Assembly (NCBI GenBank): GCA_034004785.1
Contig: JAVEWA010000001.1
Span: forward strand, 1 to 51,433
Direction of reading: 5' to 3'
DNA length: 51,433 nucleotides
Source: Polyangia bacterium
GTDB lineage: Bacteria; Myxococcota_A; Polyangia; HGW-17; JAJRWW01
Shown here: positions 1 to 51,433 of the stretch, piece by piece
Position numbering within the stretch: position 1 is the stretch's first letter
Layout: the number at the start of each line of letters is the position of its first letter
Program-made: the position numbers and the translations under genes
The notes under the pieces: generated by a model
What the model was told of the DNA's origin: nothing
Seen by the model: only the letters and a program-made list of their open reading frames with translations
Databases searched by the model: none

Positions 1-313
1 CAGTCTCAGGCCAGGAGTCGATGATTGCGTGTATCTGACGGCCCGTCAGGCCTGAGAGGATGGCCACCCGGGGAAGAGCCTCGGCGGGCAGGGGCTCGCC
101 CGGCGTGTCGGCGCCGAGCGCGGCCTCCAGGGTGCCGGAGAGCATCTCGTTGGTGACCAGGAGGGGCCTGTGAGCGGGCGCGCCCACCCGGGCAAGGAGC
201 GCCGACACCTCAGGCAGCGCGTCCGCATCGAAGCCGGCCAAGAGGATGGTCGCCGGCCCCTGGCCAAATCGATCGTCCTCATCCAGGGATTCGAATCTCG
301 CTTCATCCGTCAT
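1..313 (-). CDS. Hypothetical protein, 3'-truncated by the window edge; translationally coupled to the upstream ABC permease gene
   Basis: Absent from the ORF track because it runs off the window. Reading the minus strand from ATG 313..311 gives MTDEARFESLDEDDRFGQGPATILLAGFDADALPEVSALLARVGAPAHRPLLVTNEMLSGTLEAALGADTPGEPLPAEALPRVAILSGLTGRQIHAIIDSWPET, with no stop down to position 1 and G/C-rich third positions. The ATG overlaps the permease stop (ATGA at 310-313). The listed 46..306 ORF is an Arg/Pro/Ser/Trp-rich shadow in another frame. Confidence 0.55.
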   Translation of the reverse strand, partial: MTDEARFESLDEDDRFGQGPATILLAGFDADALPEVSALLARVGAPAHRPLLVTNEMLSGTLEAALGADTPGEPLPAEALPRVAILSGLTGRQIHAIIDSWPET

Positions 314-1614
314 TGAGAGGGATTCCTTTTTCCCGAGCTGGTTCGTCTGGCCCTGCGGGCGAGGAGCCGGCCGAGGGTGAAGCGGAAGCCGGCGGTTGTT
401 GCGGTGCAGAGGGAGGCGACCAGCACGATGAGGGGCCCGGCCGAGAGGTTCAGCAGGCCCGAGAGCAGGTAGCCCCCAGCGGCAGCCACGGCGCCGAGCA
501 GGGCGGAGGTAAGCACCGCCGGGCCCAGGCGGTCATGGATCTGGAGGGCGGCCGCTGGCGGCAGCACGGTCAGGGCGAAAACGGGCATGGCCCCAACGGC
601 GCGGGTGCACACCGCGATGGACACGGCGATGAGCACGAAGAGGGTGCCGTTGGTGAGCCACACGGGGTAGTGCCCAGCCCTGGCTGCGGTAGGGTCGAAG
701 GACACGAAGACGAAGTCCTTGAAGAGCCAGCCGTACACCAGCAGGGTGAAAGCCGCTGTTCCAGCCACGAGGCGCTGCTGCTCCGGTGGGATGAAGATCA
801 CCGTGCCGAACAGGAACTCGGCGATCTCGTGGGCGCCCTTCTCTGCCATCTGGGACAGGATGATGCTCCCGGCGGAGGCCACTATGAAGACGAGCCCAAC
901 GACCGACTCCCTGGTGGAGCGCCACTTGCCTCCGCCCATGCCCGAGAGGAGCAAGGCTACGGCAACGGTGAGCAGCAGGGACAGGACGAGCGGGCTAACT
1001 GGCTCGTGTCGCCCGTGGTGGAAGGGGCCTGGCACCTCGCCGTTCAGGGTGGGTGGCCTCGAGGACCTCATCGGGGAAGCTGGAGGCTTGGACAAGGCAG
1101 GCACCGTGGTCCCAGGGGGAGCCATGGCCAGAGGACGAGCTTCGCCCGGCTCCCGGGCTGGCAACCTGGGGCCGCCCTCCGAATGGGCGCCAGGAGGCCG
1201 TCTCTTCGATGGGGCCAGACGAGAGGCGTCTTCCTCGTCCAGGAACCCCTGGATCTCCTGATCCGCGCTGTCTTCCGGCTGGTGCTGATCCAGGCTCTCT
1301 CCTTCAGCCGCCCTGGGAGCGGGTTGCACCTTGGTTCCGTCGTGAGCCACCAGGGTGCCCAGGAAGAAGGCCAGGGCCAGGCCCGCTCCTGCCACCTGGG
1401 AAAGTGCGGCAGAGAGGAAGACCATGCGCCTGAGGATCACGAAGAGCCCGATGGCGCCGAGCAGCACTCCCACGGTCACGTTGGTGAGGAACGAGTCCAG
1501 GTAGAGGTCGGTAAAGCGGTCGAGGAACTCTCCGGCGCTGCTGGCGTCGAAGAAGTGGCGCCACCAGGGCACAGCGGTGGAGGAGGCCTGGAGAGCCGGG
1601 CCGGAGTGAGTCAC
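310..1614 (-). CDS. ABC-3 family metal (Zn/Mn, ZnuB/MntB/TroCD-type) ABC transporter permease with a large non-membrane insert
   Basis: 434-aa ORF. Its GTG start overlaps the upstream stop (GTGA at 1611-1614). It is a multi-TM protein (LTNVTVGVLLGAIGLFVILRRMVFLSAALSQVAGAGLALAFF...; ...GAMPVFALTVLPPAAALQI...; ...LNLSAGPLIVLVASL). It lies directly downstream of a ZnuC-like ATPase and a TroA/ZnuA-like binding protein. Confidence 0.85.
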   Translation of the reverse strand: MTHSGPALQASSTAVPWWRHFFDASSAGEFLDRFTDLYLDSFLTNVTVGVLLGAIGLFVILRRMVFLSAALSQVAGAGLALAFFLGTLVAHDGTKVQPAPRAAEGESLDQHQPEDSADQEIQGFLDEEDASRLAPSKRRPPGAHSEGGPRLPAREPGEARPLAMAPPGTTVPALSKPPASPMRSSRPPTLNGEVPGPFHHGRHEPVSPLVLSLLLTVAVALLLSGMGGGKWRSTRESVVGLVFIVASAGSIILSQMAEKGAHEIAEFLFGTVIFIPPEQQRLVAGTAAFTLLVYGWLFKDFVFVSFDPTAARAGHYPVWLTNGTLFVLIAVSIAVCTRAVGAMPVFALTVLPPAAALQIHDRLGPAVLTSALLGAVAAAGGYLLSGLLNLSAGPLIVLVASLCTATTAGFRFTLGRLLARRARRTSSGKRNPSQ

Positions 1615-2519
1615 GGTTTGCTCCCCTCCTGGTCCCCTGAGCCCGTGGAATCCCGTTCGTCGGAGGCCCTCTTGTGGTCGAGGTGGCTCGGATCGCTACC
1701 ATGGTCCCCAGGGCCGTTCCCTGGCCCCTCTTCATCCGGGCCGCCCTGGACGTCCGGGTCCAGGCACTCTGGTGGAGCGCCGGCCTGGGCGTCGCGCCTG
1801 TGCCGGACCCCGCGGAAGCTCTCGTGTACGCAGGGATCTCCCGCGCCCAGGACATCCTCGGGGCTTCCGACCTTGGCGAGGCCCAGGTCTCGGTTTACCA
1901 GGATGGCTCGCTCTGCGTGGGCCCTGACCGTGGTGAGGCTGTGGCTCACCACCATGACGGCGATCTTCTCGGTTCGGGTCATGTCCTCGATGAGGGCTAG
2001 CACGTCCCGCTCGGCGTCCACGTCCATGGCGGCGGTGGGCTCGTCGAGCAGCATGACCCTCGAGGAGGCGACCGAAGCTCGGGCGATGAGGGTGCGCTGC
2101 TGCTCTCCGCCCGAGAGCTGCCGGAAGGGGGTCTGGGCGAGGTGGGGGAGCCCCACGCGCTCGAGGGCCGTCATCGCCTGCTTGCGGTGACCAGGGCCAA
2201 AGGGCCGGCCAAAGCCGAGACTTGGCGCTAGGCCCATCATCACCACGGCTAGAGCGGTCACCGGAAACACGGGATCCAGGGTGTCCCGCTGGGGCACGTA
2301 AGCGATGCCCCCTCGTCTCTCGGCGCCTCCTCTGAGCTTGCATTCCCCTGAGACGAAGGGCAGAAGGCCGGCGATGCTCCGAAGGAGCGTGCTCTTGCCC
2401 GAGCCGTTTGGCCCCACGATGCCCCAGAAGCTCCCCTGCTCCACCTCGAGGTCGATAGGGCCCAGAGTCCAGGCCCCTGGGAAGCCGATGGAGGCCTCGC
2501 GTAGCTCGATGACTGGCAT
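1611..2519 (-). CDS. Metal ABC transporter ATP-binding protein (ZnuC/MntA-like) with an acidic/Gly-rich C-terminal tail
   Basis: Motifs present: Walker A GPNGSGKSTLLRSIAG, ABC signature LSGGEQQRTLIARA, Walker B VMLLDEPTAAMD and H-loop VVSHS. I prefer ATG 2519 (MPVIELREASIGF...) because it matches the usual N-terminus of this family; the longest ORF starts at ATG 2576. The last ~70 aa (…DPDVQGGPDEEGPGNGPGDHGSDPSHLDHK…) are low complexity. Confidence 0.9.
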   Translation of the reverse strand: MPVIELREASIGFPGAWTLGPIDLEVEQGSFWGIVGPNGSGKSTLLRSIAGLLPFVSGECKLRGGAERRGGIAYVPQRDTLDPVFPVTALAVVMMGLAPSLGFGRPFGPGHRKQAMTALERVGLPHLAQTPFRQLSGGEQQRTLIARASVASSRVMLLDEPTAAMDVDAERDVLALIEDMTRTEKIAVMVVSHSLTTVRAHAERAILVNRDLGLAKVGSPEDVLGAGDPCVHESFRGVRHRRDAQAGAPPECLDPDVQGGPDEEGPGNGPGDHGSDPSHLDHKRASDERDSTGSGDQEGSKP

Positions 2520-2591
2520 GACGACTCGAACATCCTTTGGCGAGGGCAGGGTTGTCAAGGCAGGGAAGAGCGTCATGGCTGGTAGTTTTTC

Positions 2592-3515
2592 TCAGGGCTT
2601 CGCCTGGGCCAGGGCGGCGGCTAGGCGGTCCGCGTTGTGCTCGAGCATCTTGGCGTAGGTCGGGGCCCCGGGGAGCCCGCCCGCCATGTGGGCCATCCGC
2701 AAATAGGGCAAGCCGTACTTGGCCGCCACGCGCTTGGCCACCGTGTCCGGGTAGTAGGTCTCGCTCACCACGACCTTGCGTCCGGGCGTGGAGGAGACGA
2801 TCTGATGAAGCTTGGCCAGGTGGGCAGCCGAAGGGGGAACGCCGGGCAGGCGCTCTATGGTGGCCAGGCGGCGAAGGCCCGCCCAGGTGATGAAGTAGAT
2901 CATGCTCTGGTGGTAGGGGATGAGATAGGAGCCCGCATAGGGCGCGAGCTTGGTCTTGAGCCTCCTCGAGAGGCGGACGATCTCGAGGGCGTAGGACTTG
3001 TACTGCCGCTCGTAGGTGGCGGTGTTGCCCGGATCCAATTGGGCGAGCCTCTTGTAAACGCCAAAAGCCACCCGCACTCCGTTTCGCGGATCCATCCAGT
3101 AATGGGGATTGCCTCCAGGGTGCAGATCTCCCATGGCCCGAGAGAGCTTCTGCGAGGGGACCTCCAGGATCTTCACCAGGGTGGAGCAGTCGAGGTAGCC
3201 CCGCTCGCCCACCTGGAGCCTGGAGTTCCTGCTCCCGGTCAGAAGGGGGGGGAGCCAGCCCACCTCTAGCTCCAGGCCCACCAGCAAGAGGAGGTCCGCG
3301 TTTCTGAGAGCCAGGGCGAAGCTCGGCTTGGGGTCCACGAAGTGTGGATCCTGATAGCCCTTGCCCAGGGAGGAGGTGGTTACAAGATTTCCTCCCACAT
3401 TGGCGGCGATGTCGCACAGGTCGGGGATGGTGCAGACGATCTTCATCTTGGCCCCGGCGGGCCGGGCTGCCAGGAAGAGGCTGGCGGTGAGCAGCATTAA
3501 TGCGATTCGTCTCAT
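2592..3515 (-). CDS. Periplasmic metal-binding protein of a Zn/Mn ABC transporter (TroA/ZnuA, cluster 9 family)
   Basis: Signal peptide MRRIALMLLTASLFLAARPAGA. Family-like segments are KIVCTIPDLCDIAANVGG, QDPHFVDPKPSF and GGNPHYWMDPRN. It is in an operon with the ATPase and permease. Confidence 0.85.
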   Translation of the reverse strand: MRRIALMLLTASLFLAARPAGAKMKIVCTIPDLCDIAANVGGNLVTTSSLGKGYQDPHFVDPKPSFALALRNADLLLLVGLELEVGWLPPLLTGSRNSRLQVGERGYLDCSTLVKILEVPSQKLSRAMGDLHPGGNPHYWMDPRNGVRVAFGVYKRLAQLDPGNTATYERQYKSYALEIVRLSRRLKTKLAPYAGSYLIPYHQSMIYFITWAGLRRLATIERLPGVPPSAAHLAKLHQIVSSTPGRKVVVSETYYPDTVAKRVAAKYGLPYLRMAHMAGGLPGAPTYAKMLEHNADRLAAALAQAKP

Positions 3516-3542
3516 GGGTCGTCTCCCTTCAGCGAGCTCGAG

Positions 3543-4091
3543 CTAGAGCGGCTCGCACTTGCCCGAGGTGGCGTCGCAGGTAGTGGCCACGCCGGGTAGC
3601 TCCCCGCAGGCGAGGGTGCCTCCAGCTCCGTCGCAAGCCGGGGCGCAGACCCCGCCGGCGGCGTTCGGGTGGCAAACCATCAGCGCGTCGAGCTTCTGGC
3701 AGAAGGAGTCGCCTCCCACCTCGTCGCAGGGCCGGGCGCAGGTGCCACCGTTTGCGTAGAGCTGGCAGATCTGAAAAGAGGCGCAGGAAGAGTCGTCTGT
3801 GGCGGTGCAGGCTTCGCCCGAGGGCTCGCATAACCCTTCGTCCGGATGGCAGAAGAGCACCTCCCCGTCCGGGTCATAGGTCTCGCAGATGGTGGGCGCA
3901 GTGCTCGCGGTGCAGGAGGGGCCGCAGATGCCTCCATGTTGGCAGAGGTCGGATCCAGTGCAGGCAGGATCGCAGTCATGGTGGTGGTGATTTTCGTCAT
4001 CGTCTCCGCAGGCCGCCATCAGGGGAACCAGGGCCGCGGCCAGCGAAGCGACCAGGAAGAGAGCTGGACTGGTTCTTTGATTTCCTATCAT
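3543..4091 (-). CDS. Cysteine-rich, His-tract lipoprotein (function unknown; metal-related by context)
   Basis: Signal peptide plus lipobox (LVPLMAAC). The mature part begins CGDDDENHHHHDCDPAC and holds about 20 Cys in ~155 aa with an acidic composition. Only a 27-nt gap separates it from the downstream binding-protein gene. Confidence 0.8.
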   Translation of the reverse strand: MIGNQRTSPALFLVASLAAALVPLMAACGDDDENHHHHDCDPACTGSDLCQHGGICGPSCTASTAPTICETYDPDGEVLFCHPDEGLCEPSGEACTATDDSSCASFQICQLYANGGTCARPCDEVGGDSFCQKLDALMVCHPNAAGGVCAPACDGAGGTLACGELPGVATTCDATSGKCEPL

Positions 4092-4125
4092 GGGATTGCT
4101 CCTTGGTTTGAGAGTCGGTCTGTCG

Positions 4126-4995
4126 CTACTCGGCGCCAGGGACGAGGGCCCAGCTCGAGGCCGAGGTCAGGCCTGCGACCATTTCTCCCAGGGCGATTAT
4201 GTTGGAGGAGACCGCGCCACCGATGATGATGTTGCCATCCCCGCCCGGTAGGACTCGGCTCCAGTCCACTCTCTGAAGGGCGAGATCCAGCCGCAGGCCT
4301 AGCAAGAGCCGGCCCCCGTCTCTTGTAGCCTCGCCCGGAAGAGTAGCGGCGATGGGCTCGGTTATCTTGTCGGTCACGCGGAGGTCGATTACGAGTGGCG
4401 CACCTTGGGCTGCCCCCGGGGCGAAGAGCACGCCCTCCAGCCAGAAGGCTCGGCCCTGAAGGTCAGCGCAGGCGGGCGGCAGGCCTTGCGCATCGTCTCT
4501 TGCCTCGCTCAAGCTGAGAGTGACCCGGTCGTACTCGCCCGGGGCAGCGCCCGAAGAGAGAAGCGAGGCCCTGCCCGAGAGGAGATCCGCTCCCCGGTGC
4601 ACGCTCTTGATGATGGGAGGGATCTCGCCCGCCGCGCTGGCGCCGCAGTCGCCATGGCAGTGGGGCGGATCGCCGTGGCAGAAGCAGGTCTCGTCTCCTG
4701 ATGACCCTGTCTCGGAAGCGACCGGAGCGACAACGAGGGTCTCCACGTTCAGGCAGGCCCGGGAGAGCACGAGGCGATATCCTCCGCCGAGGCTCAGATC
4801 GGCGCCTTGGGCGAGGGGAACCTCGCTCGCGTCGGTCGTCTCCAGATCGAGGGAGAGCTGGGCGCCCCAGCGCCCGTTGCCGCAGGCGGCGAGGCCGAGA
4901 AGGGACGGCGCGAGGGCGGCAAGAAGAGCTCCGACCAGCGCCAGGTGTGTTGCGTGCGCGAAGATCGGCAGCTTTTGTTCCTGGAGTTCTCTCAT
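4126..4995 (-). CDS. Lipoprotein with a CFCHGDPPHCHGDC Cys/His cluster (function unknown; metal-related by context)
   Basis: Signal peptide plus lipobox (LLGLAAC). A clustered Cys/His motif, ETCFCHGDPPHCHGDCG, lies mid-protein, and the remainder looks beta-rich. The flanking operon genes are 11 and 34 nt away. Confidence 0.8.
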   Translation of the reverse strand: MRELQEQKLPIFAHATHLALVGALLAALAPSLLGLAACGNGRWGAQLSLDLETTDASEVPLAQGADLSLGGGYRLVLSRACLNVETLVVAPVASETGSSGDETCFCHGDPPHCHGDCGASAAGEIPPIIKSVHRGADLLSGRASLLSSGAAPGEYDRVTLSLSEARDDAQGLPPACADLQGRAFWLEGVLFAPGAAQGAPLVIDLRVTDKITEPIAATLPGEATRDGGRLLLGLRLDLALQRVDWSRVLPGGDGNIIIGGAVSSNIIALGEMVAGLTSASSWALVPGAE

Positions 4996-5006
4996 GGTCC
5001 GATTTC

Positions 5007-6548
5007 CTAGTAGGGGTGCGCCCCGTGGGCGCCGATGTTGCCCTGGAGCTGCAGGGTCACCTCGTGTGACTGCTTGAAGGCCCCTGGCTCCCCTTGATCA
5101 TTCATGCGGCGTGTCCAGTTGTTGTTGTACTGCAGCCGGAGCTGGGAAAAGTGCGTGGGCTGCCAGGAGAGGGACACCGAGCCCCGGTGCTGATCATCGA
5201 TGGGGTTCGGGTGCTCGGGGTCGCTCGACTGCTGGGCGAAATCGAAGGTGAGTAGTTTCAGCGGCTCCGAGATCTCCACCATGTCGTAGCGGAGAGCCAG
5301 GAACCACCGTTTGCCAAGGCGGAAGGATGCCTGGGCGTAGAGGCCCCAGTCGAAGAGCTGGTCATCCGGGATCTGCATGAACCGGCCATACCACTCGGCG
5401 CTCACCTGGATCTCGGAGTAGGGCCGCGTGAGAGGCCGGTACTTCAGGAAGAGATCCACCCCGAAGAGCTGGGTCATGTTCAGCTCGTAGCCGCCGCTGT
5501 TGTTGGGCCCCACGGCATATGACAACCCGGGCGCCAGGCCCCAGGAGGAAGAGATCTCGTAGAACTGAGCCAGGTGGAAGACGTAGAGCAGATGTCGCGG
5601 ATCCCGGATGTGGAAGCCATTCTTGCGAGACCTGTCCCCGACGAAGCTCCCAAGGAAGGACCCGCTCGGCATGGAAATGGCCGCCGAGAGCACGCTGTAG
5701 AATGAGATGGGCATCATCCAGCTCGTCTCGAAAGCAAGCGAGGTCAGGTGGCCGCCCGAAAGGAGCCTCGTGGCGGGCACCATGTTGTCCACGAAGGCCC
5801 AGTCGTGCAGGTGCTTGGTGTTGTGGCGACCGAACTGGTGGTTGATCTCTCCCGCCTTGATCTGGAAGCCCCCTGGCAGACCGAGGGAGGTGACGTAGCC
5901 CTCGTGGAAGTGGATGCCCTGGAGCGAGATGGCCAAGAAGGCGTCCATCCGGAAGTAGGGGTCGATCTCTGCCTGCAGGGCGAGCTCGAAGACCTGGAGG
6001 TGAAAGCCGGTCTTGCCTGGGTCGTGGCCCCCCTGGGGCACTATGTTGCCTCTGCCACTGAGGCCCTGGTCGTAGTAGTAGGAGGCCGCAAGGATGGCGA
6101 TGGCCGAGATGTCCGGGTTGGTGGACTGGATGAAGCGCTGGAAACGCTCCCCCAGCGAGCCGCGCTTCTTGCCAGCCTTGGCGGCAGGCTCTGGATCTGC
6201 TCCGGCGTCTTTCTCCAGGTCGGCGAGCTCTTCCTCGTCGGTCATGTCCCGCGCGAGACCAGGCTTCTGCTTGGACCTATGGCGCTGCTTGGCGGCGGGA
6301 GGGGACTCGGCTGGTAGGCTCTGCTTCCGAGGCGCCACTTCGCCAGGAGCTGCCGTCCGGGGCGCCAGCTCGCCAGGAGCTGTCGCCCGGGGCGCCAGCT
6401 CGTCAGGCGCCGCCCCATTCGGCGCCGCAGGAGTCGGCTTAGGATCCAGCGCTGGCCTGGCCGCGCCGGGAGCACCATCTCCTCCGAGGGTCATGAGCCC
6501 TCCGAGGACGCAGAATAGCAGGCGTCCCTTGGGCGCCGATCGTCGCAT
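5007..6548 (-). CDS. Putative outer-membrane beta-barrel protein with a disordered Pro/Ala/Lys/Glu-rich N-terminal region
   Basis: Signal peptide (RLLFCVLGGLMTLGG). An ~130-aa low-complexity N-region is followed by alternating amphipathic beta-like segments and a C-terminal aromatic residue (…QLQGNIGAHGAHPY). A His-rich internal motif, HQFGRHNTKHLHDW, is present. It sits in the metal-uptake operon. Confidence 0.7.
   Translation of the reverse strand: MRRSAPKGRLLFCVLGGLMTLGGDGAPGAARPALDPKPTPAAPNGAAPDELAPRATAPGELAPRTAAPGEVAPRKQSLPAESPPAAKQRHRSKQKPGLARDMTDEEELADLEKDAGADPEPAAKAGKKRGSLGERFQRFIQSTNPDISAIAILAASYYYDQGLSGRGNIVPQGGHDPGKTGFHLQVFELALQAEIDPYFRMDAFLAISLQGIHFHEGYVTSLGLPGGFQIKAGEINHQFGRHNTKHLHDWAFVDNMVPATRLLSGGHLTSLAFETSWMMPISFYSVLSAAISMPSGSFLGSFVGDRSRKNGFHIRDPRHLLYVFHLAQFYEISSSWGLAPGLSYAVGPNNSGGYELNMTQLFGVDLFLKYRPLTRPYSEIQVSAEWYGRFMQIPDDQLFDWGLYAQASFRLGKRWFLALRYDMVEISEPLKLLTFDFAQQSSDPEHPNPIDDQHRGSVSLSWQPTHFSQLRLQYNNNWTRRMNDQGEPGAFKQSHEVTLQLQGNIGAHGAHPY
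6331..6420. repeat. Three tandem 30-nt repeats inside the OM-barrel gene, encoding 10-aa units (ELAPRATAPG / ELAPRTAAPG / EVAPRK..)
   Basis: The forward strand reads ggcgccacttcgccaggagctgccgtccgg / ggcgccagctcgccaggagctgtcgcccgg / ggcgccagctcgtcaggcgccgccccattc. The period is a multiple of 3 and is in frame with the 5007..6548 CDS. Confidence 0.8.
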
Positions 6549-6696
6549 CTCTCACCTCCCGGGCCGTAGCCAGCGCGAAGGTCCTTCGGTCTTTTGCGAC
6601 CCTTCTCGGCAGGAAACGCTCGTCTGATTCCGACTCAATAGAAGCCAGGCTCAGGGCGCGGCGACCTGCTCTCGGTTCGATTCGACAGGGAATAGA

Positions 6697-6990
6697 TCAG
6701 CGGGGAAGGGGCGGAGATGTCTTCGGCGCAACAGCGAGGGGATCTGCGACAGAGGCCTGATGCACGGGGAGCGCAGGGATCTCCGTGGCCTTTGGCAACG
6801 GGCGCTCGGGGATTCTGATCGTGGGTGGAGATTCGAGCGCGGCGTTGTGGAACTGGCAGGCGATGCAATCCGATTCCCTGGTGCCGGGCCCGTGGTGGTG
6901 ACTCCACTCGTGGAGCGGCCCCAGCAGAAACAATGCCAAGCCGAGGACGAAAAGAGCCTGCCGCATGGAATGTACGGTAACCTGTCTCAT
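6697..6990 (-). CDS. Small membrane/secreted protein with an HEWSHHHG...CIACQFH motif; first gene of the metal-uptake operon
   Basis: 97-aa ORF; an alternative ATG at 6966 gives MRQALFVLGLALFLLGPL…. It has one hydrophobic N-terminal helix followed by a His tract and a CxxC-x2-H motif. Similar small Cys-motif proteins often precede metal-uptake outer-membrane genes (from memory, not verified). Confidence 0.55.
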   Translation of the reverse strand: MRQVTVHSMRQALFVLGLALFLLGPLHEWSHHHGPGTRESDCIACQFHNAALESPPTIRIPERPLPKATEIPALPVHQASVADPLAVAPKTSPPLPR

Positions 6991-7191
6991 GCCCCTGTCA
7001 AGCCAAGGGCGCGCCGAGGCCGCGCAGGGACCTGAGCCCAGGGGCGCCGATCCCGCTCGAGCATTTCCATTTGAAAGGAATTCCCTCTTGGGCGCTGACC
7101 ACAGCGCAAGAAGCCGCCTGGCTTCCGCTTGGCTTGACTCGGCGGCCAGGCTCCGTCATATCCTTGCCCAACATTCCTCCAAGGAGGCAGA

Positions 7192-8196
7192 ATGGACGTC
7201 ATCTTCCAGGGCCAGCGCCCACTGGTCTCAGATCCCGATCCCGAGAAGGCCCGGGCCTTCTTCCACGAGAAGTCCCGAGCGCTGACGAGCAAGGTGATGA
7301 CCGCCAAGGAGGCGGTGACCCGGTTCGTCAAGAAAGGGGACTACCTCATCATCGGCGCCTTCGGCGCGGTCAGGATCCCCACCGCGATCCTCCACGAGCT
7401 CATCAGGCAGCGGGTCACCGGCCTGAAGTTCGGAGGGCACACCGCCACCCACGACTGCCAGCTCCTGGCAGCGGGGCGCTGCTTCGACCACTGCGACGTG
7501 GCCTATGTGGTGGGGCTCGAGGCCAGGGGCCTTTCTCCACAGGCCAGGCGCCACATGCAGAGCGGCGACGTGCAGCTCACCCAGTGGACCAACGCGGCCC
7601 TGGCCTGGCGGCTCAAGGCCGCGGCCATGGGCGTGCCCTTCTTGCCGGCCAGGCACATGCTCGGGACGGACACGTTGAGATACAGCGGCGCCAAGGTGGT
7701 GACCTGTCCCTACACGGGGCTGCCTTTGGTGCTCTTGCCCGCGCTCTACCCGGACCTCGCCTTCATCCACGTCCACGAGGCAGACATCTATGGCAACTGC
7801 CGCATCCGGGGCATCAAGGTTGCGGACGAGGACTTGGCCAGGGCCTCACGCAAGGTCATCGTGACCTGCGAGCGGCTCATCTCCAACGAGGAGATCCGGA
7901 ACCAGCCCGGGCTCACAAACATCCCTTACTACTGCGTGGACGCCGTCGTGGAGGTGCCCTACGGCTCCTACCCTGGCAACATGCCGGGCGAGTACTTCTC
8001 CGACGAGGACCACCTGAAGCTCTGGCTCAAGATGGAGAAGGACCCCAAGGATCTGGAGGCCTTCCTCGAGGAGTACATCTTCGCCACAGGGGACTTCCAG
8101 GGTTACCTGGAGAAGTGCGGCGGCACCGAGCGGCTCCGGCTGCTTCGGCATCAGGAGCTCCTAATCGACACAGGCACCCAGGACGAGCGCCGCTAG
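7192..8196 (+). CDS. CoA-transferase subunit A (glutaconate / 3-oxoacid CoA-transferase family I, alpha)
   Basis: An AAGGAGG RBS lies 5 nt upstream of the ATG. The N-terminus …KVMTAKEAVTRFVKKGDYLIIGAFG… is typical of family I alpha subunits. It is followed 15 nt later by the beta subunit. Confidence 0.85.
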   Translation: MDVIFQGQRPLVSDPDPEKARAFFHEKSRALTSKVMTAKEAVTRFVKKGDYLIIGAFGAVRIPTAILHELIRQRVTGLKFGGHTATHDCQLLAAGRCFDHCDVAYVVGLEARGLSPQARRHMQSGDVQLTQWTNAALAWRLKAAAMGVPFLPARHMLGTDTLRYSGAKVVTCPYTGLPLVLLPALYPDLAFIHVHEADIYGNCRIRGIKVADEDLARASRKVIVTCERLISNEEIRNQPGLTNIPYYCVDAVVEVPYGSYPGNMPGEYFSDEDHLKLWLKMEKDPKDLEAFLEEYIFATGDFQGYLEKCGGTERLRLLRHQELLIDTGTQDERR

Positions 8197-8211
8197 GCCA
8201 GGAGAGAGATC

Positions 8212-8979
8212 ATGACTCGCTATAACTCCATGGAGCTGATGATCTGCGCCGCGGCTCGCCTCCTCGAGGACGGCAAGCTCGTAGCCGTTGGCACTGGCGC
8301 GCCCTGCGCCACCGCGATGCTGGCCCAGCGCACCCACGCCCCGAACCTCGTGATGATCTTCGAGGCGGGAGGTTTTGCGCCCCTGCTCCCCACCATGCCC
8401 GTGTCGGTGGGAGACTCGCGTACTACCTGGAAGGCCCTGGCCGCCACCAGCATGGACGACATCATGTCCATGTGTCAGCGGGGCATGGTGGACTACGTGT
8501 TCCTCGGAGGCGCGCAGATCGACGCCTACGGGAACCTGAACTCCACCTACATCGGCGATCCCGACAGGCCCAAGGTGGTGCTCCCCGGTTCGGGCGGGGC
8601 CAACGATCTGGCCTCCTTCTGCTGGCGAACCATGGTGATCACGCCCCAGGATCCGCGGCGCTTCGTGCCCCGCCTGGACTTCCTCACGACCCCTGGCTAC
8701 CTGACCGGCAAGGGAGCGAGGGAGAAGGCCGGCCTCCCCGCAGGCTCGGGACCCTACAAGATCATCACCGACCTTGGCATCCTGGGCTTCGATCCCGACT
8801 CCTGCCGGATGCGCCTCGAGTCGGTCCACCCGGGAGTAACTCCGGAGCAGGTGCAGAAGGCCACTGGCTTCGAGCTGCCCGTCGCGTCGGACCTCGCCGA
8901 GACTCCTCCGCCCACCTCCGAGGCCCTGGAGGTGCTCCGGCGGGAGGTGGATCCGCTCCGCTACATCATCGGACGCTAG
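8212..8979 (+). CDS. CoA-transferase subunit B (family I, beta)
   Basis: Supporting segments are MELMICAAARLLEDGKLVAVGTGAPCATAMLAQ…NLVMIFEAGGF… (putative catalytic Glu region) and GGAQIDAYGNLNST. It is paired with subunit A. Confidence 0.85.
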   Translation: MTRYNSMELMICAAARLLEDGKLVAVGTGAPCATAMLAQRTHAPNLVMIFEAGGFAPLLPTMPVSVGDSRTTWKALAATSMDDIMSMCQRGMVDYVFLGGAQIDAYGNLNSTYIGDPDRPKVVLPGSGGANDLASFCWRTMVITPQDPRRFVPRLDFLTTPGYLTGKGAREKAGLPAGSGPYKIITDLGILGFDPDSCRMRLESVHPGVTPEQVQKATGFELPVASDLAETPPPTSEALEVLRREVDPLRYIIGR

Positions 8980-9096
8980 CTGACCCGGGCGAGCGCTGCT
9001 GCCCTTTGGCGCGGCCATTCCTCCCACGTGGGTGCCGCGATTCGATGTGATCGAACCCTACAGGACGAACTCAATGCCCGATCCGGAGGTGCTCTG

Positions 9097-9534
9097 ATGA
9101 ACCGCGGCTTTTTCCCATCGGTATCTGTTGTGTTCGTCGTCGTCTTTTCGTGCATGCTCGCCGGATGCAGCAAGAGATCCTCGCCCGACAAGGAGAAAGC
9201 TCCTCCGATGTCCGAGGGCAGGTTGCTGATTCGCCTGGACTCCACCCGAGCCCTGGTCGATCGGGTGCCCTACCGTTTCGTGCAGGATCCTGCTCACGCC
9301 ATCCTCGAGACGATGGCTTTCGACGCCCCAGGCTTGGGCAGGGTTGCAGTTAACGTGGAGAAGGTGCCGGGCAAGGGGAGCGGTCGTATCGAGGTGTCGG
9401 GAAAGAAGTGCGAGATCACAGAAGCCCACTATGGATCAGGTACCGACGAGTTCGTCAGCTATAGGGGCTTTCAAGGAAGCTGCAAGATGGCTGGAGGCGA
9501 GACCCGCAGCTACGTCGTCGGCCTCGTTAAGTGA
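9097..9534 (+). CDS. Hypothetical lipoprotein
   Basis: I prefer the ATG at 9097, which is preceded by a GGAGG RBS. This gives MNRGFFPSVSVVFVVVFSCMLAGC (signal peptide plus lipobox). The longest ORF starts at 9028. The stretch is visibly less GC-rich than its surroundings. Confidence 0.65.
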   Translation: MNRGFFPSVSVVFVVVFSCMLAGCSKRSSPDKEKAPPMSEGRLLIRLDSTRALVDRVPYRFVQDPAHAILETMAFDAPGLGRVAVNVEKVPGKGSGRIEVSGKKCEITEAHYGSGTDEFVSYRGFQGSCKMAGGETRSYVVGLVK

Positions 9535-9549
9535 TCGACTCGCAGCGCA

Positions 9550-10371
9550 TCAGGAGGCAGTGAGGTTCTTCTCCGCGAAGGACCAGCAGACGAGGTGGTC
9601 CAGAAATGCTTGGATATAGTCGCTGCGCCGGTTCTGCCAGTCCAGGTAGTAGGCGTGCTCCCAGACGTCGATGCAGAGAAGCGGTTTGTGACCACGCGTG
9701 ATGGGCAGGTCGGCGTTTGAGGTCTTCTCCACGGCGAGGCGCCCGTTTGCGAGCACAAGCCAGGCCCAGCCGCTGCCGAACTGAGCCGCCGCGGCCTGCG
9801 CCAGAGCTTTCTTGGCCTCAGTGAAACCACCGAGATCCGCCTTGAGCTTGTCGGAGAGCATCTTGGGCGGGTCGCCCCCTCCCTTGGGAGACATGCTTTC
9901 CCAGTAGAAGTCGTGGTTCCATACCTGGGCGGCGTTGTTGAAGAGCCCCTCGAGGCCGGGCTTGCCCGCCACCTGGCGAATAAGCTCTTGTAAGGTGAGG
10001 GCCTCGCGCGGGGTGCCTCGAACCTCGGCGTTGAGCTTGTCTAGGTAACCCTGGTGATGCTTGCCATAGTGAAAGGCCACCGTACGACCCGACACATGTG
10101 GTGCCAGGGCTTCGGGCCCATATGGAAGCTTGACCAGGTGGAATGGCCCCTTCCCTGTGCTCTGCGCGGCCGCGGCTGGACGGGGCTGAGCCCCAGCGCC
10201 CTGGCAGCCTGCAGAAATAGAGGAAAGGACAGGCGCTGCCAGCATCCCAGCGGCCGGGGCTCCAAGCGCGATTTTCAGCAGGCGCCGGCGTGTGGTGCCA
10301 CCGGCACCAATTTCTGACGTTGTGTCTGTTGAACCGGATCCCTGGAGTGACTTGTCGTTTATCTCGGTCAT
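9550..10371 (-). CDS. Fe/Mn-family superoxide dismutase with an N-terminal twin-arginine signal (possible lipoprotein)
   Basis: SOD family motifs are FHYGKHHQGYLDKLN, FNNAAQVWNHDFYW and the signature DVWEHAYYLDWQNRR. The N-terminus carries TRRRLLKIALGAPAAGMLAAPVLSSISAGC, which is a Tat motif, h-region and Cys. Confidence 0.9.
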   Translation of the reverse strand: MTEINDKSLQGSGSTDTTSEIGAGGTTRRRLLKIALGAPAAGMLAAPVLSSISAGCQGAGAQPRPAAAAQSTGKGPFHLVKLPYGPEALAPHVSGRTVAFHYGKHHQGYLDKLNAEVRGTPREALTLQELIRQVAGKPGLEGLFNNAAQVWNHDFYWESMSPKGGGDPPKMLSDKLKADLGGFTEAKKALAQAAAAQFGSGWAWLVLANGRLAVEKTSNADLPITRGHKPLLCIDVWEHAYYLDWQNRRSDYIQAFLDHLVCWSFAEKNLTAS

Positions 10372-10555
10372 TTACTACCTCGCGTCTTGTTCTTGCAGTG
10401 GAAGATAGCCTCTATCACGTCCTGTGGTTGTTTGTCTCGATACGAGCATGTCGTGAGCTCGAATTTCGGAAGGATCGGATACCTGGCATGGATTCGGGCT
10501 CCAACTGTGCTCGAGTGGGGCATGGCGAAACTGCACCCAAACATGCCGATCTCGC

Positions 10556-13213
10556 TCAGGGGGAGACGCAGCTCCCTCCGCTGCACAGGCCGTCCTGGCA
10601 GGCCAGGCCTTCGCAGTCGGGATCTGCGCAGTCGGCGAGGCCGTCTCCGTCGTCGTCCGAGCCGTTGTCGCAGCGCTCGTCAGTGAAGAGGCTGTCAAAG
10701 CGATAGCGCCAGACGTCGGCGTAGTAGACCGACACACCATCCGAGCCGCCGCTCAGCACCACGCCCCGGAGCTCGGGATCGAAGCTCCCGGCAGCGCCGA
10801 GGCGCGCCTCGGGCCAGGTGGTCACACCGAGTGGGGTCCACTGCTGCCCGTCGTATTCCCAGGTGTCGTCCAGGGGGACGGGGCACTCGAGGAAGAAGAG
10901 CCCCTGGAACTCGAGCTTGGTACAACCACCGAAGAGCACGTGGACCTGGCGGTTGTCGTCATACATCAGGAGCTGACCGAGGCGCATGGCAGGAGTGGCG
11001 GTGAAGCTGCGGTTGGTCCAGTCGGTGGAATCCAGCTCCCAGGTTTCGAACGTCATGGAAGCTCCGATTCCTCCAGCCCGGACCGTCACGCTACGCGCCC
11101 TGTCGAAGCTCAATGATGCGAGGACCGTCGGAGGTGGATTGGTAGTGGTGTTCACCAGGGCCCAGGAGATGCCGTCGTACTCCCAGGTGTCGCTATAAAC
11201 CTGGCTCATGTTCACGTCCAGCTCCACCATGCCTCCGTGCACGAGGATCTTGCCGCGGCTCTCGTCGAAGACCATCCCGTGCCAGTAGCGGGCCGGCGGC
11301 GACTGCGCGGGGCTCCTCTGCTCCCATGTGTAGCCGTCATACTCCCAGGTGTCGCCAAGCTCGCCGTTACTCTGGCAAATGTCCAGGGCGTGCATTCGAA
11401 AGGCCTGGCAGCCGCCGAAGAGCACAACTCGATCCCGGATTGGGTCGTAGGCCATAGCATGGCCTGAAACAGCGGGCCCTCCCTGGGCGCCGGGCACCCA
11501 GGCTCCTTGTCCGAACTCCCAGGTGTCCGATCGGGTCCCGAGGGAGTCGCTGCCTCCATGCAGCACCAGGCGACCGCGGCCGTCTCGCGCCACGCCTGCG
11601 AACACTCTAGCAAGCAAGGGCGACGGAACCGTGAGGTTCGACCATGCGGTGCCGGAGAGGGCCCAGGTATCCTCGAGGGCGGCGCCCACGCAGGGATTCG
11701 GCCCATCTCTGAACACGGCGCAGCCACCCTGGACCAGCACGCGGTCTTCCTTGGGATCATAGGCCATGGCGTGCCCGGCCCTCGCGCTGGGACCACCGGG
11801 CGCCGTGAGCATCGACCAGGTTGCGCCGTCGTAGGCCCAGAGATCCCCAAGAGCGCCCCCTGGCGCACGGCCTCCGAAGAGCAGGATGGAGCCCCTCGAG
11901 GTGTCCCAGGCCATGCCGTGACCGCTGCGTGCAGATGGGGAGCTCGCTGGAGTCATCTGGAGCCAGTCCACCCCGTCGTACTCCCAGGTGTCTCCAAGGG
12001 TAGCGCCGTTGCAGAGACCGAGGACGCTCAGGCTGTCACAGCCTCCGAACAGCACCACCCGGCCGCGGAGCGGATCATAGGAGAGCCGGTGGTTGAACCG
12101 AGGCGGCGGAGCGTGAGCCGTGCTCACTGCCACCCAGGCCGCGCCATCGTACTCCCAGGTCTCCCCGCGGGCGCCGCCAGGCGCGAGTCCGCCGAAGAGC
12201 ACAATTCGGCCCCGCGCCGAGTCCCAGGCCAGGGCGTGGCCGGCGAGGGCGCCGGGCAGCTCCGCCGTGGCGATGCGCGACCAATTGACGCCGTCGTATT
12301 CCCACGTGTCCGCTAGGAGGCTCTGGCCGAAGTAGCCCCCGTAGAGCACAACCCGATCTCTGGTTCCGTCGTAGATCATGGCTGAGGCGAACCGCGCCAT
12401 GGGACTATCGAGGGTCTCGACACTTGCCCAGTCAGACCCAGCGAGTTCAACTGTGGTTGGCCTCGTCTCTCCGCCGAAGAGCACTAGGCGCTCCACCTTG
12501 CCCAGGTAGGCCGCCGAATGGGCAGCGCGCCCAGGGACGAAGACCGGCCAGTTCCGCCAGGCCGGGCGTTCCGCCGCGCACAGGCTGTGGCAGCCGTCGT
12601 GGTTTGACGTGCCGCCGTCGTCGCAGTCCTCGGTAGCGGCGTCCACCACTCCATTGCCGCAGGTTTCATCAGACTGGCAGTTGGCAGAGCAGCCATCCCC
12701 GGAGAGGATGTTGCCGTCGTCGCAGGCCTCTCCCGGGTCCTTCACACCGTTGCCGCAGATGTATACCTGACAGGTGACGCCGCAGGTCCCCTCGGCGTGG
12801 CCGTTGGGATGAACGCAATGGGTCGCGGTGGGAAGCGCGGGATCGCCGCAGTCGCACCACTCTCCGGCTCCTACGTCCACTATGCCGTCCCCGCAGCTCG
12901 GAAAGGTGCAGCCGGGCCTGCAGGCGTCGGGGACGACGGCGCTGTTGCGAGGGCCATCGTCGCATTCCTCTCCCTCATCCACCACAGAATCTCCACAGTG
13001 CGCCAGGGTGCAGTCGGTGCGGCAGGCGTCGGGGATGGAGTCGCTGTTTGAAGGCCCGTCGTCGCACTCCTCCCCACCTGTCCGCAGGCCGTCGCCACAA
13101 AGGGCCTGGGAGTTGTTGTTGCCTTGGTTTTGGTTCTGGTTGCCAGCTGGGTCCCCGTCGCCGCAGGCGGAGAGCAGGACGGTTACGCAGAGGCTCCACG
13201 CAAAAAGACGCAT
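10556..13213 (-). CDS. Large lipoprotein: N-terminal myxococcal-type cysteine-rich repeats, about 11 Kelch-like blades and a C-terminal Cys-rich module
   Basis: I prefer ATG 13213, which has a GAGGAG RBS and gives [17 protein letters not shown] (lipobox); the longest ORF extends to 13399. Four to five repeats of CGDG…(E/A)CDDG are present. Recurrent (D/E)TWEYDG..W motifs ([90 protein letters not shown]…) mark the Kelch blades. The C-terminus reads [35 protein letters not shown]. Confidence 0.85.
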
Positions 13214-13464
13214 TGGGAAGCTCCTCGCCGAGGCAGTGGGGCGTCCTGTAGCATACCATCGCGCGCCTTGGCGCACGCGGGGCAAAGATCCCTTTGTCCG
13301 GTCCTGCGCCCCCATATCTGCTTCAGACGAAGAGACGGACCCTCCCTCAGTGCGTCTGATCTTGGCCGAGGAGGTGGGTGTGCTCCCGCAGTCTCCCACG
13401 ATCCAGGGCCGGGACGGCGGCCGAAGCGGCCTTGCGTGGGGCTGGTCGATCAGGAGCTTCGGCG

Positions 13465-14289
13465 TCAGTCATCCATGAAATTGCGGTCCGGGCTGATGCC
13501 GCGGGTCTGGACTGGCTGCTTAAAGCGGGGCTTGGGACGCCAGGGCTGGATCCCCTTGGTGGGCGGCGGCTGGGCGGGCCTCTCCCTCTGGGGCGCCACG
13601 CTCGCCGGCCGCATGCTCTCGGGCTCTTCCATGGCCGCCATGTCCATGGAGTCGGCGTCCATTTCCTTGGTATCTGCCCCAGCGGGCCTTTCGCCTGCTC
13701 CGGGTCTTGCGGGCGGGCTTGCCTCGGGCCTCTCGGGCGGCGGGTCCGCGGGCCTGGGGGCCGCTGCGTCGGCCTTGGCCTCAGGGGGCGGAGGCTCGAC
13801 CTCTCGAGCAGGCCGATCTCCCTCGGCCTCGGGCGTGCCGGGCTGGTCCTTGTCCGGAGAGCCGCCTGATTTGTCGCTCGATTCCTGGGAGGGTTTCTTC
13901 TTGCAGCCAGCTGCGGCCGATGCGCCCAGGAGGGCCGCCAGGGCGAGGGAGGCCTGCTCCAAGAACCTCCGCCTGTCCGGCGCGTCAAGCCGGCCTTTGA
14001 CTCGGGAGATCATCTGGTCCAGGGCTGGCGCGGGCACCGAGGCCAGGATGGCTCGCTCGCTCGCGGAGAAGTCGAGGCCGGTGGCCTCCACTGTGGCCTT
14101 GCGATCTTGCGCCAGGGCATCGGCAAACTCAGGGCTCGCCGCCGCCAGGCCCATCAGGTGCTCGAGGCCCACTGGGATGGGCGGCAGGTCCCGAGCGTTG
14201 CCCTCGGGCTGGCCACCCACGATGGTCGTCCTCGCCGCCTCCCTGCGCAGGATGCTCGCCTTTCCGCTTGTGGCAGCGTTTTTTGTCAT
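13465..14289 (-). CDS. Paralog P1 of a three-member tandem family: leader-like helical N-module, internal RR/lipobox signal and Pro/Glu/Ala-rich tail
   Basis: I prefer ATG 14289, which has an AGGAGG RBS 7 nt upstream and gives [97 protein letters not shown]…[26 protein letters not shown]…. The longest ORF starts at 14346. The module is conserved at the protein level with P2 and P3. Confidence 0.75.
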
Positions 14290-14459
14290 CAGATCCCCTC
14301 CTGCAAGAGCTGTCGAGCCTGGCTGTTTGTTCATCGGGTCTTCCATGGCGTCTCATCCAGATCCGAGCACCGAGAGGTTAGCACATTGGGGCCCCTCGAG
14401 TACATGACCCAGCGAACCAGCGCGCCCGAGGGATCGAGAACCTCCAGGGCCTGGCCGGC

Positions 14460-14583
14460 AATGGGCAGGCCGTCAGAGGGGCAGGTTGCCAATGGGCAGG
14501 CCGTCATAGGGACAGGTTGCCAATGGGCAGGCCGTCAGAGGGGCAGGTTGCCAATGGGCAGGCCGGCAAGGGGCAGGTCGGCG
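14460..14583. repeat. Intergenic tandem repeat, 31 bp x ~4 (AATGGGCAGGCCGTCAGAGGGGCAGGTTGCC), between paralogs P2 and P1
   Basis: Copies lie at 14460-14490, 14491-14521 (2 mismatches), 14522-14552 and 14553-14583 (degenerate). Each unit holds two GGGCAGG cores about 15-16 nt apart and a small GGCAggtTGCC inverted repeat. The period is not a multiple of 3. Confidence 0.9.
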
Positions 14584-14596
14584 CAGAGGGCCCGGG

Positions 14597-15337
14597 TTAG
14601 CGCGGCCGGACGCCGCCCTTGGCGTTCACGTAGGAAGGGCGATCCCGAGGAGGGTCCTGGCAGGGTTGATCGGCAGTCGGCCCCTGGCCAACGCGCTTTT
14701 CATGGATGGCCACTCCGCTCGGGTAGGAGCCTCCGCCCCCCTGGGGCAGCGGGTCCGAGGCCCCGGAGGTGTCCCTGGGGGCGCCAGCGTCTGGGCGAGG
14801 CTGCGGATCTGGCCTTCGCGGAGGCCGGTCGGGCTGGATCCCGGTGGGGGGCGGGGGCTCATGGGGCCGATCCACCCTGGCCCCACCGGCCGTTGCCGGG
14901 GGCCGCTCGGGCCGGCGTTTGGGAAGGGGCTTGCCTTTGCCTGAGGTGGTCTCGCAGCCTGGCAGGGCGGCGCCTCCCACCAGGATGGCCACTGCTGCCG
15001 CTGCCCGCTCGAGGAAGATCCGCCGGTCTGGCTCTACCAGGGCAGGCTTCACCCGGGCGATCATGGTATCCAGGGTGGGTCCGTCCACCGCGCCCAGGAT
15101 GGCCCGCTCCGAGGGGAAGAGCTCGATGCCCGCCGCGTCCGCCGCGCGCTGGGGATCCTTGCGCAGGGCGGCGGCAAAGGGTTCGGAGGTGGAGCCGAGT
15201 GCCAAGAGGTGCTCGAGGCCCACTGGCACGGGAGGAAGCTCCTCATGGCGGCCGTCCGATGGGTGGGCGGCCGCAGCGCTGGAGGAGCCAGCCGAGGTCA
15301 GGCGGCTCGAGGGTGGGGTGGCAGGTCCTTTCTGCAT
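14597..15337 (-). CDS. Paralog P2 of the tandem family (leader-like N-module, internal RR/lipobox signal, Pro/Arg-rich tail)
   Basis: ATG 15337 has an AAGGAG RBS. The sequence reads …EELPPVPVGLEHLLALGSTSEPFAAALRKDPQRAADAAGIELFPSERAILGAVDGPTLDTMIARV…PDRRIFLERAAAAVAILVGGAALPGC…, followed by a Pro/Arg/Asp-rich tail. Confidence 0.8.
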   Translation of the reverse strand: MQKGPATPPSSRLTSAGSSSAAAAHPSDGRHEELPPVPVGLEHLLALGSTSEPFAAALRKDPQRAADAAGIELFPSERAILGAVDGPTLDTMIARVKPALVEPDRRIFLERAAAAVAILVGGAALPGCETTSGKGKPLPKRRPERPPATAGGARVDRPHEPPPPTGIQPDRPPRRPDPQPRPDAGAPRDTSGASDPLPQGGGGSYPSGVAIHEKRVGQGPTADQPCQDPPRDRPSYVNAKGGVRPR

Positions 15338-15444
15338 GGCTCTTCTCCTTGGGCTTCCTGTCTGCGGCCTGTTCGGCCGCCCGTGGTTGTGGGCCTGGGA
15401 GATTCTGGATTTGAGGGTTTGTCTCCGCCTATGGTGGAGGAACC

Positions 15445-16107
15445 CTAGTTGTCTTCTCCTGAACCCTGCCGCGGGCTAGGTTTCGGGGCTACTTTTTCGG
15501 GTCGGATGCCGCCTATCATCCTGGTGTCCTGTGGATCGGGGGCATCCCTGGGCCTCTCGGGCCGGCTGCCCGCGGGCTTATGAGTCCGGTCCGGTCGCGC
15601 GCCGCCGTCCACGTCCAGCTCCGTCTTCCTCGGCCGGAATGGTGGGAGCGCGGGTTGCGCGGCTGCCCCTGCGTCGGGCTCCGAGGGCCTGGGCGTCCGA
15701 GGCTCGGACCCTGGCTGATCCTTTGACTTGGGCGCGGGCTTCTCGGCGCAGGCCGAGAGGGCCGCGCCCCCGAGGAGGAAGGCCACCGCCGCCGCGGCCC
15801 GCTCGAGGAAGATGCGCCGGTCGGGCTGGTCCTGGGCCCTTTCCACGCGGGCGATCATCTGCTCGAGGGAGGAGGCTGGCACGGCCGACAGGATCGAGGA
15901 CTCGGCCGGGGACAGGGAGAGCCCGGCCGCCTGGGCCGCCCTGGCCCTATCGGTTGCGAGGACCGCGGCGAACTCGGGGCTCGCCGCCGCCAGGGAGAGG
16001 ATCTCCTCGAGGCCCGCTGGCACCGGGGGCAGGTCCCGGGCGTTTCCCGGGGGCTGGCCTCCCACTATCGTGGTGCGGGCTGCTTGCCTTTTGCGGGAGT
16101 CATGCAT
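15445..16107 (-). CDS. Paralog P3 of the tandem family (leader-like N-module, internal RR/lipobox signal, Pro-rich tail)
   Basis: The start is ATG 16107 ([88 protein letters not shown]…PDRRIFLERAAAAVAFLLGGAALSAC…), 41 nt after the radical SAM stop. The upstream part of the 574-aa track ORF (to 17169) overlaps the radical SAM gene out of frame and is Arg/Gly/Pro junk. Confidence 0.8.
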   Translation of the reverse strand: MHDSRKRQAARTTIVGGQPPGNARDLPPVPAGLEEILSLAAASPEFAAVLATDRARAAQAAGLSLSPAESSILSAVPASSLEQMIARVERAQDQPDRRIFLERAAAAVAFLLGGAALSACAEKPAPKSKDQPGSEPRTPRPSEPDAGAAAQPALPPFRPRKTELDVDGGARPDRTHKPAGSRPERPRDAPDPQDTRMIGGIRPEKVAPKPSPRQGSGEDN

Positions 16108-16148
16108 GGCGGATTGCCTTTCTGAGCGTCTCTTCGGCCTGGGCCGAG

Positions 16149-17636
16149 CTAGCCCACCGTGAGCTGGGCCTTTGCGGTGGTGGCCTGGGCCACCCGAGGG
16201 GAGTGGGCCCCGCAAGAGTCCGAGGCCTCCAGATCGGCCGAGTCCATCGGGTAGAAGCCCATCTCCTGGAGCACTCTCAGCTTGGGCCGGATGTTCCCCT
16301 CCACGTCGAAGTGGAAGAAGCCGGGGAAGAGATCCGGGTGCTCGGTCACGAAGTCGTAGATCGTCGCGTACTCGGGGGAGATTTCCACCCGGGCGGCGCG
16401 GCAGACCTCGTGGCCCGTCAGGATGTACTCGGGGAAGAGGTCCGGACAGAACTCGAGGGCCTTGCCAGCCTCGGCGTACTCCGAGAAGATGTCGGTCTGG
16501 GGCAGGAAACAGAGCATGGAGGGGAGCACGCGGGCGCCCAGCATGCGGAAGGAGATCATCTGGAAGACGCTCTGGTAGAAGTCGTCCATGGTCTCGAAGG
16601 GGAAGCCCCAGACGTAGAAGGCGTCCACCCGGTCGAAGATGCCCACTGCGGAGCTGACGATCTCCACTGCCTGCTCCGGGAGGAAGCCCTTGCGGGTCTT
16701 TTCGAGCACCGAGGGCGAGGCGGACTCGATGCCGAAGCGGAGCTCGATGCAGCCGGACTGGGCCATGCGCCGCATCATCTCGGGCTCGGCCAGGTTCACC
16801 CGCCCGAAGGCCTTCCATTCCACGCCGAGCCGGGAGGATTCGAGAGCGCCGCAGAAAGCGGTGACCTGGGCGGGCGTGCACACGAAGAACTCGTCCTGGA
16901 AGAGGAAGAGATCCACACCGGCCCTGCGCTTCAGCTCGGCCATCTCGTCGAGAATGTTGGCGCTCGAGCGGTGAAAGGCCTTCCGGCCCCAGATCGGCGC
17001 CACCGAGCAGAAGGTGCAAGGGTAGGGGCAGCCCCTGGAGGTCATGACCCCGTAACCCTCGTACTTGGACAGGTCCACCCGGTGCCAGGCCGGGAAGGGC
17101 ACCTCGTCCAGGTTCGCGATGCGGGGCGCGGGCGGGTTGCGCTGGACGACGCCGTCCGGCCTGCGCCACACGAGGTTCGGCACCTGTGCAAAGCCAGCGC
17201 CTGTCTTGTGGGCCTTGACGAGGGGCACGATCATGCGCTCTCCCTCGCCCACGCTTACAGCGTCGATCCAGGGGAAGCGGGTGAGGATCTGCTCCTCCAC
17301 CCAGGCCGGCCCAACTCCCCCGAGCACCACGGTCTTCTCCGGGTGGCGTCGCTTGAGCTCGCCCGAGGCGAGGATGGCGAAGGGGAGCAGGTTCGCCATG
17401 CAGGAGATGCCCACGAGATCCGCGCTCCCTTCCAGGAAGTCGCAGATGCTCTCGGGCTGGAAGGGGTCGTCGTAGGTGCTTCGCTGGTAGTCTCGCAGAT
17501 CCACCTTCAGCCCGGCGTCCTCCAGCACCCTGGTGAGGTAGAGCACCCCGAGGGGCACGTGGTACTCCCGCTCCACCTGGTCGTAGTAGCGCACGTAGAG
17601 CATGTTCAGGTTTAGCAGGGTGATGTCGTCGGCCAT
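16149..17636 (-). CDS. B12-binding-domain (class B) radical SAM enzyme
   Basis: The radical SAM cluster motif is GCPYPCTFCS (CxxxCxxC). The N-terminal Rossmann-like cobalamin-binding-type domain is …PLGVLYLTRVLEDAGLKVDLRDY…DLVGISCMANLLPFAI…VVLGGVGPAW…. A GGAGG RBS lies 5-9 nt before ATG 17636. Confidence 0.9.
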   Translation of the reverse strand: MADDITLLNLNMLYVRYYDQVEREYHVPLGVLYLTRVLEDAGLKVDLRDYQRSTYDDPFQPESICDFLEGSADLVGISCMANLLPFAILASGELKRRHPEKTVVLGGVGPAWVEEQILTRFPWIDAVSVGEGERMIVPLVKAHKTGAGFAQVPNLVWRRPDGVVQRNPPAPRIANLDEVPFPAWHRVDLSKYEGYGVMTSRGCPYPCTFCSVAPIWGRKAFHRSSANILDEMAELKRRAGVDLFLFQDEFFVCTPAQVTAFCGALESSRLGVEWKAFGRVNLAEPEMMRRMAQSGCIELRFGIESASPSVLEKTRKGFLPEQAVEIVSSAVGIFDRVDAFYVWGFPFETMDDFYQSVFQMISFRMLGARVLPSMLCFLPQTDIFSEYAEAGKALEFCPDLFPEYILTGHEVCRAARVEISPEYATIYDFVTEHPDLFPGFFHFDVEGNIRPKLRVLQEMGFYPMDSADLEASDSCGAHSPRVAQATTAKAQLTVG

Positions 17637-17666
17637 GGGTCCTCCGGCAGGGGGTGCAGCTCGGGA

Positions 17667-17675
17667 ATTATAGCA
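17667..17675 (-). promoter_or_regulatory. Candidate extended -10 promoter element (TGCTATAAT on the minus strand) for the radical SAM/paralog operon
   Basis: The minus strand reads …ctGCTATAATtcccgagctgcaccccctgccGGAGGacccATG. It has a perfect TATAAT with an upstream TGn, 31-39 nt before the radical SAM ATG. I found no good -35 element. Confidence 0.4.
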
Positions 17676-17754
17676 GAATACGCGCGAGCCACGGAGCCGG
17701 TCTTCGGATCCGGGCAGCGCTGCCGCGCTGGCCGAGCTTGCGGCCGAGGCGCGG

Positions 17755-17819
17755 GGTTCCCTTTCAGGGTTCCCTTTCAGGGTTCCTTTTCAGGGTTCCT
17801 TTTCAGGGTTCCCTTTCAG
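17755..17819. repeat. Tandem repeat, 13 bp x 5 (GGTTCC(C/T)TTTCAG), spanning the stop codon of the SagB-like gene and the spacer upstream of the radical SAM promoter
   Basis: Units lie at 17755-17767, 17768-17780, 17781-17793, 17794-17806 and 17807-17819, followed by a partial ggt. Units 3 and 4 differ by C->T. The junctions create CCCTttcAGGG and AGGGaaCCCT inverted repeats. The period is not a multiple of 3. Confidence 0.9.
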
Positions 17820-18447
17820 GGTAGGCTGGCAGGGTAGTGAGGCGCGGATCCTCGATGGCCCGGCCCACGGTGAAGCAGTAGAGGCACTGCCAGGCAGTCC
17901 CCCAAAGGCCGAGGACCCGGTGGACCTCGGCATCCAGGAAGCAGCCGATCCCCGTGCCCCTCATGGCAGCGGCCTCGGCCTCCAGGTACAGGACCTGGCC
18001 AAGGGCGCCCGCCTCCCAGTGAATCGCCCGGTAGAACCAGGGCCCCTCGGCCTCCAGGCGAGGCCCGAGCTCGGCGAGGAAGGCCACGGCGAAGGCGCCA
18101 TCCGAGGCGATCTCCTGCTGTCCGAGGAGGCCCATCGAGAGAGCCCTGAGATCGCCAGCCTCCAGGAGGAACAGGGGGAGGTGAGGCGGGGCGCAGGCAG
18201 GGCTATTCGAGGGGTCCCAGGCTCCATCGAGGCCCATGGTCTGGCGCTGCGCTCGGGCATCCAGGAGATCTCCTGGGACAGGGGCCAGGTCTAGAAGCGC
18301 CATCTGGGCAGTGGGGTAGCTCCTGAAGGGCTCTGGCTCGCTTGCCCAGTCGAGATGAGCCCTCGCGCGGGCCGGGCGTCCGAGGAGGTGCCTGGTGCGC
18401 TCGTGGTAGTCGAGCACCTCTGACAGGGGATCCTGCGAAAAGGTCAT
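17803..18447 (-). CDS. SagB-type dehydrogenase / nitroreductase-superfamily protein (short form)
   Basis: ATG 18447 gives MTFSQDPLSEVLDYHERTRHLLGRP…LDWASEPEPFRSYP…, the YHExT(K/R)H start typical of SagB/ThcOx-like proteins as I remember them. The C-terminal nitroreductase-like segment is HWEAGALGQVLYLEAEAAAMRGTGIGCFLDAEVHRVLGL…YCFTVG. The longest ORF (TTG 18531) would overlap the divergent TPR gene. Confidence 0.65.
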   Translation of the reverse strand: MTFSQDPLSEVLDYHERTRHLLGRPARARAHLDWASEPEPFRSYPTAQMALLDLAPVPGDLLDARAQRQTMGLDGAWDPSNSPACAPPHLPLFLLEAGDLRALSMGLLGQQEIASDGAFAVAFLAELGPRLEAEGPWFYRAIHWEAGALGQVLYLEAEAAAMRGTGIGCFLDAEVHRVLGLWGTAWQCLYCFTVGRAIEDPRLTTLPAYPEREP

Positions 18448-18523
18448 GGGGCGAGCATGACCTGTCGCGCCGAGGGGTGCAATCAGGGTAAACTCCGCCC
18501 AAGGGATGTGAGGGAGCAGGCAT

Positions 18524-19999
18524 ATGCTCAACCGGGATCAGATCATCGCGGCCGCCAGGCGCCTCGCCAGGGAAGGGAACTTCACCGCGGCTATCCGGCG
18601 CTACGAGAAGCTGGTGGAGGAAGACCCGAGTGACCTCGGGGCCCTGCTCAAGATAGGGTATCTGCACGCCTGCAATCGGGACCGGGAGGCGGCCGCGGAG
18701 GCCTACCTCGAGGCCGCCCACGCCTACGAGCAGGCCGGCGACAAGCAGACGGCGGCCAAGGTTCTCACTCAGGTGCTGCGGCTCCAACCCGAGCAGGTGG
18801 ACGTCTACTTCTGGCTGGCTGAGCTGCTGGGTGGGCTCGGACAGCTCGCCGAGGGGAGGCGCTGGCTGGAGGCCGCGGAGCGGCTGCTCATCGCGAAGAA
18901 GAGGCCCAAGGATGCTCTTCGGGTGCTGGAGGCCATGCTGCGCCTGGATCCTGGGAACGTGGCGCTCCTGATCAGGCTGGGCGAGGCGCGGATTCACGCC
19001 GGGAAGAAGGAGGAGGCGCTCGAGGCTCTTCGACAGGCGGCGGACATCCTGCGAATGGCGGAGTGGATGGACGACTTCGTCAAGGTGGCCGAGCGGATCG
19101 CGTACCTGGATCAGTCGGATCTCTCCATCGCCAAGGAGCTGTCGGCGCTCTATCTGAGGCGGAAAGACCCGCAGGCGGCTCTTCGCAAGCTCCAGCGGTG
19201 CTACAGGTCCAACAAGGACGACCCTGCGACCCTGGGACTCCTCGTGGAGGCCTTTGTCGCCCTTGGAGAGAAAAGAAAGGCCGTGACGATCCTGGAGGCC
19301 CTCGTCGAGCTGCACCGCCAGCGGGGAGAGGCGGAGGCAGAGGAGGCGGCAGCGAAGCGCATCCTCGGCCTGGACCCGGCCCGCTCTTCGAAGCGAAAGA
19401 AGGCTCAGCAAGGCGCCAGGATCGAGAGGTCCACTGGTGAGCTGCTCCCCCAGGCTCGCGACAGCGAGGAGATCCCTCGACCGCTCAACACAGACGAGCA
19501 CCAGTTGGCCACCTTGGAGCGTTCCCTGCAACCAGACCCGAGGAGCTCGAGCGCCAGTCGCCGGTTCCTACCGGCCCTCACCGCCCAGACCGAGGAGAGA
19601 ATTGGGAGAAAGACGAGCGGCACCACGGAGCTCGACCTCGCTGACCTGGAGGAGGTTTCCGGGTGGGAGAGAGAACCGATCTGGCAGGAGGAGGTCACTG
19701 CACAGGAGGTCGCGAAGAGCCGTGCCGACGAGAGTCCACCTGTGGCAATCGGCAAGAAGCTCTCGGCTGGGCCCGTCCTGACCCAAGAGTTGGATATAGG
19801 CGATGTGGAGATTGAGGGCGACGATTCCGAAGGGATCGAGCAAGGCAGCGACGAGGCAGAGCTCGATGCCTTGGGAGCGCTGATCGACGAGGAGACCGAG
19901 CGTCGGCGTCCCTTCAGACCGGTGACCACTCTCCCCGATGCCTCCTTGCCCCCGACCTCTGGGAAGGGGAGCTCCCCGCAGAGGAGACCGCGCCGTTAG
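18524..19999 (+). CDS. TPR-repeat protein with an acidic, disordered C-terminal half; N-terminal ~290 aa are paralogous to the 34778..37693 protein
   Basis: The sequence MLNRDQIIAAARRLAREGNFTAAIRRYEKLVEEDPSDLGALLKIGYLH…VLRLQPEQVDVYFWLAELL… aligns colinearly with MAINKNKVIAAAQKFVQKGQLDKAIREYLRVVEEEPGDVRTWLKIGDLQ…VLRLQPEFVEVHFKLAALN…. Confidence 0.85.
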   Translation: MLNRDQIIAAARRLAREGNFTAAIRRYEKLVEEDPSDLGALLKIGYLHACNRDREAAAEAYLEAAHAYEQAGDKQTAAKVLTQVLRLQPEQVDVYFWLAELLGGLGQLAEGRRWLEAAERLLIAKKRPKDALRVLEAMLRLDPGNVALLIRLGEARIHAGKKEEALEALRQAADILRMAEWMDDFVKVAERIAYLDQSDLSIAKELSALYLRRKDPQAALRKLQRCYRSNKDDPATLGLLVEAFVALGEKRKAVTILEALVELHRQRGEAEAEEAAAKRILGLDPARSSKRKKAQQGARIERSTGELLPQARDSEEIPRPLNTDEHQLATLERSLQPDPRSSSASRRFLPALTAQTEERIGRKTSGTTELDLADLEEVSGWEREPIWQEEVTAQEVAKSRADESPPVAIGKKLSAGPVLTQELDIGDVEIEGDDSEGIEQGSDEAELDALGALIDEETERRRPFRPVTTLPDASLPPTSGKGSSPQRRPRR

Positions 20000-20202
20000 A
20001 CGGGCCAGATCCAGCTCTGTTTTCCGAAGGACTTTTTTCGAGCTTCGTTGTCCGAAGGATCCAGATGCCGTATGATTCCAGTCCGTGAGGAGCTCCCCGA
20101 CGCCTCTCCAGGCTGAGAGGAGCCAGACGAGCATGGGCGCTGCGGTGATGATGCCGGGCCGAGGGGCCCTGTCGCCGCTCCCAGGAAGGGAAGCAGCCAG
20201 AG

Positions 20203-21432
20203 ATGAACCACGACATCGTGGAGCACCGGAACATGGCGTCGGAGATCCTCTCCTTCATCGAGGAGCTGAATCACCTGCAGCATGTGGACACCATCCTAGA
20301 CCGGATCCTGCTGAAAGCCCGTCAGCTCACCCACGCCGACGCTGGCTCCATCTTCCTCATGGAAGATGGTGACCTGCGTTTCAGCTACGTGCACAACGAC
20401 ACGCTCTACAAGGCCGACGCTCCAACCGCGGCCACCTACGCGGACTTCCGCGTACCCATCGACGAGTCCTCCATCGTGGGCTTCGCGGCCAAGACCCGGC
20501 GCACCCTCGCCATCGACGATGCCTATGCTCTCGTGCCGGATAGGCCCTACCAGTTCAATCCATCCTACGATGAGAAGATGGGATACAGGACAACCTCCAT
20601 CTTGACCATCCCTCTCGTAACCATGAGCGACAAGCTGGTGGGCGTGATGCAGATCATCAACGCCAAGGACGACCGCGGGCAGTCGGTGCCATTCTCGAGC
20701 GAATCCCAGGCCTATCTGCCGCTTCTCGCCAACAACGCGGCGGTGGCGATCGAGCGCGGCATCATGAACCGGGAGCTGGTGCTCCGCATGATGAAGATGG
20801 CGGAGCTGCGAGACCCCACGGAGACTGGCGCCCACGTGCAGAGGGTGGGAACCTACTCTGCGGAGATTTACCGGCGCTGGGCCATGAGCCGCGGGGTGGA
20901 GCACAAGGAGCTCGCTCGCACCGCAGACCACCTGCGGCTCGCAGCGATGCTCCACGACGTGGGCAAGGTCGGCATCTCAGACTTCATCCTCAAGAAGCCC
21001 GGGAGGCTCACCGACGAGGAGTTCTCCACAATGAAGTGGCACACCGTCTTCGGGGCGCGGCTCTTCGTGAACCCGACCTCGGTGCTGGACGAGATGTGCT
21101 ACGACATCTCCCTCGGGCATCACGAGAAGTGGGCAGCGCCGGGCTACCCCGGCCAGGTGAAGAACATCCTGTCGGACGAGGCGCGCATGGGCGAGCCCAT
21201 CCTGGGCGAGGCAATTCCTCTCTCGGCCCGGATAGTGGCCCTCGCGGACGTCTACGATGCCCTGTCGTCCAGGCGCTCCTACAAGGACCCCTGGCCCGAA
21301 GAGCGGGTGCTCGGAGAGATAAGGAAGGACAGTGGCACCCACTTCGATCCCTCGGTCGTGGAGGCCTTCCTGCAGATCCACGAGGTCATCCTGGCCATCC
21401 GGGCTAGGTATCGCGAGGCGGTCAAGGATTAG
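20203..21432 (+). CDS. GAF-domain / HD-GYP-domain protein (probable c-di-GMP phosphodiesterase)
   Basis: The N-terminal region is GAF-like (…ARQLTHADAGSIFLMEDGDLRFSYVHND…MQIINAKDD…). The HD-GYP core includes LAAMLHDVGKVGISDFILKKPGRLTDEEFSTMKWHTVFG and HHEKWAAPGYPG. Confidence 0.9.
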   Translation: MNHDIVEHRNMASEILSFIEELNHLQHVDTILDRILLKARQLTHADAGSIFLMEDGDLRFSYVHNDTLYKADAPTAATYADFRVPIDESSIVGFAAKTRRTLAIDDAYALVPDRPYQFNPSYDEKMGYRTTSILTIPLVTMSDKLVGVMQIINAKDDRGQSVPFSSESQAYLPLLANNAAVAIERGIMNRELVLRMMKMAELRDPTETGAHVQRVGTYSAEIYRRWAMSRGVEHKELARTADHLRLAAMLHDVGKVGISDFILKKPGRLTDEEFSTMKWHTVFGARLFVNPTSVLDEMCYDISLGHHEKWAAPGYPGQVKNILSDEARMGEPILGEAIPLSARIVALADVYDALSSRRSYKDPWPEERVLGEIRKDSGTHFDPSVVEAFLQIHEVILAIRARYREAVKD

Positions 21433-23209
21433 CGGGCTGGCCCCTTCCCTGGGGCCTCCCCATGGAGAAGATGGTCCCCAAAAAGGCTCTGGGTCCCACG
21501 GTAGCCAACGCCAGGAGGTAGGAGAGCCCCACGGCGCCGAGGCTCAGCCAATGTAGGAGGGGAGCTGCTTCTGGCCGAGCGAGGTTGGCGATCGGCGCTT
21601 TTACCCCGTCGAAGGCGAGGTTGATTGCCAGCCCCAGCGCCACGGTGACGATCAGGACGAAGGCGCCGAAGAGGAGCGCAATGCGCCTGCCGTGCAGATT
21701 CGACAGCACCCCGAAGGTGGTCACGTTGGTAGCAGGCCCTGACAGCAGGAAGGCGATGGCCGCCCCTGGCGAGACCCCGACGAGCAGGAAGGCCGCTCCA
21801 AGTGGGGTGGCGGCCGAGGCGCAGACGTATACCGGGACCCCGAGCAGGGCGAAGAACACCACGTCCAGGCCTCTTGGCAGGAAGCCGACCGCGGCGCCGA
21901 GGGACCCGGGGTCCAGGGCCGCCGCGATGACCAGGCCGAGGACGAGCCAGGGGGCCGTGTCCCGCACCACGTCCAAGAAACCGTAGCGCAGGGCCGCAAG
22001 GAGCCTCTTCCCATGTCCGCGGCCTCGCGAGGGGCCATCGGGGATCGCCATTGCGAAGGACGAGGGTCTGGGGCCGACCCTTCTGCCGATGAGCCAGCCC
22101 GCCAAGAAGGCCACGAGGGCGGCCGCTGCCAGGCGAGCCAGGGTGAGCTCGCCTCCGAGCAGGCTCCAGGAGAGGAGCGCCGACTCCACGCCGATCTCGG
22201 GAGTTGCCACGAGGAACGCCATGGCCGCAGTCGTTGGTACGCCCCGCTCGACGAGGCTCTGGTAGATGGGGACTACACCGCAGGAGCAGATGGGGAGGGG
22301 AATGCCAAAGGCCATGCCGCGAGCGGCCTGCGTTGGCGCGCTCCCCCGGCCTAGCCACGCGAGCGGAGCCTCGGGCAGGAAGGTCTTGATGATCCCCGCC
22401 AGGGCATAGCCGAGCAGAAGCGCCGGGGCGCTCTCGAGGGCCAGGCTGAGCAGACGCTGGGCATAGGGGCTCGCCTCGAAGTCGTGGCCTGTCAGGAAAC
22501 CGGGCAGGAGCACGATCGCCAGGCCGAGGACGGCGCCTAGGGTCTCGGCAAGACGGTAAGGAGCCGCGGGCCGGACATCGCTCAGCCGGTGGACCAGTAC
22601 GTGGACCAGGGATCCTGCGACAAAAGCCTGGAATATCGCGGCGCCTGCGCTTCCGAGAGGTGCGGAGAGAGGAACCGCCAAGAAGAAACCCACCATGGTG
22701 GCCATGCCGTTGGTGAGCAGCAGGGCGCCAGCAGCCGCGAGTCCCGCCCTTGGCCGTACGAGCCACCAGAGCGCCACTCCTACGGGGAGCCTGTGCAGGA
22801 TCACGGCCTGGGCAAGATGGTCTTCTCCATGCCCGTGACCATGAGCGCCGGCGAGCACCATCCCGTCCACCGCCGCGTGGATGGCGAGACCGGTCATGGC
22901 GATCCAGATCACCATGCGGTGAGTATTCTCATGTGATCTTCCGGACAAGCGCTCCAGGGCGATCGGAGCGGCAAGGCCAAAGAGAGCTGCCAGTGCCGCT
23001 GACCAGCCTGCGATGCTGATAGCCTCGGGCAGGATGTGCATGCCGACGAGGAGCCCCACCGACACGAGCACCAGACCATCCAGGCCCTCCAGGACCCAGC
23101 GCCGCCTCAGGGCGAGTAGGTACACCAGGGGTCCCATTCCCAGCAGCACGAGGGAGAGCCCAAGGAGCCAGAGTCTCCCTGTGGCGGCGAGGGGGAAGAT
23201 GGGGGGCAT
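21422..23209 (-). CDS. Fusion membrane protein: ZIP-like His-rich N-terminal half plus UPF0718/ArsP-type permease C-terminal half
   Basis: The N-terminal half has MHILPEAI, AIHAAVDGMVLAGAHGHGHGEDH and ILHRLPVGVA, which are ZIP-like HxxxDG / HxxPxG helices with a His tract. The C-terminal half has MAFGIPLPICSCGVVPIYQSLVERGVPTTAAMAFLVATPEIG, the LPxCSCG motif I associate with PF03773-type permeases. It overlaps the convergent HD-GYP gene end by 11 nt. Confidence 0.75.
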   Translation of the reverse strand: MPPIFPLAATGRLWLLGLSLVLLGMGPLVYLLALRRRWVLEGLDGLVLVSVGLLVGMHILPEAISIAGWSAALAALFGLAAPIALERLSGRSHENTHRMVIWIAMTGLAIHAAVDGMVLAGAHGHGHGEDHLAQAVILHRLPVGVALWWLVRPRAGLAAAGALLLTNGMATMVGFFLAVPLSAPLGSAGAAIFQAFVAGSLVHVLVHRLSDVRPAAPYRLAETLGAVLGLAIVLLPGFLTGHDFEASPYAQRLLSLALESAPALLLGYALAGIIKTFLPEAPLAWLGRGSAPTQAARGMAFGIPLPICSCGVVPIYQSLVERGVPTTAAMAFLVATPEIGVESALLSWSLLGGELTLARLAAAALVAFLAGWLIGRRVGPRPSSFAMAIPDGPSRGRGHGKRLLAALRYGFLDVVRDTAPWLVLGLVIAAALDPGSLGAAVGFLPRGLDVVFFALLGVPVYVCASAATPLGAAFLLVGVSPGAAIAFLLSGPATNVTTFGVLSNLHGRRIALLFGAFVLIVTVALGLAINLAFDGVKAPIANLARPEAAPLLHWLSLGAVGLSYLLALATVGPRAFLGTIFSMGRPQGRGQPANP

Positions 23210-23401
23210 GAAGCGCTACGTCCCAGGCAGCTTGAGGTGTATTCCCTTGGGGGAGGAGGGGCATAGCATGGGCCAGGCCCCTGGGCAACGGGTTCATCTC
23301 ACCATCGGGGAGCGGGGCGTGACTCTGCCATGGGAGGGAGTCTGTGGGCGTGGGGTCCGTGGTCTTGGGTTGGCCCAGGGATCTTCTTACCCCATGGTAA
23401 T

Positions 23402-23430
23402 TTGTCCCCTTTCATACCTGCGGGTATACT
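23402..23430 (+). promoter_or_regulatory. Candidate sigma70-type promoter (TTGTCC-17 nt-TATACT) upstream of the response-regulator gene
   Basis: The sequence is ttgtcc ccttt catacctgcggg tatact, with the -10 element ending 31 nt before the TTG 23461 start. Confidence 0.35.
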
Positions 23431-23460
23431 TGTGCGCAGTATCTATCCGGAGTCTGTCGC

Positions 23461-24834
23461 TTGAGTGGTCAGCATGTGCTCGTGGTTGACGATGAGCCCG
23501 GGGTCCGGGAAACCCTGGGCCTTACCTTGCGCAAGAACGGCTACGAGGTGAGCCTTGCCTCCACGGGCGAGGAGGCCATCGATATCCTGAGGGCCGTCCC
23601 CGTCAAGGTAGTGCTCTCGGATCTCCGCATGCCGGGAATGGGCGGAGAGGCGCTCCTCGACCGCATCATAGCCGAGTGGCCGGAGGTCACGGTCATACTC
23701 ATGTCGGCCTATGGCTCCGAGGAAGACGCCATCGACTATATCAAGAAGGGTGCCTACGACTATCTTTCAAAACCCATCATGCGCCTCTCCGACGTGGTAC
23801 TGCTCCTGCGCAAGGCCGAGGAGCGGGAGAGGCTCAAGGCCGAGAACCGGGCGCTGCGCAAGGCCCTCGGCAAGGAAGTGGGCTTCGCCAACTTCGTGGG
23901 GCGGTCGGCGGCCATGCAGCGCGTCTTCGATACCATCCGCAAGATCGCCGAGTACAAGACCACCGTGCTCATAACCGGGGAGTCCGGCACTGGCAAGGAG
24001 CTCGTAGCCCGCGCGCTGCACGAGCAGAGCGGCAGGCAGAACGCCGGTTTCGTGGCCGTGAACTGCGGGGCCATCCCCGAGCACCTGCTCGAGTCCGAGC
24101 TTTTCGGTCACAGGCGCGGCGCCTTCACCGATGCTTCCCGGGACAAGAAGGGCCTCTTCGAAGAGGCGGATAGGGGGACCATCTTTCTGGACGAGATCGG
24201 CGAGCTGCCCCTCGGCCTGCAGGTGAAGCTCCTGAGGGCGCTGCAGGAGGAGCAGATCAGGCGGGTGGGAGACAACCACGACAGGCAGCTCGACGTAAGG
24301 GTAGTGGCCGCCACGGTTCGCGACCTGGGCGCAGACGTCCAGACCGGGCGGTTCAGAGAGGATCTCTACTACAGGCTGAACGTCTTCGGGGTGCATCTGC
24401 CTCCCCTCAGGGAGCGACTGGATGACATCCCGGCTTTGGTCGAGCACTTCGTGGAGAGGGTCAACCACAGGCTCGGCAGGAGCATCCAGAGGGTCGAGCC
24501 GGAGGCGTTGAAGCTCCTCGTGGCCTACTCTTGGCCAGGCAACGTGAGGGAGCTCGAGAACACCGTGGAGCATGCGGCGGTTCTTTGTGATGGAGACGAG
24601 ATCTCCGTTCGGGATCTGCCTGCGAGGTTCCAGGGAACCGCACCGGAGGCCCCGACCGTGAAGGAGGACGGGGACCTCTCCATTAAGAAGGCCACCAGGC
24701 GGATAGAGCGGGACCTCATCGCGAGGGCCCTCGGGCGTACCGGAGGCAATCGAACCAACGCAGCCAAGCTGCTGGAGATAAGCCACCGTGCCTTGCTGTA
24801 CAAAATCAAGGAGTATGACCTGGGAGGTGGCTGA
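23461..24834 (+). CDS. Sigma54-dependent response regulator (NtrC/PilR family enhancer-binding protein)
   Basis: The receiver domain is VLVVDDEPGVRETL…VLSDLRMPGMGG. The AAA+ sigma54-interaction domain has GESGTGKELVARALH, ESELFGHRRGAFTDA (a GAFTGA variant) and FLDEIGELP. The C-terminus is a Fis-type HTH (NRTNAAKLLEISHRALLYKIKEY). The start is uncertain: TTG 23461 or GTG 23476. Confidence 0.9.
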   Translation: MSGQHVLVVDDEPGVRETLGLTLRKNGYEVSLASTGEEAIDILRAVPVKVVLSDLRMPGMGGEALLDRIIAEWPEVTVILMSAYGSEEDAIDYIKKGAYDYLSKPIMRLSDVVLLLRKAEERERLKAENRALRKALGKEVGFANFVGRSAAMQRVFDTIRKIAEYKTTVLITGESGTGKELVARALHEQSGRQNAGFVAVNCGAIPEHLLESELFGHRRGAFTDASRDKKGLFEEADRGTIFLDEIGELPLGLQVKLLRALQEEQIRRVGDNHDRQLDVRVVAATVRDLGADVQTGRFREDLYYRLNVFGVHLPPLRERLDDIPALVEHFVERVNHRLGRSIQRVEPEALKLLVAYSWPGNVRELENTVEHAAVLCDGDEISVRDLPARFQGTAPEAPTVKEDGDLSIKKATRRIERDLIARALGRTGGNRTNAAKLLEISHRALLYKIKEYDLGGG

Positions 24835-24884
24835 GGAAGGCGCGTGAGGTCAACGACCTGAAATTATATGACATATGGACATTT

Positions 24885-24913
24885 TTGATTCTGGATGGAT
24901 AAGGTAGTATGAT
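24885..24913 (+). promoter_or_regulatory. Candidate sigma70-type promoter (TTGATT-17 nt-TATGAT) in the AT-rich spacer upstream of pilM
   Basis: The sequence is ttgatt ctggatggataaggtag tatgat, within an AT-rich stretch (about 24855-24940) that is unusual for this GC-rich window. It lies ~127 nt before the pilM ATG. Confidence 0.4.
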
Positions 24914-25039
24914 GTAGGCGATGGTAGTTCCAAGTAACACATGCCGGCGCTCGGGTCCCTCGAGGCCCCGGGCTTGGCACAGGCGCCCTGCACGAGCGCG
25001 GGCCTCCTTTGGCGGGGAGTGGCCCAATCGAGGAGCTCC

Positions 25040-26095
25040 ATGTCCGTGAACTGCGTCGGGCTTGACATCGGCAGCACCTCCGTGAAGGTCGTGCAGCTGC
25101 GCGAGGGCAAAAAAACCATAGAACTCACGAGCTTCGGGATCGAGCCGCTGGCGCCGCAGTCCATCGTGGACGGTTCGATTATGAACCAGAGCGCGGTTGT
25201 GGACTCCATCCGCAGCGTCTTCGCGCGTCTCAGGATCCGCGAAAAGAGGGTGGCCATAGCGGTGGGCGGGCATTCGGTGATCATCAAGAAGATCGCCGTG
25301 CCACAGATGACCGAGGGGGAGCTGAAGGAGCAGATTCGCTGGGAAGCCGAGCACCATGTCCCCTTCGATCCCCAGGACGTACAGATCGATTACCAGGTGC
25401 TTAGCCAGGAGAACGCTCAAGGCCAGATGGATCTCCTTCTGGTGGCTGCGAAGAACGAGCTCCTGAACGACTATGCCGCGGTGGTGAGGGATGCTCAGCT
25501 CAAGCCAGTGGTGATCGACCTCGCCGCCTTCGCTGTGCAGAACACCTTCGAAAGGAACTACGGCTTCCACCCCGAGGACACCATCGCCCTGATCAACGTC
25601 GGAGCGTCCCTTTCCACCATCAGCATCGTGACCGGGGGCGCCACGAACTTCACGAGAGAGGTGACCATAGGGGGCAACGCCTTCACCGAGGAGATCCAGA
25701 AGCAGCTCGGCGTGGGTTTCGAAGAGGCCGAGGCTTACAAGCTCGGTGCGGTGAACCCAGGCGCAGGGTCAGTGGTGCCTGGGGATGTCGAGCGGCAGCT
25801 CCAGCGGGTATCCGAGATGATGGCCGGAGAGTTCCAGCGCTCCCTGGACTTCTACCTGGCTACCACCGCGGGCTCCAGCCTGTCCAAGATCTACCTGAGC
25901 GGTGGATCGGCCCAGGTCTCGTCCTTGCGGCGTGCGGTGGCTGCAAAGAGCAGGCTGGAGGTGGACGTGATGGATCCATTCTTGAGCGTCAAGGTGGATC
26001 AGAGCCGCTTCGACATGCCCTACCTCAGGGCACAGGCGCCACTCGCGGTGGTGGCCTTCGGGCTGGCTCTGAGACAACCGGGAGATAGCATCTGA
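25040..26095 (+). CDS. pilM: Type IV pilus assembly protein PilM (actin-like ATPase fold)
   Basis: ATG 25040 has an AGGAG RBS and gives MSVNCVGLDIGSTSVKVVQLREGKK…, the typical PilM N-terminus. pilN, pilO, pilP and pilQ follow. The longest ORF start (24941) adds a non-homologous extension. Confidence 0.9.
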   Translation: MSVNCVGLDIGSTSVKVVQLREGKKTIELTSFGIEPLAPQSIVDGSIMNQSAVVDSIRSVFARLRIREKRVAIAVGGHSVIIKKIAVPQMTEGELKEQIRWEAEHHVPFDPQDVQIDYQVLSQENAQGQMDLLLVAAKNELLNDYAAVVRDAQLKPVVIDLAAFAVQNTFERNYGFHPEDTIALINVGASLSTISIVTGGATNFTREVTIGGNAFTEEIQKQLGVGFEEAEAYKLGAVNPGAGSVVPGDVERQLQRVSEMMAGEFQRSLDFYLATTAGSSLSKIYLSGGSAQVSSLRRAVAAKSRLEVDVMDPFLSVKVDQSRFDMPYLRAQAPLAVVAFGLALRQPGDSI

Positions 26096-26757
26096 TGATC
26101 CGCATCAACCTCCTCCCGTACAAGGAATCCACGCTGCGCCAGTGGGGGCAGCGCCAGGTGGTGATCTACGCGGTCATCATGCTCGTGTCGGTGGTGGCCA
26201 TGGCCATCCTGGCCCGTCCTTCCATCGACTACAACGCCCTCCGGGTATCCAAGGAGAAGGAACGCAAGGCCGAGGAGGCCGAGATCGCACGCATTGGGAG
26301 CCAGGTGATCTGCGACCGTGATGACCTGAACAGGAAGATCAAGGCCGAGCAGCGCAAGTACCGAACGGTGGAAAAACTCATCACCGAGCGTCAGAATCCC
26401 AAGCAGGTGCTGAGGGAGCTCTCGCGCATCCTGTCCGAGGCCTGGGGGCCGACCATCAAGCAGAGCTTCGCGGGCAAGGACAAGAGGGCTCTTTACAACC
26501 AGAACTGGGACCCGACCGGGGTTTGGATCACCTCCTTTGCAGAGACCTCCTCTCCAGACTCGCCCGCTCGTACGGTGCGAATCCAGGGAGGCGCCCTTGC
26601 CGCCGACGATGTGGCCGAGTTCTGGCGGCGGCTCCAGGTGTCGGCCTACTTCTACAACGTGGACCTCGAGCGCTTCAGCAAGGTCAAGGAGATGCACTCG
26701 ACGAGCGGGTCGGGTCAGTTCCTCTCCTTTTCCATTGTGTCAGGCGTGAAGTACTGA
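26095..26757 (+). CDS. pilN: Type IV pilus assembly protein PilN
   Basis: The N-terminus MIRINLLPYKE is the canonical PilN motif that binds PilM. It has a single TM (VVIYAVIMLVSVVAMAIL). The start overlaps the pilM stop by 1 nt. Confidence 0.9.
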   Translation: MIRINLLPYKESTLRQWGQRQVVIYAVIMLVSVVAMAILARPSIDYNALRVSKEKERKAEEAEIARIGSQVICDRDDLNRKIKAEQRKYRTVEKLITERQNPKQVLRELSRILSEAWGPTIKQSFAGKDKRALYNQNWDPTGVWITSFAETSSPDSPARTVRIQGGALAADDVAEFWRRLQVSAYFYNVDLERFSKVKEMHSTSGSGQFLSFSIVSGVKY

Positions 26758-26775
26758 GCCCGAGGAGGCTGAGCG

Positions 26776-27411
26776 ATGCACAAGTTTTTCGAGTCGATCG
26801 CCAAGCTCTCCCTCCTGCTGAGGATCCTGATCCTGGTGGGCTCGGTGGGGCTGGTGGTGGCAGGGTTCTTGCTTAAGGCGAGCATGGGCGCCGCCGATCC
26901 GAAGGCTGCCTACCACAAGGAGCTCGCCAACCTGAGGAGGGCTCAGCAGGAGCGCGCCGAGGTCACCAGAGCCAAGGCAGAGGAGAAGCAGCAGTGTGAA
27001 GAGCTCGGGGTCAAGCTCAAGAAAGCGAAGGAAAAGAAGAAGGCCTTTCGCGGCATGCTCCCCGACGACCCTGAGCTCTCCATGCTCATCAAGGACATCA
27101 AGGCCAAGCTCAGCGGCCTCACGCTGGTGGAGTATGCGAGGCTCCCAGAGGTGACCGAGCCGATCTATGCAAAGATCCCGCTAGACATTACGGTGGAAGG
27201 GTCATTTCACCAGCTCCTGAAGTTCCTTCATGAGATCAGCATCCTGCCCCGCATCATCAAGGTGAGCGGGATCAAGCTGCTGGATCCCAAGCGGTCCGAG
27301 GGGAGGTGGGCTCTGAGGGTCGGTTTCAGAGTGTCCACCTTCAGATACTTGAGCGGCGCAGAGCAGCGCAGAGCCGCCAGGGCCGCCGCAGAGAAGAAGG
27401 GGAAGAAGTAA
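26776..27411 (+). CDS. pilO: Type IV pilus assembly protein PilO
   Basis: A GAGGAGG RBS is present. It has a single N-terminal TM (LLLRILILVGSVGLVVAGFLL), a coiled-coil segment and a C-terminal alpha/beta domain. Its position between pilN and pilP supports the call. Confidence 0.85.
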   Translation: MHKFFESIAKLSLLLRILILVGSVGLVVAGFLLKASMGAADPKAAYHKELANLRRAQQERAEVTRAKAEEKQQCEELGVKLKKAKEKKKAFRGMLPDDPELSMLIKDIKAKLSGLTLVEYARLPEVTEPIYAKIPLDITVEGSFHQLLKFLHEISILPRIIKVSGIKLLDPKRSEGRWALRVGFRVSTFRYLSGAEQRRAARAAAEKKGKK

Positions 27412-28223
27412 TGAACAGGGTCATCCGCAGCCTTCCCCTGTCATTGCTGTTTGTGAGCCCAGGCATGGATTCGGCCGGGTCCCGGCTCGGAGCGCCGTTG
27501 CCCCGCGGGATCTGTGTCCTGTTTGCCGCCTGGGTCGCCGTCGCGGCCGGGTGCGGCAAGGAGGACTTCAAGAGGACCAGCAAGCGGGGACTCCCCGAGG
27601 ACCCCATGGCCGCGAACCTCAAGGATGTGGGTAAGCCCTCCGTGGAGGTGATCGCGGAGAAAGCCGAGAAACAGGAGGCCTCGGAGAAGAAACGGCGTCG
27701 CGCTTCGAAGGATGCGAAGGAAGACCTGGAGCTGCCGAAGGTAGAGGAGTTCACGGAGCGAGACTTCGTCGAGAACGAGCAGGAGAGCCGCGATCCCTTC
27801 CGCAACCCTCTCATGAAGGAGGCGGCCAAATTGCCCGTGGAGGTGATCCAACCGGGAGACGTCGTTTTTCTGAAGGACTACTCCCTCGCGGAGCTCAGGG
27901 TCGATGGGATAGTCGGCGGCGCCCGTCGCTATGCCATGGTGCTCGATCCTCGAACGGGTCGGACGACCATCCTGCAGAAGCGTGACCGGATCGCCAAGGA
28001 GAGGGCGCTGATCTTCGAGGTCAACCAGGATCACCTCTTGGTCCTCGTGCCTCGTCTGAAGCCTGGCAAGGAGGATCCTTTCGAGCGGAGGACCCTCTAT
28101 GTGGATGAGCAGCGCAAGATGTTGGACATCGGCAGTGAAGCCCTCCGGCCCGATGAAACCGGGATCCGGTATTCCTCGCCCCGGCGCAGAAGCCAAGGGG
28201 CCGAGCGGACCAAGGAGCCTTGA
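27411..28223 (+). CDS. pilP: Type IV pilus assembly lipoprotein PilP
   Basis: ATG 27411 overlaps the pilO stop by 1 nt. The lipobox is AAWVAVAAGC. A charged linker is followed by a C-terminal beta domain (…LAELRVDGIVGGARRYAMVLDPRTGRTTILQKRDRI…). It lies immediately before pilQ. Confidence 0.8.
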   Translation: MNRVIRSLPLSLLFVSPGMDSAGSRLGAPLPRGICVLFAAWVAVAAGCGKEDFKRTSKRGLPEDPMAANLKDVGKPSVEVIAEKAEKQEASEKKRRRASKDAKEDLELPKVEEFTERDFVENEQESRDPFRNPLMKEAAKLPVEVIQPGDVVFLKDYSLAELRVDGIVGGARRYAMVLDPRTGRTTILQKRDRIAKERALIFEVNQDHLLVLVPRLKPGKEDPFERRTLYVDEQRKMLDIGSEALRPDETGIRYSSPRRRSQGAERTKEP

Positions 28224-28224
28224 T

Positions 28225-31200
28225 ATGAGGTATCCGACTCGAGAAAAGATCACCGTCATCGGAGTCGTGCTTCTGGCGTCGCTTGCCTCCGGGGCCGCCC
28301 GGGCGAGCCAGGGCAACATGAACAAGGTGACGCGGATCTCCCACCAGGAGGCTGGTGGGATCACCACCGTGACGATCCAGGGAGATCGGACACCCACCTT
28401 CACCGTATACAAGCTCGAGCGGCCCAGGCGCCTTGTTGTGGATCTCTCAAACACCACTGTGGTGGGCTACGATGACCCCCTGGAGGTCGAGACCTGGGCC
28501 GTTGGCCTGTTGACGGTGAGCCGTTTCGTGGACAGCCGCGCGGTCATAGCGAGAGTCGTCATCGGCTTCCGTCGTCAGGCAAACTACCAGGTGAAGGCTA
28601 CCGGCACAAAGGTCGTCGTCGTAATCACGCCGCTCGCCTTACCGAGTGCCGCCGATGCTCCGGCTGTGGCTCCCAGGGGATCGTCCTCGACGGAGATTGA
28701 GGGGCTGCGAAAAGACGCCAAGCGGCTCGAGGCCGAAGCGCTCGTGCGGAAAGAGAAGGCCGAGCGCTTGGCGAAAGAGGCAGAGGCTACGGTCCTTAGG
28801 GCGCGCTCCCTTGCTGGCAAGACCCGGAAAGAGGCGATGGCCGAGGCCGAGCGTCAGCGTCAAATTGCCCGGGCCGCACTCGAGCAGGCCCAAGCCCTGA
28901 GGCTCCGCGCCCAGGCTCAGCTTCAGGCCGCTGAGCGAGCTGCTGCCCAGACCAGGCAGGCAGCGCTGGCCTATGCAGTCAGGCTCAAGGCCGAGGCGGA
29001 GTCCTTGCGGACACAGGCCGACGCTCAGAAGCAGGCCGCTGCGCGCGCCCAGGAGGAGGCCCGTGTGGCGCTGAGAGCGGCAGAGAGCCAGGCTGACGCG
29101 ACCCGGTCAGCGGCGCTCAAGGGGGCGAGAAAGCTACAGGAGAACGCGACTCGCCTCCAGGCGACGGCCGAGGCCAGCCTTCGCGAGGCCAGCTCCCGCG
29201 AGAAGGAGGTGCAGCGTCTCCTCGCCCAGGCGCGAAGTCAGCTCGAGGCCGCCAAGGCCGAGGCCGAGGCCACGCGTTCGAGAGCTAGGGAACAGGCCGC
29301 GGCCCTCAAGGAGGCAGCCGAGGCCAAGGCGAGCGCAACCTGGCAGGAGGCGTTGAAGAAGGCTCAGACCCTGGAAGCTGCTGCGCGCCGGGAGGCGGAG
29401 GAAGCTCAGGCCGAGGCATTGAGGAAGGCCCGTGCTCTCGAGTCCGCAGCAAGGGAGAGGGCGGCAGGCTACCTCGAGGCAGCGAAGGGGAGATTGTCCG
29501 AGGCCCAGGTGGAAGCGACCCGGCTTGCCTCGGAAGCCGAGGCAGCCCGGCGTCTTCTGGACAGTGCCTCGTCCCAGGTGCAGGCCGCGCGGCAGGCTGC
29601 GTCGGTGGCCAACGAGCAGGCGGAGGCGGCACGGCGTCAGGCAGAGGCGGCGCGCAAGAACGCTGCCGTCTTGGTGGCCGATGCTCGACGTCAGGAGGCG
29701 GAGGTGAGACGCTCCGCGGCGAAGGCCACGGCGGAAGCCAAGGCCGAGGTGGATCAGGCCAGAGCCAAGGCCCTGGCAGCCGATGCGGCGGCCCGCCGTC
29801 TCGAGGTAATTGCCAAGCAACACCGAGCCAGAAAGGCCGAGGCGAGTAGGCAGGCGGATCAGGCCAAGTCTCAGGCTGCCCGGGCCCAGGCCAAGGCCCA
29901 GGCCGCCGAGCGCGCTCTGGAGGTAGCCGAGGCGTCGAGGAAGGTGGCTCTGGCGGAGGTGGATCGGCTGCGATCCGAAGCCGACCGGTATCGGACATTG
30001 GTGGGACGCGCAAGGCAGGAGATTGCCTCGCTGAGGCAGGCTCGCGAGGACATGAAGAGCGAGCTGGCCAGGCTCAGGCAGCAGGCGAGCGCGGCTCAAG
30101 CCGCCCTACGGCAGGCGAAGACGCAGGCGGCCAGGGCCCAGGGCGAGGCTGCCCTCTATGGCCAGCTCGCGAAGCGTCAGAAGCAGATGGAGGCGGAGAT
30201 CGACACGGTGAAGGCCCAGCTAGCCGCCGCAAGGGAAGGGCTCCGCGTCGCGAAGGACTCGAGGCGCCAGGAGGAGGCCAGGCAGGCCCTCGCGAAGGCT
30301 GCACGGCAACAGACTGAGCTGCAGCTCCGTCAGCTCGAGCTCGCCAAGGATAGAGTTGCAGCAAGCAAGCGTCTGCTCGAGGGTCAGGTGGAGGCCCTCG
30401 CCGCCAGGCACCGCGCGGAGCAGGAGGCTCAGGGTCTCGCAGAGAAGAGGAGAGTGGCGCTCGAGCGTGCGGAGCGAGAGGCTCGCGAGAGGAAGGTCGA
30501 GGCCGAACGCTTGGCTCGAAAAGAGCGGGAGCGGGCCGAGGCTCTCTTGCAATCAAGGCGCAGGTTGGAGTCATTGAACACTGCGCTTCGTGAGGCCGTG
30601 GCGGTCGAGGAGAGACGGAGGCAGGAGCTTGCGTCCGCCCTGGCCAGGCTCGAGGACATTCGAAGGACCGAGACCTCCGCCACCAAGGCGGACGCCCGAG
30701 GTCTCGAGCGCAGGATCATGGCTTTGAGGACGCGTGAGGCGAAGGAGTCCAAGCGCTTGGTGGGAATACGTGAGGCGGTGAAGAGCGCCGAGAAGGAGAC
30801 GAGCGAGCTGGACGGGTCGGCCAGAGAGGCGCAGCGGGCAGCCGAGAAAGCGCGTCTCCAGAAAGAGGAAGCCCTCCAGGCTGCTAAGGCCGCGCAGAAG
30901 GACCTCGGCGCCGCCCGCGCTGCTCTGGCCCTGGAGCGCGCCGCGTTGGAGAAGACGAGGGTGGAACGCGCTGCTCTGGCCAGAGCTGTGGGCAAGGCAG
31001 AGCAGGACCTCGCCGGTGCAAAGAAGGAAGTTGCGGCGCTTGTGCGCTCGAGAGCCAGCCAGGAGCAGGCCCTCGCCCTCGTGCAGAAGCGTTTGAAGAA
31101 AGAGCAGGAGGAGCTTGCCAGGGTTCGTGCCCACTCCGAGGGATCTTTCGCCAAGGCCCGCAAGGAGACGGCCGAGGCTCAGGATCGGCTTGCGGCGTTG

Positions 31201-33528
31201 AAGGGCCAGGTAGAGGCGATGAAGGCTCAGGCGACCGAGGCTCAGGCCGCTCGTGATCGAGCCCGACGCGAGCTCGAGGAAGCCAGGCATGCCGCGTCCC
31301 AGAGGCGCCACGAGAACAGGGCCTCGACCGCGCAGAAGGAGGCCGAAGCGGCTCGTCTGAAGGCCCAGCTCGAGGAGGTTCGTCGTAAGGAGAAGGAGGC
31401 TGCGGCTCGACTGGAGGCGCGGCTCGAAGCGGTGCGGAGCCAGGAGAGGGCCATGGAGAAGAGCCTCGCTGCCAAGCGGCGTCTCTCCAAGGAAGAGGCC
31501 AGACGTCTCGAAGCGGAGCTGAAGGTGCGCCGCGCGGCGCTGGAGGCCGAGCTCGCAGCCGAGCGCCGCAGGGTCAAGGAGCGTATCAGCGCGCTGAGGG
31601 CCAAGGAGACAGCCGCCAAGGAACTCGCGGCCCCCAAGGCAGCCGGGTCGAGGACGGCTTCATCCAGGGGCAAGGCTCGGGCCGCCAAAGGTGGTAGGAC
31701 GCTCTCCCAGGTGACCCAGGTGCAGTTCGTGGACGGAGTGTGGGCGCATCGGATCGTAGTGGACGTGAAGGGCCCAATTGTCCACGAGATCACCCGCGCG
31801 GGGCGCAGCAGCCTGACAGTGACCGTGGCGCGCGCGAGCATTCCCAGGAGCCTCGAGCGGAGCCTCGACGTGTCCGAGATCGACGGCCCCGTGCGGCTCG
31901 TTTCATCCCTCAGATCCCCGACCACTCAGGGCTCGGTGGATCTGGTGGTGGATCTGCGCCGGGAAGCCAAGTACCGCCTTTCTTCATCGCCCGGCAAGCT
32001 CTACATCGACGTCTGGAAGGACAAGGCAGAGGTGGCCAGAGCCAGGGCCAAGCGCGGGGAGCCCGCTGCTCCCCTCGCCCGGGCAGTGGACGTAGCTGCT
32101 GCCCGCGTCGCGGCGTACAGTGCGCCGGTTGGACCGGCCTCCGCGGCTTCCGCCGCGCAGCCGCTCAAGGCCTACAGAGGCTACCGTTACGGTCTCGGCG
32201 GGCGCTACACCGGGCCCAAGGTGGATATGGACTTCAACAATGCCGACATCCACAACGTGCTTCGTCTGATTGGCAGGGTCTGGAACAAGAACATCGTTGT
32301 CGCGGGCAAGGTGGACGGAAAGGTAACCATCCGCCTCCAGCGGGTAGAAGTGGACAGGGCGCTCGAGGTGATCCTCAAGACGCTTCAGCTAGGCATGGTG
32401 TGGCATGCGGCGAATCTCATCCGGGTGTCTCCGGAGAGCGACATCAAGGCCGAGCTCGACGCCATCGCAGCCGCCCAGGAGAAGCTGCGCACGGTGGAGC
32501 CGGTTTACACCCGCGTGATCCCCGTCAACTTCGCAAAGGCACAGGATGTGGCCGCCCGCATCGAGAAGAACATGCTCTCCAAGCGTGGGAAGGTGTCCCA
32601 CGATGAACGAACCAACACCATCATCGTCAGGGACGTCTCGGCCAACTTGCGCGCCATCATGTCCCTCACCAAGGCCCTCGACACGGCTACGCCACAGGTG
32701 CTGGTGGAGGCTCGGATCGTGGAGGCCTTCGACAACTTCACCCAGGAGATCGGAATCCAGTGGGGAGGCAACGTGCTCGCCGGCTCACAGACGGGTTACC
32801 CGACGGGCCTTCTCTTCCCCTCGACGGTGGGGCTGCAGGGAGGCACCGTTGACGCCGACACCAACACTAGCGGTTTGCAGGGCTCGGGTGTGACCAATCC
32901 AGGCTTCGCGGTGAACCTGCCCGCGGCGGTCGGCTCCGGGAGCGGCGGTGCCCTCGGGCTAACCCTGGGTAGCGTGACGGGAGCCTTCAACGTCAACCTC
33001 CGCCTGTCGGCAATGGAGGCCACCGGCCAGGTGCGAATCGTATCATCTCCAAAGGTTACGGTTCTCGACAACGTGGAGGCCAAGATCGAGCAGGGATTCA
33101 AGATCCCCTACTCCCAGACCTCCGCGCAGGGCACGACCACCATATTCCAGGACGCGAAGCTTTCTCTGAAGGTCAAGCCCCACGTCACCAACGACGGCAA
33201 CGTTGTCATGAAGATAGAGGTTGCCAATAGCCGGCCGAGCACTGTTGTCACGGGTTCCAGGGGTGAGGCCTCTATTCTGGAGAAGCTCGCCAACACCGAG
33301 ATGATGATCAAGGACGGCGACACGGCGGTCATCGGCGGGATCTTCACACGGAGCACCGAGGTGAACTTCTCCAAGGTTCCCTGGTTCGCCGAGATCCCCG
33401 TAATAGGCTGGCTCTTCAAGAAGAGGATCAAGAAGGACGAGCGGAGCGAGATGCTCATCTTCATAACTCCCCGTATCGTAACACCACGCTCCTCGAATAT
33501 ACTGAAGGACGAGGAGGTGCAGCGATGA
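28225..33528 (+). CDS. pilQ: Type IV pilus secretin PilQ, giant form (1767 aa) with a ~1000-aa coiled-coil-like insert between two AMIN-like domains
   Basis: ATG 28225 lies 2 nt after the pilP stop and gives the signal peptide MRYPTREKITVIGVVLLASLASGAARA. AMIN-like domain 1 is VTRISHQEAGGITTVTIQGDRTPTFTVYKLERPRRLVVDLSNT. An Ala/Glu/Arg/Lys/Gln-rich segment follows. AMIN-like domain 2 is VTQVQFVDGVWAHRIVVDVKG…VDLVVDLRREAKYRLSSSPGKLYIDVW. The secretin N domains are VDMDFNNADIHNVLRLIG… and RVIPVNFAKAQDVAARIE…ERTNTIIVRDV. The secretin core is VSSPKVTVLDNVEAKIEQG…VPWFAEIPVIGWLFKK…MLIFITPRIV. Confidence 0.9.
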   Translation: MRYPTREKITVIGVVLLASLASGAARASQGNMNKVTRISHQEAGGITTVTIQGDRTPTFTVYKLERPRRLVVDLSNTTVVGYDDPLEVETWAVGLLTVSRFVDSRAVIARVVIGFRRQANYQVKATGTKVVVVITPLALPSAADAPAVAPRGSSSTEIEGLRKDAKRLEAEALVRKEKAERLAKEAEATVLRARSLAGKTRKEAMAEAERQRQIARAALEQAQALRLRAQAQLQAAERAAAQTRQAALAYAVRLKAEAESLRTQADAQKQAAARAQEEARVALRAAESQADATRSAALKGARKLQENATRLQATAEASLREASSREKEVQRLLAQARSQLEAAKAEAEATRSRAREQAAALKEAAEAKASATWQEALKKAQTLEAAARREAEEAQAEALRKARALESAARERAAGYLEAAKGRLSEAQVEATRLASEAEAARRLLDSASSQVQAARQAASVANEQAEAARRQAEAARKNAAVLVADARRQEAEVRRSAAKATAEAKAEVDQARAKALAADAAARRLEVIAKQHRARKAEASRQADQAKSQAARAQAKAQAAERALEVAEASRKVALAEVDRLRSEADRYRTLVGRARQEIASLRQAREDMKSELARLRQQASAAQAALRQAKTQAARAQGEAALYGQLAKRQKQMEAEIDTVKAQLAAAREGLRVAKDSRRQEEARQALAKAARQQTELQLRQLELAKDRVAASKRLLEGQVEALAARHRAEQEAQGLAEKRRVALERAEREARERKVEAERLARKERERAEALLQSRRRLESLNTALREAVAVEERRRQELASALARLEDIRRTETSATKADARGLERRIMALRTREAKESKRLVGIREAVKSAEKETSELDGSAREAQRAAEKARLQKEEALQAAKAAQKDLGAARAALALERAALEKTRVERAALARAVGKAEQDLAGAKKEVAALVRSRASQEQALALVQKRLKKEQEELARVRAHSEGSFAKARKETAEAQDRLAALKGQVEAMKAQATEAQAARDRARRELEEARHAASQRRHENRASTAQKEAEAARLKAQLEEVRRKEKEAAARLEARLEAVRSQERAMEKSLAAKRRLSKEEARRLEAELKVRRAALEAELAAERRRVKERISALRAKETAAKELAAPKAAGSRTASSRGKARAAKGGRTLSQVTQVQFVDGVWAHRIVVDVKGPIVHEITRAGRSSLTVTVARASIPRSLERSLDVSEIDGPVRLVSSLRSPTTQGSVDLVVDLRREAKYRLSSSPGKLYIDVWKDKAEVARARAKRGEPAAPLARAVDVAAARVAAYSAPVGPASAASAAQPLKAYRGYRYGLGGRYTGPKVDMDFNNADIHNVLRLIGRVWNKNIVVAGKVDGKVTIRLQRVEVDRALEVILKTLQLGMVWHAANLIRVSPESDIKAELDAIAAAQEKLRTVEPVYTRVIPVNFAKAQDVAARIEKNMLSKRGKVSHDERTNTIIVRDVSANLRAIMSLTKALDTATPQVLVEARIVEAFDNFTQEIGIQWGGNVLAGSQTGYPTGLLFPSTVGLQGGTVDADTNTSGLQGSGVTNPGFAVNLPAAVGSGSGGALGLTLGSVTGAFNVNLRLSAMEATGQVRIVSSPKVTVLDNVEAKIEQGFKIPYSQTSAQGTTTIFQDAKLSLKVKPHVTNDGNVVMKIEVANSRPSTVVTGSRGEASILEKLANTEMMIKDGDTAVIGGIFTRSTEVNFSKVPWFAEIPVIGWLFKKRIKKDERSEMLIFITPRIVTPRSSNILKDEEVQR

Positions 33529-34244
33529 GGAACCAACTAGTGGGATGGTGCGCGATCCTCGTGGCGTGGCTCGTCGGGATCGGAGCCTGCGTGGAGAATC
33601 GTCAATCGGTGACGATCCTGCAGATGCAGGCTGCGGACGACAACTGCATGGTGTCGAGCGGTCAGTCGAGCAACACCGTCCAGATGGGGAGGTTGGACAT
33701 TTGGAACGCAGCGAATGTCCCAACCGAGTACTATCTGTTCCCTCTGGTGAAGAACAACCTCCTGTCCACAGCTTCGACTGATGACGTCGAGCGGAACCAG
33801 ATCGAGATCGTCGAGGCCGTTGTCGAGCTGGATCTCGGAGCCTCGGGCGGAACGGCCAAGTTCAACTACCCCGCCTTCATCACCTTGTCGCCAGGCGAGT
33901 CGGCTGCGGTGCAGGTCCGGGCCATCCCATCTTCGGTCTCGGAGGTGTTGGCGGGCAGGCTCACGAGCCCAGGGGACTCCCAGTGGGTGCGGATCGGAGT
34001 CCGGCTCCGGTACCAGCATGGCGAGTACGAAAAGGAGACCCACCAAGTGGATTTCCCCGTTCTGGTGGGACGCTACATCCTGTTCCCATCCCCCGAGGAG
34101 ACTCCAGGGTGCGACTCGGGCCTCGTGCCTGAGCAGGTCAGGGAGGGCAATGGCTGCAACATCTACCAGGACAAGCCAATTGACTGCTGCACCATGGGTG
34201 GAAACCTGATCTGCCCTGCAGAGGACATGAGCACCCTGGAGTAG
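33525..34244 (+). CDS. Hypothetical lipoprotein translationally coupled to pilQ
   Basis: The ATG overlaps the pilQ stop (ATGA at 33525-33528). Signal peptide plus lipobox: MRNQLVGWCAILVAWLVGIGAC. The C-terminal Cys cluster is …PGCDSG…GNGCNIYQDKPIDCCTMGGNLICP. Confidence 0.8.
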   Translation: MRNQLVGWCAILVAWLVGIGACVENRQSVTILQMQAADDNCMVSSGQSSNTVQMGRLDIWNAANVPTEYYLFPLVKNNLLSTASTDDVERNQIEIVEAVVELDLGASGGTAKFNYPAFITLSPGESAAVQVRAIPSSVSEVLAGRLTSPGDSQWVRIGVRLRYQHGEYEKETHQVDFPVLVGRYILFPSPEETPGCDSGLVPEQVREGNGCNIYQDKPIDCCTMGGNLICPAEDMSTLE

Positions 34245-34352
34245 GGCATGCCCCTGGGGCCAGGGCCGGCCCCCGATGTTACCATTTAGGGTCGGGGTGG
34301 CGGACAGAGCCTGGGACAAGCAGGCGCATAGAGCCGAACCAAGTGAATATTT

Positions 34353-34382
34353 TTGACTTTGGGGCATAACTCGCGGTATCAA
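34353..34382 (+). promoter_or_regulatory. Candidate sigma70-type promoter (TTGACT-18 nt-TATCAA) upstream of the Roadblock/LC7 gene
   Basis: The sequence is ttgact ttggggcataactcgcgg tatcaa. The -10 element ends ~28 nt before ATG 34410, which has a GAGAGGAGAG RBS. Confidence 0.35.
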
Positions 34383-34409
34383 TAGGGGCCGGTGCCGAGA
34401 GGAGAGCCG

Positions 34410-34769
34410 ATGTTCCGGGAGCACCTCCAGAAGATGGTGGAGAATGTCGAAGGGGGCCAAGCCGCCCTGCTGATGGGTTTCGACGGCATTGCGGTGGAAT
34501 CCTACTGCCGTGAGGAGGCTGGGCCTTCGGACATTCAGACTGTGGGTATGGAGTTTTCTTTCATCTTCGGGCAGATCCGCAAGGCAGCGGAGATCCTGGA
34601 GATCGGGGGGATCAAGGAGGTCACCATCCAGGCCGAGCACTTGGTGATCATCATCCGTGCCCTCACAGATGAGTACTTTGCTGCCCTCACCCTGTCCGAG
34701 CATGGAAACTTCGGGAAAGCGCGCTTTCTCCTGCGAGTCACCGCTCCCCGCCTGCTCAAGGACCTCTAG
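34410..34769 (+). CDS. Roadblock/LC7 domain protein (MglB/MglC-like)
   Basis: ATG 34410 is preceded by GAGGAG; the longest ORF begins at GTG 34392. The sequence MFREHLQKMVENVEGGQAALLMGFDGIAVESY…IKEVTIQAEHLVIIIRALTDEYFAALTLSEHGNFGKARFLLR has the Roadblock/LC7 pattern. In Myxococcus xanthus the MglB paralog MglC is encoded close to pilQ (from memory). Confidence 0.75.
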   Translation: MFREHLQKMVENVEGGQAALLMGFDGIAVESYCREEAGPSDIQTVGMEFSFIFGQIRKAAEILEIGGIKEVTIQAEHLVIIIRALTDEYFAALTLSEHGNFGKARFLLRVTAPRLLKDL

Positions 34770-34777
34770 TCCCGGCT

Positions 34778-37693
34778 GTGGCGATCAATAAAAATAAGGT
34801 GATCGCCGCTGCCCAGAAGTTTGTGCAGAAGGGGCAGCTCGACAAGGCAATTCGCGAGTATCTCCGGGTAGTGGAAGAGGAACCGGGCGACGTTCGCACC
34901 TGGCTGAAGATTGGGGATCTCCAGCTCAAGGTCGGCGCGTCCGGGGATGCCACCGCGACCTATCTCAAGGTGGCCAACACCTACTCCCAAGAGGGATTTT
35001 ATCTCAAGGCGGTGGCGGTATACAAGCAGGTCCTCCGGCTTCAACCTGAATTCGTCGAGGTGCACTTCAAGCTGGCGGCCCTCAACAAGCAGCTAGGTCT
35101 CATCTCCGACGCCCGCAGGCAGCTCGAGACGGCATTTCAGCTCCTCGTGAAGGCCGGACGGACAGAGGAGTCCCACCAGGTCCTCTCCGCAATGGTGGAG
35201 ATGGACCCCGAGAACGTCGCGGCAAGGATTCGGCTGGCCGAGGTCCATTCGAAGGAAAAACGCGTCGAGGAGGCGATCGCCGAGTTCACCCGTGCAGCCG
35301 ACGTCCTCCGTAGCTCGGGAAGAACAGACGATTTTTTAAGAGTGGCCGAGCGCATCATCTGGCACAAGGCCGACAACATCCCCTTCATCAAGGAGGTCGC
35401 CTCGCTCTACCTGGAGCGCCAGGATCCCCGCCGAGCTCTCCAGAAGCTCCAAGTCTGCTACAAGGCCGATGAGAAAGACACCGAGACCATGGCGCTCTTG
35501 GTGAAGGCCTTCATCGCTCTCGAACAGCCGGAGAAGGCAGTTACCATCCTGAAGGTTCTCGCCTCTGTCCACGAGGAGAAGGGGGAGCTCGACCAGAGGG
35601 ATGAGGTGTTCCGCCGCATTCTCATGCTAGCGCCCGATGACAGAGAGGCGAGGGACGCGCTCAGGGAAGCTACCGGAGTCTCGGCGCTGGTAGTCCCTAC
35701 CGATGCGTACGAGCCGCGTCCCGTGCCCGCTCCTGCCCCGGCTCCATTGCAGCCGGAGCCACCCGTAGAGGAGGAGATCGAGGAGATCGAGGAGATCGCG
35801 GAGATCGACGCCTTTGAAGAGCTCGGTGAAGAGGACGAGACCGCAAGCCAGATTGCGACGCTCTACGGAGAGGCAGAGGTTTACGAGAAGTTTGGTCTGC
35901 TGCAGGAGGCCGTTGACCAGCTCGAGCGAGCGAAGCAGCTAGAGCCGGATAACCTCGAGACACAGCTTCGCCTCAAGGAGCTATTTGTAAAGCTCGACCG
36001 AACGGACGACGCGGTCGCCGCCATCCTGGTTGTCGCGGGCTCCAAGATGGACTCCGAACCCGAGGAGGCGGCGGCGCTCTTGAGGCAAGCCCTCGAGCTT
36101 GACTCCAACAATCGGCGCGCCCGGGACATGCTCGCAGACTTGCCAGGAGCCGAGCCGGCGCCGCGTCCGCGGCGGAGCAGCATGCATCTGGCAAGCCGCT
36201 GGCAGCGGGCGGAGTCGGACTCCCAGATCATGGATGACATCGCCGCTGCGGCCTTCGCCGAGCAGCCGGTGTTTGCCACCGAGGAGATAGACATAGACGC
36301 CCTCGAGCGCGATCTGGAGGACAGGGGGCCCTTCCCCTCAGGTCGTTTTCGCCCAGTGATGACCGAGGCAGAGGGGAAGAATCAGCGCCACCCGGACGGC
36401 GCCCCGGATCCATACGGGGATGCCGGGCTCGAGTACCTGGAGGAGGGAGTAGGGCCGAGCGTCCTCGGGACCGAGGACGAGCTGGAGGTGGACTTCAGCA
36501 GCCTGGCGGAAGATCTCGAGGGTCTGGAACCCCAAGAATATCGAAGGGCCGGCGATCCGGACTTTCAATCGGGGCCCGGGATGGACACGGCCATCGTGTC
36601 ACATGACAGGTTCGCTCACATCGCTGCCGGGCTGGATGGTGACGATGACGACGAGCCCCTGGATCTTGGGAGAGAGCCATCGGGCGTAGGGATGGGGCCC
36701 GAAGACCTGTTTCAGGACGAGCTGCGGCAACTGGAGGAGGCAGAACAGCTGGTAGCGAGCATTACCAGCGACAAGCTGCAGGCGCTCGAGCGGCCTGGCC
36801 AGCCTGCGCGGGCTTCGGGGAGCCCAGGGCCGGATTATGGGCAGGATCTGCAAGATGAGGCCCAGGAAGTCATGCTGCCGCCCGAGGAATCGGATCGGCC
36901 ACGGGCCGCCCAGGAGGTTCCAGAAGCTCTCGCGGAGGAGATGGCAGAGGCGGATTTCTTCATCAACCAGGGACTCCTCGAGGACGCCATTGGGATGCTT
37001 CGAGACCTGATCGACGAGCACGGAGAGCATCCGGCCCTCATGGCGAAGATCGCTGGCCTCACCGCGCAGCTCCACGGAGAGGAGGAGGGAGATGGAGTAT
37101 TCGACGATCTCGACGTCGAGGGGGCCTTCAGTGGCCTCTCAGAGGATGGGAGCCAGGAAGATCATGCAGACGCCGCTCCCGCTTTCAGGCCCCACGTACC
37201 AACGAAGGAAGCCGACGCCTTCTCACAGTTCAAGGAGGGTGTTGCGCGGCAGGTAGGCGAGGACGATGCGGACACTCACTTCGACGTCGGGATCGCATAT
37301 CGTGAGATGGGCATGCTAAGAGACGCGATAAACGAGTTTCGCACTGCCATGAGGGCTCACAACGAGGTCCAGTGTCATCTGATGATCGCTTTGTGTCACC
37401 GTGATCTGGGGGAGCAGAGCGAGGCGATCAACATCTACAAGAAGGCGCTATACTGCGAGAGGATTACCGAGGCCGAGCAGGTTGACATCTACTACCAGAT
37501 GGGGCTCACCTACGAATCGCTCAGTGACCCCCAAGAGGCACTCTACTACTACGAGAAGGTGTCACGGATGGCCAGCTCCTACCGAGACGTTGTCGAACGG
37601 CGCGACGCGCTGAAATCCGCGCTCGACAGCTCCAGGGCGGCAGGCCAGAAGGGAGTCGATTCGGCCTTCGACGATCTGATCGATCAATCCTAG
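34778..37693 (+). CDS. Large TPR protein: N-terminal TPR block, long acidic disordered middle, C-terminal TPR block
   Basis: The GTG start lies 9 nt after the Roadblock gene stop. The N-terminal ~290 aa are paralogous to the 18524..19999 protein. The middle is Glu/Asp-rich (…EEEIEEIEEIAEIDAFEELGEEDE…). The C-terminal TPRs are …FDVGIAYREMGMLRDAINEFRTAM…AINIYKKALY…ALYYYEKV…. Confidence 0.85.
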   Translation: MAINKNKVIAAAQKFVQKGQLDKAIREYLRVVEEEPGDVRTWLKIGDLQLKVGASGDATATYLKVANTYSQEGFYLKAVAVYKQVLRLQPEFVEVHFKLAALNKQLGLISDARRQLETAFQLLVKAGRTEESHQVLSAMVEMDPENVAARIRLAEVHSKEKRVEEAIAEFTRAADVLRSSGRTDDFLRVAERIIWHKADNIPFIKEVASLYLERQDPRRALQKLQVCYKADEKDTETMALLVKAFIALEQPEKAVTILKVLASVHEEKGELDQRDEVFRRILMLAPDDREARDALREATGVSALVVPTDAYEPRPVPAPAPAPLQPEPPVEEEIEEIEEIAEIDAFEELGEEDETASQIATLYGEAEVYEKFGLLQEAVDQLERAKQLEPDNLETQLRLKELFVKLDRTDDAVAAILVVAGSKMDSEPEEAAALLRQALELDSNNRRARDMLADLPGAEPAPRPRRSSMHLASRWQRAESDSQIMDDIAAAAFAEQPVFATEEIDIDALERDLEDRGPFPSGRFRPVMTEAEGKNQRHPDGAPDPYGDAGLEYLEEGVGPSVLGTEDELEVDFSSLAEDLEGLEPQEYRRAGDPDFQSGPGMDTAIVSHDRFAHIAAGLDGDDDDEPLDLGREPSGVGMGPEDLFQDELRQLEEAEQLVASITSDKLQALERPGQPARASGSPGPDYGQDLQDEAQEVMLPPEESDRPRAAQEVPEALAEEMAEADFFINQGLLEDAIGMLRDLIDEHGEHPALMAKIAGLTAQLHGEEEGDGVFDDLDVEGAFSGLSEDGSQEDHADAAPAFRPHVPTKEADAFSQFKEGVARQVGEDDADTHFDVGIAYREMGMLRDAINEFRTAMRAHNEVQCHLMIALCHRDLGEQSEAINIYKKALYCERITEAEQVDIYYQMGLTYESLSDPQEALYYYEKVSRMASSYRDVVERRDALKSALDSSRAAGQKGVDSAFDDLIDQS

Positions 37694-37785
37694 CTGAGAT
37701 TCTGGAAGGCTCCGATCTGGAGCGGCCATCGACTCGAGCGAGGCAGACGAACTCACCGAGCCGCGTTTTTCCAAGCGAGCAGGAT

Positions 37786-38817
37786 ATGACACGTATTGAA
37801 CTGACGTTCAGACAGGAGCTGCACCGGCTGGCAGCCTATCAGTTCCTGGAGCCATGGATCCGGGAAAGCCATGTGCTGGAGCTGGGATGCGGCGACGGCC
37901 ATGGGTTGAGACAACTCGTCGCCCTGGGTGCGCGCTCTGTGCTGGGAATGGATCGAGCTCCCCACCACGCGCGCTCCCGAGTCGAAGGTCTGGGTGATGT
38001 GGTATCTCTCAGGGGATACCAGGGGAATCGCCTGGATCTGCGAGGCGCCCAGTTCGACGTGGTCATCGTCAACGACGTCGCAGCTCTACTCGGAACGCCC
38101 AGACTGTTGCAGGAGATATGCGCCACACTGTCTGCACGGGGTATGGTCGTGGTGCGGGCAGAGAGCAGAGATCGAACTGACGCTGCGAGCGGCGCAACCT
38201 ACGGTGAGCTCATGGACCTGCTCGAGCCCGCCTTCCCCACGGTTCGCGTCTTCGGTCAGAGCCCCTTCGTTGGATACAGCCTGGCCGAGCTGACAGGCAG
38301 GGAAGAGGAAGACCTCGATGTTTTCGTGGATGGCGCCCTCATGAGCGGGGCGGTGGAGGAGGTAGGTAGCTACATCTTTCTCTGCGGTGCCGTGAAAGGT
38401 CAGGAGGGCGTGTATGGAATTCTTCAGGTGCCAGCCGAGGGAGATTCCGGCCTGGAGAGGTGGCGGGATTCCCTGGTGATCCCAGGAGAGGAGAGTGGAG
38501 ACGAAGGAGGAGACCTGACGCGCGAGCCGGGTGATTCTCCCTGGAGAGAGAGCCAGGTGGCCGTCACGGGCAGGGAGGGTGACATGCTGGCCGGGGGACC
38601 CGCGACCGAAGGCGCGGGAGATCCCGCTGGAGAGGTTGGAGGGCAGCTCGGGCGCGGACGAAGCGAGGGCGTAGCACCATCCGTGAGCGGCCTCTACATG
38701 TCGAAGGAAGAGGCTGTCAAACCGCAACAAGAGGCGGTGAGAATCGCTCTCGAGGAGCTCACAGACGGACGAGGCGGGCTGATCGAGCGGTGGCGCTGGC
38801 CGGGCGCAATGAGCTGA
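37786..38817 (+). CDS. Class I SAM-dependent methyltransferase with a disordered C-terminal extension
   Basis: Motif I is HVLELGCGDGHGLRQLVALGARSVLGMD, and motif II/III-like segments are FDVVIVNDV and GMVVV. The C-terminal ~130 aa are Gly/Glu/Ser-rich. Confidence 0.8.
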   Translation: MTRIELTFRQELHRLAAYQFLEPWIRESHVLELGCGDGHGLRQLVALGARSVLGMDRAPHHARSRVEGLGDVVSLRGYQGNRLDLRGAQFDVVIVNDVAALLGTPRLLQEICATLSARGMVVVRAESRDRTDAASGATYGELMDLLEPAFPTVRVFGQSPFVGYSLAELTGREEEDLDVFVDGALMSGAVEEVGSYIFLCGAVKGQEGVYGILQVPAEGDSGLERWRDSLVIPGEESGDEGGDLTREPGDSPWRESQVAVTGREGDMLAGGPATEGAGDPAGEVGGQLGRGRSEGVAPSVSGLYMSKEEAVKPQQEAVRIALEELTDGRGGLIERWRWPGAMS

Positions 38818-38848
38818 ACCACCACCGCCTGCCAGGCACGTGAGTACT

Positions 38849-41800
38849 TCACTCCGCTGGCCGCTTGATGGCGTCCTGGGCGGCTTTTTTCTGGGCGCTG
38901 GTCTCCGGATTTTCCGGGTTTCCCTTCGTGGAGAGGTATCTGTTCAGGTGGGTGATGCCCAGGCGCGCGCTCTTTGAGCGGAGGTATGACATTCCGAGGA
39001 AATAGTGCAGATCGGGCCACCATGGGCTCGACTCCTCCGCCAAATCGAGGCTCTGGCGCAGGCTGCCTATGGCGGCCGTGAAGCTGTTCTCGTCGAACAA
39101 CGTGCGGCCGAGCATGAAGTGCGCCTCCGCATGCCCACGGTCCAGCGCGATGGCGCGGCGGAACGAACGCATGGCCTGGGCGGGGTTTCTCTCCTGCAGA
39201 TGGCCCTGGCCTTCCAGCAGGAAGGCTTCGGGGGTGGGCTGCTTCCTGATGAGCTCTTGAGCGACGGTGATGCAGCGCTTGGTGTCTCTGAACCGGCACA
39301 GGATCCGCGCCTTGGCGGAAAGGACCTCCAGGTCCGAGGGGCGCTCTCCAAGTAGAGCGTCGTAGAGTTGAAGGGCCTGGCGGGCATCTCCGGACTCTGC
39401 TGCCACGCGAGCCTCTATCATGCGGTGACCGCGTTCCTTTGGCTTGATTGACAGGGCCCGGCGGATGCGCTTGGAGGCCTCCTTGGTGTCTCCCTCCACA
39501 AGAGCAACGAGGGCGTGGAGGGCCATGGCCTTGTCATCCCTGCGGTTCGCATCCTCGAGGAGAGGCTCGATGAGCTGCTTGGCCTTGACCAGGTTGGCGG
39601 GCGTGGGCTGGCGAAGCAGCATCTCGGCGTAGGCCCTGTCCAGAGAATCACTTCGCAGGATCTTGCGAGAGTCCTCGAAGCGCTGTATCGCGCGGTCTCT
39701 TTCCTTGCGTTCCCAGTGGTATTCAGCGATGAGCCGCAGACCCTCCAACATCGCGCTAGCTCGCTTTGCCACCTGATCCAGAAGCAGGAACGCCTCCTCG
39801 GGCTTCTTCTGATGCCGCCAGAGACAGGTCGCGAGCTCGAGGAGCAGCTCGTTCGAGGATGGATCCCGTTCGCTCCCAGTACGCAATACCTTCTCGGCGG
39901 CGTCGAACCTTCCCAGGCCGATGAGCATCCTCCCCTCCAGGATGACCAGCGGAGCAGGGATGCTGCCTCCGTACCTGGCCCGCACGAGCTCTAAAACCGT
40001 CTTCATGCCCTCGAACTGACCCTGCTCGTGCAGGAGATCGAGGAATGCCGCATGGCCGTCGGTGAAGTCGTGGTGGCGGCTTGTGGAGGAAAGATAGAGC
40101 CTCCGAGCCTCCTCTAATTCTCCTCGCGCCTGGGCGATCCGCCCCCTGGCGAGGTTGAGCCATTGGTCATCGAAGGGGACGACCTTGCCGCCGGCCTCCT
40201 TTTGGGGTGGAGCGTCCGCGCGAGGGTCTTCCTCCGCGCTTCTCCTGGCCTGCATGGTGGGCTCGGGCTCGCCCGCAGGTCTCTCCCCACGAGGCTCGCT
40301 CGGGAGCTCCATGGCCTCCATGGAAGCTCCGTCGCGAGGAGCAGCCGGCTTCTCTTTCGTGGCTGGGATGCGGTTGGAGAGCAGCTTTCCGATAGCCTCT
40401 TCGGCCAGCGAGAGCTGGCCGAGGGCCAAGTGAGCCCTCACGAGCGCCTCGAGGATCCGGGTGCTGCCGGGGTCAACCTTCATGGCGGCCTCGAGTCGGG
40501 CTGCGGAGGTGCTGGGGTCGCCCATCTGCAATCGGGTGAGACCATCCAGGACGAGCAGGGCTGGTTCGACCCCTTGGGCTTGGGTCGCCTCGGAGAGGAT
40601 CTTGAGGGCCTTGTCCAGAGCGCCTTGGCCCAGGGCCAGAAGGGAGAGGCCCCGTGCGATGGCGCTGCGTTCCCTGGGAGAAGCCTGCTCCCCCAGCTTT
40701 TCAAGGAGGTCTTTCAGCTTCTTTTCGCTCTCGAGGGGATCGGCGGGCGGCGCCAGCTCCAAGAGAGCAACTCGAGCCTGGGCATGTAGTGGGCTGCTCT
40801 TCAGAGCTTCACCGAGGAGCGTCGCTCGCTCCTCCCGAGTGGCTGAAGCGTCCTTGATGGCGAGCGTTGTCGCCAGGGCGTAGCGGGCGCCGGCAGACTC
40901 CTCCCTGGTTGTGAGCACTCGGCGAAAGTGGCGCTCGGCAGCAGCCAGGTCGCCCGAGTCCAGGGCCAGGTAGCCAGAGAGCAAGGGGATCTCGGGATCC
41001 TTCTTTCGGAGCCCCGAAGCCTGCTTCAAGAGAGTGCGTGCGGTCTTTTTCTTTCCCGCGAGCATCTTGTCGATGGCTCTAGCCTTGAGGAACTCCGGGT
41101 CTTCCACTTCTCCGAGCTCCTTGAGTATCCTACGGGCCTTCTTCTGCAGGTCCGGCGCAGTGTATCGATATGCCGCCAAGAGCATCGTTTTGGCCCGGGC
41201 AGCCTTCAGAGATTGGGAAGGGGTCTTCTTGTCCTTCTTGGAGAGGGCCAGGGCGGTCTCCTTGTACGAGGCAAAGGTGTCGAGATCCATCGTGGGCAGA
41301 TACGCCACAGTGGTCGAGGTCTCAGAGGGGCGGGTGGGCGGCTCCCTTGGACCAACTTCCGGAGGCTTGGCAGCCTGCCCCCTGCTTGCTTGGGATCCGG
41401 TTTTGGAGGACCTGGTCCCAAGGTAGAGCGCGATCGCTGGTCCGATCACGACAAGGGAGAGCACGGCGATGGCGATTCCCCGAGGCATTCCAAGAAGCAT
41501 CCTTCCCTGTCGCCGGGAGGGTTTGGATGGGCGTGACTCCTGGGGCGGATGAGCATCCTCCTCGGCATCGGCCGGGCCGAGTGATTGTCCTGGCGCCGGT
41601 TGTATCGCTGCGCCCGGGCCGAGATGGACTTCCTCTCCATCTGCTCCAGAGGCAGACACATCGATTGGGGAGACGAGATCCAACTCCGAGAGGTCCACCG
41701 GCGCAGCGCCAGGCATGTCTCCATGGCCGTCTCCGCTGTCGAGCTCCAACTCTCCCCAACCCATGGCTCCAGCATCTTCCTTGGCGGCCCTCGGCGTAGG

Positions 41801-42976
41801 GAGGTCCGGCTGGGTCGGAGCCGGTAGGTCAGGCAGGTCTATGGGCGTCCCCGGCGCGACTGGCGATCTGGGCGTAGGGAGGTCCGGCTGGGTCGGAGCC
41901 GGTAGGTCAGGTAGGTCGAAGGGCATTCCTGCTGCCACTGGCGACCTAGGCGTAGGGAGGTCCGGTTGGGCTGGAGTTGGTAGGTCAGGAAGGTCGTAGG
42001 GTCCTGCTGCCGGCGTCACTGGCGACCTTGGCGTTGGTAGATCTGGCAGCTCAGGCGGCGGCGGCGTGATGGCCGCCCTGGGCGCCCCCGCGAGGGGAGC
42101 TGTCCTTGGAGCCGGTAGGTCTGGCAGCTCAGGCGGCGGCGGTGTGATGGCCGCCCTGGGCGCCCCCGCGAGGGGAGATGGCTTGGGAGCCGGTAGGTCT
42201 GGCAGCTCGGGCGGCGGCGGTGTGATGGCCGCCCTGGGCGTCCCCGCGAGGGGAGATGGCTTGGGAGCCGGTAGGTCTGGCAGCTCAGGCGGCGGCGGTG
42301 TGATGGCCGCCCTGGGCGCCCCCGCGAGGGGAGACGGCTTGGGAGCCGGTAGGTCCGGGAGATCTCTCGCCTGTTGCTGTATGGCCGGCCTGGGAGGCGC
42401 CTTCGGCTTCTCTTGGGCGGTCATGGGAGCCGGTAGGTCCGGGAGATCTCTCGCCTGTTGCTGTATGGCCGGCCTGGGAGGCGCCTTCGGCTTCTCTTGG
42501 GCGGTCATGGGAACCGGTAGGTCCGGGAGATCTCTCGCCTGTTGCTGTATGGCCGGCCTGGGAGGCGCCTTCGGCTTCTCTTGGGCGGTCATGGGAACCG
42601 GTAGGTCCGGGAGCTCCGCGCCAGGTTTGCTCCTCGAGGAGAAGGCCTCAGAGAGGCCAGAATAATCAGTGATAGGCATCCAGGTCTTGTTGTCCTGGGA
42701 GACCTCCTCGCTGCCTTCGAGCTTGCCAGAGCGAGCCATTGATTCGATGGCCTTGCCGGTGAAGGGGCCGAAGACGCCGCCCGTGCTTCTCTTCACGAAG
42801 AGCTTGAGGCTCGCGAGATCCGCGCCCAGGTGGCCCTGGGTCGTTGAACCGGGCTGGGCTCGGTGAACGAAGAACGAGCCCAGACAGCTTGGGCATTTGA
42901 GAGCGAGGCCATCGGGAGGGATCTGCTGGTCCTCGATCTCCCACGAAGAGCCGCACTTAGCGCAGGTGACGTTCAT
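38849..42976 (-). CDS. GltG/GltJ/NfsG-like bitopic protein: N-terminal zinc ribbon, GYF-like domain, tandem proline-rich repeats, one TM, then a long periplasmic TPR array
   Basis: I prefer ATG 42976, giving MNVTCAKCGSSWEIEDQQIPPDGLALKCPSCLGSFFV, a CxxC…CxxC zinc ribbon. The GYF-like segment is GGVFGPFTGKAIESMARSGKLEGSEEVSQDNKTWMPITDY. About 270 aa of LPDLP-containing repeats follow. The TM is GIAIAVLSLVVIGPAIALYLG. Roughly 830 aa of TPR-like helical repeats complete the protein. It occupies the last position of a Glt/Nfs-ordered operon. Confidence 0.8.
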   Translation of the reverse strand: MNVTCAKCGSSWEIEDQQIPPDGLALKCPSCLGSFFVHRAQPGSTTQGHLGADLASLKLFVKRSTGGVFGPFTGKAIESMARSGKLEGSEEVSQDNKTWMPITDYSGLSEAFSSRSKPGAELPDLPVPMTAQEKPKAPPRPAIQQQARDLPDLPVPMTAQEKPKAPPRPAIQQQARDLPDLPAPMTAQEKPKAPPRPAIQQQARDLPDLPAPKPSPLAGAPRAAITPPPPELPDLPAPKPSPLAGTPRAAITPPPPELPDLPAPKPSPLAGAPRAAITPPPPELPDLPAPRTAPLAGAPRAAITPPPPELPDLPTPRSPVTPAAGPYDLPDLPTPAQPDLPTPRSPVAAGMPFDLPDLPAPTQPDLPTPRSPVAPGTPIDLPDLPAPTQPDLPTPRAAKEDAGAMGWGELELDSGDGHGDMPGAAPVDLSELDLVSPIDVSASGADGEEVHLGPGAAIQPAPGQSLGPADAEEDAHPPQESRPSKPSRRQGRMLLGMPRGIAIAVLSLVVIGPAIALYLGTRSSKTGSQASRGQAAKPPEVGPREPPTRPSETSTTVAYLPTMDLDTFASYKETALALSKKDKKTPSQSLKAARAKTMLLAAYRYTAPDLQKKARRILKELGEVEDPEFLKARAIDKMLAGKKKTARTLLKQASGLRKKDPEIPLLSGYLALDSGDLAAAERHFRRVLTTREESAGARYALATTLAIKDASATREERATLLGEALKSSPLHAQARVALLELAPPADPLESEKKLKDLLEKLGEQASPRERSAIARGLSLLALGQGALDKALKILSEATQAQGVEPALLVLDGLTRLQMGDPSTSAARLEAAMKVDPGSTRILEALVRAHLALGQLSLAEEAIGKLLSNRIPATKEKPAAPRDGASMEAMELPSEPRGERPAGEPEPTMQARRSAEEDPRADAPPQKEAGGKVVPFDDQWLNLARGRIAQARGELEEARRLYLSSTSRHHDFTDGHAAFLDLLHEQGQFEGMKTVLELVRARYGGSIPAPLVILEGRMLIGLGRFDAAEKVLRTGSERDPSSNELLLELATCLWRHQKKPEEAFLLLDQVAKRASAMLEGLRLIAEYHWERKERDRAIQRFEDSRKILRSDSLDRAYAEMLLRQPTPANLVKAKQLIEPLLEDANRRDDKAMALHALVALVEGDTKEASKRIRRALSIKPKERGHRMIEARVAAESGDARQALQLYDALLGERPSDLEVLSAKARILCRFRDTKRCITVAQELIRKQPTPEAFLLEGQGHLQERNPAQAMRSFRRAIALDRGHAEAHFMLGRTLFDENSFTAAIGSLRQSLDLAEESSPWWPDLHYFLGMSYLRSKSARLGITHLNRYLSTKGNPENPETSAQKKAAQDAIKRPAE
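41793..42620. repeat. Three adjacent families of in-frame tandem repeats (78 nt x3, 78 nt x4, 84 nt x3) encoding the proline-rich LPDLP region of the ZnR-GYF protein
   Basis: Family C lies at 41793-41870, 41871-41948 and 41949-~42029, encoding LPTPRSPV..G.P.DLPDLPAPTQPD. Family B lies at 42036-42113, 42114-42191, 42192-42269 and 42270-42347, encoding LPDLPAPKPSPLAGAPRAAITPPPPE. Family A lies at 42348-42431, 42432-42515 and 42516-42599, encoding LPDLPVPMTAQEKPKAPPRPAIQQQARD, with a partial unit to ~42620. Copies within families A and B are nearly identical at the DNA level. Confidence 0.9.
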
Positions 42977-43013
42977 CTGGCCTCCAGGGTCTCTGTTCGA
43001 CTGAGCTGAGGAG

Positions 43014-43295
43014 CTACTTGAACCAGCGCAGTCCTGGATCACGCGAGGTGCGGCTGATCTGGTCGAGGAAGCTCTTTTGCAGTCTCAGCAGTCGATCGAA
43101 GAGGGGCGACTTCAAGGCCCTCGTATAGACGGTCGCGGGTTTGTTGATCTCCCCATCGATGAGGAGCTCGTCGAAGTCGTAGAAACGGGTTCTGTCCCCT
43201 TCCGCCTTGGGTGCGGAGGCTGCCTCGGGTGGATTCGCCGCTCCTAGCAGGACGAGAAGCGCAAACGAAATCATCGCGCAGGTCCAGCGGGTCAT
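43014..43295 (-). CDS. Small secreted protein at the GltF/NfsF position of the cluster
   Basis: 93 aa with signal peptide MTRWTCAMISFALLVLLGAA, then …RFYDFDELLIDGEINKPATVY…. The ATG overlaps the upstream stop (ATGA at 43292-43295). The functional label rests on gene order only. Confidence 0.65.
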   Translation of the reverse strand: MTRWTCAMISFALLVLLGAANPPEAASAPKAEGDRTRFYDFDELLIDGEINKPATVYTRALKSPLFDRLLRLQKSFLDQISRTSRDPGLRWFK

Positions 43296-44491
43296 GGTCT
43301 ATCACCTCCTCGACGGGGCGGGGCCACTGTACGTGGCGCGGCCGGTGGCCTCACTTTGGGCCGGGACATGGATTCGAGCATCTTTATCGTTGCAAAGACA
43401 GGGTCGTCCTTTGGCAGGCCTGTCTGAGCTTTGACGAAGCGCTTGTAGTATGCGAGGGCCTTCTTTGGGGAATCCAGATGCTCCTGATAGATCTTGGCGA
43501 TCTGGAAGATCGCTCTAGGCTCGTGGCCGTGCGTCTGCACGGCTGCCAGATAGCCCGAAAGGGCGTCCTTGAAGCGCTTCTTGCCAAAGAGGGCTCTGGC
43601 GTGTCCGAGCATGGCTTCCTTGTGCGTGGGCCAGGATTTGAGCACCGCGTCGAAGTGTCTGCGGGCACCATCGAAGTCGAGGTTGTCCACATAGACCTTA
43701 CCTAGGAGCAAACGGCCCGCCACCAGATCGCCATCTGCATTTACCGCTGCCTCGATGTCCATGACAGCACGGCCCATCTCCCCAAGGGCATGCCATGCCA
43801 GCCCCCTGGCGAGGAGGAGCTCGGCGTGGCGTGGATGGTGTGCGAGCCCGCGGTTCACAATCATCAGGGCTGTCCGGGCGTCCTTTTGGTCTAGATAGAG
43901 CCTTGCGAACATCAGGTGTGCGCCAGGGTCCCTGCGGTCCAGGGTGAGGGCCTGTTGAACTCGTTTCAAGGCCAGGTCCTTTGCGCCCGAGCGTCTGTGC
44001 ACCTCCGAGGACACGGAAAGAGCCTGAAGGTCCGCTGGATGCGCCTTCAGGTAGGAGGAGATGGCGCGCTCGGCGGGCTCGAATCGGCCAAGCCTCAAGA
44101 GGACATCCACCCAGCCGAACAAGGCCTCCCGGTCTCCAGGAGTGGCCGCGGCCGCTCGGTAGTGCGCCTCTGCCTCGCCGAGGCGACCCAGGCGAAGCAG
44201 GCAGAACGCCGCGTTGAGGCGAGCCTCCCGTTTGGGCGGCTGCGTTCTGAGCGCCTGCTCGAACGCGATGAGCGCCCCTTGGAGATCGGGAGGCTTCCTC
44301 GACAGGGCAGCTCGGCCCTTGGTGAGATTGATGTCATTGTCGGCGGCCGAAACAGACTTGTTGAATTCCTTGGAGGTAACATCCCTCGGAGCACCCGCTG
44401 TGGTCTTGCCTCGGCCGCCCTCCTGCGAGGGCCCAGGGCAGGACATGGTAGCCGCTGCAACGCAGAGGGGGAGTAGCACGAAGCGGGTCAT
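43292..44491 (-). CDS. Periplasmic TPR protein (GltE/NfsE-like by position)
   Basis: I prefer ATG 44491, which overlaps the upstream stop (ATGA at 44488-44491) and gives MTRFVLLPLCVAAATMSCPGPS… (signal peptide, possible lipoprotein). Multiple TPRs follow (…ALIAFEQALRTQP…AEAHYRAAAA…AHLMFARLYLDQKD…ALAYYKRFVK). The upstream part of the 571-aa track ORF overlaps the preceding gene out of frame. Confidence 0.75.
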   Translation of the reverse strand: MTRFVLLPLCVAAATMSCPGPSQEGGRGKTTAGAPRDVTSKEFNKSVSAADNDINLTKGRAALSRKPPDLQGALIAFEQALRTQPPKREARLNAAFCLLRLGRLGEAEAHYRAAAATPGDREALFGWVDVLLRLGRFEPAERAISSYLKAHPADLQALSVSSEVHRRSGAKDLALKRVQQALTLDRRDPGAHLMFARLYLDQKDARTALMIVNRGLAHHPRHAELLLARGLAWHALGEMGRAVMDIEAAVNADGDLVAGRLLLGKVYVDNLDFDGARRHFDAVLKSWPTHKEAMLGHARALFGKKRFKDALSGYLAAVQTHGHEPRAIFQIAKIYQEHLDSPKKALAYYKRFVKAQTGLPKDDPVFATIKMLESMSRPKVRPPAAPRTVAPPRRGGDRP

Positions 44492-47400
44492 CGCGAGGTC
44501 CCCCTCTCCAAGATGGGTCTGGCGAGCTGGGGCTCGGGGGCGTAGCCTCCCAAGAGCACTGGCCGTACGGGATCCGGGTACTGCTCGGGGTCCAGCTTCA
44601 TGAGCCTGCTTGCCGCAGCCACCGTGTATTTGTTGTACACCCGGAGGCGGTGCGCCACCTCCACGGCCTTTCGGAACGCGCCGAGGGCGGCCTCTTCCAC
44701 GGGCTGAGCCCGCTCCTGCAGCACTGCCTTGTACTGCTCTATCTCCTCCGGTTTGGTCATGCCTTTGGGTACCGGGATGCTGTAGAGGGACTCCACCGTA
44801 CGGGCGTAGAGCATGCCGATGCGGTACACCGCTGCCGTGGACCACACGAGGGCCCTGTAGGGGAGCACTGCCTGATACTCCCGCTGGGCGGCTTCCCGCC
44901 GTTTGGCCTTCTCGATGAGGAGCCGAACCAGGGCCGGGCCCGTGCCCTCGAGCTTGACCGCCTCGAACCTGTCGAAGAGAACCTCCGCTAGCTGGAATCG
45001 CGCCCATCCTGCGTAGTCGGCGGCCGGAGTGCCGGGTTGGAGCTTGTTTTGGGTGAAGGCGGTCACCGCGTTCTGGAAGTAGGACAGCTGGCGTTTCTGC
45101 CCCTGGGCAGTCTGGGCAGCGGCGGAGCGACGTACGGTCCGACCGGCGCGGGTCCAGGCCGCCACCAGGAGGGTCGGGGCCTTCTTGGCGTGAGGGCTAC
45201 TGACGAAGTCCAGGTAGAACTTCTCCGCCGCGGGCCACTTCTTCTGGCTCTCGAGCAGCTTGCCGATGCTGAAGAAGGCCTGGGTTGCGTCTGGCCTGTT
45301 GGGGTAGAGGGTCACATACTGACGGCGGATCTTCTCTGCGGCTGGGGCGTTGCCGAGTGCCTCATGCATCACTGACGCACCATGCAGGGCATCCGGCGTT
45401 TCGGGGATTTGTGGGAGCTGCGCGAGCTCGGCGTAGAGCATGGCAGCCTTGGCGAAGTCGGCGCGGGACTCGTGCAGGGCCCCGAGGACGAAGGTCGCCT
45501 TGGCGGCGAACTCCGTTCGGGGCGCTTTGACGCGAACCTGCTCGTAAAGGGTGATGGCTCGCGAGAGCTGCCCAGCTTTCTCGAAGAGGACTGCGGTGTT
45601 CCACAGAGCGGGGAAGGCGTTCCGGTCCTTGGGGAACTCGTCGTAAACGGCCTTCATCGCGAGGGCCGCCTCCTCGTATTTCTTCTGCTTCTCCAGGATC
45701 TCGGCGGCCTTGATGCCCGACGCGGCGATAATGGAGCGAAGCTGCGCCCTCGAGTAGAGCTGGTAGTTGCGGATCCCGATCAGATGCCTCGCCCATTTGA
45801 CCACCTGAGGCCAGTCCCTGAGGCGGCTGTAGCTGTCCAGAGCCATGGCGCCCGACAGCGCCGCGTAGCGATCCTTGGGGTGGGTCTCTATAACCTTGCC
45901 AAAGCGCCGCCCAGCCTCCTCGAGGAGCCCGTGGTCGTAGAAGATGCGCCCTGCCTTGAAGAGAATCGAGGGCGCGTCCTTGCTCGTTGGGAAGAGGCGG
46001 GCGAAGTCGTCGCTGGCCGCAACGAAGCGTTTCTCAAGGGGCGCGAGCGGTGTCTTGGGAATGGTCTCCGAGCCTACCTTGGTGGGCACCGGCCTATCCA
46101 GCCCCTTCGAGGTCAGAAGCTGAGCCAGACAGAAGACCTGCTGGAAGGCAGCGTCCTCCCTGAAGGGGGAGGGGCCGGAGGCCACCACCTCGCCGTAGCG
46201 CGTGGCGGCTACATCGTGGTCTTCGAAGTGCCTGAGGAGCTCCGCGAGGTAGAAGCGCATGGCAGGCGCCTGCTTGGAGGAGTGGAACTGCTTGAGGAAC
46301 TCGGAGTAGGTGTTTACTGCGCGCCGAAGCAGGTCCTCCCGGTTGCCAGCCTTTCCCTCGCGGTGGTAGTAGGTTGCCACATAGGCCAGGGCCTTCTCCG
46401 CGAGCTGCCTGCCGCTGGCTGCGACAGCGGGCTTGGACCTGTGAGCAGATATCCATGCGCTGCCTGGGGAGTAGAAGGCGACGATACTTCGCAGGGCAGC
46501 GTCCAGCCGCTCCGGCGTACGTAGTCGCACCAGGATGTCCACCTGGAGCTGGTGGTAATGGGTGGCCTCGAGCGCGGTGGGGTACTGGGCCAGCAGCCAG
46601 GCCAGGACCTCGAGGGAGGGCAGGTTCTTGTCCTGGCTGTCTAGAGTGCGCGCCATTCGCCATAGGAGGCGCTGGGCGACTTCCTTTCCGCCAACCTTGA
46701 GGAAGTAGTCTCTCGCCCTTGGGAAACCGTCCGTTAGCTCGGTGTAGAAAGAGACCAGATCCCTGAGTGCCTGCTCCTTGAGGTCTGCCGCGCGGTTGGA
46801 CACGACGGATTGCATGGCGGCGATGGCCTCGCCGTGCTTGTTCTGGTGGTGCAGGCTCCAGGCGTACTTGTACTCGGCGTAGCCGGCCATGACCGACTTC
46901 GGATACTTCCGATAGACCATCTGGTAGTTGCCCATGGCGGCGATGAACTTGTTGGCGTCGAACCATATCTCCCCCATCTGCAGATATGCGTCCGCCACCA
47001 GGGGGCTCTTCGGGTGGCGCTGCACCAGCTCGGAGAGCACACGCGCGGCGTCGGCGGAGCGCCCCATCTGGTTGAGGCAGTAGCCCAGCCTGAAGCGCGC
47101 CTCGTCGCCTCGAGAGAAGTCCGGATCCTCGGTCACGAGCTTCTGGTAGGTGGCGATGGCGTCGGTGTAGTCCGACTTGGGAGGCTCGGGCTTTTCCTTG
47201 CGGCGCCCTGCATCGAAGTCCTGCTGCTCCTTCTCGTAGGCCGCATATCGACGGAGGTTCTGGTAGCGCCCCTCCTCGAACTCCAGATCAGCCTTGCGCA
47301 TGAGATACATGCTCCGCTGGGTACGATACTGCGAGAGCTTGTAGGTGCGGGAGGCGAGCAGCCGAGTCACCAGCTCGATCATCTTCTTGCGCTTCTCGGA

Positions 47401-47730
47401 CTGGAGCTGCTCGTTGGTCTGAAGCGCTGCCTGGCGCGCCTTCTCGCGTTCGAAGTCTCGAGAGGCTGGTCCGGCAGCTTCCTTGACCCGTTCTCTGCCC
47501 GAGGCGACCTTGTGGCTCTTGATCTCCAGCCCCTTGACCTCTCGCCCCTGGATGCGTTGGGCCGCCGCGTCACGCGGCAGGCAGGGCAAGAGGGCCCATG
47601 CCAGGATGATGAACGGCATCGACCGCAAAGAGATCGTCTGAAAACGAGGAGCTCGCCATCGCCTTCCAGGGCGGGCATCGAGGGTGGAACGGCGAACCGG
47701 GCCCGACTGCTCGAATGGACTCTTGGTCAT
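44488..47730 (-). CDS. Large periplasmic TPR protein (GltD/AgmU/NfsD-like by size, composition and position)
   Basis: I prefer ATG 47730 (ATGA overlap with the upstream stop at 47727-47730); the longest ORF starts at 47769. The hydrophobic signal is MPFIILAWALLPCLPRDAAA. About 1000 aa of TPR-like repeats follow (…ADAYLQMGEIWFDANKFIAAMGNYQMVYRKYPKS…). Confidence 0.75.
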   Translation of the reverse strand: MTKSPFEQSGPVRRSTLDARPGRRWRAPRFQTISLRSMPFIILAWALLPCLPRDAAAQRIQGREVKGLEIKSHKVASGRERVKEAAGPASRDFEREKARQAALQTNEQLQSEKRKKMIELVTRLLASRTYKLSQYRTQRSMYLMRKADLEFEEGRYQNLRRYAAYEKEQQDFDAGRRKEKPEPPKSDYTDAIATYQKLVTEDPDFSRGDEARFRLGYCLNQMGRSADAARVLSELVQRHPKSPLVADAYLQMGEIWFDANKFIAAMGNYQMVYRKYPKSVMAGYAEYKYAWSLHHQNKHGEAIAAMQSVVSNRAADLKEQALRDLVSFYTELTDGFPRARDYFLKVGGKEVAQRLLWRMARTLDSQDKNLPSLEVLAWLLAQYPTALEATHYHQLQVDILVRLRTPERLDAALRSIVAFYSPGSAWISAHRSKPAVAASGRQLAEKALAYVATYYHREGKAGNREDLLRRAVNTYSEFLKQFHSSKQAPAMRFYLAELLRHFEDHDVAATRYGEVVASGPSPFREDAAFQQVFCLAQLLTSKGLDRPVPTKVGSETIPKTPLAPLEKRFVAASDDFARLFPTSKDAPSILFKAGRIFYDHGLLEEAGRRFGKVIETHPKDRYAALSGAMALDSYSRLRDWPQVVKWARHLIGIRNYQLYSRAQLRSIIAASGIKAAEILEKQKKYEEAALAMKAVYDEFPKDRNAFPALWNTAVLFEKAGQLSRAITLYEQVRVKAPRTEFAAKATFVLGALHESRADFAKAAMLYAELAQLPQIPETPDALHGASVMHEALGNAPAAEKIRRQYVTLYPNRPDATQAFFSIGKLLESQKKWPAAEKFYLDFVSSPHAKKAPTLLVAAWTRAGRTVRRSAAAQTAQGQKRQLSYFQNAVTAFTQNKLQPGTPAADYAGWARFQLAEVLFDRFEAVKLEGTGPALVRLLIEKAKRREAAQREYQAVLPYRALVWSTAAVYRIGMLYARTVESLYSIPVPKGMTKPEEIEQYKAVLQERAQPVEEAALGAFRKAVEVAHRLRVYNKYTVAAASRLMKLDPEQYPDPVRPVLLGGYAPEPQLARPILERGTSR

Positions 47731-49622
47731 GGGCTTTTCCGATTGTCTGGGCCGCTGGTCTTCGGGCAAGCGCTACGCAGGGCGCTCCGGTAGCCGCCGA
47801 GCTCGTCCAGCCAGTACTCTCCATCGAAGGGCCAGGATTGCTGTGAAGAACCCACTCGAAGGCGCTGCGTTCGGCGCCCGCCGTCCTCGGGCCCGACCTT
47901 TTGCCCAGCGGCGATAGCCCGGCGCTCCTCTTCCAGCCGGCTCTTCTCGGCGAGCTCGACCTCCAAGCCTATCTCGTCGGCCTTCACCTTCAGGCCGTCC
48001 AGCTCGACAATCACGTCACGCAACCGTCGGCGGAGCTCCAGGTCCAGTCGCTCTCGAAAGGCGAACAGCCGCTTGTCGAGGCCGCTTACCACGAGGTCGC
48101 GGATCGGACCGGCGAGGTTGCGGATCGCCAGCTTCCGCTCGACCTCGAGCTGAGTGAGGGAGGAGTGAGCCCGGTACACGCCCAGGTCTGCGATCACGGA
48201 CTGGAGGGCGAAGAGGGGAAGAGCGCTTGGCCGCTTGGCGGCCAGCGACTGTGTGGCCTTGAGCAGGGCCCCAGGTTTGAGCTGCCCCTCGAGGAGAGAC
48301 CGCAGCTTCTCCAGGCCAGGGCCGATCTCGGAACTCCAGCGAGCGAGGGCTTGGGTCGCCTCTTTGGTCCGGCAGAGATTCAAGTACGTAGCCGCCTCTA
48401 GCACCAGCCTGTCTGGCGCGAAGACCTGTCTGAGAAAGGGGCTCTGCAGGCCGTGAATGGTGCCAAGGGCTTCCTGGTAGCGCTCCGACATCACCTGGGT
48501 CCAGGCGAGCTCGTACTGGGCCCTGGCGAAGTGGCGTGAGGCGCGGGGCACTCGCCGGTAGAAGTGGGCCGCGGCTGTATATGACCCGACCTCGAAGGCC
48601 AGTCGGGCAAGCGCCAGGGAGGCGAGCTCCACCACTCCCTGGTTGCGATCTCCCTCGGCGCGGCGCAGGGCCTCCCTGAACAGTGAGACGGCCGTTCTGG
48701 GCTTCTTCGCCTCGGTGTGCAATACGCCCAGGTGGTAGCGGGCCGCGGCATATCGGCGGCTCTTCGTGGAGACCCTGCTGAAGTGGCGCATGGAGTTCGG
48801 AGCGTTCTCATAGTGGTCGTAGAACTCTCCCAGGAGGTAGTTGTACTCGTCGAGCCAGCCGCGCGGTTTCTTCGCCACCTCCCGCTCGAACTCGGCGAGG
48901 AGAGCGAGCACCGGGTGGACGAAGTCGATTTGATCCATCAGCGCTCCCAGGATGGTGACCGACTCCTCGAACCTGGGGGTCTGAGGGCCGCGGCGGATCA
49001 CCTCCACCAGGAGGTGGGCGGCGGAGTGGGGCATTTCAGCGGCGCGGAAGGCGAGCCCCAAACCGAAGCTGGCCTCCAGGTAGGCGTAGGAGTTGGGCTG
49101 CACGAGCCCAGAGCGCATGAAGCTCTGAAACCGCGAGATTGCTGCGAAGGAGCGCCCTCGCCGCAGATCTCTGAAGGCCAAGTTGAGCTCGGTCTTCACC
49201 CGTCCAGCCACCTGTTCGGTGCGAGCCTTGGTGCTCCGCGCCTCCTTGGCAAGGCGTCTCGCCTCCTGCCGGAGCCGCTCCGCCTCCTCGCGCAGCTTTT
49301 CGCTCGCCTCCTTGCGCTCCTCGTCCTGGCGTTTCCTGGCGTCCGTCGGGCGCGGGGCGGTCTTCGGGCCTCCGGGGCCGCCTCTTAAGAGGACGGCAAT
49401 GACAGGCTCTGGGACACCGGCCTTGCGCAGCCGCGAGACCTCGGAGGGGTTGGGCCGGGGTGGCGCGGGATCGCGTCTGATGCTCTCGAGGATGACCTCC
49501 ACGCTGACCCCGGATTTACACAGGACGATGACCTCTTCCAGGGTCATTGCCCCTGCCTGAGGTGCGGCACAGAGCAAGACGGCGGCGCCGAGCAGGGCCG
49601 TCAAGAGGCGACGTACGGTCAT
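47727..49622 (-). CDS. Periplasmic helical-repeat (TPR-like) protein with an N-terminal charged coiled coil (GltC/NfsC-like by position)
   Basis: Signal peptide MTVRRLLTALLGAAVLLCAAPQAGA. A Lys/Glu/Arg-rich segment (…RKRQDEERKEASEKLREEAERLRQEARRLAKEAR…) is followed by TPR-like repeats. The ATG overlaps the upstream stop (ATGA at 49619-49622). Confidence 0.7.
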   Translation of the reverse strand: MTVRRLLTALLGAAVLLCAAPQAGAMTLEEVIVLCKSGVSVEVILESIRRDPAPPRPNPSEVSRLRKAGVPEPVIAVLLRGGPGGPKTAPRPTDARKRQDEERKEASEKLREEAERLRQEARRLAKEARSTKARTEQVAGRVKTELNLAFRDLRRGRSFAAISRFQSFMRSGLVQPNSYAYLEASFGLGLAFRAAEMPHSAAHLLVEVIRRGPQTPRFEESVTILGALMDQIDFVHPVLALLAEFEREVAKKPRGWLDEYNYLLGEFYDHYENAPNSMRHFSRVSTKSRRYAAARYHLGVLHTEAKKPRTAVSLFREALRRAEGDRNQGVVELASLALARLAFEVGSYTAAAHFYRRVPRASRHFARAQYELAWTQVMSERYQEALGTIHGLQSPFLRQVFAPDRLVLEAATYLNLCRTKEATQALARWSSEIGPGLEKLRSLLEGQLKPGALLKATQSLAAKRPSALPLFALQSVIADLGVYRAHSSLTQLEVERKLAIRNLAGPIRDLVVSGLDKRLFAFRERLDLELRRRLRDVIVELDGLKVKADEIGLEVELAEKSRLEEERRAIAAGQKVGPEDGGRRTQRLRVGSSQQSWPFDGEYWLDELGGYRSALRSACPKTSGPDNRKSP

Positions 49623-50371
49623 TCTGCCCTCCTCCGACCCCGTCCCATGAGGAAGGAGAGGCCCAGGGAGATCTCGCTCGGCCAGGAGAGGCGGATGGCG
49701 TCCTGCCCGAGACCCTCTCTGATCTCCACCCGCTGCCTGAACTCAACCCGCAGCGACAGGAGCCTGGTCACGAAGAATCGGAACCCGAGCCCCAGGCCGA
49801 TGCCTCCCCAGACACCTCCCTTGAGATCCATGTCAGGCACCGCGTCTGCGAAAAGGCCGCTGGCCTCCGCGAGGAAGTAGAGGTCGAAGTGGCCGACCTT
49901 GGTGTTGGTCCAGGCGAGCTTGCCGTAGATAGGGCTCCAGAGCACGGCGAGGCTGAAGCGGCCGAGCACCTTGTCGCGCAGGCGAGCTTGTACCAGAGCG
50001 TCCGCCTCGGTGAGCTCTCGGCGCAACCCCGTGTCGAGCCCCAGGGCGTAGGATCCACCAATTTCGATGGCCCACTGCTCGCTCGCGTGGAAGGCCATTC
50101 TCAGGCCAGGATTCAGGTAGACCAGGAAGGGGTCGTTCGGGAGCACCGCTGCGAAGACATTCAGCTCGAAGCGCAGATCCTTCGGGTATAGCCTGTTCAC
50201 TACCACCTGGACCTCCCTGGTTCGGCCCCAGCGGAGCTCGAGATCCCTCGCGAGAGCATCACCCTGTCGCTCATCCTCGGCAGCGGCTGGTGTCTTGGTC
50301 TGAGCGCCTGCCCGGGTTGGAGTCGCCAGGGCGGATAGTAAGAGGAGGATGGGTATGGAAGACGCGCGCAT
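49619..50371 (-). CDS. Small outer-membrane beta-barrel protein (GltA/GltB/NfsA/NfsB-like)
   Basis: Signal peptide MRASSIPILLLLSALATPTRAGA. Alternating beta-strand patterns follow (…FELNVFAAVLPND…AIEIGGSYALG…FSLAVLWSPIYGKLAW…FDLYFLAEASGLF…GIGLGLGFRFFV…LSLRVEFRQRV…ISLGLSFLMG). Its size (~250 aa) matches the myxobacterial small barrel family that includes GltA and GltB (from memory). Confidence 0.7.
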   Translation of the reverse strand: MRASSIPILLLLSALATPTRAGAQTKTPAAAEDERQGDALARDLELRWGRTREVQVVVNRLYPKDLRFELNVFAAVLPNDPFLVYLNPGLRMAFHASEQWAIEIGGSYALGLDTGLRRELTEADALVQARLRDKVLGRFSLAVLWSPIYGKLAWTNTKVGHFDLYFLAEASGLFADAVPDMDLKGGVWGGIGLGLGFRFFVTRLLSLRVEFRQRVEIREGLGQDAIRLSWPSEISLGLSFLMGRGRRRAE

Positions 50372-50376
50372 GGCGA

Positions 50377-51433
50377 TCAGTAGCCTCCGAGGGTGACCTG
50401 AAAGTCGGTGGAAGAGGTCTGGTTATCGAGGGTGATGGACAAGGAGCCGGAGAGCACCGAGGAAACCGATGGGTCATAGTTCGCCGGCAATCCGGACAGA
50501 GAGAGAGTCGCCTCCCAGCGTCCCTTGAGAGCCATCAGGACCTGACGGGCAAAACCGTAGTCGAATTCAGGGATCTCCGTGGTGGATCGGTTGACTATGA
50601 GCCTTAGCTCAGACGGTCGCGAGGAGGAGAAGAAGAAACCGCCAGTCTGGCAGGCGAGCCGGCGCAGGTCGGGCCGGTCCACGAGGCCCGCCGCGAAGAG
50701 CCTGGTTCCCTGTGGCAGTGAGCTCGAATCGAGGGAAGAGTCCTCCAGGTTTTCGGCTCCAGCGGTCAGGACGAGGGCGGGCCAGCATTGGGAAGAGGAG
50801 TCGCTCCCGTCACACTCCGCCAGCCCGAGGAGTATGCCTCCGGGTCTCACTCCGTCCGCCAGGTAGAAGTAGGGCGCCGAGCCCGACTCACCGGCGTGAC
50901 GGAGATCGTCCAGTGCACCGTCCAGGGCCTCTACCCGTCGGGATCTCTGTACCATGGGGATCGCCGCGCCACTGCCGAGGCGGTAGAGTGAGAGCCTCGT
51001 GTCGCCAGGCATGAGGCAGCCGAGGGCGGGCTCGGGCTGGCAGAGGGCCTCGAGCACCAGCTCGGACAAGGCGGCGATGCGCTCGTCCGCGGAATCTCTT
51101 TCTCCAGCCTCTCGTCCGTGGTCGTGCAGGAGGACCATCCTCGCGGGGCTGGTAGAAGTCGGGTGGAATCTGACCTCCAGGATCTCCCCCGACAGAGGGA
51201 AGGACTCTCCGCCGCTCTCCAGTTGGAGTTGACCTACGGAGATGGATTGGGTCGTGTCCGTGGGGTCTGAAAGCCGCGCACCGGAGAGGTGTACGATCCC
51301 ATCTGCGACTTGGAGCCTACCGTCCTCGCCAACGGGCTGGTCACGCTCGTTGGCGACGAAAAAGGAAACCGCCACTCGATCCGGCCGGGAAGCGCAATCC
51401 GCCGGGCTAAAGGGCCCATTCGCCGGGGCACCT
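50377..51433 (-). CDS. Hypothetical exported protein, probably 5'-truncated by the window edge (first visible gene of the Glt/Nfs-like operon)
   Basis: The track ORF starts at GTG 51375. However, the same frame stays open to the window end (…GAPANGPFSPADCASRPDR-VAVSFFVANE…), so the real start may lie outside the window. It ends in …TDFQVTLGGY (C-terminal aromatic residue), 5 nt before the barrel gene. Confidence 0.6.
   Translation of the reverse strand, partial: GAPANGPFSPADCASRPDRVAVSFFVANERDQPVGEDGRLQVADGIVHLSGARLSDPTDTTQSISVGQLQLESGGESFPLSGEILEVRFHPTSTSPARMVLLHDHGREAGERDSADERIAALSELVLEALCQPEPALGCLMPGDTRLSLYRLGSGAAIPMVQRSRRVEALDGALDDLRHAGESGSAPYFYLADGVRPGGILLGLAECDGSDSSSQCWPALVLTAGAENLEDSSLDSSSLPQGTRLFAAGLVDRPDLRRLACQTGGFFFSSSRPSELRLIVNRSTTEIPEFDYGFARQVLMALKGRWEATLSLSGLPANYDPSVSSVLSGSLSITLDNQTSSTDFQVTLGGY

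Follow-up and report, generated by a model that had tools for sequence, protein, structure and literature searches.

The closest described systems each share part of the architecture of the locus analyzed here. Precursors of proteusins (polytheonamide-type, PoyB/PoyC), often present in several copies, carry a structured nitrile-hydratase-like N-terminal leader and lie adjacent to a gene for a class B radical SAM enzyme (rSAM); NHLP leaders of this kind serve RiPP enzymes as structured docking domains (PMC12537861). In the Os1348 cluster of Pseudomonas sp. Os17 (PMC7726476; 6lk7), an NHLP-clan precursor whose modification is undefined is accompanied by genes for a GNAT protein, a HEXXH-peptidase, and a 650-aa SagB-type protein, with neither YcaO nor radical SAM. 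DAG-RiPPs (ChrH-family MNIO) and bufferins are modified in the cytoplasm and bear a general secretion or lipoprotein signal on the precursor, with housekeeping export, leader removal, and lipidation, and with whole-protein products possible. Lipoprotein signals can serve RiPP precursors for processing and lipidation, and the DAG-RiPP paper makes no mention of Tat or twin-arginine (PMC13056109). MgmA, the methyl-coenzyme M reductase methylase (TIGR04014), has a class B rSAM fold and acts on a protein, not a short peptide.

The window, a 51,433-nt stretch of a Polyangia bacterium contig, contains a locus that an earlier note, made from the sequence alone, had described as a candidate uncharacterized modification locus. 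A sequence and ORF check recovered all the genes described, on the minus strand and in the order claimed. The features are as follows:

17803-18447, minus strand: SagB/ThcOx-family remnant, 214 aa from an ATG; a 242-aa ORF from a TTG is also open
17754-17822, no strand assigned: 13-bp tandem array of 5.3 copies (TRF score 124), unit TGAAAGGGAACCC on the minus strand
17667-17675, minus strand: TGcTATAAT, an extended -10-like element, by direct reading of the sequence
16149-17636, minus strand: class B (cobalamin-domain) rSAM, 495 aa, without signal peptide, the conserved enzyme of the module
15445-16107, minus strand: paralog P3, 220 aa; TIVGGQPP at aa 13-20, helical bundle at aa 26-88, RRIFLE at aa 97-102, LSAC lipobox with C120, and a 101-aa Pro-rich tail with GARPD, GSRPE, and GIRPE motifs
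15748-15819, minus strand: twin-arginine, hydrophobic region, and lipobox Cys of P3, at motif level
14597-15337, minus strand: paralog P2, 246 aa; bundle at aa 34-96, RRIFLE at aa 105-110, LPGC with C128, and a tail with GIQPD and then a C-terminal GGVRPR
14954-15025, minus strand: the same export-signal elements in P2, at motif level
14459-14578, no strand assigned: 31-bp tandem array of 3.9 copies in the P2-P1 spacer
13465-14289, minus strand: paralog P1, 274 aa (P0124) from an ATG with an AGGAGG ribosome-binding site; TIVGGQP at aa 22-28, bundle at aa 35-97, RRRFLE at aa 106-111, AAGC lipobox with C129, and a 146-aa tail with GGSPD, GIQPW, and a C-terminal TRGISPD
13903-13974, minus strand: the same export-signal elements in P1, at motif level

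GC3 was 0.79 to 0.83 in the reading frames of all three paralogs, and a longer, 293-aa ORF is open for P1, up to 14346. The 13-bp array upstream of the rSAM gene was present as described (five matches to the unit in the window against 0.94 expected, with none of 100 shuffles reaching five), although it lies only partly in the spacer to which it had been assigned, as it overlaps the stop codon of the SagB-like gene. The array occurs only once in the window; tandem repeats in the related locus L010 are built from different units. The 31-bp array, absent from the earlier note, is likewise unique in the window and matched no Rfam family. The extended -10 element also stands as sequence, with 30 nt from its last base to the rSAM ATG downstream, but scanning for generic promoters gave no complete -35/-10 site. 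TGcTATAAT is a possible separate promoter for an rSAM-P3-P2-P1 unit.

Pfam matches to B12-binding (PF02310, E 4e-14) and Radical_SAM (PF04055, E 5e-13) support the proposed assignment of the rSAM to class B. Among 12 homologs from several phyla, 56 to 76% identical to the window enzyme, the CxxxCxxC motif (CPYPCTFC; C203, C207, and C210 in 12/12) and 150 further columns were invariant. No NCBIfam model reached its cutoff, the best being ApyD with 160 bits against 750. The fold was about equally near to all solved B12-rSAMs (17 to 21% identity), with a Foldseek probability of 1.00 against each of OxsB, CysS, MgmA, TsrM, and TokK. MgmA (9ccb) was the best PDB sequence match and had a target-normalized TM of 0.68, the highest among the matches listed; yet identity was only ~21% (54 bits), and MgmA acts in archaeal methanogenesis on an unrelated substrate that has no leader domain. 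The suggested link to proteusin C-methyltransferases failed, the rSAM scoring 88.5 bits against a TIGR03975 cutoff of 281.85. By profile and fold comparison, AprD4, OxsB, and BchE were about as close to the rSAM as methylases are; not every B12-domain rSAM is a methylase, a point against assuming C-methylation.

The three paralogs share an N-terminal module, as had been noticed by eye: a custom HMM built from 71 family members matched all of them at E 1e-29 to 7e-41. Its proposed resemblance to NHLP-type RiPP leaders was borne out by both profile and fold, and the N-module is a true NHLP-clan domain. P1, P2, and P3 matched NF038399 (Os1348 family) at E 2e-6 to 4e-5, and 53 of 55 diverse N-modules matched the same model (best E 4e-13); Pfam Frankia_peptide (PF14407) was matched by 22 of the 55, and TIGR03793, TIGR04509, or NHase alpha by a few. 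Against PDB sequences, the N-module profile recovered Os1348 (E 5e-6) and the nitrile hydratase alpha chain (E 1.6e-5). AlphaFold2 predicted a five-helix bundle (residues 31 to 91, pLDDT ~95) whose best Foldseek match in the PDB was again Os1348 (6lk7; probability 0.93, target-normalized TM 0.54 to 0.61, with a weak E-value of 0.4), followed by NHase alpha. Full-length NF038399 scores were 27.1 bits for P1, 23.6 for P2, and 27.8 for P3 (29.6 for the isolated P3 module), none reaching the curated cutoff of 40 bits; the paralogs are a sister family inside the NHLP clan, not NF038399 members by that threshold. Os1348 itself differs in being an 85-aa soluble protein that lacks TIVGG, a signal peptide, and a Pro-rich tail.

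Pairing of the rSAM with such paralogs is strictly conserved and makes the two a two-gene module. Across 80 rSAM-anchored loci from ~12 phyla, all MAGs, one to six same-strand N-module genes abut the rSAM gene in 73, their ORFs nearly always ending at the rSAM start. The remaining seven lie at contig ends, all with <900 bp of upstream sequence, and adjacency is thus 73/73 among assessable loci. In paralog-anchored look-ups, a B12-rSAM of ~491 aa was directly adjacent in four of five; the exception, L001, shares the contig accession prefix JBDRSE01 with L011, which carries the rSAM and two paralogs, and the two presumably derive from the same MAG. Two further cases also showed the adjacency. 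The co-occurrence of the rSAM with paralog arrays, which the earlier note had put forward for checking, is found essentially always. All-vs-all clustering of the loci returned no other conserved neighbor, nor was any peptidase or ABC exporter conserved across the 80 loci, and there was no MNIO/DUF692 gene in the locus or in the gene tables of the related loci looked up. That the two genes are unrelated chance neighbors whose adjacency has no functional meaning is effectively refuted by this conserved pairing, maintained over ~12 phyla while the rest of the neighborhood varies. The rSAM is carried by 273 of 185,579 species genomes, and clustering at 50% identity divides the family into 1,280 or more clusters.

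The SagB-like gene, in contrast, is a neighbor outside the conserved module. The earlier reading, in which a SagB-like dehydrogenase would act as a tailoring oxidoreductase in one pathway with the rSAM and paralogs, is favored by their adjacency on the same strand in the window and by the Os1348 cluster (PMC7726476), where an NHLP-clan precursor likewise occurs together with a SagB-type protein and YcaO is absent. Synteny was restricted to L093, the closest relative, which encodes a full-length, 585-aa SagB-family protein upstream of the rSAM (90 bits against TIGR03605, above the 78.4 cutoff). However, a VapB-PIN pair intervenes there between the two genes, and no SagB-like homolog occurs throughout L001-L089, the 80 rSAM-anchored loci among them, or in L092, even where the relatives' rSAM is 76 to 84% identical; standalone homologs occupy unrelated neighborhoods. 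The window copy, moreover, is an in-frame deletion derivative scoring 14.8 bits against the same 78.4 cutoff: it corresponds to residues 1-72 plus 450-579 of the L093 protein, joined in frame at 18202/18201, and has lost ~377 aa (residues 73-449), including the SagB-model stretch 82-233. Given also the TGnTATAAT element between the SagB-like gene and the rSAM, we regard a single pathway of all three as very unlikely. A TOMM/azol(in)e pathway was rejected, as the SagB-like ORF lacks residues 73-449 and YcaO, already reported missing from the window, was found neither among the proteins profiled at the locus nor among the gene calls of related loci looked up.

Upstream of the N-module, a near-invariant TIVGG(Q/R)PP motif had been overlooked, with T, I, V, G, G, and P each conserved at 90% or more across phyla; in P2 it is absent in every frame. 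As the most conserved element, lying upstream of the putative export signal, it could itself be a target of modification. At the other end, the tails are divergent, charged, and Pro-rich, as described (21 to 23% Pro, 16 to 19% Arg+Lys, and 11 to 18% Asp+Glu), and most were predicted by AlphaFold2 to be disordered. A tail motif, G-[I/A/V]-x-P-D-x-P, is strongly enriched, with 271 occurrences against 16.7 +/- 4.2 in shuffled tails; it was present in 109 of 128 tails, absent from 19, and flanked folded passenger domains where these existed. Identity of the rSAM is 56 to 60% across phyla while the tails diverge, which fits recognition of a conserved leader and motif.

Between the N-module and the tail lies a putative internal Tat/lipobox signal that the earlier note did not mention. 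In P3, P2, and P1 it reads RRIFLE or RRRFLE, 17 mostly hydrophobic residues, and then LSAC, LPGC, or AAGC, respectively, to be compared with the consensus used, (S/T)RRxFLK, a moderately hydrophobic region, and the lipobox [LVI][ASTVI][GAS]C; the Pro at -2 in P2 falls outside the lipobox consensus. TIGR01409 (TAT_signal_seq) matched this segment in 14 of 55 homologs, and P1-P3 of the window gave no significant match to Tat-signal HMMs (P2 against UCR_Fe-S_N reached only E 0.06). Among 180 family representatives having a hydrophobic region, RRxFL(K/R/E) occurred in 147 and a lipobox in 122. Placement of the signal ~100 aa from the N-terminus in the paralogs is unusual and counts against an export model, and the RR pair is missing from Riflebacteria and Kiritimatiellae members, hence Tat cannot be universal. 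A Tat-like motif and lipobox following the N-module mean that housekeeping machinery, with the general Tat route for export and signal peptidase II for cleavage, could stand in for the exporter and protease that had seemed to be missing.

On balance, the locus probably exemplifies a widespread two-gene module for protein modification that has escaped annotation. We infer that the rSAM acts on the paralogs, and the same holds for the residue modified, the chemistry, and the use of Tat and Lsp. The substrate family, with one to six copies per locus (three here), would be served by a dedicated cytoplasmic cobalamin-type rSAM, each substrate comprising a short basic N-terminus, TIVGG(Q/R)PP, a five-helix Os1348-type domain, a twin-arginine signal with lipobox Cys, and a disordered Pro/Arg/Asp/Glu-rich tail. 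The rSAM would dock on the TIVGG-plus-NHLP "leader" in the cytoplasm and, before export, modify one or more residues of the tail motif, with C-methylation as the default guess for this enzyme class. Post-translational export by Tat would follow, after which Lgt and signal peptidase II would act at the lipobox, removing leader and signal in one cut, so that a modified Pro-rich protein would remain in the envelope, held there by its lipid anchor. Under this proposal, only two genes are conserved because no dedicated protease or exporter is needed.

Modification could alternatively fall on the N-terminal TIVGG(Q/R)PP rather than the tail, with the N-module staying cytoplasmic, as a membrane-anchored domain or a released signal-peptide fragment, and the modification would then regulate export, stability, or signaling of the passenger. 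Nothing else in the whole protein is as conserved as TIVGG-x-P, which resembles the tail motif in logos (a shared G-x-R-P core), and those members that have neither lipobox nor cleavage site could be signal-anchored in an N-in orientation. Yet the part of a RiPP precursor that is conserved best usually serves for recognition, and TIVGG-less copies, such as P2 of the window, persist and keep their tail motifs; in seven of nine loci the neighbor of such a copy does bear TIVGG, which fits recognition as well as a target role. We consider this alternative unlikely.

Less likely still is that the rSAM substrate is a small molecule, lipid, or cofactor, the N-module proteins being scaffolds, carriers, or export adaptors that would do no more than bind the rSAM or what it makes. 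Among the profile relatives of the rSAM are BchE, HpnJ/HpnR, and a B12-rSAM of lipid biosynthesis; ACP-like PP-binding domains occur in some family members, and Tat typically serves proteins that carry cofactors. Against this, no other biosynthetic gene is conserved near the pair, the clan to which the partner protein belongs has no known members besides RiPP leaders and nitrile hydratase alpha, and most tails are predicted to have no cofactor-holding fold.

Returning to leader-guided modification of the tail, the comparison with described systems agrees with the original view that the locus is uncharacterized and fits no canonical RiPP class. Unlike in proteusins, the leader belongs to the Os1348 subfamily and not to TIGR03793, the rSAM is below the TIGR03975 cutoff, neither an epimerase nor a C39 exporter is present, and the leader is not followed by a double-Gly cleavage site; leader and "core" are separated by a putative Tat/lipoprotein signal, and the products would be 100- to 150-aa Pro-rich proteins, sometimes with folded domains. 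A proteusin pathway was accordingly rejected, since the leader does not directly precede the core, a putative signal peptide intervening, and a C39/PCAT exporter is not conserved across the 80 loci. DAG-RiPPs and bufferins differ in using an MNIO enzyme rather than a B12-rSAM and in carrying the signal peptide at the N-terminus with no NHLP domain before it; DAG-RiPP membership was discarded because the conserved enzyme here is a B12-rSAM and no ChrH-type MNIO appeared in the locus or the related loci looked up. Neither NCBIfam nor the solved structures cover the rSAM and N-module system, and the literature searched holds no paper on it. More tentatively, the family may represent a new class of ribosomally made, modified lipoproteins, in which an NHLP leader placed before a Tat/lipoprotein signal recruits a new B12-rSAM for a new modification on a G-I-R-P-D-x-P motif, with signal peptidase II as the leader peptidase.

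Hundreds of uncultured bacteria have the same two genes side by side without annotation, and the pair is probably an undescribed protein-modification system, so far confined to uncultured lineages in ~12 phyla. If this is correct, a large family without annotation would become defined, and RiPP-style leader-guided chemistry would be joined to the general Tat/lipoprotein export route, a second independent case, after the MNIO-based DAG-RiPPs, of housekeeping signal peptidases serving as leader peptidases. It would also provide a further B12-rSAM with a clean, testable short-motif substrate and, in TIVGG plus NHLP fold plus RRxFL, a new precursor signature for genome mining. The modified proteins would then count among the conserved envelope constituents of Myxococcota, Planctomycetota, Armatimonadota, Riflebacteria, and further phyla known mainly through metagenomes.

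In the window (G+C ~65%), five genes were found within 13465-18447, all on the minus strand:

17803-18447, minus strand, nitroreductase/SagB-like ORF of 214 aa
16149-17636, minus strand, class B (cobalamin-domain) radical SAM enzyme (rSAM) of 495 aa, with Pfam B12-binding and Radical_SAM domains
15445-16107, minus strand, paralog P3, ORF of 220 aa
14597-15337, minus strand, paralog P2, ORF of 246 aa
13465-14289, minus strand, paralog P1, 274 aa counted from the ATG behind an AGGAGG ribosome-binding site

The GC3 of these five frames (0.79-0.92) supports their being coding. ORF, domain, and repeat analyses confirmed the genes, repeat array, and TGnTATAAT element described in the earlier note. 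Its interpretation, a peptide- or protein-modification locus, was supported in part: the NHLP-clan leader and the link between rSAM and the paralogs stood, whereas membership of the SagB-like gene did not.

The paralog family returned 83 matches in a word-index search, all annotated as hypothetical and often with several per contig. In four of five neighborhoods looked up from a paralog, a B12-rSAM of ~491 aa was directly adjoining. The fifth, L001, lies on a contig whose accession prefix (JBDRSE01) is shared with L011, a locus encoding rSAM and two paralogs, and from this prefix we infer that both derive from one MAG. Homologs of rSAM at 56-60% identity occurred in Planctomycetota, Armatimonadota, Riflebacteria/Ozemobacter, Eremiobacterota, Kiritimatiellae, Verrucomicrobiota, Lentisphaerae, Elusimicrobia, Chloroflexota, Aminicenantes, and Desulfomonile, and three of these genomes have, just upstream, one or more unannotated genes with the paralog architecture. 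Across 185,579 species genomes scanned, 273 encoded an rSAM relative. The best 80 of these 273 (loci L010-L089) were all MAGs, with no cultured isolate among them, so work on the system in its native hosts may prove difficult. With an HMM of the N-module, the N-terminal domain shared by the paralogs, one or more ORFs on the rSAM strand were detected in 73 of the 80 loci. These ORFs nearly always end where rSAM starts, and the other seven loci all had <900 bp of upstream sequence; the proposed co-occurrence of rSAM with paralog arrays was thus borne out. One N-module copy was present in 45 loci, two in 17, three in 6, and four to six in 3. When all ORFs from these loci were clustered all-vs-all, rSAM and the N-module family were the only two conserved families; the two clusters ranking next consisted of antisense ORFs of rSAM. 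The paralogs lie downstream of rSAM, not upstream, in the window and in L010, L011, and L093, its nearest relatives. In a phmmer census of 1.84 billion representatives, the P3 N-module retrieved 1,280 clusters at E <= 1e-3, of which 428 reached E <= 1e-10; among the best 150 matches, the module was at or near the N-terminus of proteins of 115-534 aa.

The N-module is common to P1, P2, and P3. Right behind it, each paralog carries PDRR(I/R)FLE, 17 mostly hydrophobic residues, and then LSAC, LPGC, or AAGC, whose Cys is C120, C128, and C129 in P3, P2, and P1, respectively. Judged by sequence, this segment is of the twin-arginine lipoprotein signal peptide pattern, although, unlike the usual pattern, the predicted signal begins ~100 residues into the protein. 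TIVGGQP(P) was found ~12 residues upstream of the N-module in P3 and P1. No TIVGG motif was detected in P2 in any frame, and a motif hidden by a frameshift was rejected on this basis. The AlphaFold2 model (59-sequence alignment) comprised a five-helix bundle at residues 31-91 (pLDDT ~95), a long helix spanning the signal segment, and a disordered tail. After the predicted cleavage, the mature parts would span 101-146 aa, with 21-23% Pro, abundant Arg/Lys and Asp/Glu, and short motifs such as GARPD, GIRPE, GIQPD, and TRGISPD.

The suggested resemblance of the N-module to NHLP-type leaders held at the clan level, where NCBIfam and Pfam profiles, a PDB-sequence profile, and Foldseek comparison of the predicted structure all group it with such leaders. 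P1, P2, and P3 each matched NCBIfam NF038399 ('Os1348 family NHLP clan protein'; E 2e-6 to 4e-5), with full-length scores of 24-28 bits, under the curated 40-bit cutoff. Among 55 modules sampled from different phyla, NF038399 was matched by 53 (best E 4e-13), Pfam Frankia_peptide by 22, and the TIGR01409 Tat-signal model by 14, while a few matched the TIGR03793 NHLP leader, TIGR04509, or nitrile hydratase alpha. When PDB sequences were searched with a profile of these 55 modules, Os1348 was retrieved (6lk7; E 5e-6); nearly all other matches were nitrile hydratase alpha chains, and an NHLP leader structure appeared among the weak matches at the end. In Foldseek, the P3 model was likewise matched first by the three chains of 6lk7 (probability 0.93, target-normalized TM 0.54-0.61), followed by nitrile hydratase alpha. 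Os1348 is an 85-aa antibiotic-related presumed precursor of Pseudomonas sp. Os17, encoded in a cluster with GNAT, HEXXH-peptidase, and SagB-type genes (PMC7726476).

Across phyla, the columns conserved at >=90% were T-I-V-G-G-x-P, the P-x-G at the beginning of helix 1, and a small number of positions within the helices. The TIVGG motif was present in 202 of 217 representatives, 180 of which had a hydrophobic region behind the module. Within these 180, RR preceded the hydrophobic region in 147, a lipobox occurred in 122 with a Cys nearby in 41 more, and the tail motif, G-[I/A/V]-x-P-D-x-P, was found in 152. In some phyla RR was replaced by RK, HK, or KR, or no basic pair was present at all, hence Tat cannot be universal. 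The tail motif (logo (T/P)(G/R)-G-(I/A/V)-(R/A)-P-D-x-P-P) occurred 271 times in 128 tails, compared with 16.7 +/- 4.2 in shuffled tails; it was found in 109 of the 128, often <~15 residues from the C-terminus. A PEP-CTERM-like C-terminal sorting signal was rejected: the motif frequently lies inside the tail and in several copies, and no transmembrane helix follows it. Some tails contained folded-looking passengers, namely thioredoxin-like (sub-threshold Pfam match), pilin-like (by reading of the sequence), ACP-like, and CarboxypepD_reg (sub-threshold match) domains, and in the thioredoxin-like, ACP-like, and pilin-like cases examined the tail motif flanks the domain or sits near the C-terminus.

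Individual loci showed further variation. In a planctomycetotal locus (L009, 1075-5979), six consecutive N-module genes precede rSAM, two of which encode pilin-like passenger domains, as read from the sequence, and lack TIVGG; the same two carry a G-P-D-x-x-P motif close to the C-terminus. Some family members (P0341 and P0383; L092, 827-1963) have two tandem NHLP modules, and in some the predicted exported part includes an ACP-like (PP-binding) domain with GIRPD-type motifs on its flanks. In L092, a gene of the same rSAM family begins 320 bp downstream of 827-1963.

Class B membership of rSAM is solid on sequence and structural-model grounds, and its C203-x3-C207-x2-C210 motif is invariant in homologs. 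No NCBIfam model was matched at its cutoff; the best score was to ApyD, a tyrosine beta-C-methylase (160 bits, cutoff 750), followed by BchE (123 bits) and the proteusin-type TIGR03975 (88 bits, cutoff 282). The best PDB sequence match was MgmA (9ccb), at 54 bits, and in Foldseek the AlphaFold2 model (pTM 0.81) was about equally similar to OxsB, CysS, MgmA, TsrM, TokK, and AprD4 at 17-21% identity. Since all three comparisons failed to assign the enzyme, placement in a known family was rejected and its chemistry is not inferable by homology. The family also has an invariant C-terminal S-C-G-x-H-S-P, predicted by AlphaFold2 to be disordered (pLDDT <50), which may supply a ligand to a metal or to cobalamin or may act as a gating tail; this region corresponds to window 16149-16250 (rSAM aa 467-495).

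The earlier note had also placed the SagB-like dehydrogenase in the modification locus, which was not borne out. No SagB-like homolog was found in L001-L089, including the 80 rSAM-anchored loci, or in L092. The exception was L093, the closest relative of the window (rSAM 87% identical), where the gene order is a 585-aa SagB-family protein, VapB, PIN, rSAM, and a P3 homolog. There, the VapB antitoxin/PIN toxin pair (2489-3104) separates the full-length SagB-family gene from rSAM; the corresponding position in the window holds a 13-bp repeat array. The 585-aa protein exceeds the TIGR03605 cutoff (90.2 vs 78.4 bits) via residues 82-233. In the window ORF, residues 1-72 of that protein are fused in frame to residues 450-579, with the junction at 18202/18201; the ORF is hence derived by an internal deletion, which removed the stretch that matches the SagB model. 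The ORF matches homologs over its C-terminal 50-65% only, aligning to the second lobe of 410-aa SagB/ThcOx-type proteins, and standalone homologs of 211-253 aa reside in unrelated neighborhoods. Co-occurrence, these neighborhoods, and the in-frame deletion led us to reject SagB as a module member, and we conclude from sequence comparison that the link is lineage-specific synteny, the gene having decayed in the window. Given the Os17 precedent, an accessory role in that small lineage could be envisaged, at low probability.

The 13-bp x 5.3 array (17754-17822) is real and nonrandom and overlaps the stop codon of the SagB-like ORF. A perfect TGnTATAAT lies at 17675-17667, where a generic -35/-10 scan reported nothing. 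A second array (31 bp x 3.9, 93% matches; 14459-14578) lies in the P2-P1 spacer. A riboswitch or other known RNA in the spacers was rejected, as no Rfam match at E <= 1 occurred anywhere in 13000-19000, the 31-bp array included. Both spacer repeats are unique within the window, and their being a conserved feature was rejected, the tandem repeats of L010 having other units. Elsewhere, 78-84-bp tandem repeats (3-4.6 copies, up to 99% matches; 41789-42613) sit within a long minus-strand ORF (38849-43042). Directly downstream of P1, a protein of ~880-947 aa (10556-13399, minus strand) combines a lipoprotein-type signal of its own (LLSAC) with Cys-rich and Kelch-like repeats, and is not kept beside the module in other loci. 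A GAF and HD-type (HD-GYP-like) signaling protein is encoded at 20203-21432 (plus strand). Homologous ORFs lie <5 kb from rSAM in three other loci (L043, L085, and L086), which, given the differing orientation in the window, probably reflects coincidental domain abundance.

We propose that cytoplasmic rSAM would bind the TIVGG-plus-NHLP leader, NHLP leaders being structured docking domains (PMC12537861), and would modify the invariant part of the tail motif, with P or D the most likely target and C-methylation the default guess. Post-translational export would follow, through Tat for proteins with RR and presumably through a different route for the others. In P3, P2, and P1, Lgt and signal peptidase II would then cut before C120, C128, and C129, so that leader and signal would be removed together. 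This model would explain why just two genes are conserved, why conservation is much higher in the enzyme than in the tails, and why one N-terminal cassette occurs on diverse passengers. The MNIO-made DAG-RiPPs provide a recent precedent for the concept, with similar export logic, in a paper that makes no mention of rSAM, NHLP, or Tat (PMC13056109); proteusins are alike in leader and enzyme class. We found no description of this architecture among curated models, solved structures, or papers in the literature searched (Tat/rSAM/RiPP, NHLP with B12-rSAM and signal peptide, Os1348, and the motif strings). The locus is best filed as a variant of leader-guided protein or peptide modification with an unprecedented layout, comprising a leader, a predicted Tat/lipobox signal, and a motif-bearing tail.

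Follow-up and report, generated by a model that had tools for sequence, protein, structure and literature searches.

An internal lipoprotein signal-like segment between a leader-like domain and a Pro-rich tail in a family of RiPP-like candidate precursors encoded beside a B12 radical SAM enzyme

How could a lipoprotein-type export signal function when it lies roughly a hundred residues inside a protein? The question is raised by three minus-strand open reading frames, P1, P2 and P3, in a 51,433-nucleotide stretch of a Polyangia bacterium contig (hereafter the window). A first-pass annotation had described a Tat-lipoprotein-like segment inside each protein, and we found all three of the segments it quoted, each reading DRRxFLE, h-region and (A/G)-C and together falling at residues ~97–148. 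The features discussed below are as follows.

16149–17636, minus strand: B12-binding radical SAM enzyme, 495 aa, CxxxCxxC at residue 203
15445–16107, minus strand: P3, candidate precursor of 220 aa with N-terminal motif, NHLP-like bundle, internal signal-like segment and Pro-rich repeat tail
16057–16077, minus strand: linear motif RTTIVGG of P3, N-terminal, residues 11–17
15832–16017, minus strand: Os1348/NHLP-like helical bundle of P3, residues 31–92
15748–15822, minus strand: internal signal-like segment of P3, DRRIFLERAAAAVAFLLGGAALSAC, residues 96–120
15448–15747, minus strand: Pro-rich tail of P3, GxxP(D/E) motifs GGARPD, AGSRPE and GGIRPE
14597–15337, minus strand: P2, candidate precursor of 246 aa, bundle kept, RTTIVGG motif absent
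14954–15028, minus strand: signal-like segment of P2, DRRIFLERAAAAVAILVGGAALPGC, residues 104–128; the P2 tail has TGIQPD inside and GGVRPR at its C-terminal end
13465–14289, minus strand: P1, candidate precursor of 274 aa from Met20; the ORF up to 14346 encodes 293 aa
14212–14232, minus strand: RTTIVGG motif of P1
13903–13977, minus strand: signal-like segment of P1, residues 124–148 of the 293-aa ORF; the P1 tail has motifs KGIQPW and RGISPD

Met20 (14289) is the likely start of P1 by its strong Shine-Dalgarno site; the protein from there has 274 aa, as does the database gene call. The twin arginine falls at residue 97 in P3, 105 in P2 and 106 or 125 in P1, well away from the N-terminus. Pfam searches with full-length P1–P3 returned nothing useful, and a scan for promoters and terminators gave nothing over background.

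The same order of elements, namely RTTIVGG(R/Q)PP, Os1348/NHLP-like bundle, internal signal-like segment and Pro-rich tail, is shared by 83 database homologues and by 141 non-identical precursors from 87 loci, the locus search having used a trimmed alignment. A profile search returned 1,538 representatives of clusters defined at 50% identity (E <= 1e-10), 132 of which were inspected. The layout is kept in far more than a thousand proteins of uncharacterised function, distributed among several bacterial phyla. Literature searches on RiPPs with twin-arginine signals, on ‘lipo-invert’ and on proteusin/cobalamin systems from the phyla concerned did not turn up any account of the family. In some paralogues ACP-like domains follow the signal-like segment, an odd cargo.

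The N-terminal module and its translation

The simplest answer would be that translation begins only at an internal Met, giving an ordinary N-terminal Tat lipoprotein and leaving the ~95 upstream codons untranslated or part of a separate product. The Met of the MI(A/S)RV motif (Met84, Met92 and Met112 across the three precursors) does lie 13 residues upstream of RR, as the first-pass annotation claimed, a spacing that would make a textbook n-region, and it is invariant among the 83 closest homologues. However, the position is occupied by Ile or Val in most non-myxobacterial members, including those from Planctomycetota and Zixibacteria. Shine-Dalgarno duplexes before the internal Mets reach −2.2 to −5.5 kcal/mol, the strongest being badly spaced, compared with −8.5 kcal/mol at the P2 start and −10.8 kcal/mol at the P1 start; a Shine-Dalgarno site precedes the annotated starts of P1 and P2 (strong at the P2 ATG) and none of the internal Mets. 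In all precursor ORFs that were recovered, moreover, the N-terminal module is in frame with the signal-like segment. We rejected the internal start on the restriction of its Met to one clade and the missing Shine-Dalgarno site, and consider it highly improbable.

That the upstream residues are translated, as first argued from their conservation among the paralogues, is borne out by in-frame protein conservation across phyla, a confidently modelled helical fold and the absence of the internal Met from most non-myxobacterial members. Homologues that keep the module in frame were binned to Myxococcota, Planctomycetota, Verrucomicrobiota, Zixibacteria, Chloroflexota and Armatimonadota, and neither its absence from orthologues nor frame-independent drift was the pattern observed. 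The proposed comparison of synonymous and non-synonymous change in this module among P1–P3 gave dN/dS of 0.46–0.56.

The module had also been called leader-like, and both profile and fold place it with the Os1348/NHLP clan. NF038399 (Os1348 family, NHLP clan) scored P1, P2 and P3 at 27.1, 23.6 and 27.8 bits (E-values 2e-6 to 4e-5; P3 1.9e-6) and homologues at 22.5–35.2 bits (E-values down to 1e-8). Although these E-values reach significance, no score attains the 40-bit cut-off, hence the module is a clan relative and not a family member. The NHLP leader model TIGR03793 (cut-off 50.9 bits) had no hit in P1–P3 and gave 12–16 bits in homologues. In an AF2 model, residues 31–92 form a soluble helical bundle (pLDDT 95–97), for which the best PDB match in Foldseek was 6lk7 (Os1348; probability 0.93–0.96, top value 0.96; target TM 0.54–0.61 over 61–63 aligned columns); nitrile hydratase alpha and the proteusin DprE2 ranked next, both scoring weakly. 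The RTTIVGG stretch ahead of the bundle is modelled as non-helical with low confidence (pLDDT 53–65), and is the most conserved part of the family, being at least 90% conserved in one alignment (A1) and invariant in the other (A2).

The internal signal-like segment

In P1–P3, DRR(I/R)FLE is followed by 14–18 uncharged, Ala/Gly/Leu-rich residues, which matches the expected RR-x-F-L and h-region. The signal was initially described as canonical in all three, but the lipobox is strictly so in P3 alone (L-S-A-C), those of P2 (L-P-G-C) and P1 (A-A-G-C) being relaxed. Across the family, the strict pattern ([LVI][ASTVI][GAS]C directly after the h-region) was found in 26 of 105 Cys-bearing members, 96 of which carry G/A/S at position −1. 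The order RR, h-region, Cys is present in 82 of the 83 database homologues. Among the 141 locus-derived precursors, 93 have RR and 105 have a Cys no more than 32 residues from the start of the h-region, and the further profile hits have RRxFL in 116/132 and Cys after the h-region in 123/132, with the h-region more than 60 residues from the N-terminus in 131/132. Across both samples this amounts to RR in 66–88% and Cys in 74–93% of members, mostly with G/A/S at −1. Of the three regions compared among P1–P3, the signal-like segment also shows the lowest dN/dS (0.11–0.34). On these counts the segment layout is a family trait beyond chance.

Scored on excised segments, TIGR01409 TAT_signal_seq (curated cut-off 16.7 bits) gave 15.7 bits for P2, 11.6 bits for P1 and no hit for P3, and 10.6–19.2 bits for the segments of four homologues, one of which (19.2) exceeded the cut-off. 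A Rieske Tat-signal model also scored near threshold, P1–P3 staying below the curated thresholds in the Tat models. The C-terminal anchoring domain ‘lipo-invert’ (NF058595, cut-off 37 bits) had no hit in P1–P3, and two planctomycete homologues reached 21.3 and 13.7 bits, the matched region running from the last helix through RR and the h-region to the Cys.

The segment may instead be a permanent anchor, making these proteins uncleaved, bitopic type II (N-in/C-out) membrane proteins in which the NHLP-like domain and RTTIVGG motif are the functional part, as substrate or partner of the adjacent enzyme, the tail serves as a periplasmic spacer without modification, RR just supplies positive-inside charge and the Cys is there for a different role. 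Proteins with a cytoplasmic N-terminal domain of ~90 residues and one transmembrane helix are common, anti-sigma factors being an example, and RTTIVGG and the bundle are indeed the best conserved elements, RR being missing from a third of members. As the radical SAM enzyme itself lacks a signal-like sequence at its N-terminus, the part most accessible to it should be the N-terminal one. However, the uncharged stretch is short for such an anchor, has GG in its middle and gives a crude Hessa-scale sum of +3.5 to +5.3 kcal/mol; the Cys, usually the only one in the protein (as in P1, P3 and most homologues), sits at a fixed short distance past the h-region behind a small residue; and most Cys-less paralogues have Ala-rich, AxA-like endings in place of the lipobox. 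A mere spacer would also not be expected to carry the strongly non-random tail motif described below. The length, insertion energy and AxA-like endings thus depart from the stable anchor that the first-pass annotation had named as the alternative, and the hydrophobic stretch has the appearance of a signal h-region. We regard the bitopic arrangement as doubtful.

A cleaved signal may still be exported by Sec/SRP or post-translationally by SecA, with RRxFL(G) serving, for example, to contact the enzyme. The RR pair is replaced (RP, RA, MP etc.) in 48 of the 141 precursors, about a third, hence Tat use is not universal, and AFLG is still kept in these members, so xAFLG may serve another purpose. 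The scores of P1–P3 under the Tat cut-offs point the same way, as do the characterised DAG-RiPP precursors, whose signals are given as SPI or SPII with Tat unmentioned in that study (PMC13056109). Against this, RR followed by F-L is retained in the majority of members, the Ala/Gly-rich and weakly hydrophobic h-region resembles Tat signals, and one homologue passes TIGR01409. Those ACP-like paralogues that were individually inspected bear RR, which fits export of a folded domain. We consider this Sec-based alternative unlikely.

The adjacent radical SAM enzyme and the Pro-rich tail

The gene beside P3 encodes an enzyme with B12-binding (E 4e-14) and Radical_SAM (E 5e-13) Pfam domains. Its best NCBIfam match is ApyD (NF050148) at 159.8 bits against a cut-off of 750, covering just the first 363 of 645 model positions (the catalytic core). 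The RiPP maturation radical SAM C-methyltransferase model TIGR03975 gave 88.5 bits (cut-off 281.85), and solved relatives were matched at E 1e-13 at best. By its domains the enzyme is a class B radical SAM protein outside the named subfamilies tested. ApyD methylates the C-beta of Tyr (PMC10635010), hence it offers no clue to the target within a P-D motif. The window enzyme resembles the class B (cobalamin) radical SAM methyltransferases of RiPPs, ApyD among them, in joining a B12-binding domain to a radical SAM core and in being encoded beside its presumed substrate peptide.

Of the 70 loci whose flanks were long enough to be informative, 68 have an orthologue of this enzyme (53–71% identity) that adjoins the precursors and shares their strand. 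All-against-all ORF clustering of the loci, noisy from spurious ORFs in this GC-rich DNA, detected no other gene family in more than 15 loci, and no conserved protease, transporter (including C39-peptidase ABC transporters) or RRE protein near the precursors. A SagB/nitroreductase-like gene (17803–18531) was dropped as a part of the system, as a homologue occurred in 0 of 87 loci.

The family tails share a repeated motif, G-(I/A)-(R/A)-P-D-x-P, which is conserved across phyla. GxxP[DE] occurs 275 times in the tails compared with 36 ± 5.8 in shuffles, a 7.6-fold enrichment, and is present also in precursors without Cys. The P3 tail is modelled without secondary structure (pLDDT ~51–67). The conserved Cys itself is an unlikely radical SAM target, since loci whose sole precursor is Cys-less still carry the enzyme.

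We favour, with moderate confidence, the reading that P1–P3 are leader-signal-core precursors of a RiPP-like, protein-sized product that is modified in the cytoplasm, exported, and cut and lipidated at the Cys. RTTIVGG(R/Q)PP and the helical bundle would remain cytoplasmic and recruit the adjacent enzyme, which would modify the precursor there, most likely by C-methylation and most likely in the tail repeats. The internal signal peptide, probably Tat-type in the window and in most members, would then insert as a hairpin with the leader on the cytoplasmic side, the tail being exported. Lgt would place diacylglycerol on the conserved Cys and signal peptidase II would cleave before it. This single housekeeping cut would take off leader and signal together, leaving a lipid-anchored, modified, Pro-rich envelope peptide, and would explain the absence of a conserved leader protease or transporter from the locus. 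Further points weigh against this reading. We are aware of no natural lipoprotein signal placed after a folded domain of ~95 residues, and the most conserved stretch is the N-terminal motif and not the tail, hence the target of the enzyme could be on the cytoplasmic side.

Known systems and implications

The closest precedent for the family is the DAG-RiPPs (PNAS 2026), RiPP-lipoprotein hybrids whose precursors are modified in the cytoplasm and matured via Lgt, Lsp and Lnt (PMC13056109). Their lipidation was demonstrated experimentally, their enzymes are MNIOs and their signal is N-terminal, with Tat not mentioned in the paper (PMC13056109). P1–P3 would likewise combine a cytoplasmic enzyme and a candidate lipobox Cys with no dedicated protease or exporter in the locus, lipidation being predicted from motifs. 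They differ in the ~95-residue leader before the signal, the B12 radical SAM enzyme and the mostly RR-type signals. Of the DAG-RiPP hallmarks, enzyme linkage is present, and the SPII signal is predicted from motifs and internal.

Proteusin genes adjoin maturation enzymes, including B12 radical SAM C-methyltransferases. P1–P3 resemble the Os1348 family and proteusins in their helical leader related to nitrile hydratase alpha and in their tandem paralogues. Unlike NHLP precursors and proteusins, they have neither a Gly-Gly cleavage motif nor a conserved C39-peptidase ABC transporter and score below the family cut-offs; compared with NHLP precursors, they add the RTTIVGG motif (absent from P2), a signal between leader and core, and a Pro-rich repeat core of 100–170 residues. 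A second comparison is with dual Sec-Tat membrane proteins such as the actinobacterial Rieske protein, in which Sec-inserted transmembrane helices precede a Tat segment that stays as an anchor (PMC3471235, PMC5449189). There too a twin-arginine and hydrophobic segment is internal and the preceding polypeptide lies on the cytoplasmic or membrane side. In P1–P3, by contrast, the segment is preceded by a soluble folded domain, no hydrophobic stretch being found upstream of it, and cleavage is predicted from the lipobox that comes after it.

RiPP logic normally requires a dedicated protease and exporter. Our analysis suggests that here the cell's general pathways for export and lipoprotein maturation take off the recognition domain and attach the product to a lipid anchor. 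More tentatively, the family may be an undescribed, phylum-spanning class of RiPP-like lipoproteins in which Tat and signal peptidase II replace the dedicated protease and transporter, and in which an enzyme bound to the leader beside RR acts as an export checkpoint that releases only fully modified cores, analogous to Tat proofreading chaperones.

Gene callers and signal predictors that consider only the N-terminus will miss or misread such proteins. The system comprises two genes, is represented by over 1,500 clusters (50% identity), is small enough for reconstitution, and offers a candidate B12 radical SAM reaction that would act on a simple repeated motif. In the literature searched, the only Tat-linked RiPP was a failed engineering attempt (PMC5686179), hence this would, if true, possibly be the first natural one. 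The DAG-RiPP authors expected that route mainly for leader-independent or follower-peptide systems (PMC13056109), as the signal peptide fills the N-terminus. If such a leader-signal-core layout is used in nature, it would show how the same precursor can accommodate both an enzyme that depends on a leader and a general export signal.

Precursor genes and the spread of the internal signal-like segment

Five consecutive genes lie on the minus strand of the window, comprising a gene for a B12-binding radical SAM (rSAM) enzyme, three paralogous precursor ORFs (P3, P2 and P1) and a gene for a Kelch/Cys-rich-repeat protein; the first four are as follows.

17636 to 16149, minus strand: rSAM gene, B12-binding radical SAM enzyme
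16107 to 15445, minus strand: P3, 220 aa, following the rSAM gene after a 41-nt gap
15337 to 14597, minus strand: P2, 246 aa
14346 to 13465, minus strand: P1 ORF, likely start at Met20 (14289), giving 274 aa

The G+C content of the window is ~65%. The start of P1 was placed at Met20 owing to a strong Shine-Dalgarno site (−10.8 kcal/mol, with −8.5 kcal/mol at the P2 start) and the database gene call. The P2–P1 spacer (307 nt) is largely occupied by a 31-bp tandem repeat at 14459–14578 (3.9 copies, 93% matches, unit CAATGGGCAGGCCGTCAGAGGGGCAGGTTGC). Downstream of P1, the fifth gene (10556–13213, minus strand) encodes a large protein with a Kelch beta-propeller and myxobacterial Cys-rich repeats. 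This protein starts with a normal lipoprotein signal of its own, with the same LSAC lipobox as P3, and the gene is not conserved beside precursors in other loci. Just upstream of the rSAM gene is a nitroreductase-family gene (17803–18531, minus strand) with faint SagB-like matches, resembling a RiPP dehydrogenase. It was rejected as a system component, with zero homologues across 87 related loci, and is probably unrelated to the precursors.

The first-pass annotation had described a Tat/lipobox segment buried inside all three paralogues, and these segments were found exactly, at residues 96–120 of P3, 104–128 of P2 and 124–148 of P1 (long ORF), with the Met of MI(A/S)RV 13 residues before the RR. 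A database search with P3 returned 83 homologues, all unnamed or “hypothetical”. In 82 of 83 aligned homologues a Cys, usually the sole Cys of the protein, stands right behind hydrophobic residues of the AAxAVVLLGGAAL type, with RRxFL ahead in most. When one genome per species was scanned from a pattern seed, 112 relatives emerged, from which 80 loci were kept, all from metagenome-assembled genomes. These were binned to Myxococcota, Planctomycetota, Verrucomicrobiota, Zixibacteria, Chloroflexota, Armatimonadota and others, although the bin assignment seems doubtful for some (Rickettsiales, Enterobacterales).

Among 141 non-identical precursor ORFs from 87 loci, 93 possessed RR and 105 a Cys ≤32 residues from the start of the h-region, 96 of the latter with G/A/S at −1. 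Copies lacking the Cys mostly have Ala-rich, AxA-like endings in its place (AYA|ED, AMA|FQ, AQA|AD, ALA|Q); this is the pattern of a signal peptidase I site, but is common anyway in Ala-rich sequence and hence suggestive only. An exhaustive profile search extended the family to 2,011 cluster representatives at E ≤ 1e-3 (1,538 at E ≤ 1e-10). In 132 new representatives inspected, RRxFL (116/132), the Cys (123/132) and a hydrophobic stretch more than 60 residues in (131/132) recurred. The buried Tat/lipobox segment is a family trait and not chance.

The signal-like segment is modelled as a single helix (residues 97–113 of P3), its uncharged stretch spanning 14–18 residues with GG mid-way. A crude Hessa-scale sum, a rough and position-independent estimate, was +3.5 to +5.3 kcal/mol for P1–P3 (family median +3.3), a value more in keeping with a signal h-region than with a stable anchor. 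Against the TIGR01409 model (cut-off 16.7 bits), excised segments scored 15.7 (P2) and 11.6 bits (P1), and those of four homologues 10.6–19.2 bits, one above the cut-off; scores against a Rieske Tat-signal model were 14.5–16.6 bits (cut-off 24).

The N-terminal module and its translation

The part of a typical precursor before the signal consists of a linear motif, RTTIVGG(R/Q)PP, at least 90% conserved in family alignments and modelled as non-helical with low confidence (pLDDT 53–65), and a helical bundle (P3 residues 31–92, pLDDT 95–97). P2 is without the near-invariant RTTIVGG, reading RLTSAGSSS instead, and retains the bundle, RR signal and Cys; paralogues without the motif were found in other multi-copy loci too. 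The bundle matches NF038399 (Os1348 family, NHLP clan) at E 2e-6 to 4e-5 for P1–P3 and down to 1e-8 for homologues, with scores always under the 40-bit cut-off. Further weak profile matches were to nitrile hydratase alpha, thiocyanate hydrolase and NHLP leader models. The closest solved fold is Os1348 (6lk7; probability 0.96, target TM 0.54–0.61), a small putative bacteriocin precursor (PMC7726476), followed by weaker-scoring nitrile hydratases and the proteusin DprE2.

Protein conservation across phyla, the invariant motif and the confident fold settle that this module is translated, as the first-pass annotation had argued. The window precursors show GC3 > GC2 in frame, and dN/dS among them is 0.46–0.56 in the module and 0.11–0.34 in the signal. 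It is extremely improbable that the internal Met, earlier raised as a possible start, is the only one used. The residue is invariant only within the 83 closest homologues; outside the myxobacteria (Planctomycetota, Zixibacteria and others) most members have Ile or Val there (e.g. QLEAIIARTxVP), hence it reads as a hydrophobic helix position. Furthermore, no Shine-Dalgarno site precedes it (duplex −2.2 to −5.5 kcal/mol, the −5.5 case at poor spacing).

The rSAM partner and the Pro-rich tail

An rSAM orthologue (53–71% identity over ~480 residues) occurs on the same strand in 68 of 83 non-duplicate loci, in 67 of them immediately after a tandem run of one to six precursors. As 13 of the 15 loci lacking it break off too near the precursor for a verdict, 68 of 70 informative loci are positive. 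The enzyme-first order of the window is rarer and is shared with one related locus, L029. When all ORFs of the loci were clustered, no further family turned up in >15 loci, and the SagB-like gene is without counterpart, so the system appears to be precursor(s) plus one enzyme. In two loci (L004:11460-12473, L007:14117-15118) the first or second gene after the rSAM gene encodes an FKBP-type peptidyl-prolyl isomerase, intriguing given the Pro-rich substrate, but this may be lineage synteny. The enzyme carries B12-binding and radical SAM domains, with CxxxCxxC at residue 203, and falls in no named subfamily. The best match, in the catalytic core only, is to ApyD (160 of the required 750 bits), a Tyr C-beta methyltransferase (PMC10635010), and solved class B enzymes are distant (best E 1e-13).

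The tail is Pro-rich, modelled without secondary structure, and contains copies of the repeat G-(I/A/V)-(R/A)-P-D-x-P-(P). Across 139 tails, GxxP[DE] was counted 275 times, compared with 36 ± 5.8 in shuffles. Copies in the window are degenerate (P3 GGARPD, AGSRPE, GGIRPE; P2 TGIQPD; P1 RGISPD), and many family members end in G-(G/I)-(V/I)-R-P-x, P2 in GGVRPR.

Tail variants were also observed. Seven planctomycete paralogues (locus:ORF position L023:7095, L026:4799/5875/6914, L064:7986, L075:7995, L011:8797) lack the lipobox Cys, often RTTIVGG too, and their RR signal segment is followed by one ACP-like domain or two (E down to 1e-14). The phosphopantetheine Ser is absent in the four inspected (L023:7095, L026:4799, L064:7986, L075:7995), and GxRPx motifs, mostly C-terminal, follow the ACP-like region in all but L064:7986 (6/7). 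In L032:4944 a hydrophobic segment is missing (crude dG +10.7) and GxRPx repeats start straight after the leader; this paralogue could be a natural signal-less control.

Proposed maturation and relation to known systems

As the likeliest mechanism, we infer that the rSAM enzyme is drawn in the cytoplasm to the leader (motif and bundle) and that it modifies the precursor, the favoured reaction being C-methylation within the GxRPD repeats, as these are the sole tail feature kept across phyla and persist even in Cys-less precursors that are the enzyme's only neighbouring precursor. The internal signal would then insert as a hairpin with the leader cytoplasmic, the tail would be exported, and Lgt and signal peptidase II would act at the Cys, a single housekeeping cut taking off leader and signal together and lipid-anchoring the product. 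A Tat route fits the RRxFL, the weak h-region and the need to complete cytoplasmic modification first. RR is absent in a third of members, hence Sec-type export must serve some clades; that the same leader-signal-core logic runs by Sec export is unlikely. Slightly less so, though still doubtful, is a bitopic protein that stays uncleaved and in which the enzyme really acts on the cytoplasmic N-domain. The very strong conservation of RTTIVGG and a presumably cytoplasmic rSAM enzyme would suit this reading. Against it stand the shortness of the h-region, the fixed position of a Cys that has a small residue at −1, the AxA-like ends of copies without Cys and the non-random tail.

Closest among known systems are the DAG-RiPPs, precursors that are modified by MNIO enzymes, have their SPII signal at the N-terminus and are triacylated by the lipoprotein pathway, a maturation which the authors of that work consider suited to leader-independent or follower-peptide systems (PMC13056109). 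In contrast, the window family would be leader-dependent, its signal separating leader from core, its enzyme belonging to another class (rSAM) and its signals being mostly of the Tat type. Dual Sec-Tat membrane proteins (PMC3471235, PMC5449189) likewise have internal Tat signals, which in their case lie behind TM helices and are uncleaved, unlike the cleavage proposed here. The NF058595 model (“lipo-invert putative C-terminal anchoring domain”, cut-off 37) gave no match to P1–P3 and weak matches to two planctomycete homologues (L011:7986, 21.3 bits; L026:7983, 13.7 bits), covering the stretch from the final helix through RR and the h-region to the Cys. A comparable idea, a lipoprotein signal away from the N-terminus, may underlie this curated family; our literature search found no paper on it. 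The one Tat-RiPP link in the literature searched was an unsuccessful engineering attempt (PMC5686179).

The comparative evidence thus supports the earlier interpretation of a leader-like module ahead of an internal lipoprotein signal. We rate the P1–P3 family as a putative RiPP-lipoprotein hybrid with an NHLP-clan leader, which would mature by the mechanism proposed above.

Follow-up and report, generated by a model that had tools for sequence, protein, structure and literature searches.

PilQ is the outer-membrane secretin of type IVa pilus (T4aP) systems, a heat-stable pore of 12 to 15 subunits through which the pilus passes. Few outer-membrane machines have been studied as thoroughly, and the current view of its AMIN domains is that of short-range peptidoglycan hooks that place the machine at the cell pole. 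In M. xanthus, the AMIN domains of PilQ bind peptidoglycan at the septum and the poles and drive recruitment to the poles (PMC10653833). The PilQ described here is encoded in a 51,433-nucleotide stretch of DNA, referred to below as the window, and shares with the canonical proteins of M. xanthus, P. aeruginosa, and N. meningitidis its position in pilMNOPQ, an N0-N1-secretin module, and N-terminal AMIN domains. The canonical proteins, however, have short and flexible linkers between their AMIN domains, whereas the window PilQ has a 984-aa coiled coil at this place and is about twice the usual length.

A 2008 note listed, for this bacterial group, an architecture in which AMIN is joined to a charged helix resembling TolA (PMC2572700), the only published mention that we found of AMIN joined to a long charged helix in these bacteria. 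That mention is a one-line architecture entry, kept apart from the PilQ architecture, and it does not place the helix inside PilQ between two AMIN domains or give lengths, heptad evidence, or a function. The likeness of the window insert to TolA is compositional only, with no TolA similarity in Pfam (E<=1), NCBIfam (whole protein), or PDB sequences.

A good functional analogue for how such a rod might work, though not a family to which this PilQ belongs, is provided by the SlpA/OmpM/Omp-alpha connectors of Deinococcus-Thermus, diderm Firmicutes, and Thermotogae, which combine an N-terminal wall-binding domain, a homo-oligomeric parallel coiled-coil stalk of lineage-variable length, and an outer-membrane anchor (PMC9388160, PMC10628300). 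Their wall-binding domain is SLH and their barrel a porin-type OMBB, whereas the window PilQ has AMIN and secretin domains and gives no Pfam match to SLH or OMBB. Their stalks measure tens of nanometers and stand perpendicular to the wall, matching the width of the periplasm; the window coil, in contrast, is 4-5 times any periplasm width, is separated from the pore by AMIN2, and has no homology to them. The PilQ of N. meningitidis itself carries a polymorphic N-terminal periplasmic region, the small basic repeat (SBR) region, that is basic, rich in Ala, Lys, and Gln, variable in length among strains, and built from a few tandem copies of an octameric unit (PMC2884949). The SBR is not a helical coiled coil, and the window insert differs from it in having neither proline nor tandem octapeptide repeats, TRF returning only trivial micro-repeats of 2-4 copies. 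The repeat unit of the SBR contains proline (PAKQQAAA).

Integrity of the pilQ Gene

The window pilQ (28225-33528; like all features given here, on the + strand) encodes 1767 aa plus a stop codon. Directly upstream lie pilM (24941-26095; Pfam PilM_2, E=1.9e-72), pilN (26095-26757; Pfam PilN, E=1.5e-9), and pilO (26776-27411; Pfam PilO, E=4.6e-22), followed by a pilP candidate (27411-28223) encoding a 270-aa lipoprotein with the lipobox VAAGC. The candidate has no match in Pfam or NCBIfam and was assigned by its position between pilO and pilQ, with a 270-aa orthologue at the equivalent place in a Logan contig (L001) from another sample; pilQ thus ends a pilM-pilN-pilO-pilP-pilQ operon. The whole protein scores 388.7 bits against the NCBIfam PilQ model TIGR02515 (cutoff 284.35), and the NCBIfam secretin models for GspD, SctC, MshL, and HofQ all fall below their own cutoffs on it.

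An earlier note on this DNA, made from the sequence, had described a single uninterrupted ORF of 1767 aa and held that it was not two genes, and both statements stand. The frame is open from 28099 to 33528 without an internal stop, and the ATG at 28225 lies 1 nt past the pilP stop, has an AAGGAG Shine-Dalgarno sequence 7 nt upstream, and agrees with the start called for P0121, the orthologue on L001. P0121 is a colinear protein of 1763 aa with 79% identity in a conserved gene order, and two further colinear orthologues, of 1726 and 1617 aa, are found on contigs from other samples. Because a syntenic contig from another sample encodes the colinear 1763-aa orthologue, the window pilQ is a genuine single gene, neither a mis-assembly nor two genes.

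The opposite view, which takes the giant ORF for an artefact of assembly or annotation produced by the fusion of two genes or by repeat mis-assembly, is extremely improbable. Some relatives in the databases are split within the coil or lack their N-terminal part up to a point inside it, for example L082 (476 + 915 aa), but the upstream ORF of L082 ends with the kind of arginine-rich tail that out-of-frame translation typically yields, and the name of its contig suggests a nanopore assembly. Apart from the orthologues on independent contigs, the artefact view is opposed by the sequence of the insert, which has a GC3 of 0.78 (0.75-0.84 in adjoining genes), a uniform codon-position GC profile, and, beyond the micro-repeats already mentioned, no tandem or direct DNA repeats able to collapse or expand it. 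The ORF also has only one signal peptide, and AMIN2 lacks its own start codon or RBS context.

Domain Organization of the Window PilQ

The window PilQ consists, in order, of a signal peptide, AMIN1, a 984-residue rod, AMIN2, N0, N1, and the secretin domain. Its N-terminus, MRYPTREK-ITVIGVVLLASLASGAARA followed by SQ, resembles a Sec signal peptide when judged by eye (putatively residues 1-27, 28225-28305, with cleavage after ARA), in keeping with the single signal peptide at the far N-terminus reported before. AMIN1 covers residues 34-134 (28324-28626) by our own HMM and 42-132 by Pfam (26.7 bits), and AMIN2 covers residues 1162-1263 (31708-32013) by our own HMM and 1175-1262 by Pfam (25.3 bits), each exceeding the Pfam AMIN cutoff of 20.5 bits when scanned alone. 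These are followed by the N0 domain (residues 1330-1392 by our own HMM, 32212-32400; Pfam type_II_gspD_N0, PF21305, 1335-1389, E=6.3e-9), the N1/N3 (Secretin_N) domain (residues 1429-1491, 32509-32697; Pfam PF03958, E=2e-13), and the Secretin C-domain (residues 1591-1753, 32995-33483; Pfam PF00263, 1596-1752, E=3.5e-44). Pfam and NCBIfam thereby confirm the proposed succession of AMIN, charged helical coiled-coil-like insert, AMIN, and conventional PilQ C-terminus. The insert had been placed at 28630-31710 and counted at ~1027 residues; this interval corresponds to residues 136-1162 and to the inter-AMIN gap, which is 1028 aa by our own AMIN HMM boundaries.

Within this gap, a Pro/Ala/Ser hinge (residues 135-152, 28627-28680), in which four of the insert's flanking prolines lie, leads into the heptad coiled-coil rod (residues 153-1136, 28681-31632; 984 aa, about 140 heptads), and a basic flexible hinge (residues 1137-1161, 31633-31707) connects the rod to AMIN2. 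In the comparison with P0121, the N-terminal hinge (residues 136-152) has 35% identity and a dN/dS of 0.29, and the C-terminal hinge (residues 1137-1160) has 37.5% identity and a dN/dS of 0.61; the dN/dS is 0.09 for AMIN1 and 0.045 for the Secretin C-domain.

The Insert Is a Coiled Coil

The rod contains zero prolines, an outcome with a chance of about 6e-25 at 5.5% Pro, and the insert is dominated by Ala (27%), Arg (15%), Glu (13%), Leu (9.5%), Gln (8%), and Lys (7%). Hydrophobic residues recur with a periodicity near 3.5 residues (Fourier peak 12.6, against a maximum of 9.4 in 300 shuffles), and the coiled-coil prediction called for in the earlier note gave a significant heptad register, with Viterbi z scores against shuffles of 5.1 for residues 153-540, 8.8 for 541-1136, and 10.6 overall. 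In this register, positions a and d are 60-80% Ala or Leu/Ile/Val/Met, position e is rich in Arg and Lys, and position g is rich in Glu. An AF2 model of residues 130-1270, computed from a single chain and a single sequence, has seven long helices of 46-205 residues; it was used for helix content only, and its hairpin topology and Foldseek matches (MCP, SMC) were set aside in view of its low confidence (pLDDT 59.7, pTM 0.33). Fully extended, 984 aa at 0.1485 nm each would reach about 146 nm, which agrees with the earlier remark that a helix of this size is far too long for the periplasm.

The rod is 73% identical to that of P0121, and the 981 aligned residues are free of indels except for 3 residues at ~1133, at the C-terminal end. 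The dN/dS of 0.18, obtained at a saturated dS of about 1.1, indicates that the insert evolves under purifying selection. A sub-block at residues ~540-1004 (29842-31236) is indel-free in 4/4 clade members in a four-way alignment and has the strongest heptad signal, with local periodicity power up to 12. It includes a conserved island at residues ~678-735 (30256-30429; DSRRQEEARQALAKAARQQTELQLRQLELAKDRV...), a clade-specific motif that starts at an AF2 helix break (676-678) and whose 40-residue bin 681-720 is 62% invariant among the 4 clade members, equal to the folded domains. Taken alone, the insert had as its best matches ATP-synt_B in Pfam (E=0.028) and lamin A/C in PDB sequences (E=0.009). 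Homology to TolA, SMC, lamin, and similar proteins was rejected because such matches are only generic coiled-coil noise.

A Widespread Class of Long-Linker PilQ Proteins

The window PilQ belongs to a widespread and undescribed class of long-linker PilQ proteins in Polyangia-type Myxococcota and Bradymonadales. The earlier note had proposed surveying PilQ proteins for the spread of the insert and the variation in its length, and the survey showed >150 database PilQs, from one myxobacterial branch, to have this design; ~140 were recovered with inter-AMIN linkers of 200-1399 residues, in Haliangiales, Kofleriaceae, Plesiocystis, Bradymonadales, and many MAGs. The sequenced isolate Plesiocystis pacifica SIR-1 has a PilQ of 1125 aa (WP_006976104.1 / EDM74732.1) with a 388-aa inter-AMIN linker, MAGs labelled Kofleriaceae range from 248 to 1051 aa, and three linkers (1053, 1168, and 1399 aa) are longer than that of the window. 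Short linkers of 14-33 aa occur in Polyangiaceae, Sandaracinaceae, and Labilithrix, and linkers of 33-93 aa in Archangium and Vitiosangium. Our literature searches found no paper describing the class. The earlier note had allowed that many characterised orthologues might already carry equivalent inserts; many orthologues do carry them, but none is characterised and we found no description.

Position, composition, and the tree suggest a single origin of the long linkers. A single origin is not claimed from sequence, however, because the inserts of other clades have no detectable homology to the window insert: a phmmer search with the insert against 1.84 billion representatives retrieved only P0121 and P0123. 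The range of linker lengths, 200-1399 aa between lineages and 248-1051 aa among the MAGs labelled Kofleriaceae, argues against a role as a fixed-distance ruler.

Heptad structure extends across the class, with z > 3 in 131/140 linkers of at least 200 aa. Across 45 disjoint close pairs, 106/281 indels are multiples of 7 (p=2.5e-22), or 106/206 when indels of 4 aa or more are considered, the commonest lengths being 7 (60 times) and 14 (28 times); the counts come from related sequences and are not independent events, although the use of disjoint pairs limits the effect of kinship. Indels in multiples of 7 likewise occur within the window clade, as seen in the four-way alignment, and non-heptad indels gather family-wide at the C-terminal hinge end of the linker. 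Charges show a corresponding order: the class-wide ratio of opposite to same charge at g(i)->e(i+5) is 3.2:1, the peak among heptad offsets, with 1.6-2.7 for g-e at the other heptad offsets and at most 1.1 for other i->i+5 register pairs, values that again derive from related sequences. The heptad-quantised indel spectrum is a clean evolutionary signature, which can serve in other proteins as well to separate true coiled coils from low-complexity spacers.

These patterns bear on whether the insert could be a single alpha-helix (SAH, ER/K-type) or a disordered low-complexity spacer, acting as an entropic tether or arising by neutral expansion, which we consider very unlikely. Its high charge and its enrichment in opposite charges at i,i+4 (z=4.2) would fit such a spacer, as would the lack of Pfam, NCBIfam, or PDB relatives and of sequence conservation beyond a narrow clade (2 matches among the 1.84 billion representatives). 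Against this, charged residues make up only 38% of the insert and there is a clear Ala/Leu stripe at a and d, whereas an ER/K SAH would consist largely of E, K, and R and all but lack a hydrophobic stripe. The low dN/dS and near absence of indels relative to P0121 at saturated dS, together with a conserved island invariant to the level of folded domains, speak against a neutral spacer. Indels in sevens are required by neither an SAH nor a disordered linker, and 21-nt DNA repeats that could drive slippage are absent from the window insert. The insert is a structured heptad coiled coil and not a disordered spacer; the term low-complexity, used in the earlier note, captures a charged helical stretch but undersells its heptad register, purifying selection, and change of length in heptad units.

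The linkers are also basic, with a net positive charge in 122/125 class members (2-AMIN, linker >=200 aa; median +2.7 per 100 aa) and a net charge of +61 in the window rod; the rods of the window-clade relatives P0122 and P0123 are strongly basic, at +19 to +24 per 100 aa. It is therefore conceivable, though improbable in our view, that charge gives the rod its function, as a basic polyanion-binding helical domain lying along glycan strands or binding DNA or another periplasmic polyanion. In N. meningitidis, the basic N-terminal SBR of PilQ has a part in DNA binding (PMC2884949), which would fit this reading. Most members of the class, however, are only slightly basic, helix-helix packing is indicated by the heptad core, the g-e' pairing, and the indels in heptad units, and DNA-uptake genes were not noticed in the window.

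Possible Arrangement and Role of the Rod

We propose, at about even chances, that in this long-linker T4aP PilQ paired parallel rods in the plane of the sacculus hold AMIN1 as a remote anchor. The linker between the peptidoglycan-binding AMIN domains, normally of ~27 residues, is here a heptad alpha-helical coiled coil with two short flexible hinges, and the rods of neighboring protomers may associate as parallel in-register homo-oligomers, for example as seven dimers in a 14-mer. Parallel in-register pairing would be the most likely arrangement because the protomers of a ring are all parallel and opposite charges peak at g(i)-e'(i+5). Since the rods, of up to ~146 nm, are too long for the periplasm, they would have to extend within the plane of the sacculus. 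The local anchor of the pore would be AMIN2, and AMIN1, at the far end of the rod, may be a remote and probably multivalent peptidoglycan anchor up to ~146 nm from it; we infer this function, probably that of a cell-wall anchor held at a distance by the rod. The arrangement would likely provide a wider wall-anchoring footprint, a larger capture radius for septal or polar peptidoglycan, or both, and the rod would affect the assembly site of the pilus machine and the transfer of retraction load to the wall.

The oligomeric state, orientation, and path of the rod are proposed from sequence statistics, and some observations run against parallel homo-oligomers. The g-e' signal is weak in the window protein (24 attractive and 13 repulsive pairs), whose rod carries the net charge given above. 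In the basic relatives, the attractive-to-repulsive ratio is 9:13 for P0122 and 14:14 for P0123, and the chains of a parallel homo-oligomer made of rods so basic would repel each other unless a polyanionic partner were present. Antiparallel coils, too, typically have an a/d core rich in Ala, and the AF2 monomer model, itself of low confidence (pLDDT 60, pTM 0.33), folds into hairpins matching MCP and SMC coils.

An intramolecular antiparallel coiled coil, with hairpins or bundles as in the arms of SMC, Rad50, and chemoreceptors, is the subject of a rival reading that we regard as unlikely but credible; AMIN1 and AMIN2 would then sit side by side, each protomer carrying a 35-75-nm stalk as a spacer or docking arm. 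The division of the AF2 monomer into 7 helices is consistent with this, and its best Foldseek matches were antiparallel hairpins, namely chemoreceptor (MCP) models 9a69/9a65 and the crystal structure 2ch7 (E=2e-4 to 1.6e-3) as well as the coils of MukB, SMC, and Rad50; yet with one chain and one sequence as its input, AF2 could bury the core only by folding back, and its confidence is low. The Ala-rich core of the insert recalls the 'Alacoil' type of antiparallel packing, which has such a core. A hairpin would keep the ancestral proximity of the two AMIN domains, and the deletions of 44 and 29 aa in P0122 and P0123, respectively, fall at the predicted H1-H2 turn (about residues 354-397). However, an acidic g, a basic e, and a charge peak at g(i)-e(i+5) are what parallel pairing would show, and the g-g' and e-e' contacts of an antiparallel coil would repel. 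A whole-length hairpin would also be expected to show mirror-compensated indels, of which we found none in close pairs; instead, close pairs differ by single uncompensated indels of 7 or 14 residues that are not mirrored in the opposite half, and the loss in P0123 is lopsided, the N-terminal half being shorter by about 140 residues and the C-terminal half by only about 20.

A bolder form of the parallel-rod proposal, which we consider rather unlikely, is that about seven parallel rods of up to ~146 nm radiate in the plane of the sacculus with AMIN1 clusters at their ends, a peptidoglycan-moored, cytoskeleton-like spider around every T4P pore that would set the placement and spacing of the machines and spread retraction force. 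If so, the largest homologue would have rods of more than 200 nm, the wall would take up retraction forces of >100 pN over a wide area, and Polyangia-type myxobacteria and Bradymonadales would possess a periplasmic structural element of a new kind that is specific to them.

This branch of gliding predators is large and of ecological importance, and between the two AMIN domains of its PilQ lie 30 to 200 heptads of coiled coil under selection, which leaves the textbook architecture of PilQ incomplete for it. The class opens to direct test the old question of how a machine pulling >100 pN is fastened to the wall and given its place on the cell, and it offers natural length variants from 200 to 1399 residues, including at least one in a sequenced isolate, Plesiocystis pacifica SIR-1.

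A Lipoprotein Gene Coupled to pilQ

The stop codon of pilQ overlaps, in the sequence ATGA, the start of a translationally coupled gene for a Cys-rich lipoprotein of 239 aa (33525-34244). This lipoprotein has no family match in Pfam or NCBIfam, and its AF2 model, from a 7-sequence alignment, has a pLDDT of 43. Among the 81 loci compared, its homologues are found only beside long-linker pilQ genes, and it is possibly an accessory factor, its membership being uncertain. Scans of the window for tRNAs and Rfam families found nothing, and a scan of contigs for near relatives of the window organism found none that was close, the best having 52% identity. By the similarity of PilM and PilQ, the window lineage appears to be Polyangia-like and to lie near Haliangiales/Kofleriaceae.

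A long-linker PilQ in a conventional operon

The pilQ gene lies in a reading frame (28099-33528, + strand) without a stop along its whole length, and its biologically sensible start is the ATG at 28225. This codon is 1 nt past the stop of the pilP candidate and 7 nt 3' of an AAGGAG Shine-Dalgarno sequence, yields a protein of 1767 aa, and was called independently in the closest orthologue. The genes pilM, pilN and pilO and the pilP candidate are located 5' of pilQ. Pfam and NCBIfam scans placed a first AMIN domain (AMIN1) at residues 42-132 and a second (AMIN2) at 1175-1262, each above the Pfam cutoff when scanned alone, with AMIN2 immediately N-terminal to N0 (1335-1389) and followed by Secretin_N (1429-1491) and Secretin (1596-1752). 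The whole protein scored 388.7 bits against TIGR02515 (PilQ subfamily; cutoff 284), and the open frame and these domains confirm the earlier note's account of one uninterrupted PilQ with an insert between two AMINs. The interval it singled out, 28630-31710, corresponds to residues 136-1162, the inter-AMIN gap. The core of the insert (residues 153-1136) contains zero prolines, with a chance probability of ~6e-25. Hinges of low conservation border it, one of Pro/Ala/Ser (135-152) and one basic (1137-1161). The core's composition is A 27%, R 15%, E 13%, L 9.5%, Q 8% and K 7%, and its GC3 of 0.78 is similar to that of the adjoining genes. The giant PilQ with a coiled-coil insert is real.

Both an assembly artefact and a pair of separate genes were rejected as explanations. 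No tandem or long direct repeats that assembly might collapse or expand occur in the insert DNA, whose codons are constrained (see below). A contig from a different sample (L001, Logan SRR22388267) has the same order of pilO, pilP, pilQ, 239-aa gene, TPR gene and methyltransferase, with a colinear pilQ ORF of 1763 aa at 79% identity, bearing out the claim that this is not two genes. Two more orthologues, of 1726 and 1617 aa, are also alignable across the insert.

Several long ORFs (227-321 aa) run antisense to the insert (29134-31925, - strand). They mirror the GC-rich Ala/Glu/Arg coding strand in Arg/Pro/Leu/Ser-rich frames, and are almost certainly not genes. At locus L082 (2574-6748), a frameshift inside the coil divides a long-linker pilQ into ORFs of 476 and 915 aa. 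The upstream ORF has an arginine-rich tail that is read out of frame, and the contig's name points to a nanopore assembly. The 915-aa ORF corresponds to database entry P0046, whose start falls inside the coil, and the "PilQ" entries P0023 and P0060, which also start inside the coil, may be similar gene-call or contig-end artefacts.

The earlier note set the protein against PilQs of roughly 700-900 aa; its length is indeed far above the usual, but it is not unique and has many long-linker relatives. When the query was limited to the C-terminal 608 residues, the hits were ordinary-length Polyangia PilQs at no more than 50% identity, and about a quarter of these already had 50 aa or more of charged helical sequence ahead of the last AMIN. 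The full protein matched 157 PilQs at E<1e-30, the best 120 of the 157 all being 1051-1906 aa long. We surveyed 241 proteins (240 database hits and the window protein) with our own HMMs for AMIN, N0 and secretin, and found two or more AMINs in 175, exactly two in 174 of these. Inter-AMIN gaps ranged from 21 to 1168 aa, the window protein's 1028 aa being the third longest, and the long ones are alike in composition (A 22-47%, R/K/E/Q abundant, Pro at most 4%). Long linkers were present at 14 of the 80 loci obtained in a scan of GTDB species representatives, in Haliangiales (705 and 743 aa), Kofleriaceae (248, 646 and 1051 aa), Bradymonadales (330 aa) and several MAGs, one with a 1399-aa linker in a PilQ of about 2136 aa. 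Named members of the class include Plesiocystis pacifica SIR-1 (WP_006976104.1, 1125 aa) and Haliangium sp. (WP_428261910.1, 1384 aa). Archangium and Vitiosangium PilQs have three AMINs and short linkers, and those of Polyangiaceae, Sandaracinaceae and Labilithrix have two AMINs ~27 aa apart. The window PilQ is one member of a large class visible in the databases, near the top of its length range and not the longest.

Neighbour joining on the sequence from N0 to the C-terminus gave a Polyangia-like clade filled throughout by long-linker proteins, with Bradymonadales at its base and the short-linker Polyangiaceae group nested within it. This topology, from a tree without support values, tentatively suggests that the long linker was gained early and later lost. 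Against 1.84 billion representatives, the sequence of the window insert matched nothing outside the narrow clade it belongs to, so the inserts either diverge fast between clades or arose more than once.

The PilQ secretin in its pil operon is itself conventional. We found no description of the long-linker class in the literature. The one published hint that we found is a line on an AMIN fused to a TolA-like charged helix, in the 2008 paper defining AMIN (PMC2572700); we found nothing in its sequence that ties the insert to TolA. Recent studies of PilQ AMINs and of the T4P genes of myxobacteria make no mention of long-linker PilQs. In meningococci, N-terminal PilQ has a short tandem array of an octameric unit, the "small basic repeats", which is linked to DNA binding (PMC2884949) and is comparable in position but different in kind. 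Such a PilQ as the window's would come as a surprise to specialists in pili or the cell envelope. For direct tests, the class has natural variants in length and includes at least one sequenced isolate.

Coiled-coil character and constraint

The strongest evidence for a coiled coil comes from indels. Across 45 disjoint close-relative pairs, 106 of 281 indels had lengths divisible by seven, where chance would give about 40 (p=2.5e-22), as did 106 of the 206 that span at least 4 aa; the commonest lengths were 7 (60 times) and 14 (28 times), and the window clade has the same pattern. The window insert has no 21-nt DNA repeats able to drive slippage, and neither a single alpha-helix nor a disordered linker would require the register to be kept. 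The window insert also shows hydrophobic periodicity near 3.5 residues above all shuffles, with peak strength at residues ~540-1136, and register-tracking Viterbi scores exceed shuffles by 5.1 SD (153-540), 8.8 SD (541-1136) and 10.6 SD (whole insert). Positions a/d are Ala/Leu, e is R/K-rich and g is E-rich; the AF2 model has seven helices of 46-205 residues each. Across the class, heptad z exceeds 3 in 131 of 140 linkers of at least 200 aa (median 7.5). Periodicity, register tracking and indels uphold the earlier note's "coiled-coil-like" insert, and a heptad coiled coil under selection, rather than a disordered spacer, is well supported.

In a codon alignment with P0121, the closest orthologue, 981 aligned insert residues are free of indels except for 3 residues at the C-terminal end, at saturated synonymous sites (dS about 1.1). 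dN/dS is 0.18 in the insert, 0.09 in AMIN1, 0.15 in AMIN2 and 0.045 in the secretin domain, and reaches 0.3-0.6 in the short hinges on either side of the insert. Purifying selection therefore acts on the sequence of the insert and, in this lineage, on its exact length. A 465-residue block (about 540-1004) has no indel in any of four window-clade members, and a conserved island at mid-rod (~678-735; 62% of the 40 residues in bin 681-720 invariant among the four) may be a docking or trigger site.

Orientation and possible function

How the rods pair is less settled, and an antiparallel fold-back of the insert into a hairpin is a serious rival to parallel rods. Class-wide, opposite charges outnumber like charges 3.2:1 at the canonical g(i)-e'(i+5) spacing, compared with 1.6-2.7:1 at other heptad offsets and at most 1.1:1 for every other i->i+5 register pair. 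Such a peak would be expected from parallel in-register pairing, an arrangement that would come naturally to adjacent protomers of the secretin ring. Close relatives are, moreover, separated by single uncompensated heptad indels, which self-compensate in a homo-oligomer and not in a hairpin. A hairpin would nevertheless suit the Ala-rich a/d core, and the AF2 monomer makes hairpins like chemoreceptor or SMC arms, though at low confidence and unavoidably for a single chain. Coils of the window clade also carry far more net positive charge than is usual (+6.6 to +23.8 per 100 aa; family median +2.7), and their g-e' signal is weak or absent. On balance, parallel, oligomeric rods are favoured over fold-back, with moderate support. 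Within the window clade, net charge per 100 aa is +6.6 for the window coil and +19 to +24 for P0123 and P0122 (Arg 19-23%, Glu 5-7%); the coil of P0001, an N-terminally truncated entry, also looks K/R-rich. Rods this basic would be mutually repulsive in a homo-oligomer, a hint of a polyanionic partner.

In M. xanthus, PilQ AMINs bind septal and polar peptidoglycan and are needed for polar recruitment and machine assembly (PMC10653833). We infer a function for the rod on this basis. Hinged at each end between two conserved AMINs, it would leave AMIN2, directly ahead of N0, as a local anchor for the pore and hold AMIN1 at its far end, up to ~146 nm away. The earlier note had the helix too long for the periplasm and folding back, lying along the wall or forming a scaffold; the length agrees, and a rod so far beyond the periplasm's width would have to run along the sacculus. 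This could give a machine under large retraction forces a far wider, multivalent wall-anchoring footprint. It could also, or instead, enlarge the radius of capture or set a spacing rule when machines assemble at the pole. The great variation in rod length between lineages argues against a fixed-distance ruler. The closest functional analogues are SlpA, OmpM and Omp-alpha, which join a wall-binding domain, a parallel coiled-coil stalk and an outer-membrane anchor (PMC9388160, PMC10628300); their stalk length is likewise lineage-variable, but they are perpendicular spacers with SLH domains and have no homology to the PilQ rod.

Neighbouring genes

Translationally coupled to pilQ through an ATGA overlap is a gene for a Cys-rich lipoprotein of 239 aa (33525-34244, +; lipobox IGAC), with six invariant mature Cys besides that of the lipobox. 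It matched no Pfam or NCBIfam family, and its AF2 model has a pLDDT of 43. Among 81 fetched loci, homologues occur only next to long-linker pilQ (L001, L044, L003, L022, L032 and L004), a co-occurrence that could reflect shared ancestry rather than function. The N-terminal ~400 residues of the 971-aa TPR protein that follows (34778-37693, +) hit the NCBIfam model for SgmX, a type IV pili formation protein, with E=1.9e-120 and a score under the full-length cutoff; the gene is kept 3' of pilQ in many Myxococcota loci, Archangium included. On the 5' side, the pilP candidate (27411-28223, +; 270 aa, lipobox VAAGC) matched no PilP model in Pfam or NCBIfam and is ~100 aa above typical PilP length because of a Lys/Glu-rich linker after the lipobox. 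An NtrC-type, sigma-54-dependent response regulator (23461-24834, +) lies just 5' of pilM in a PilR-like position, preceded further upstream by GAF-HD (20203-21432) and TPR (18524-19999) proteins. Four large TPR-repeat proteins of 1397 (with an N-terminal zinc-ribbon), 571, 1093 and 631 aa form a run at 38849-49622 on the minus strand.
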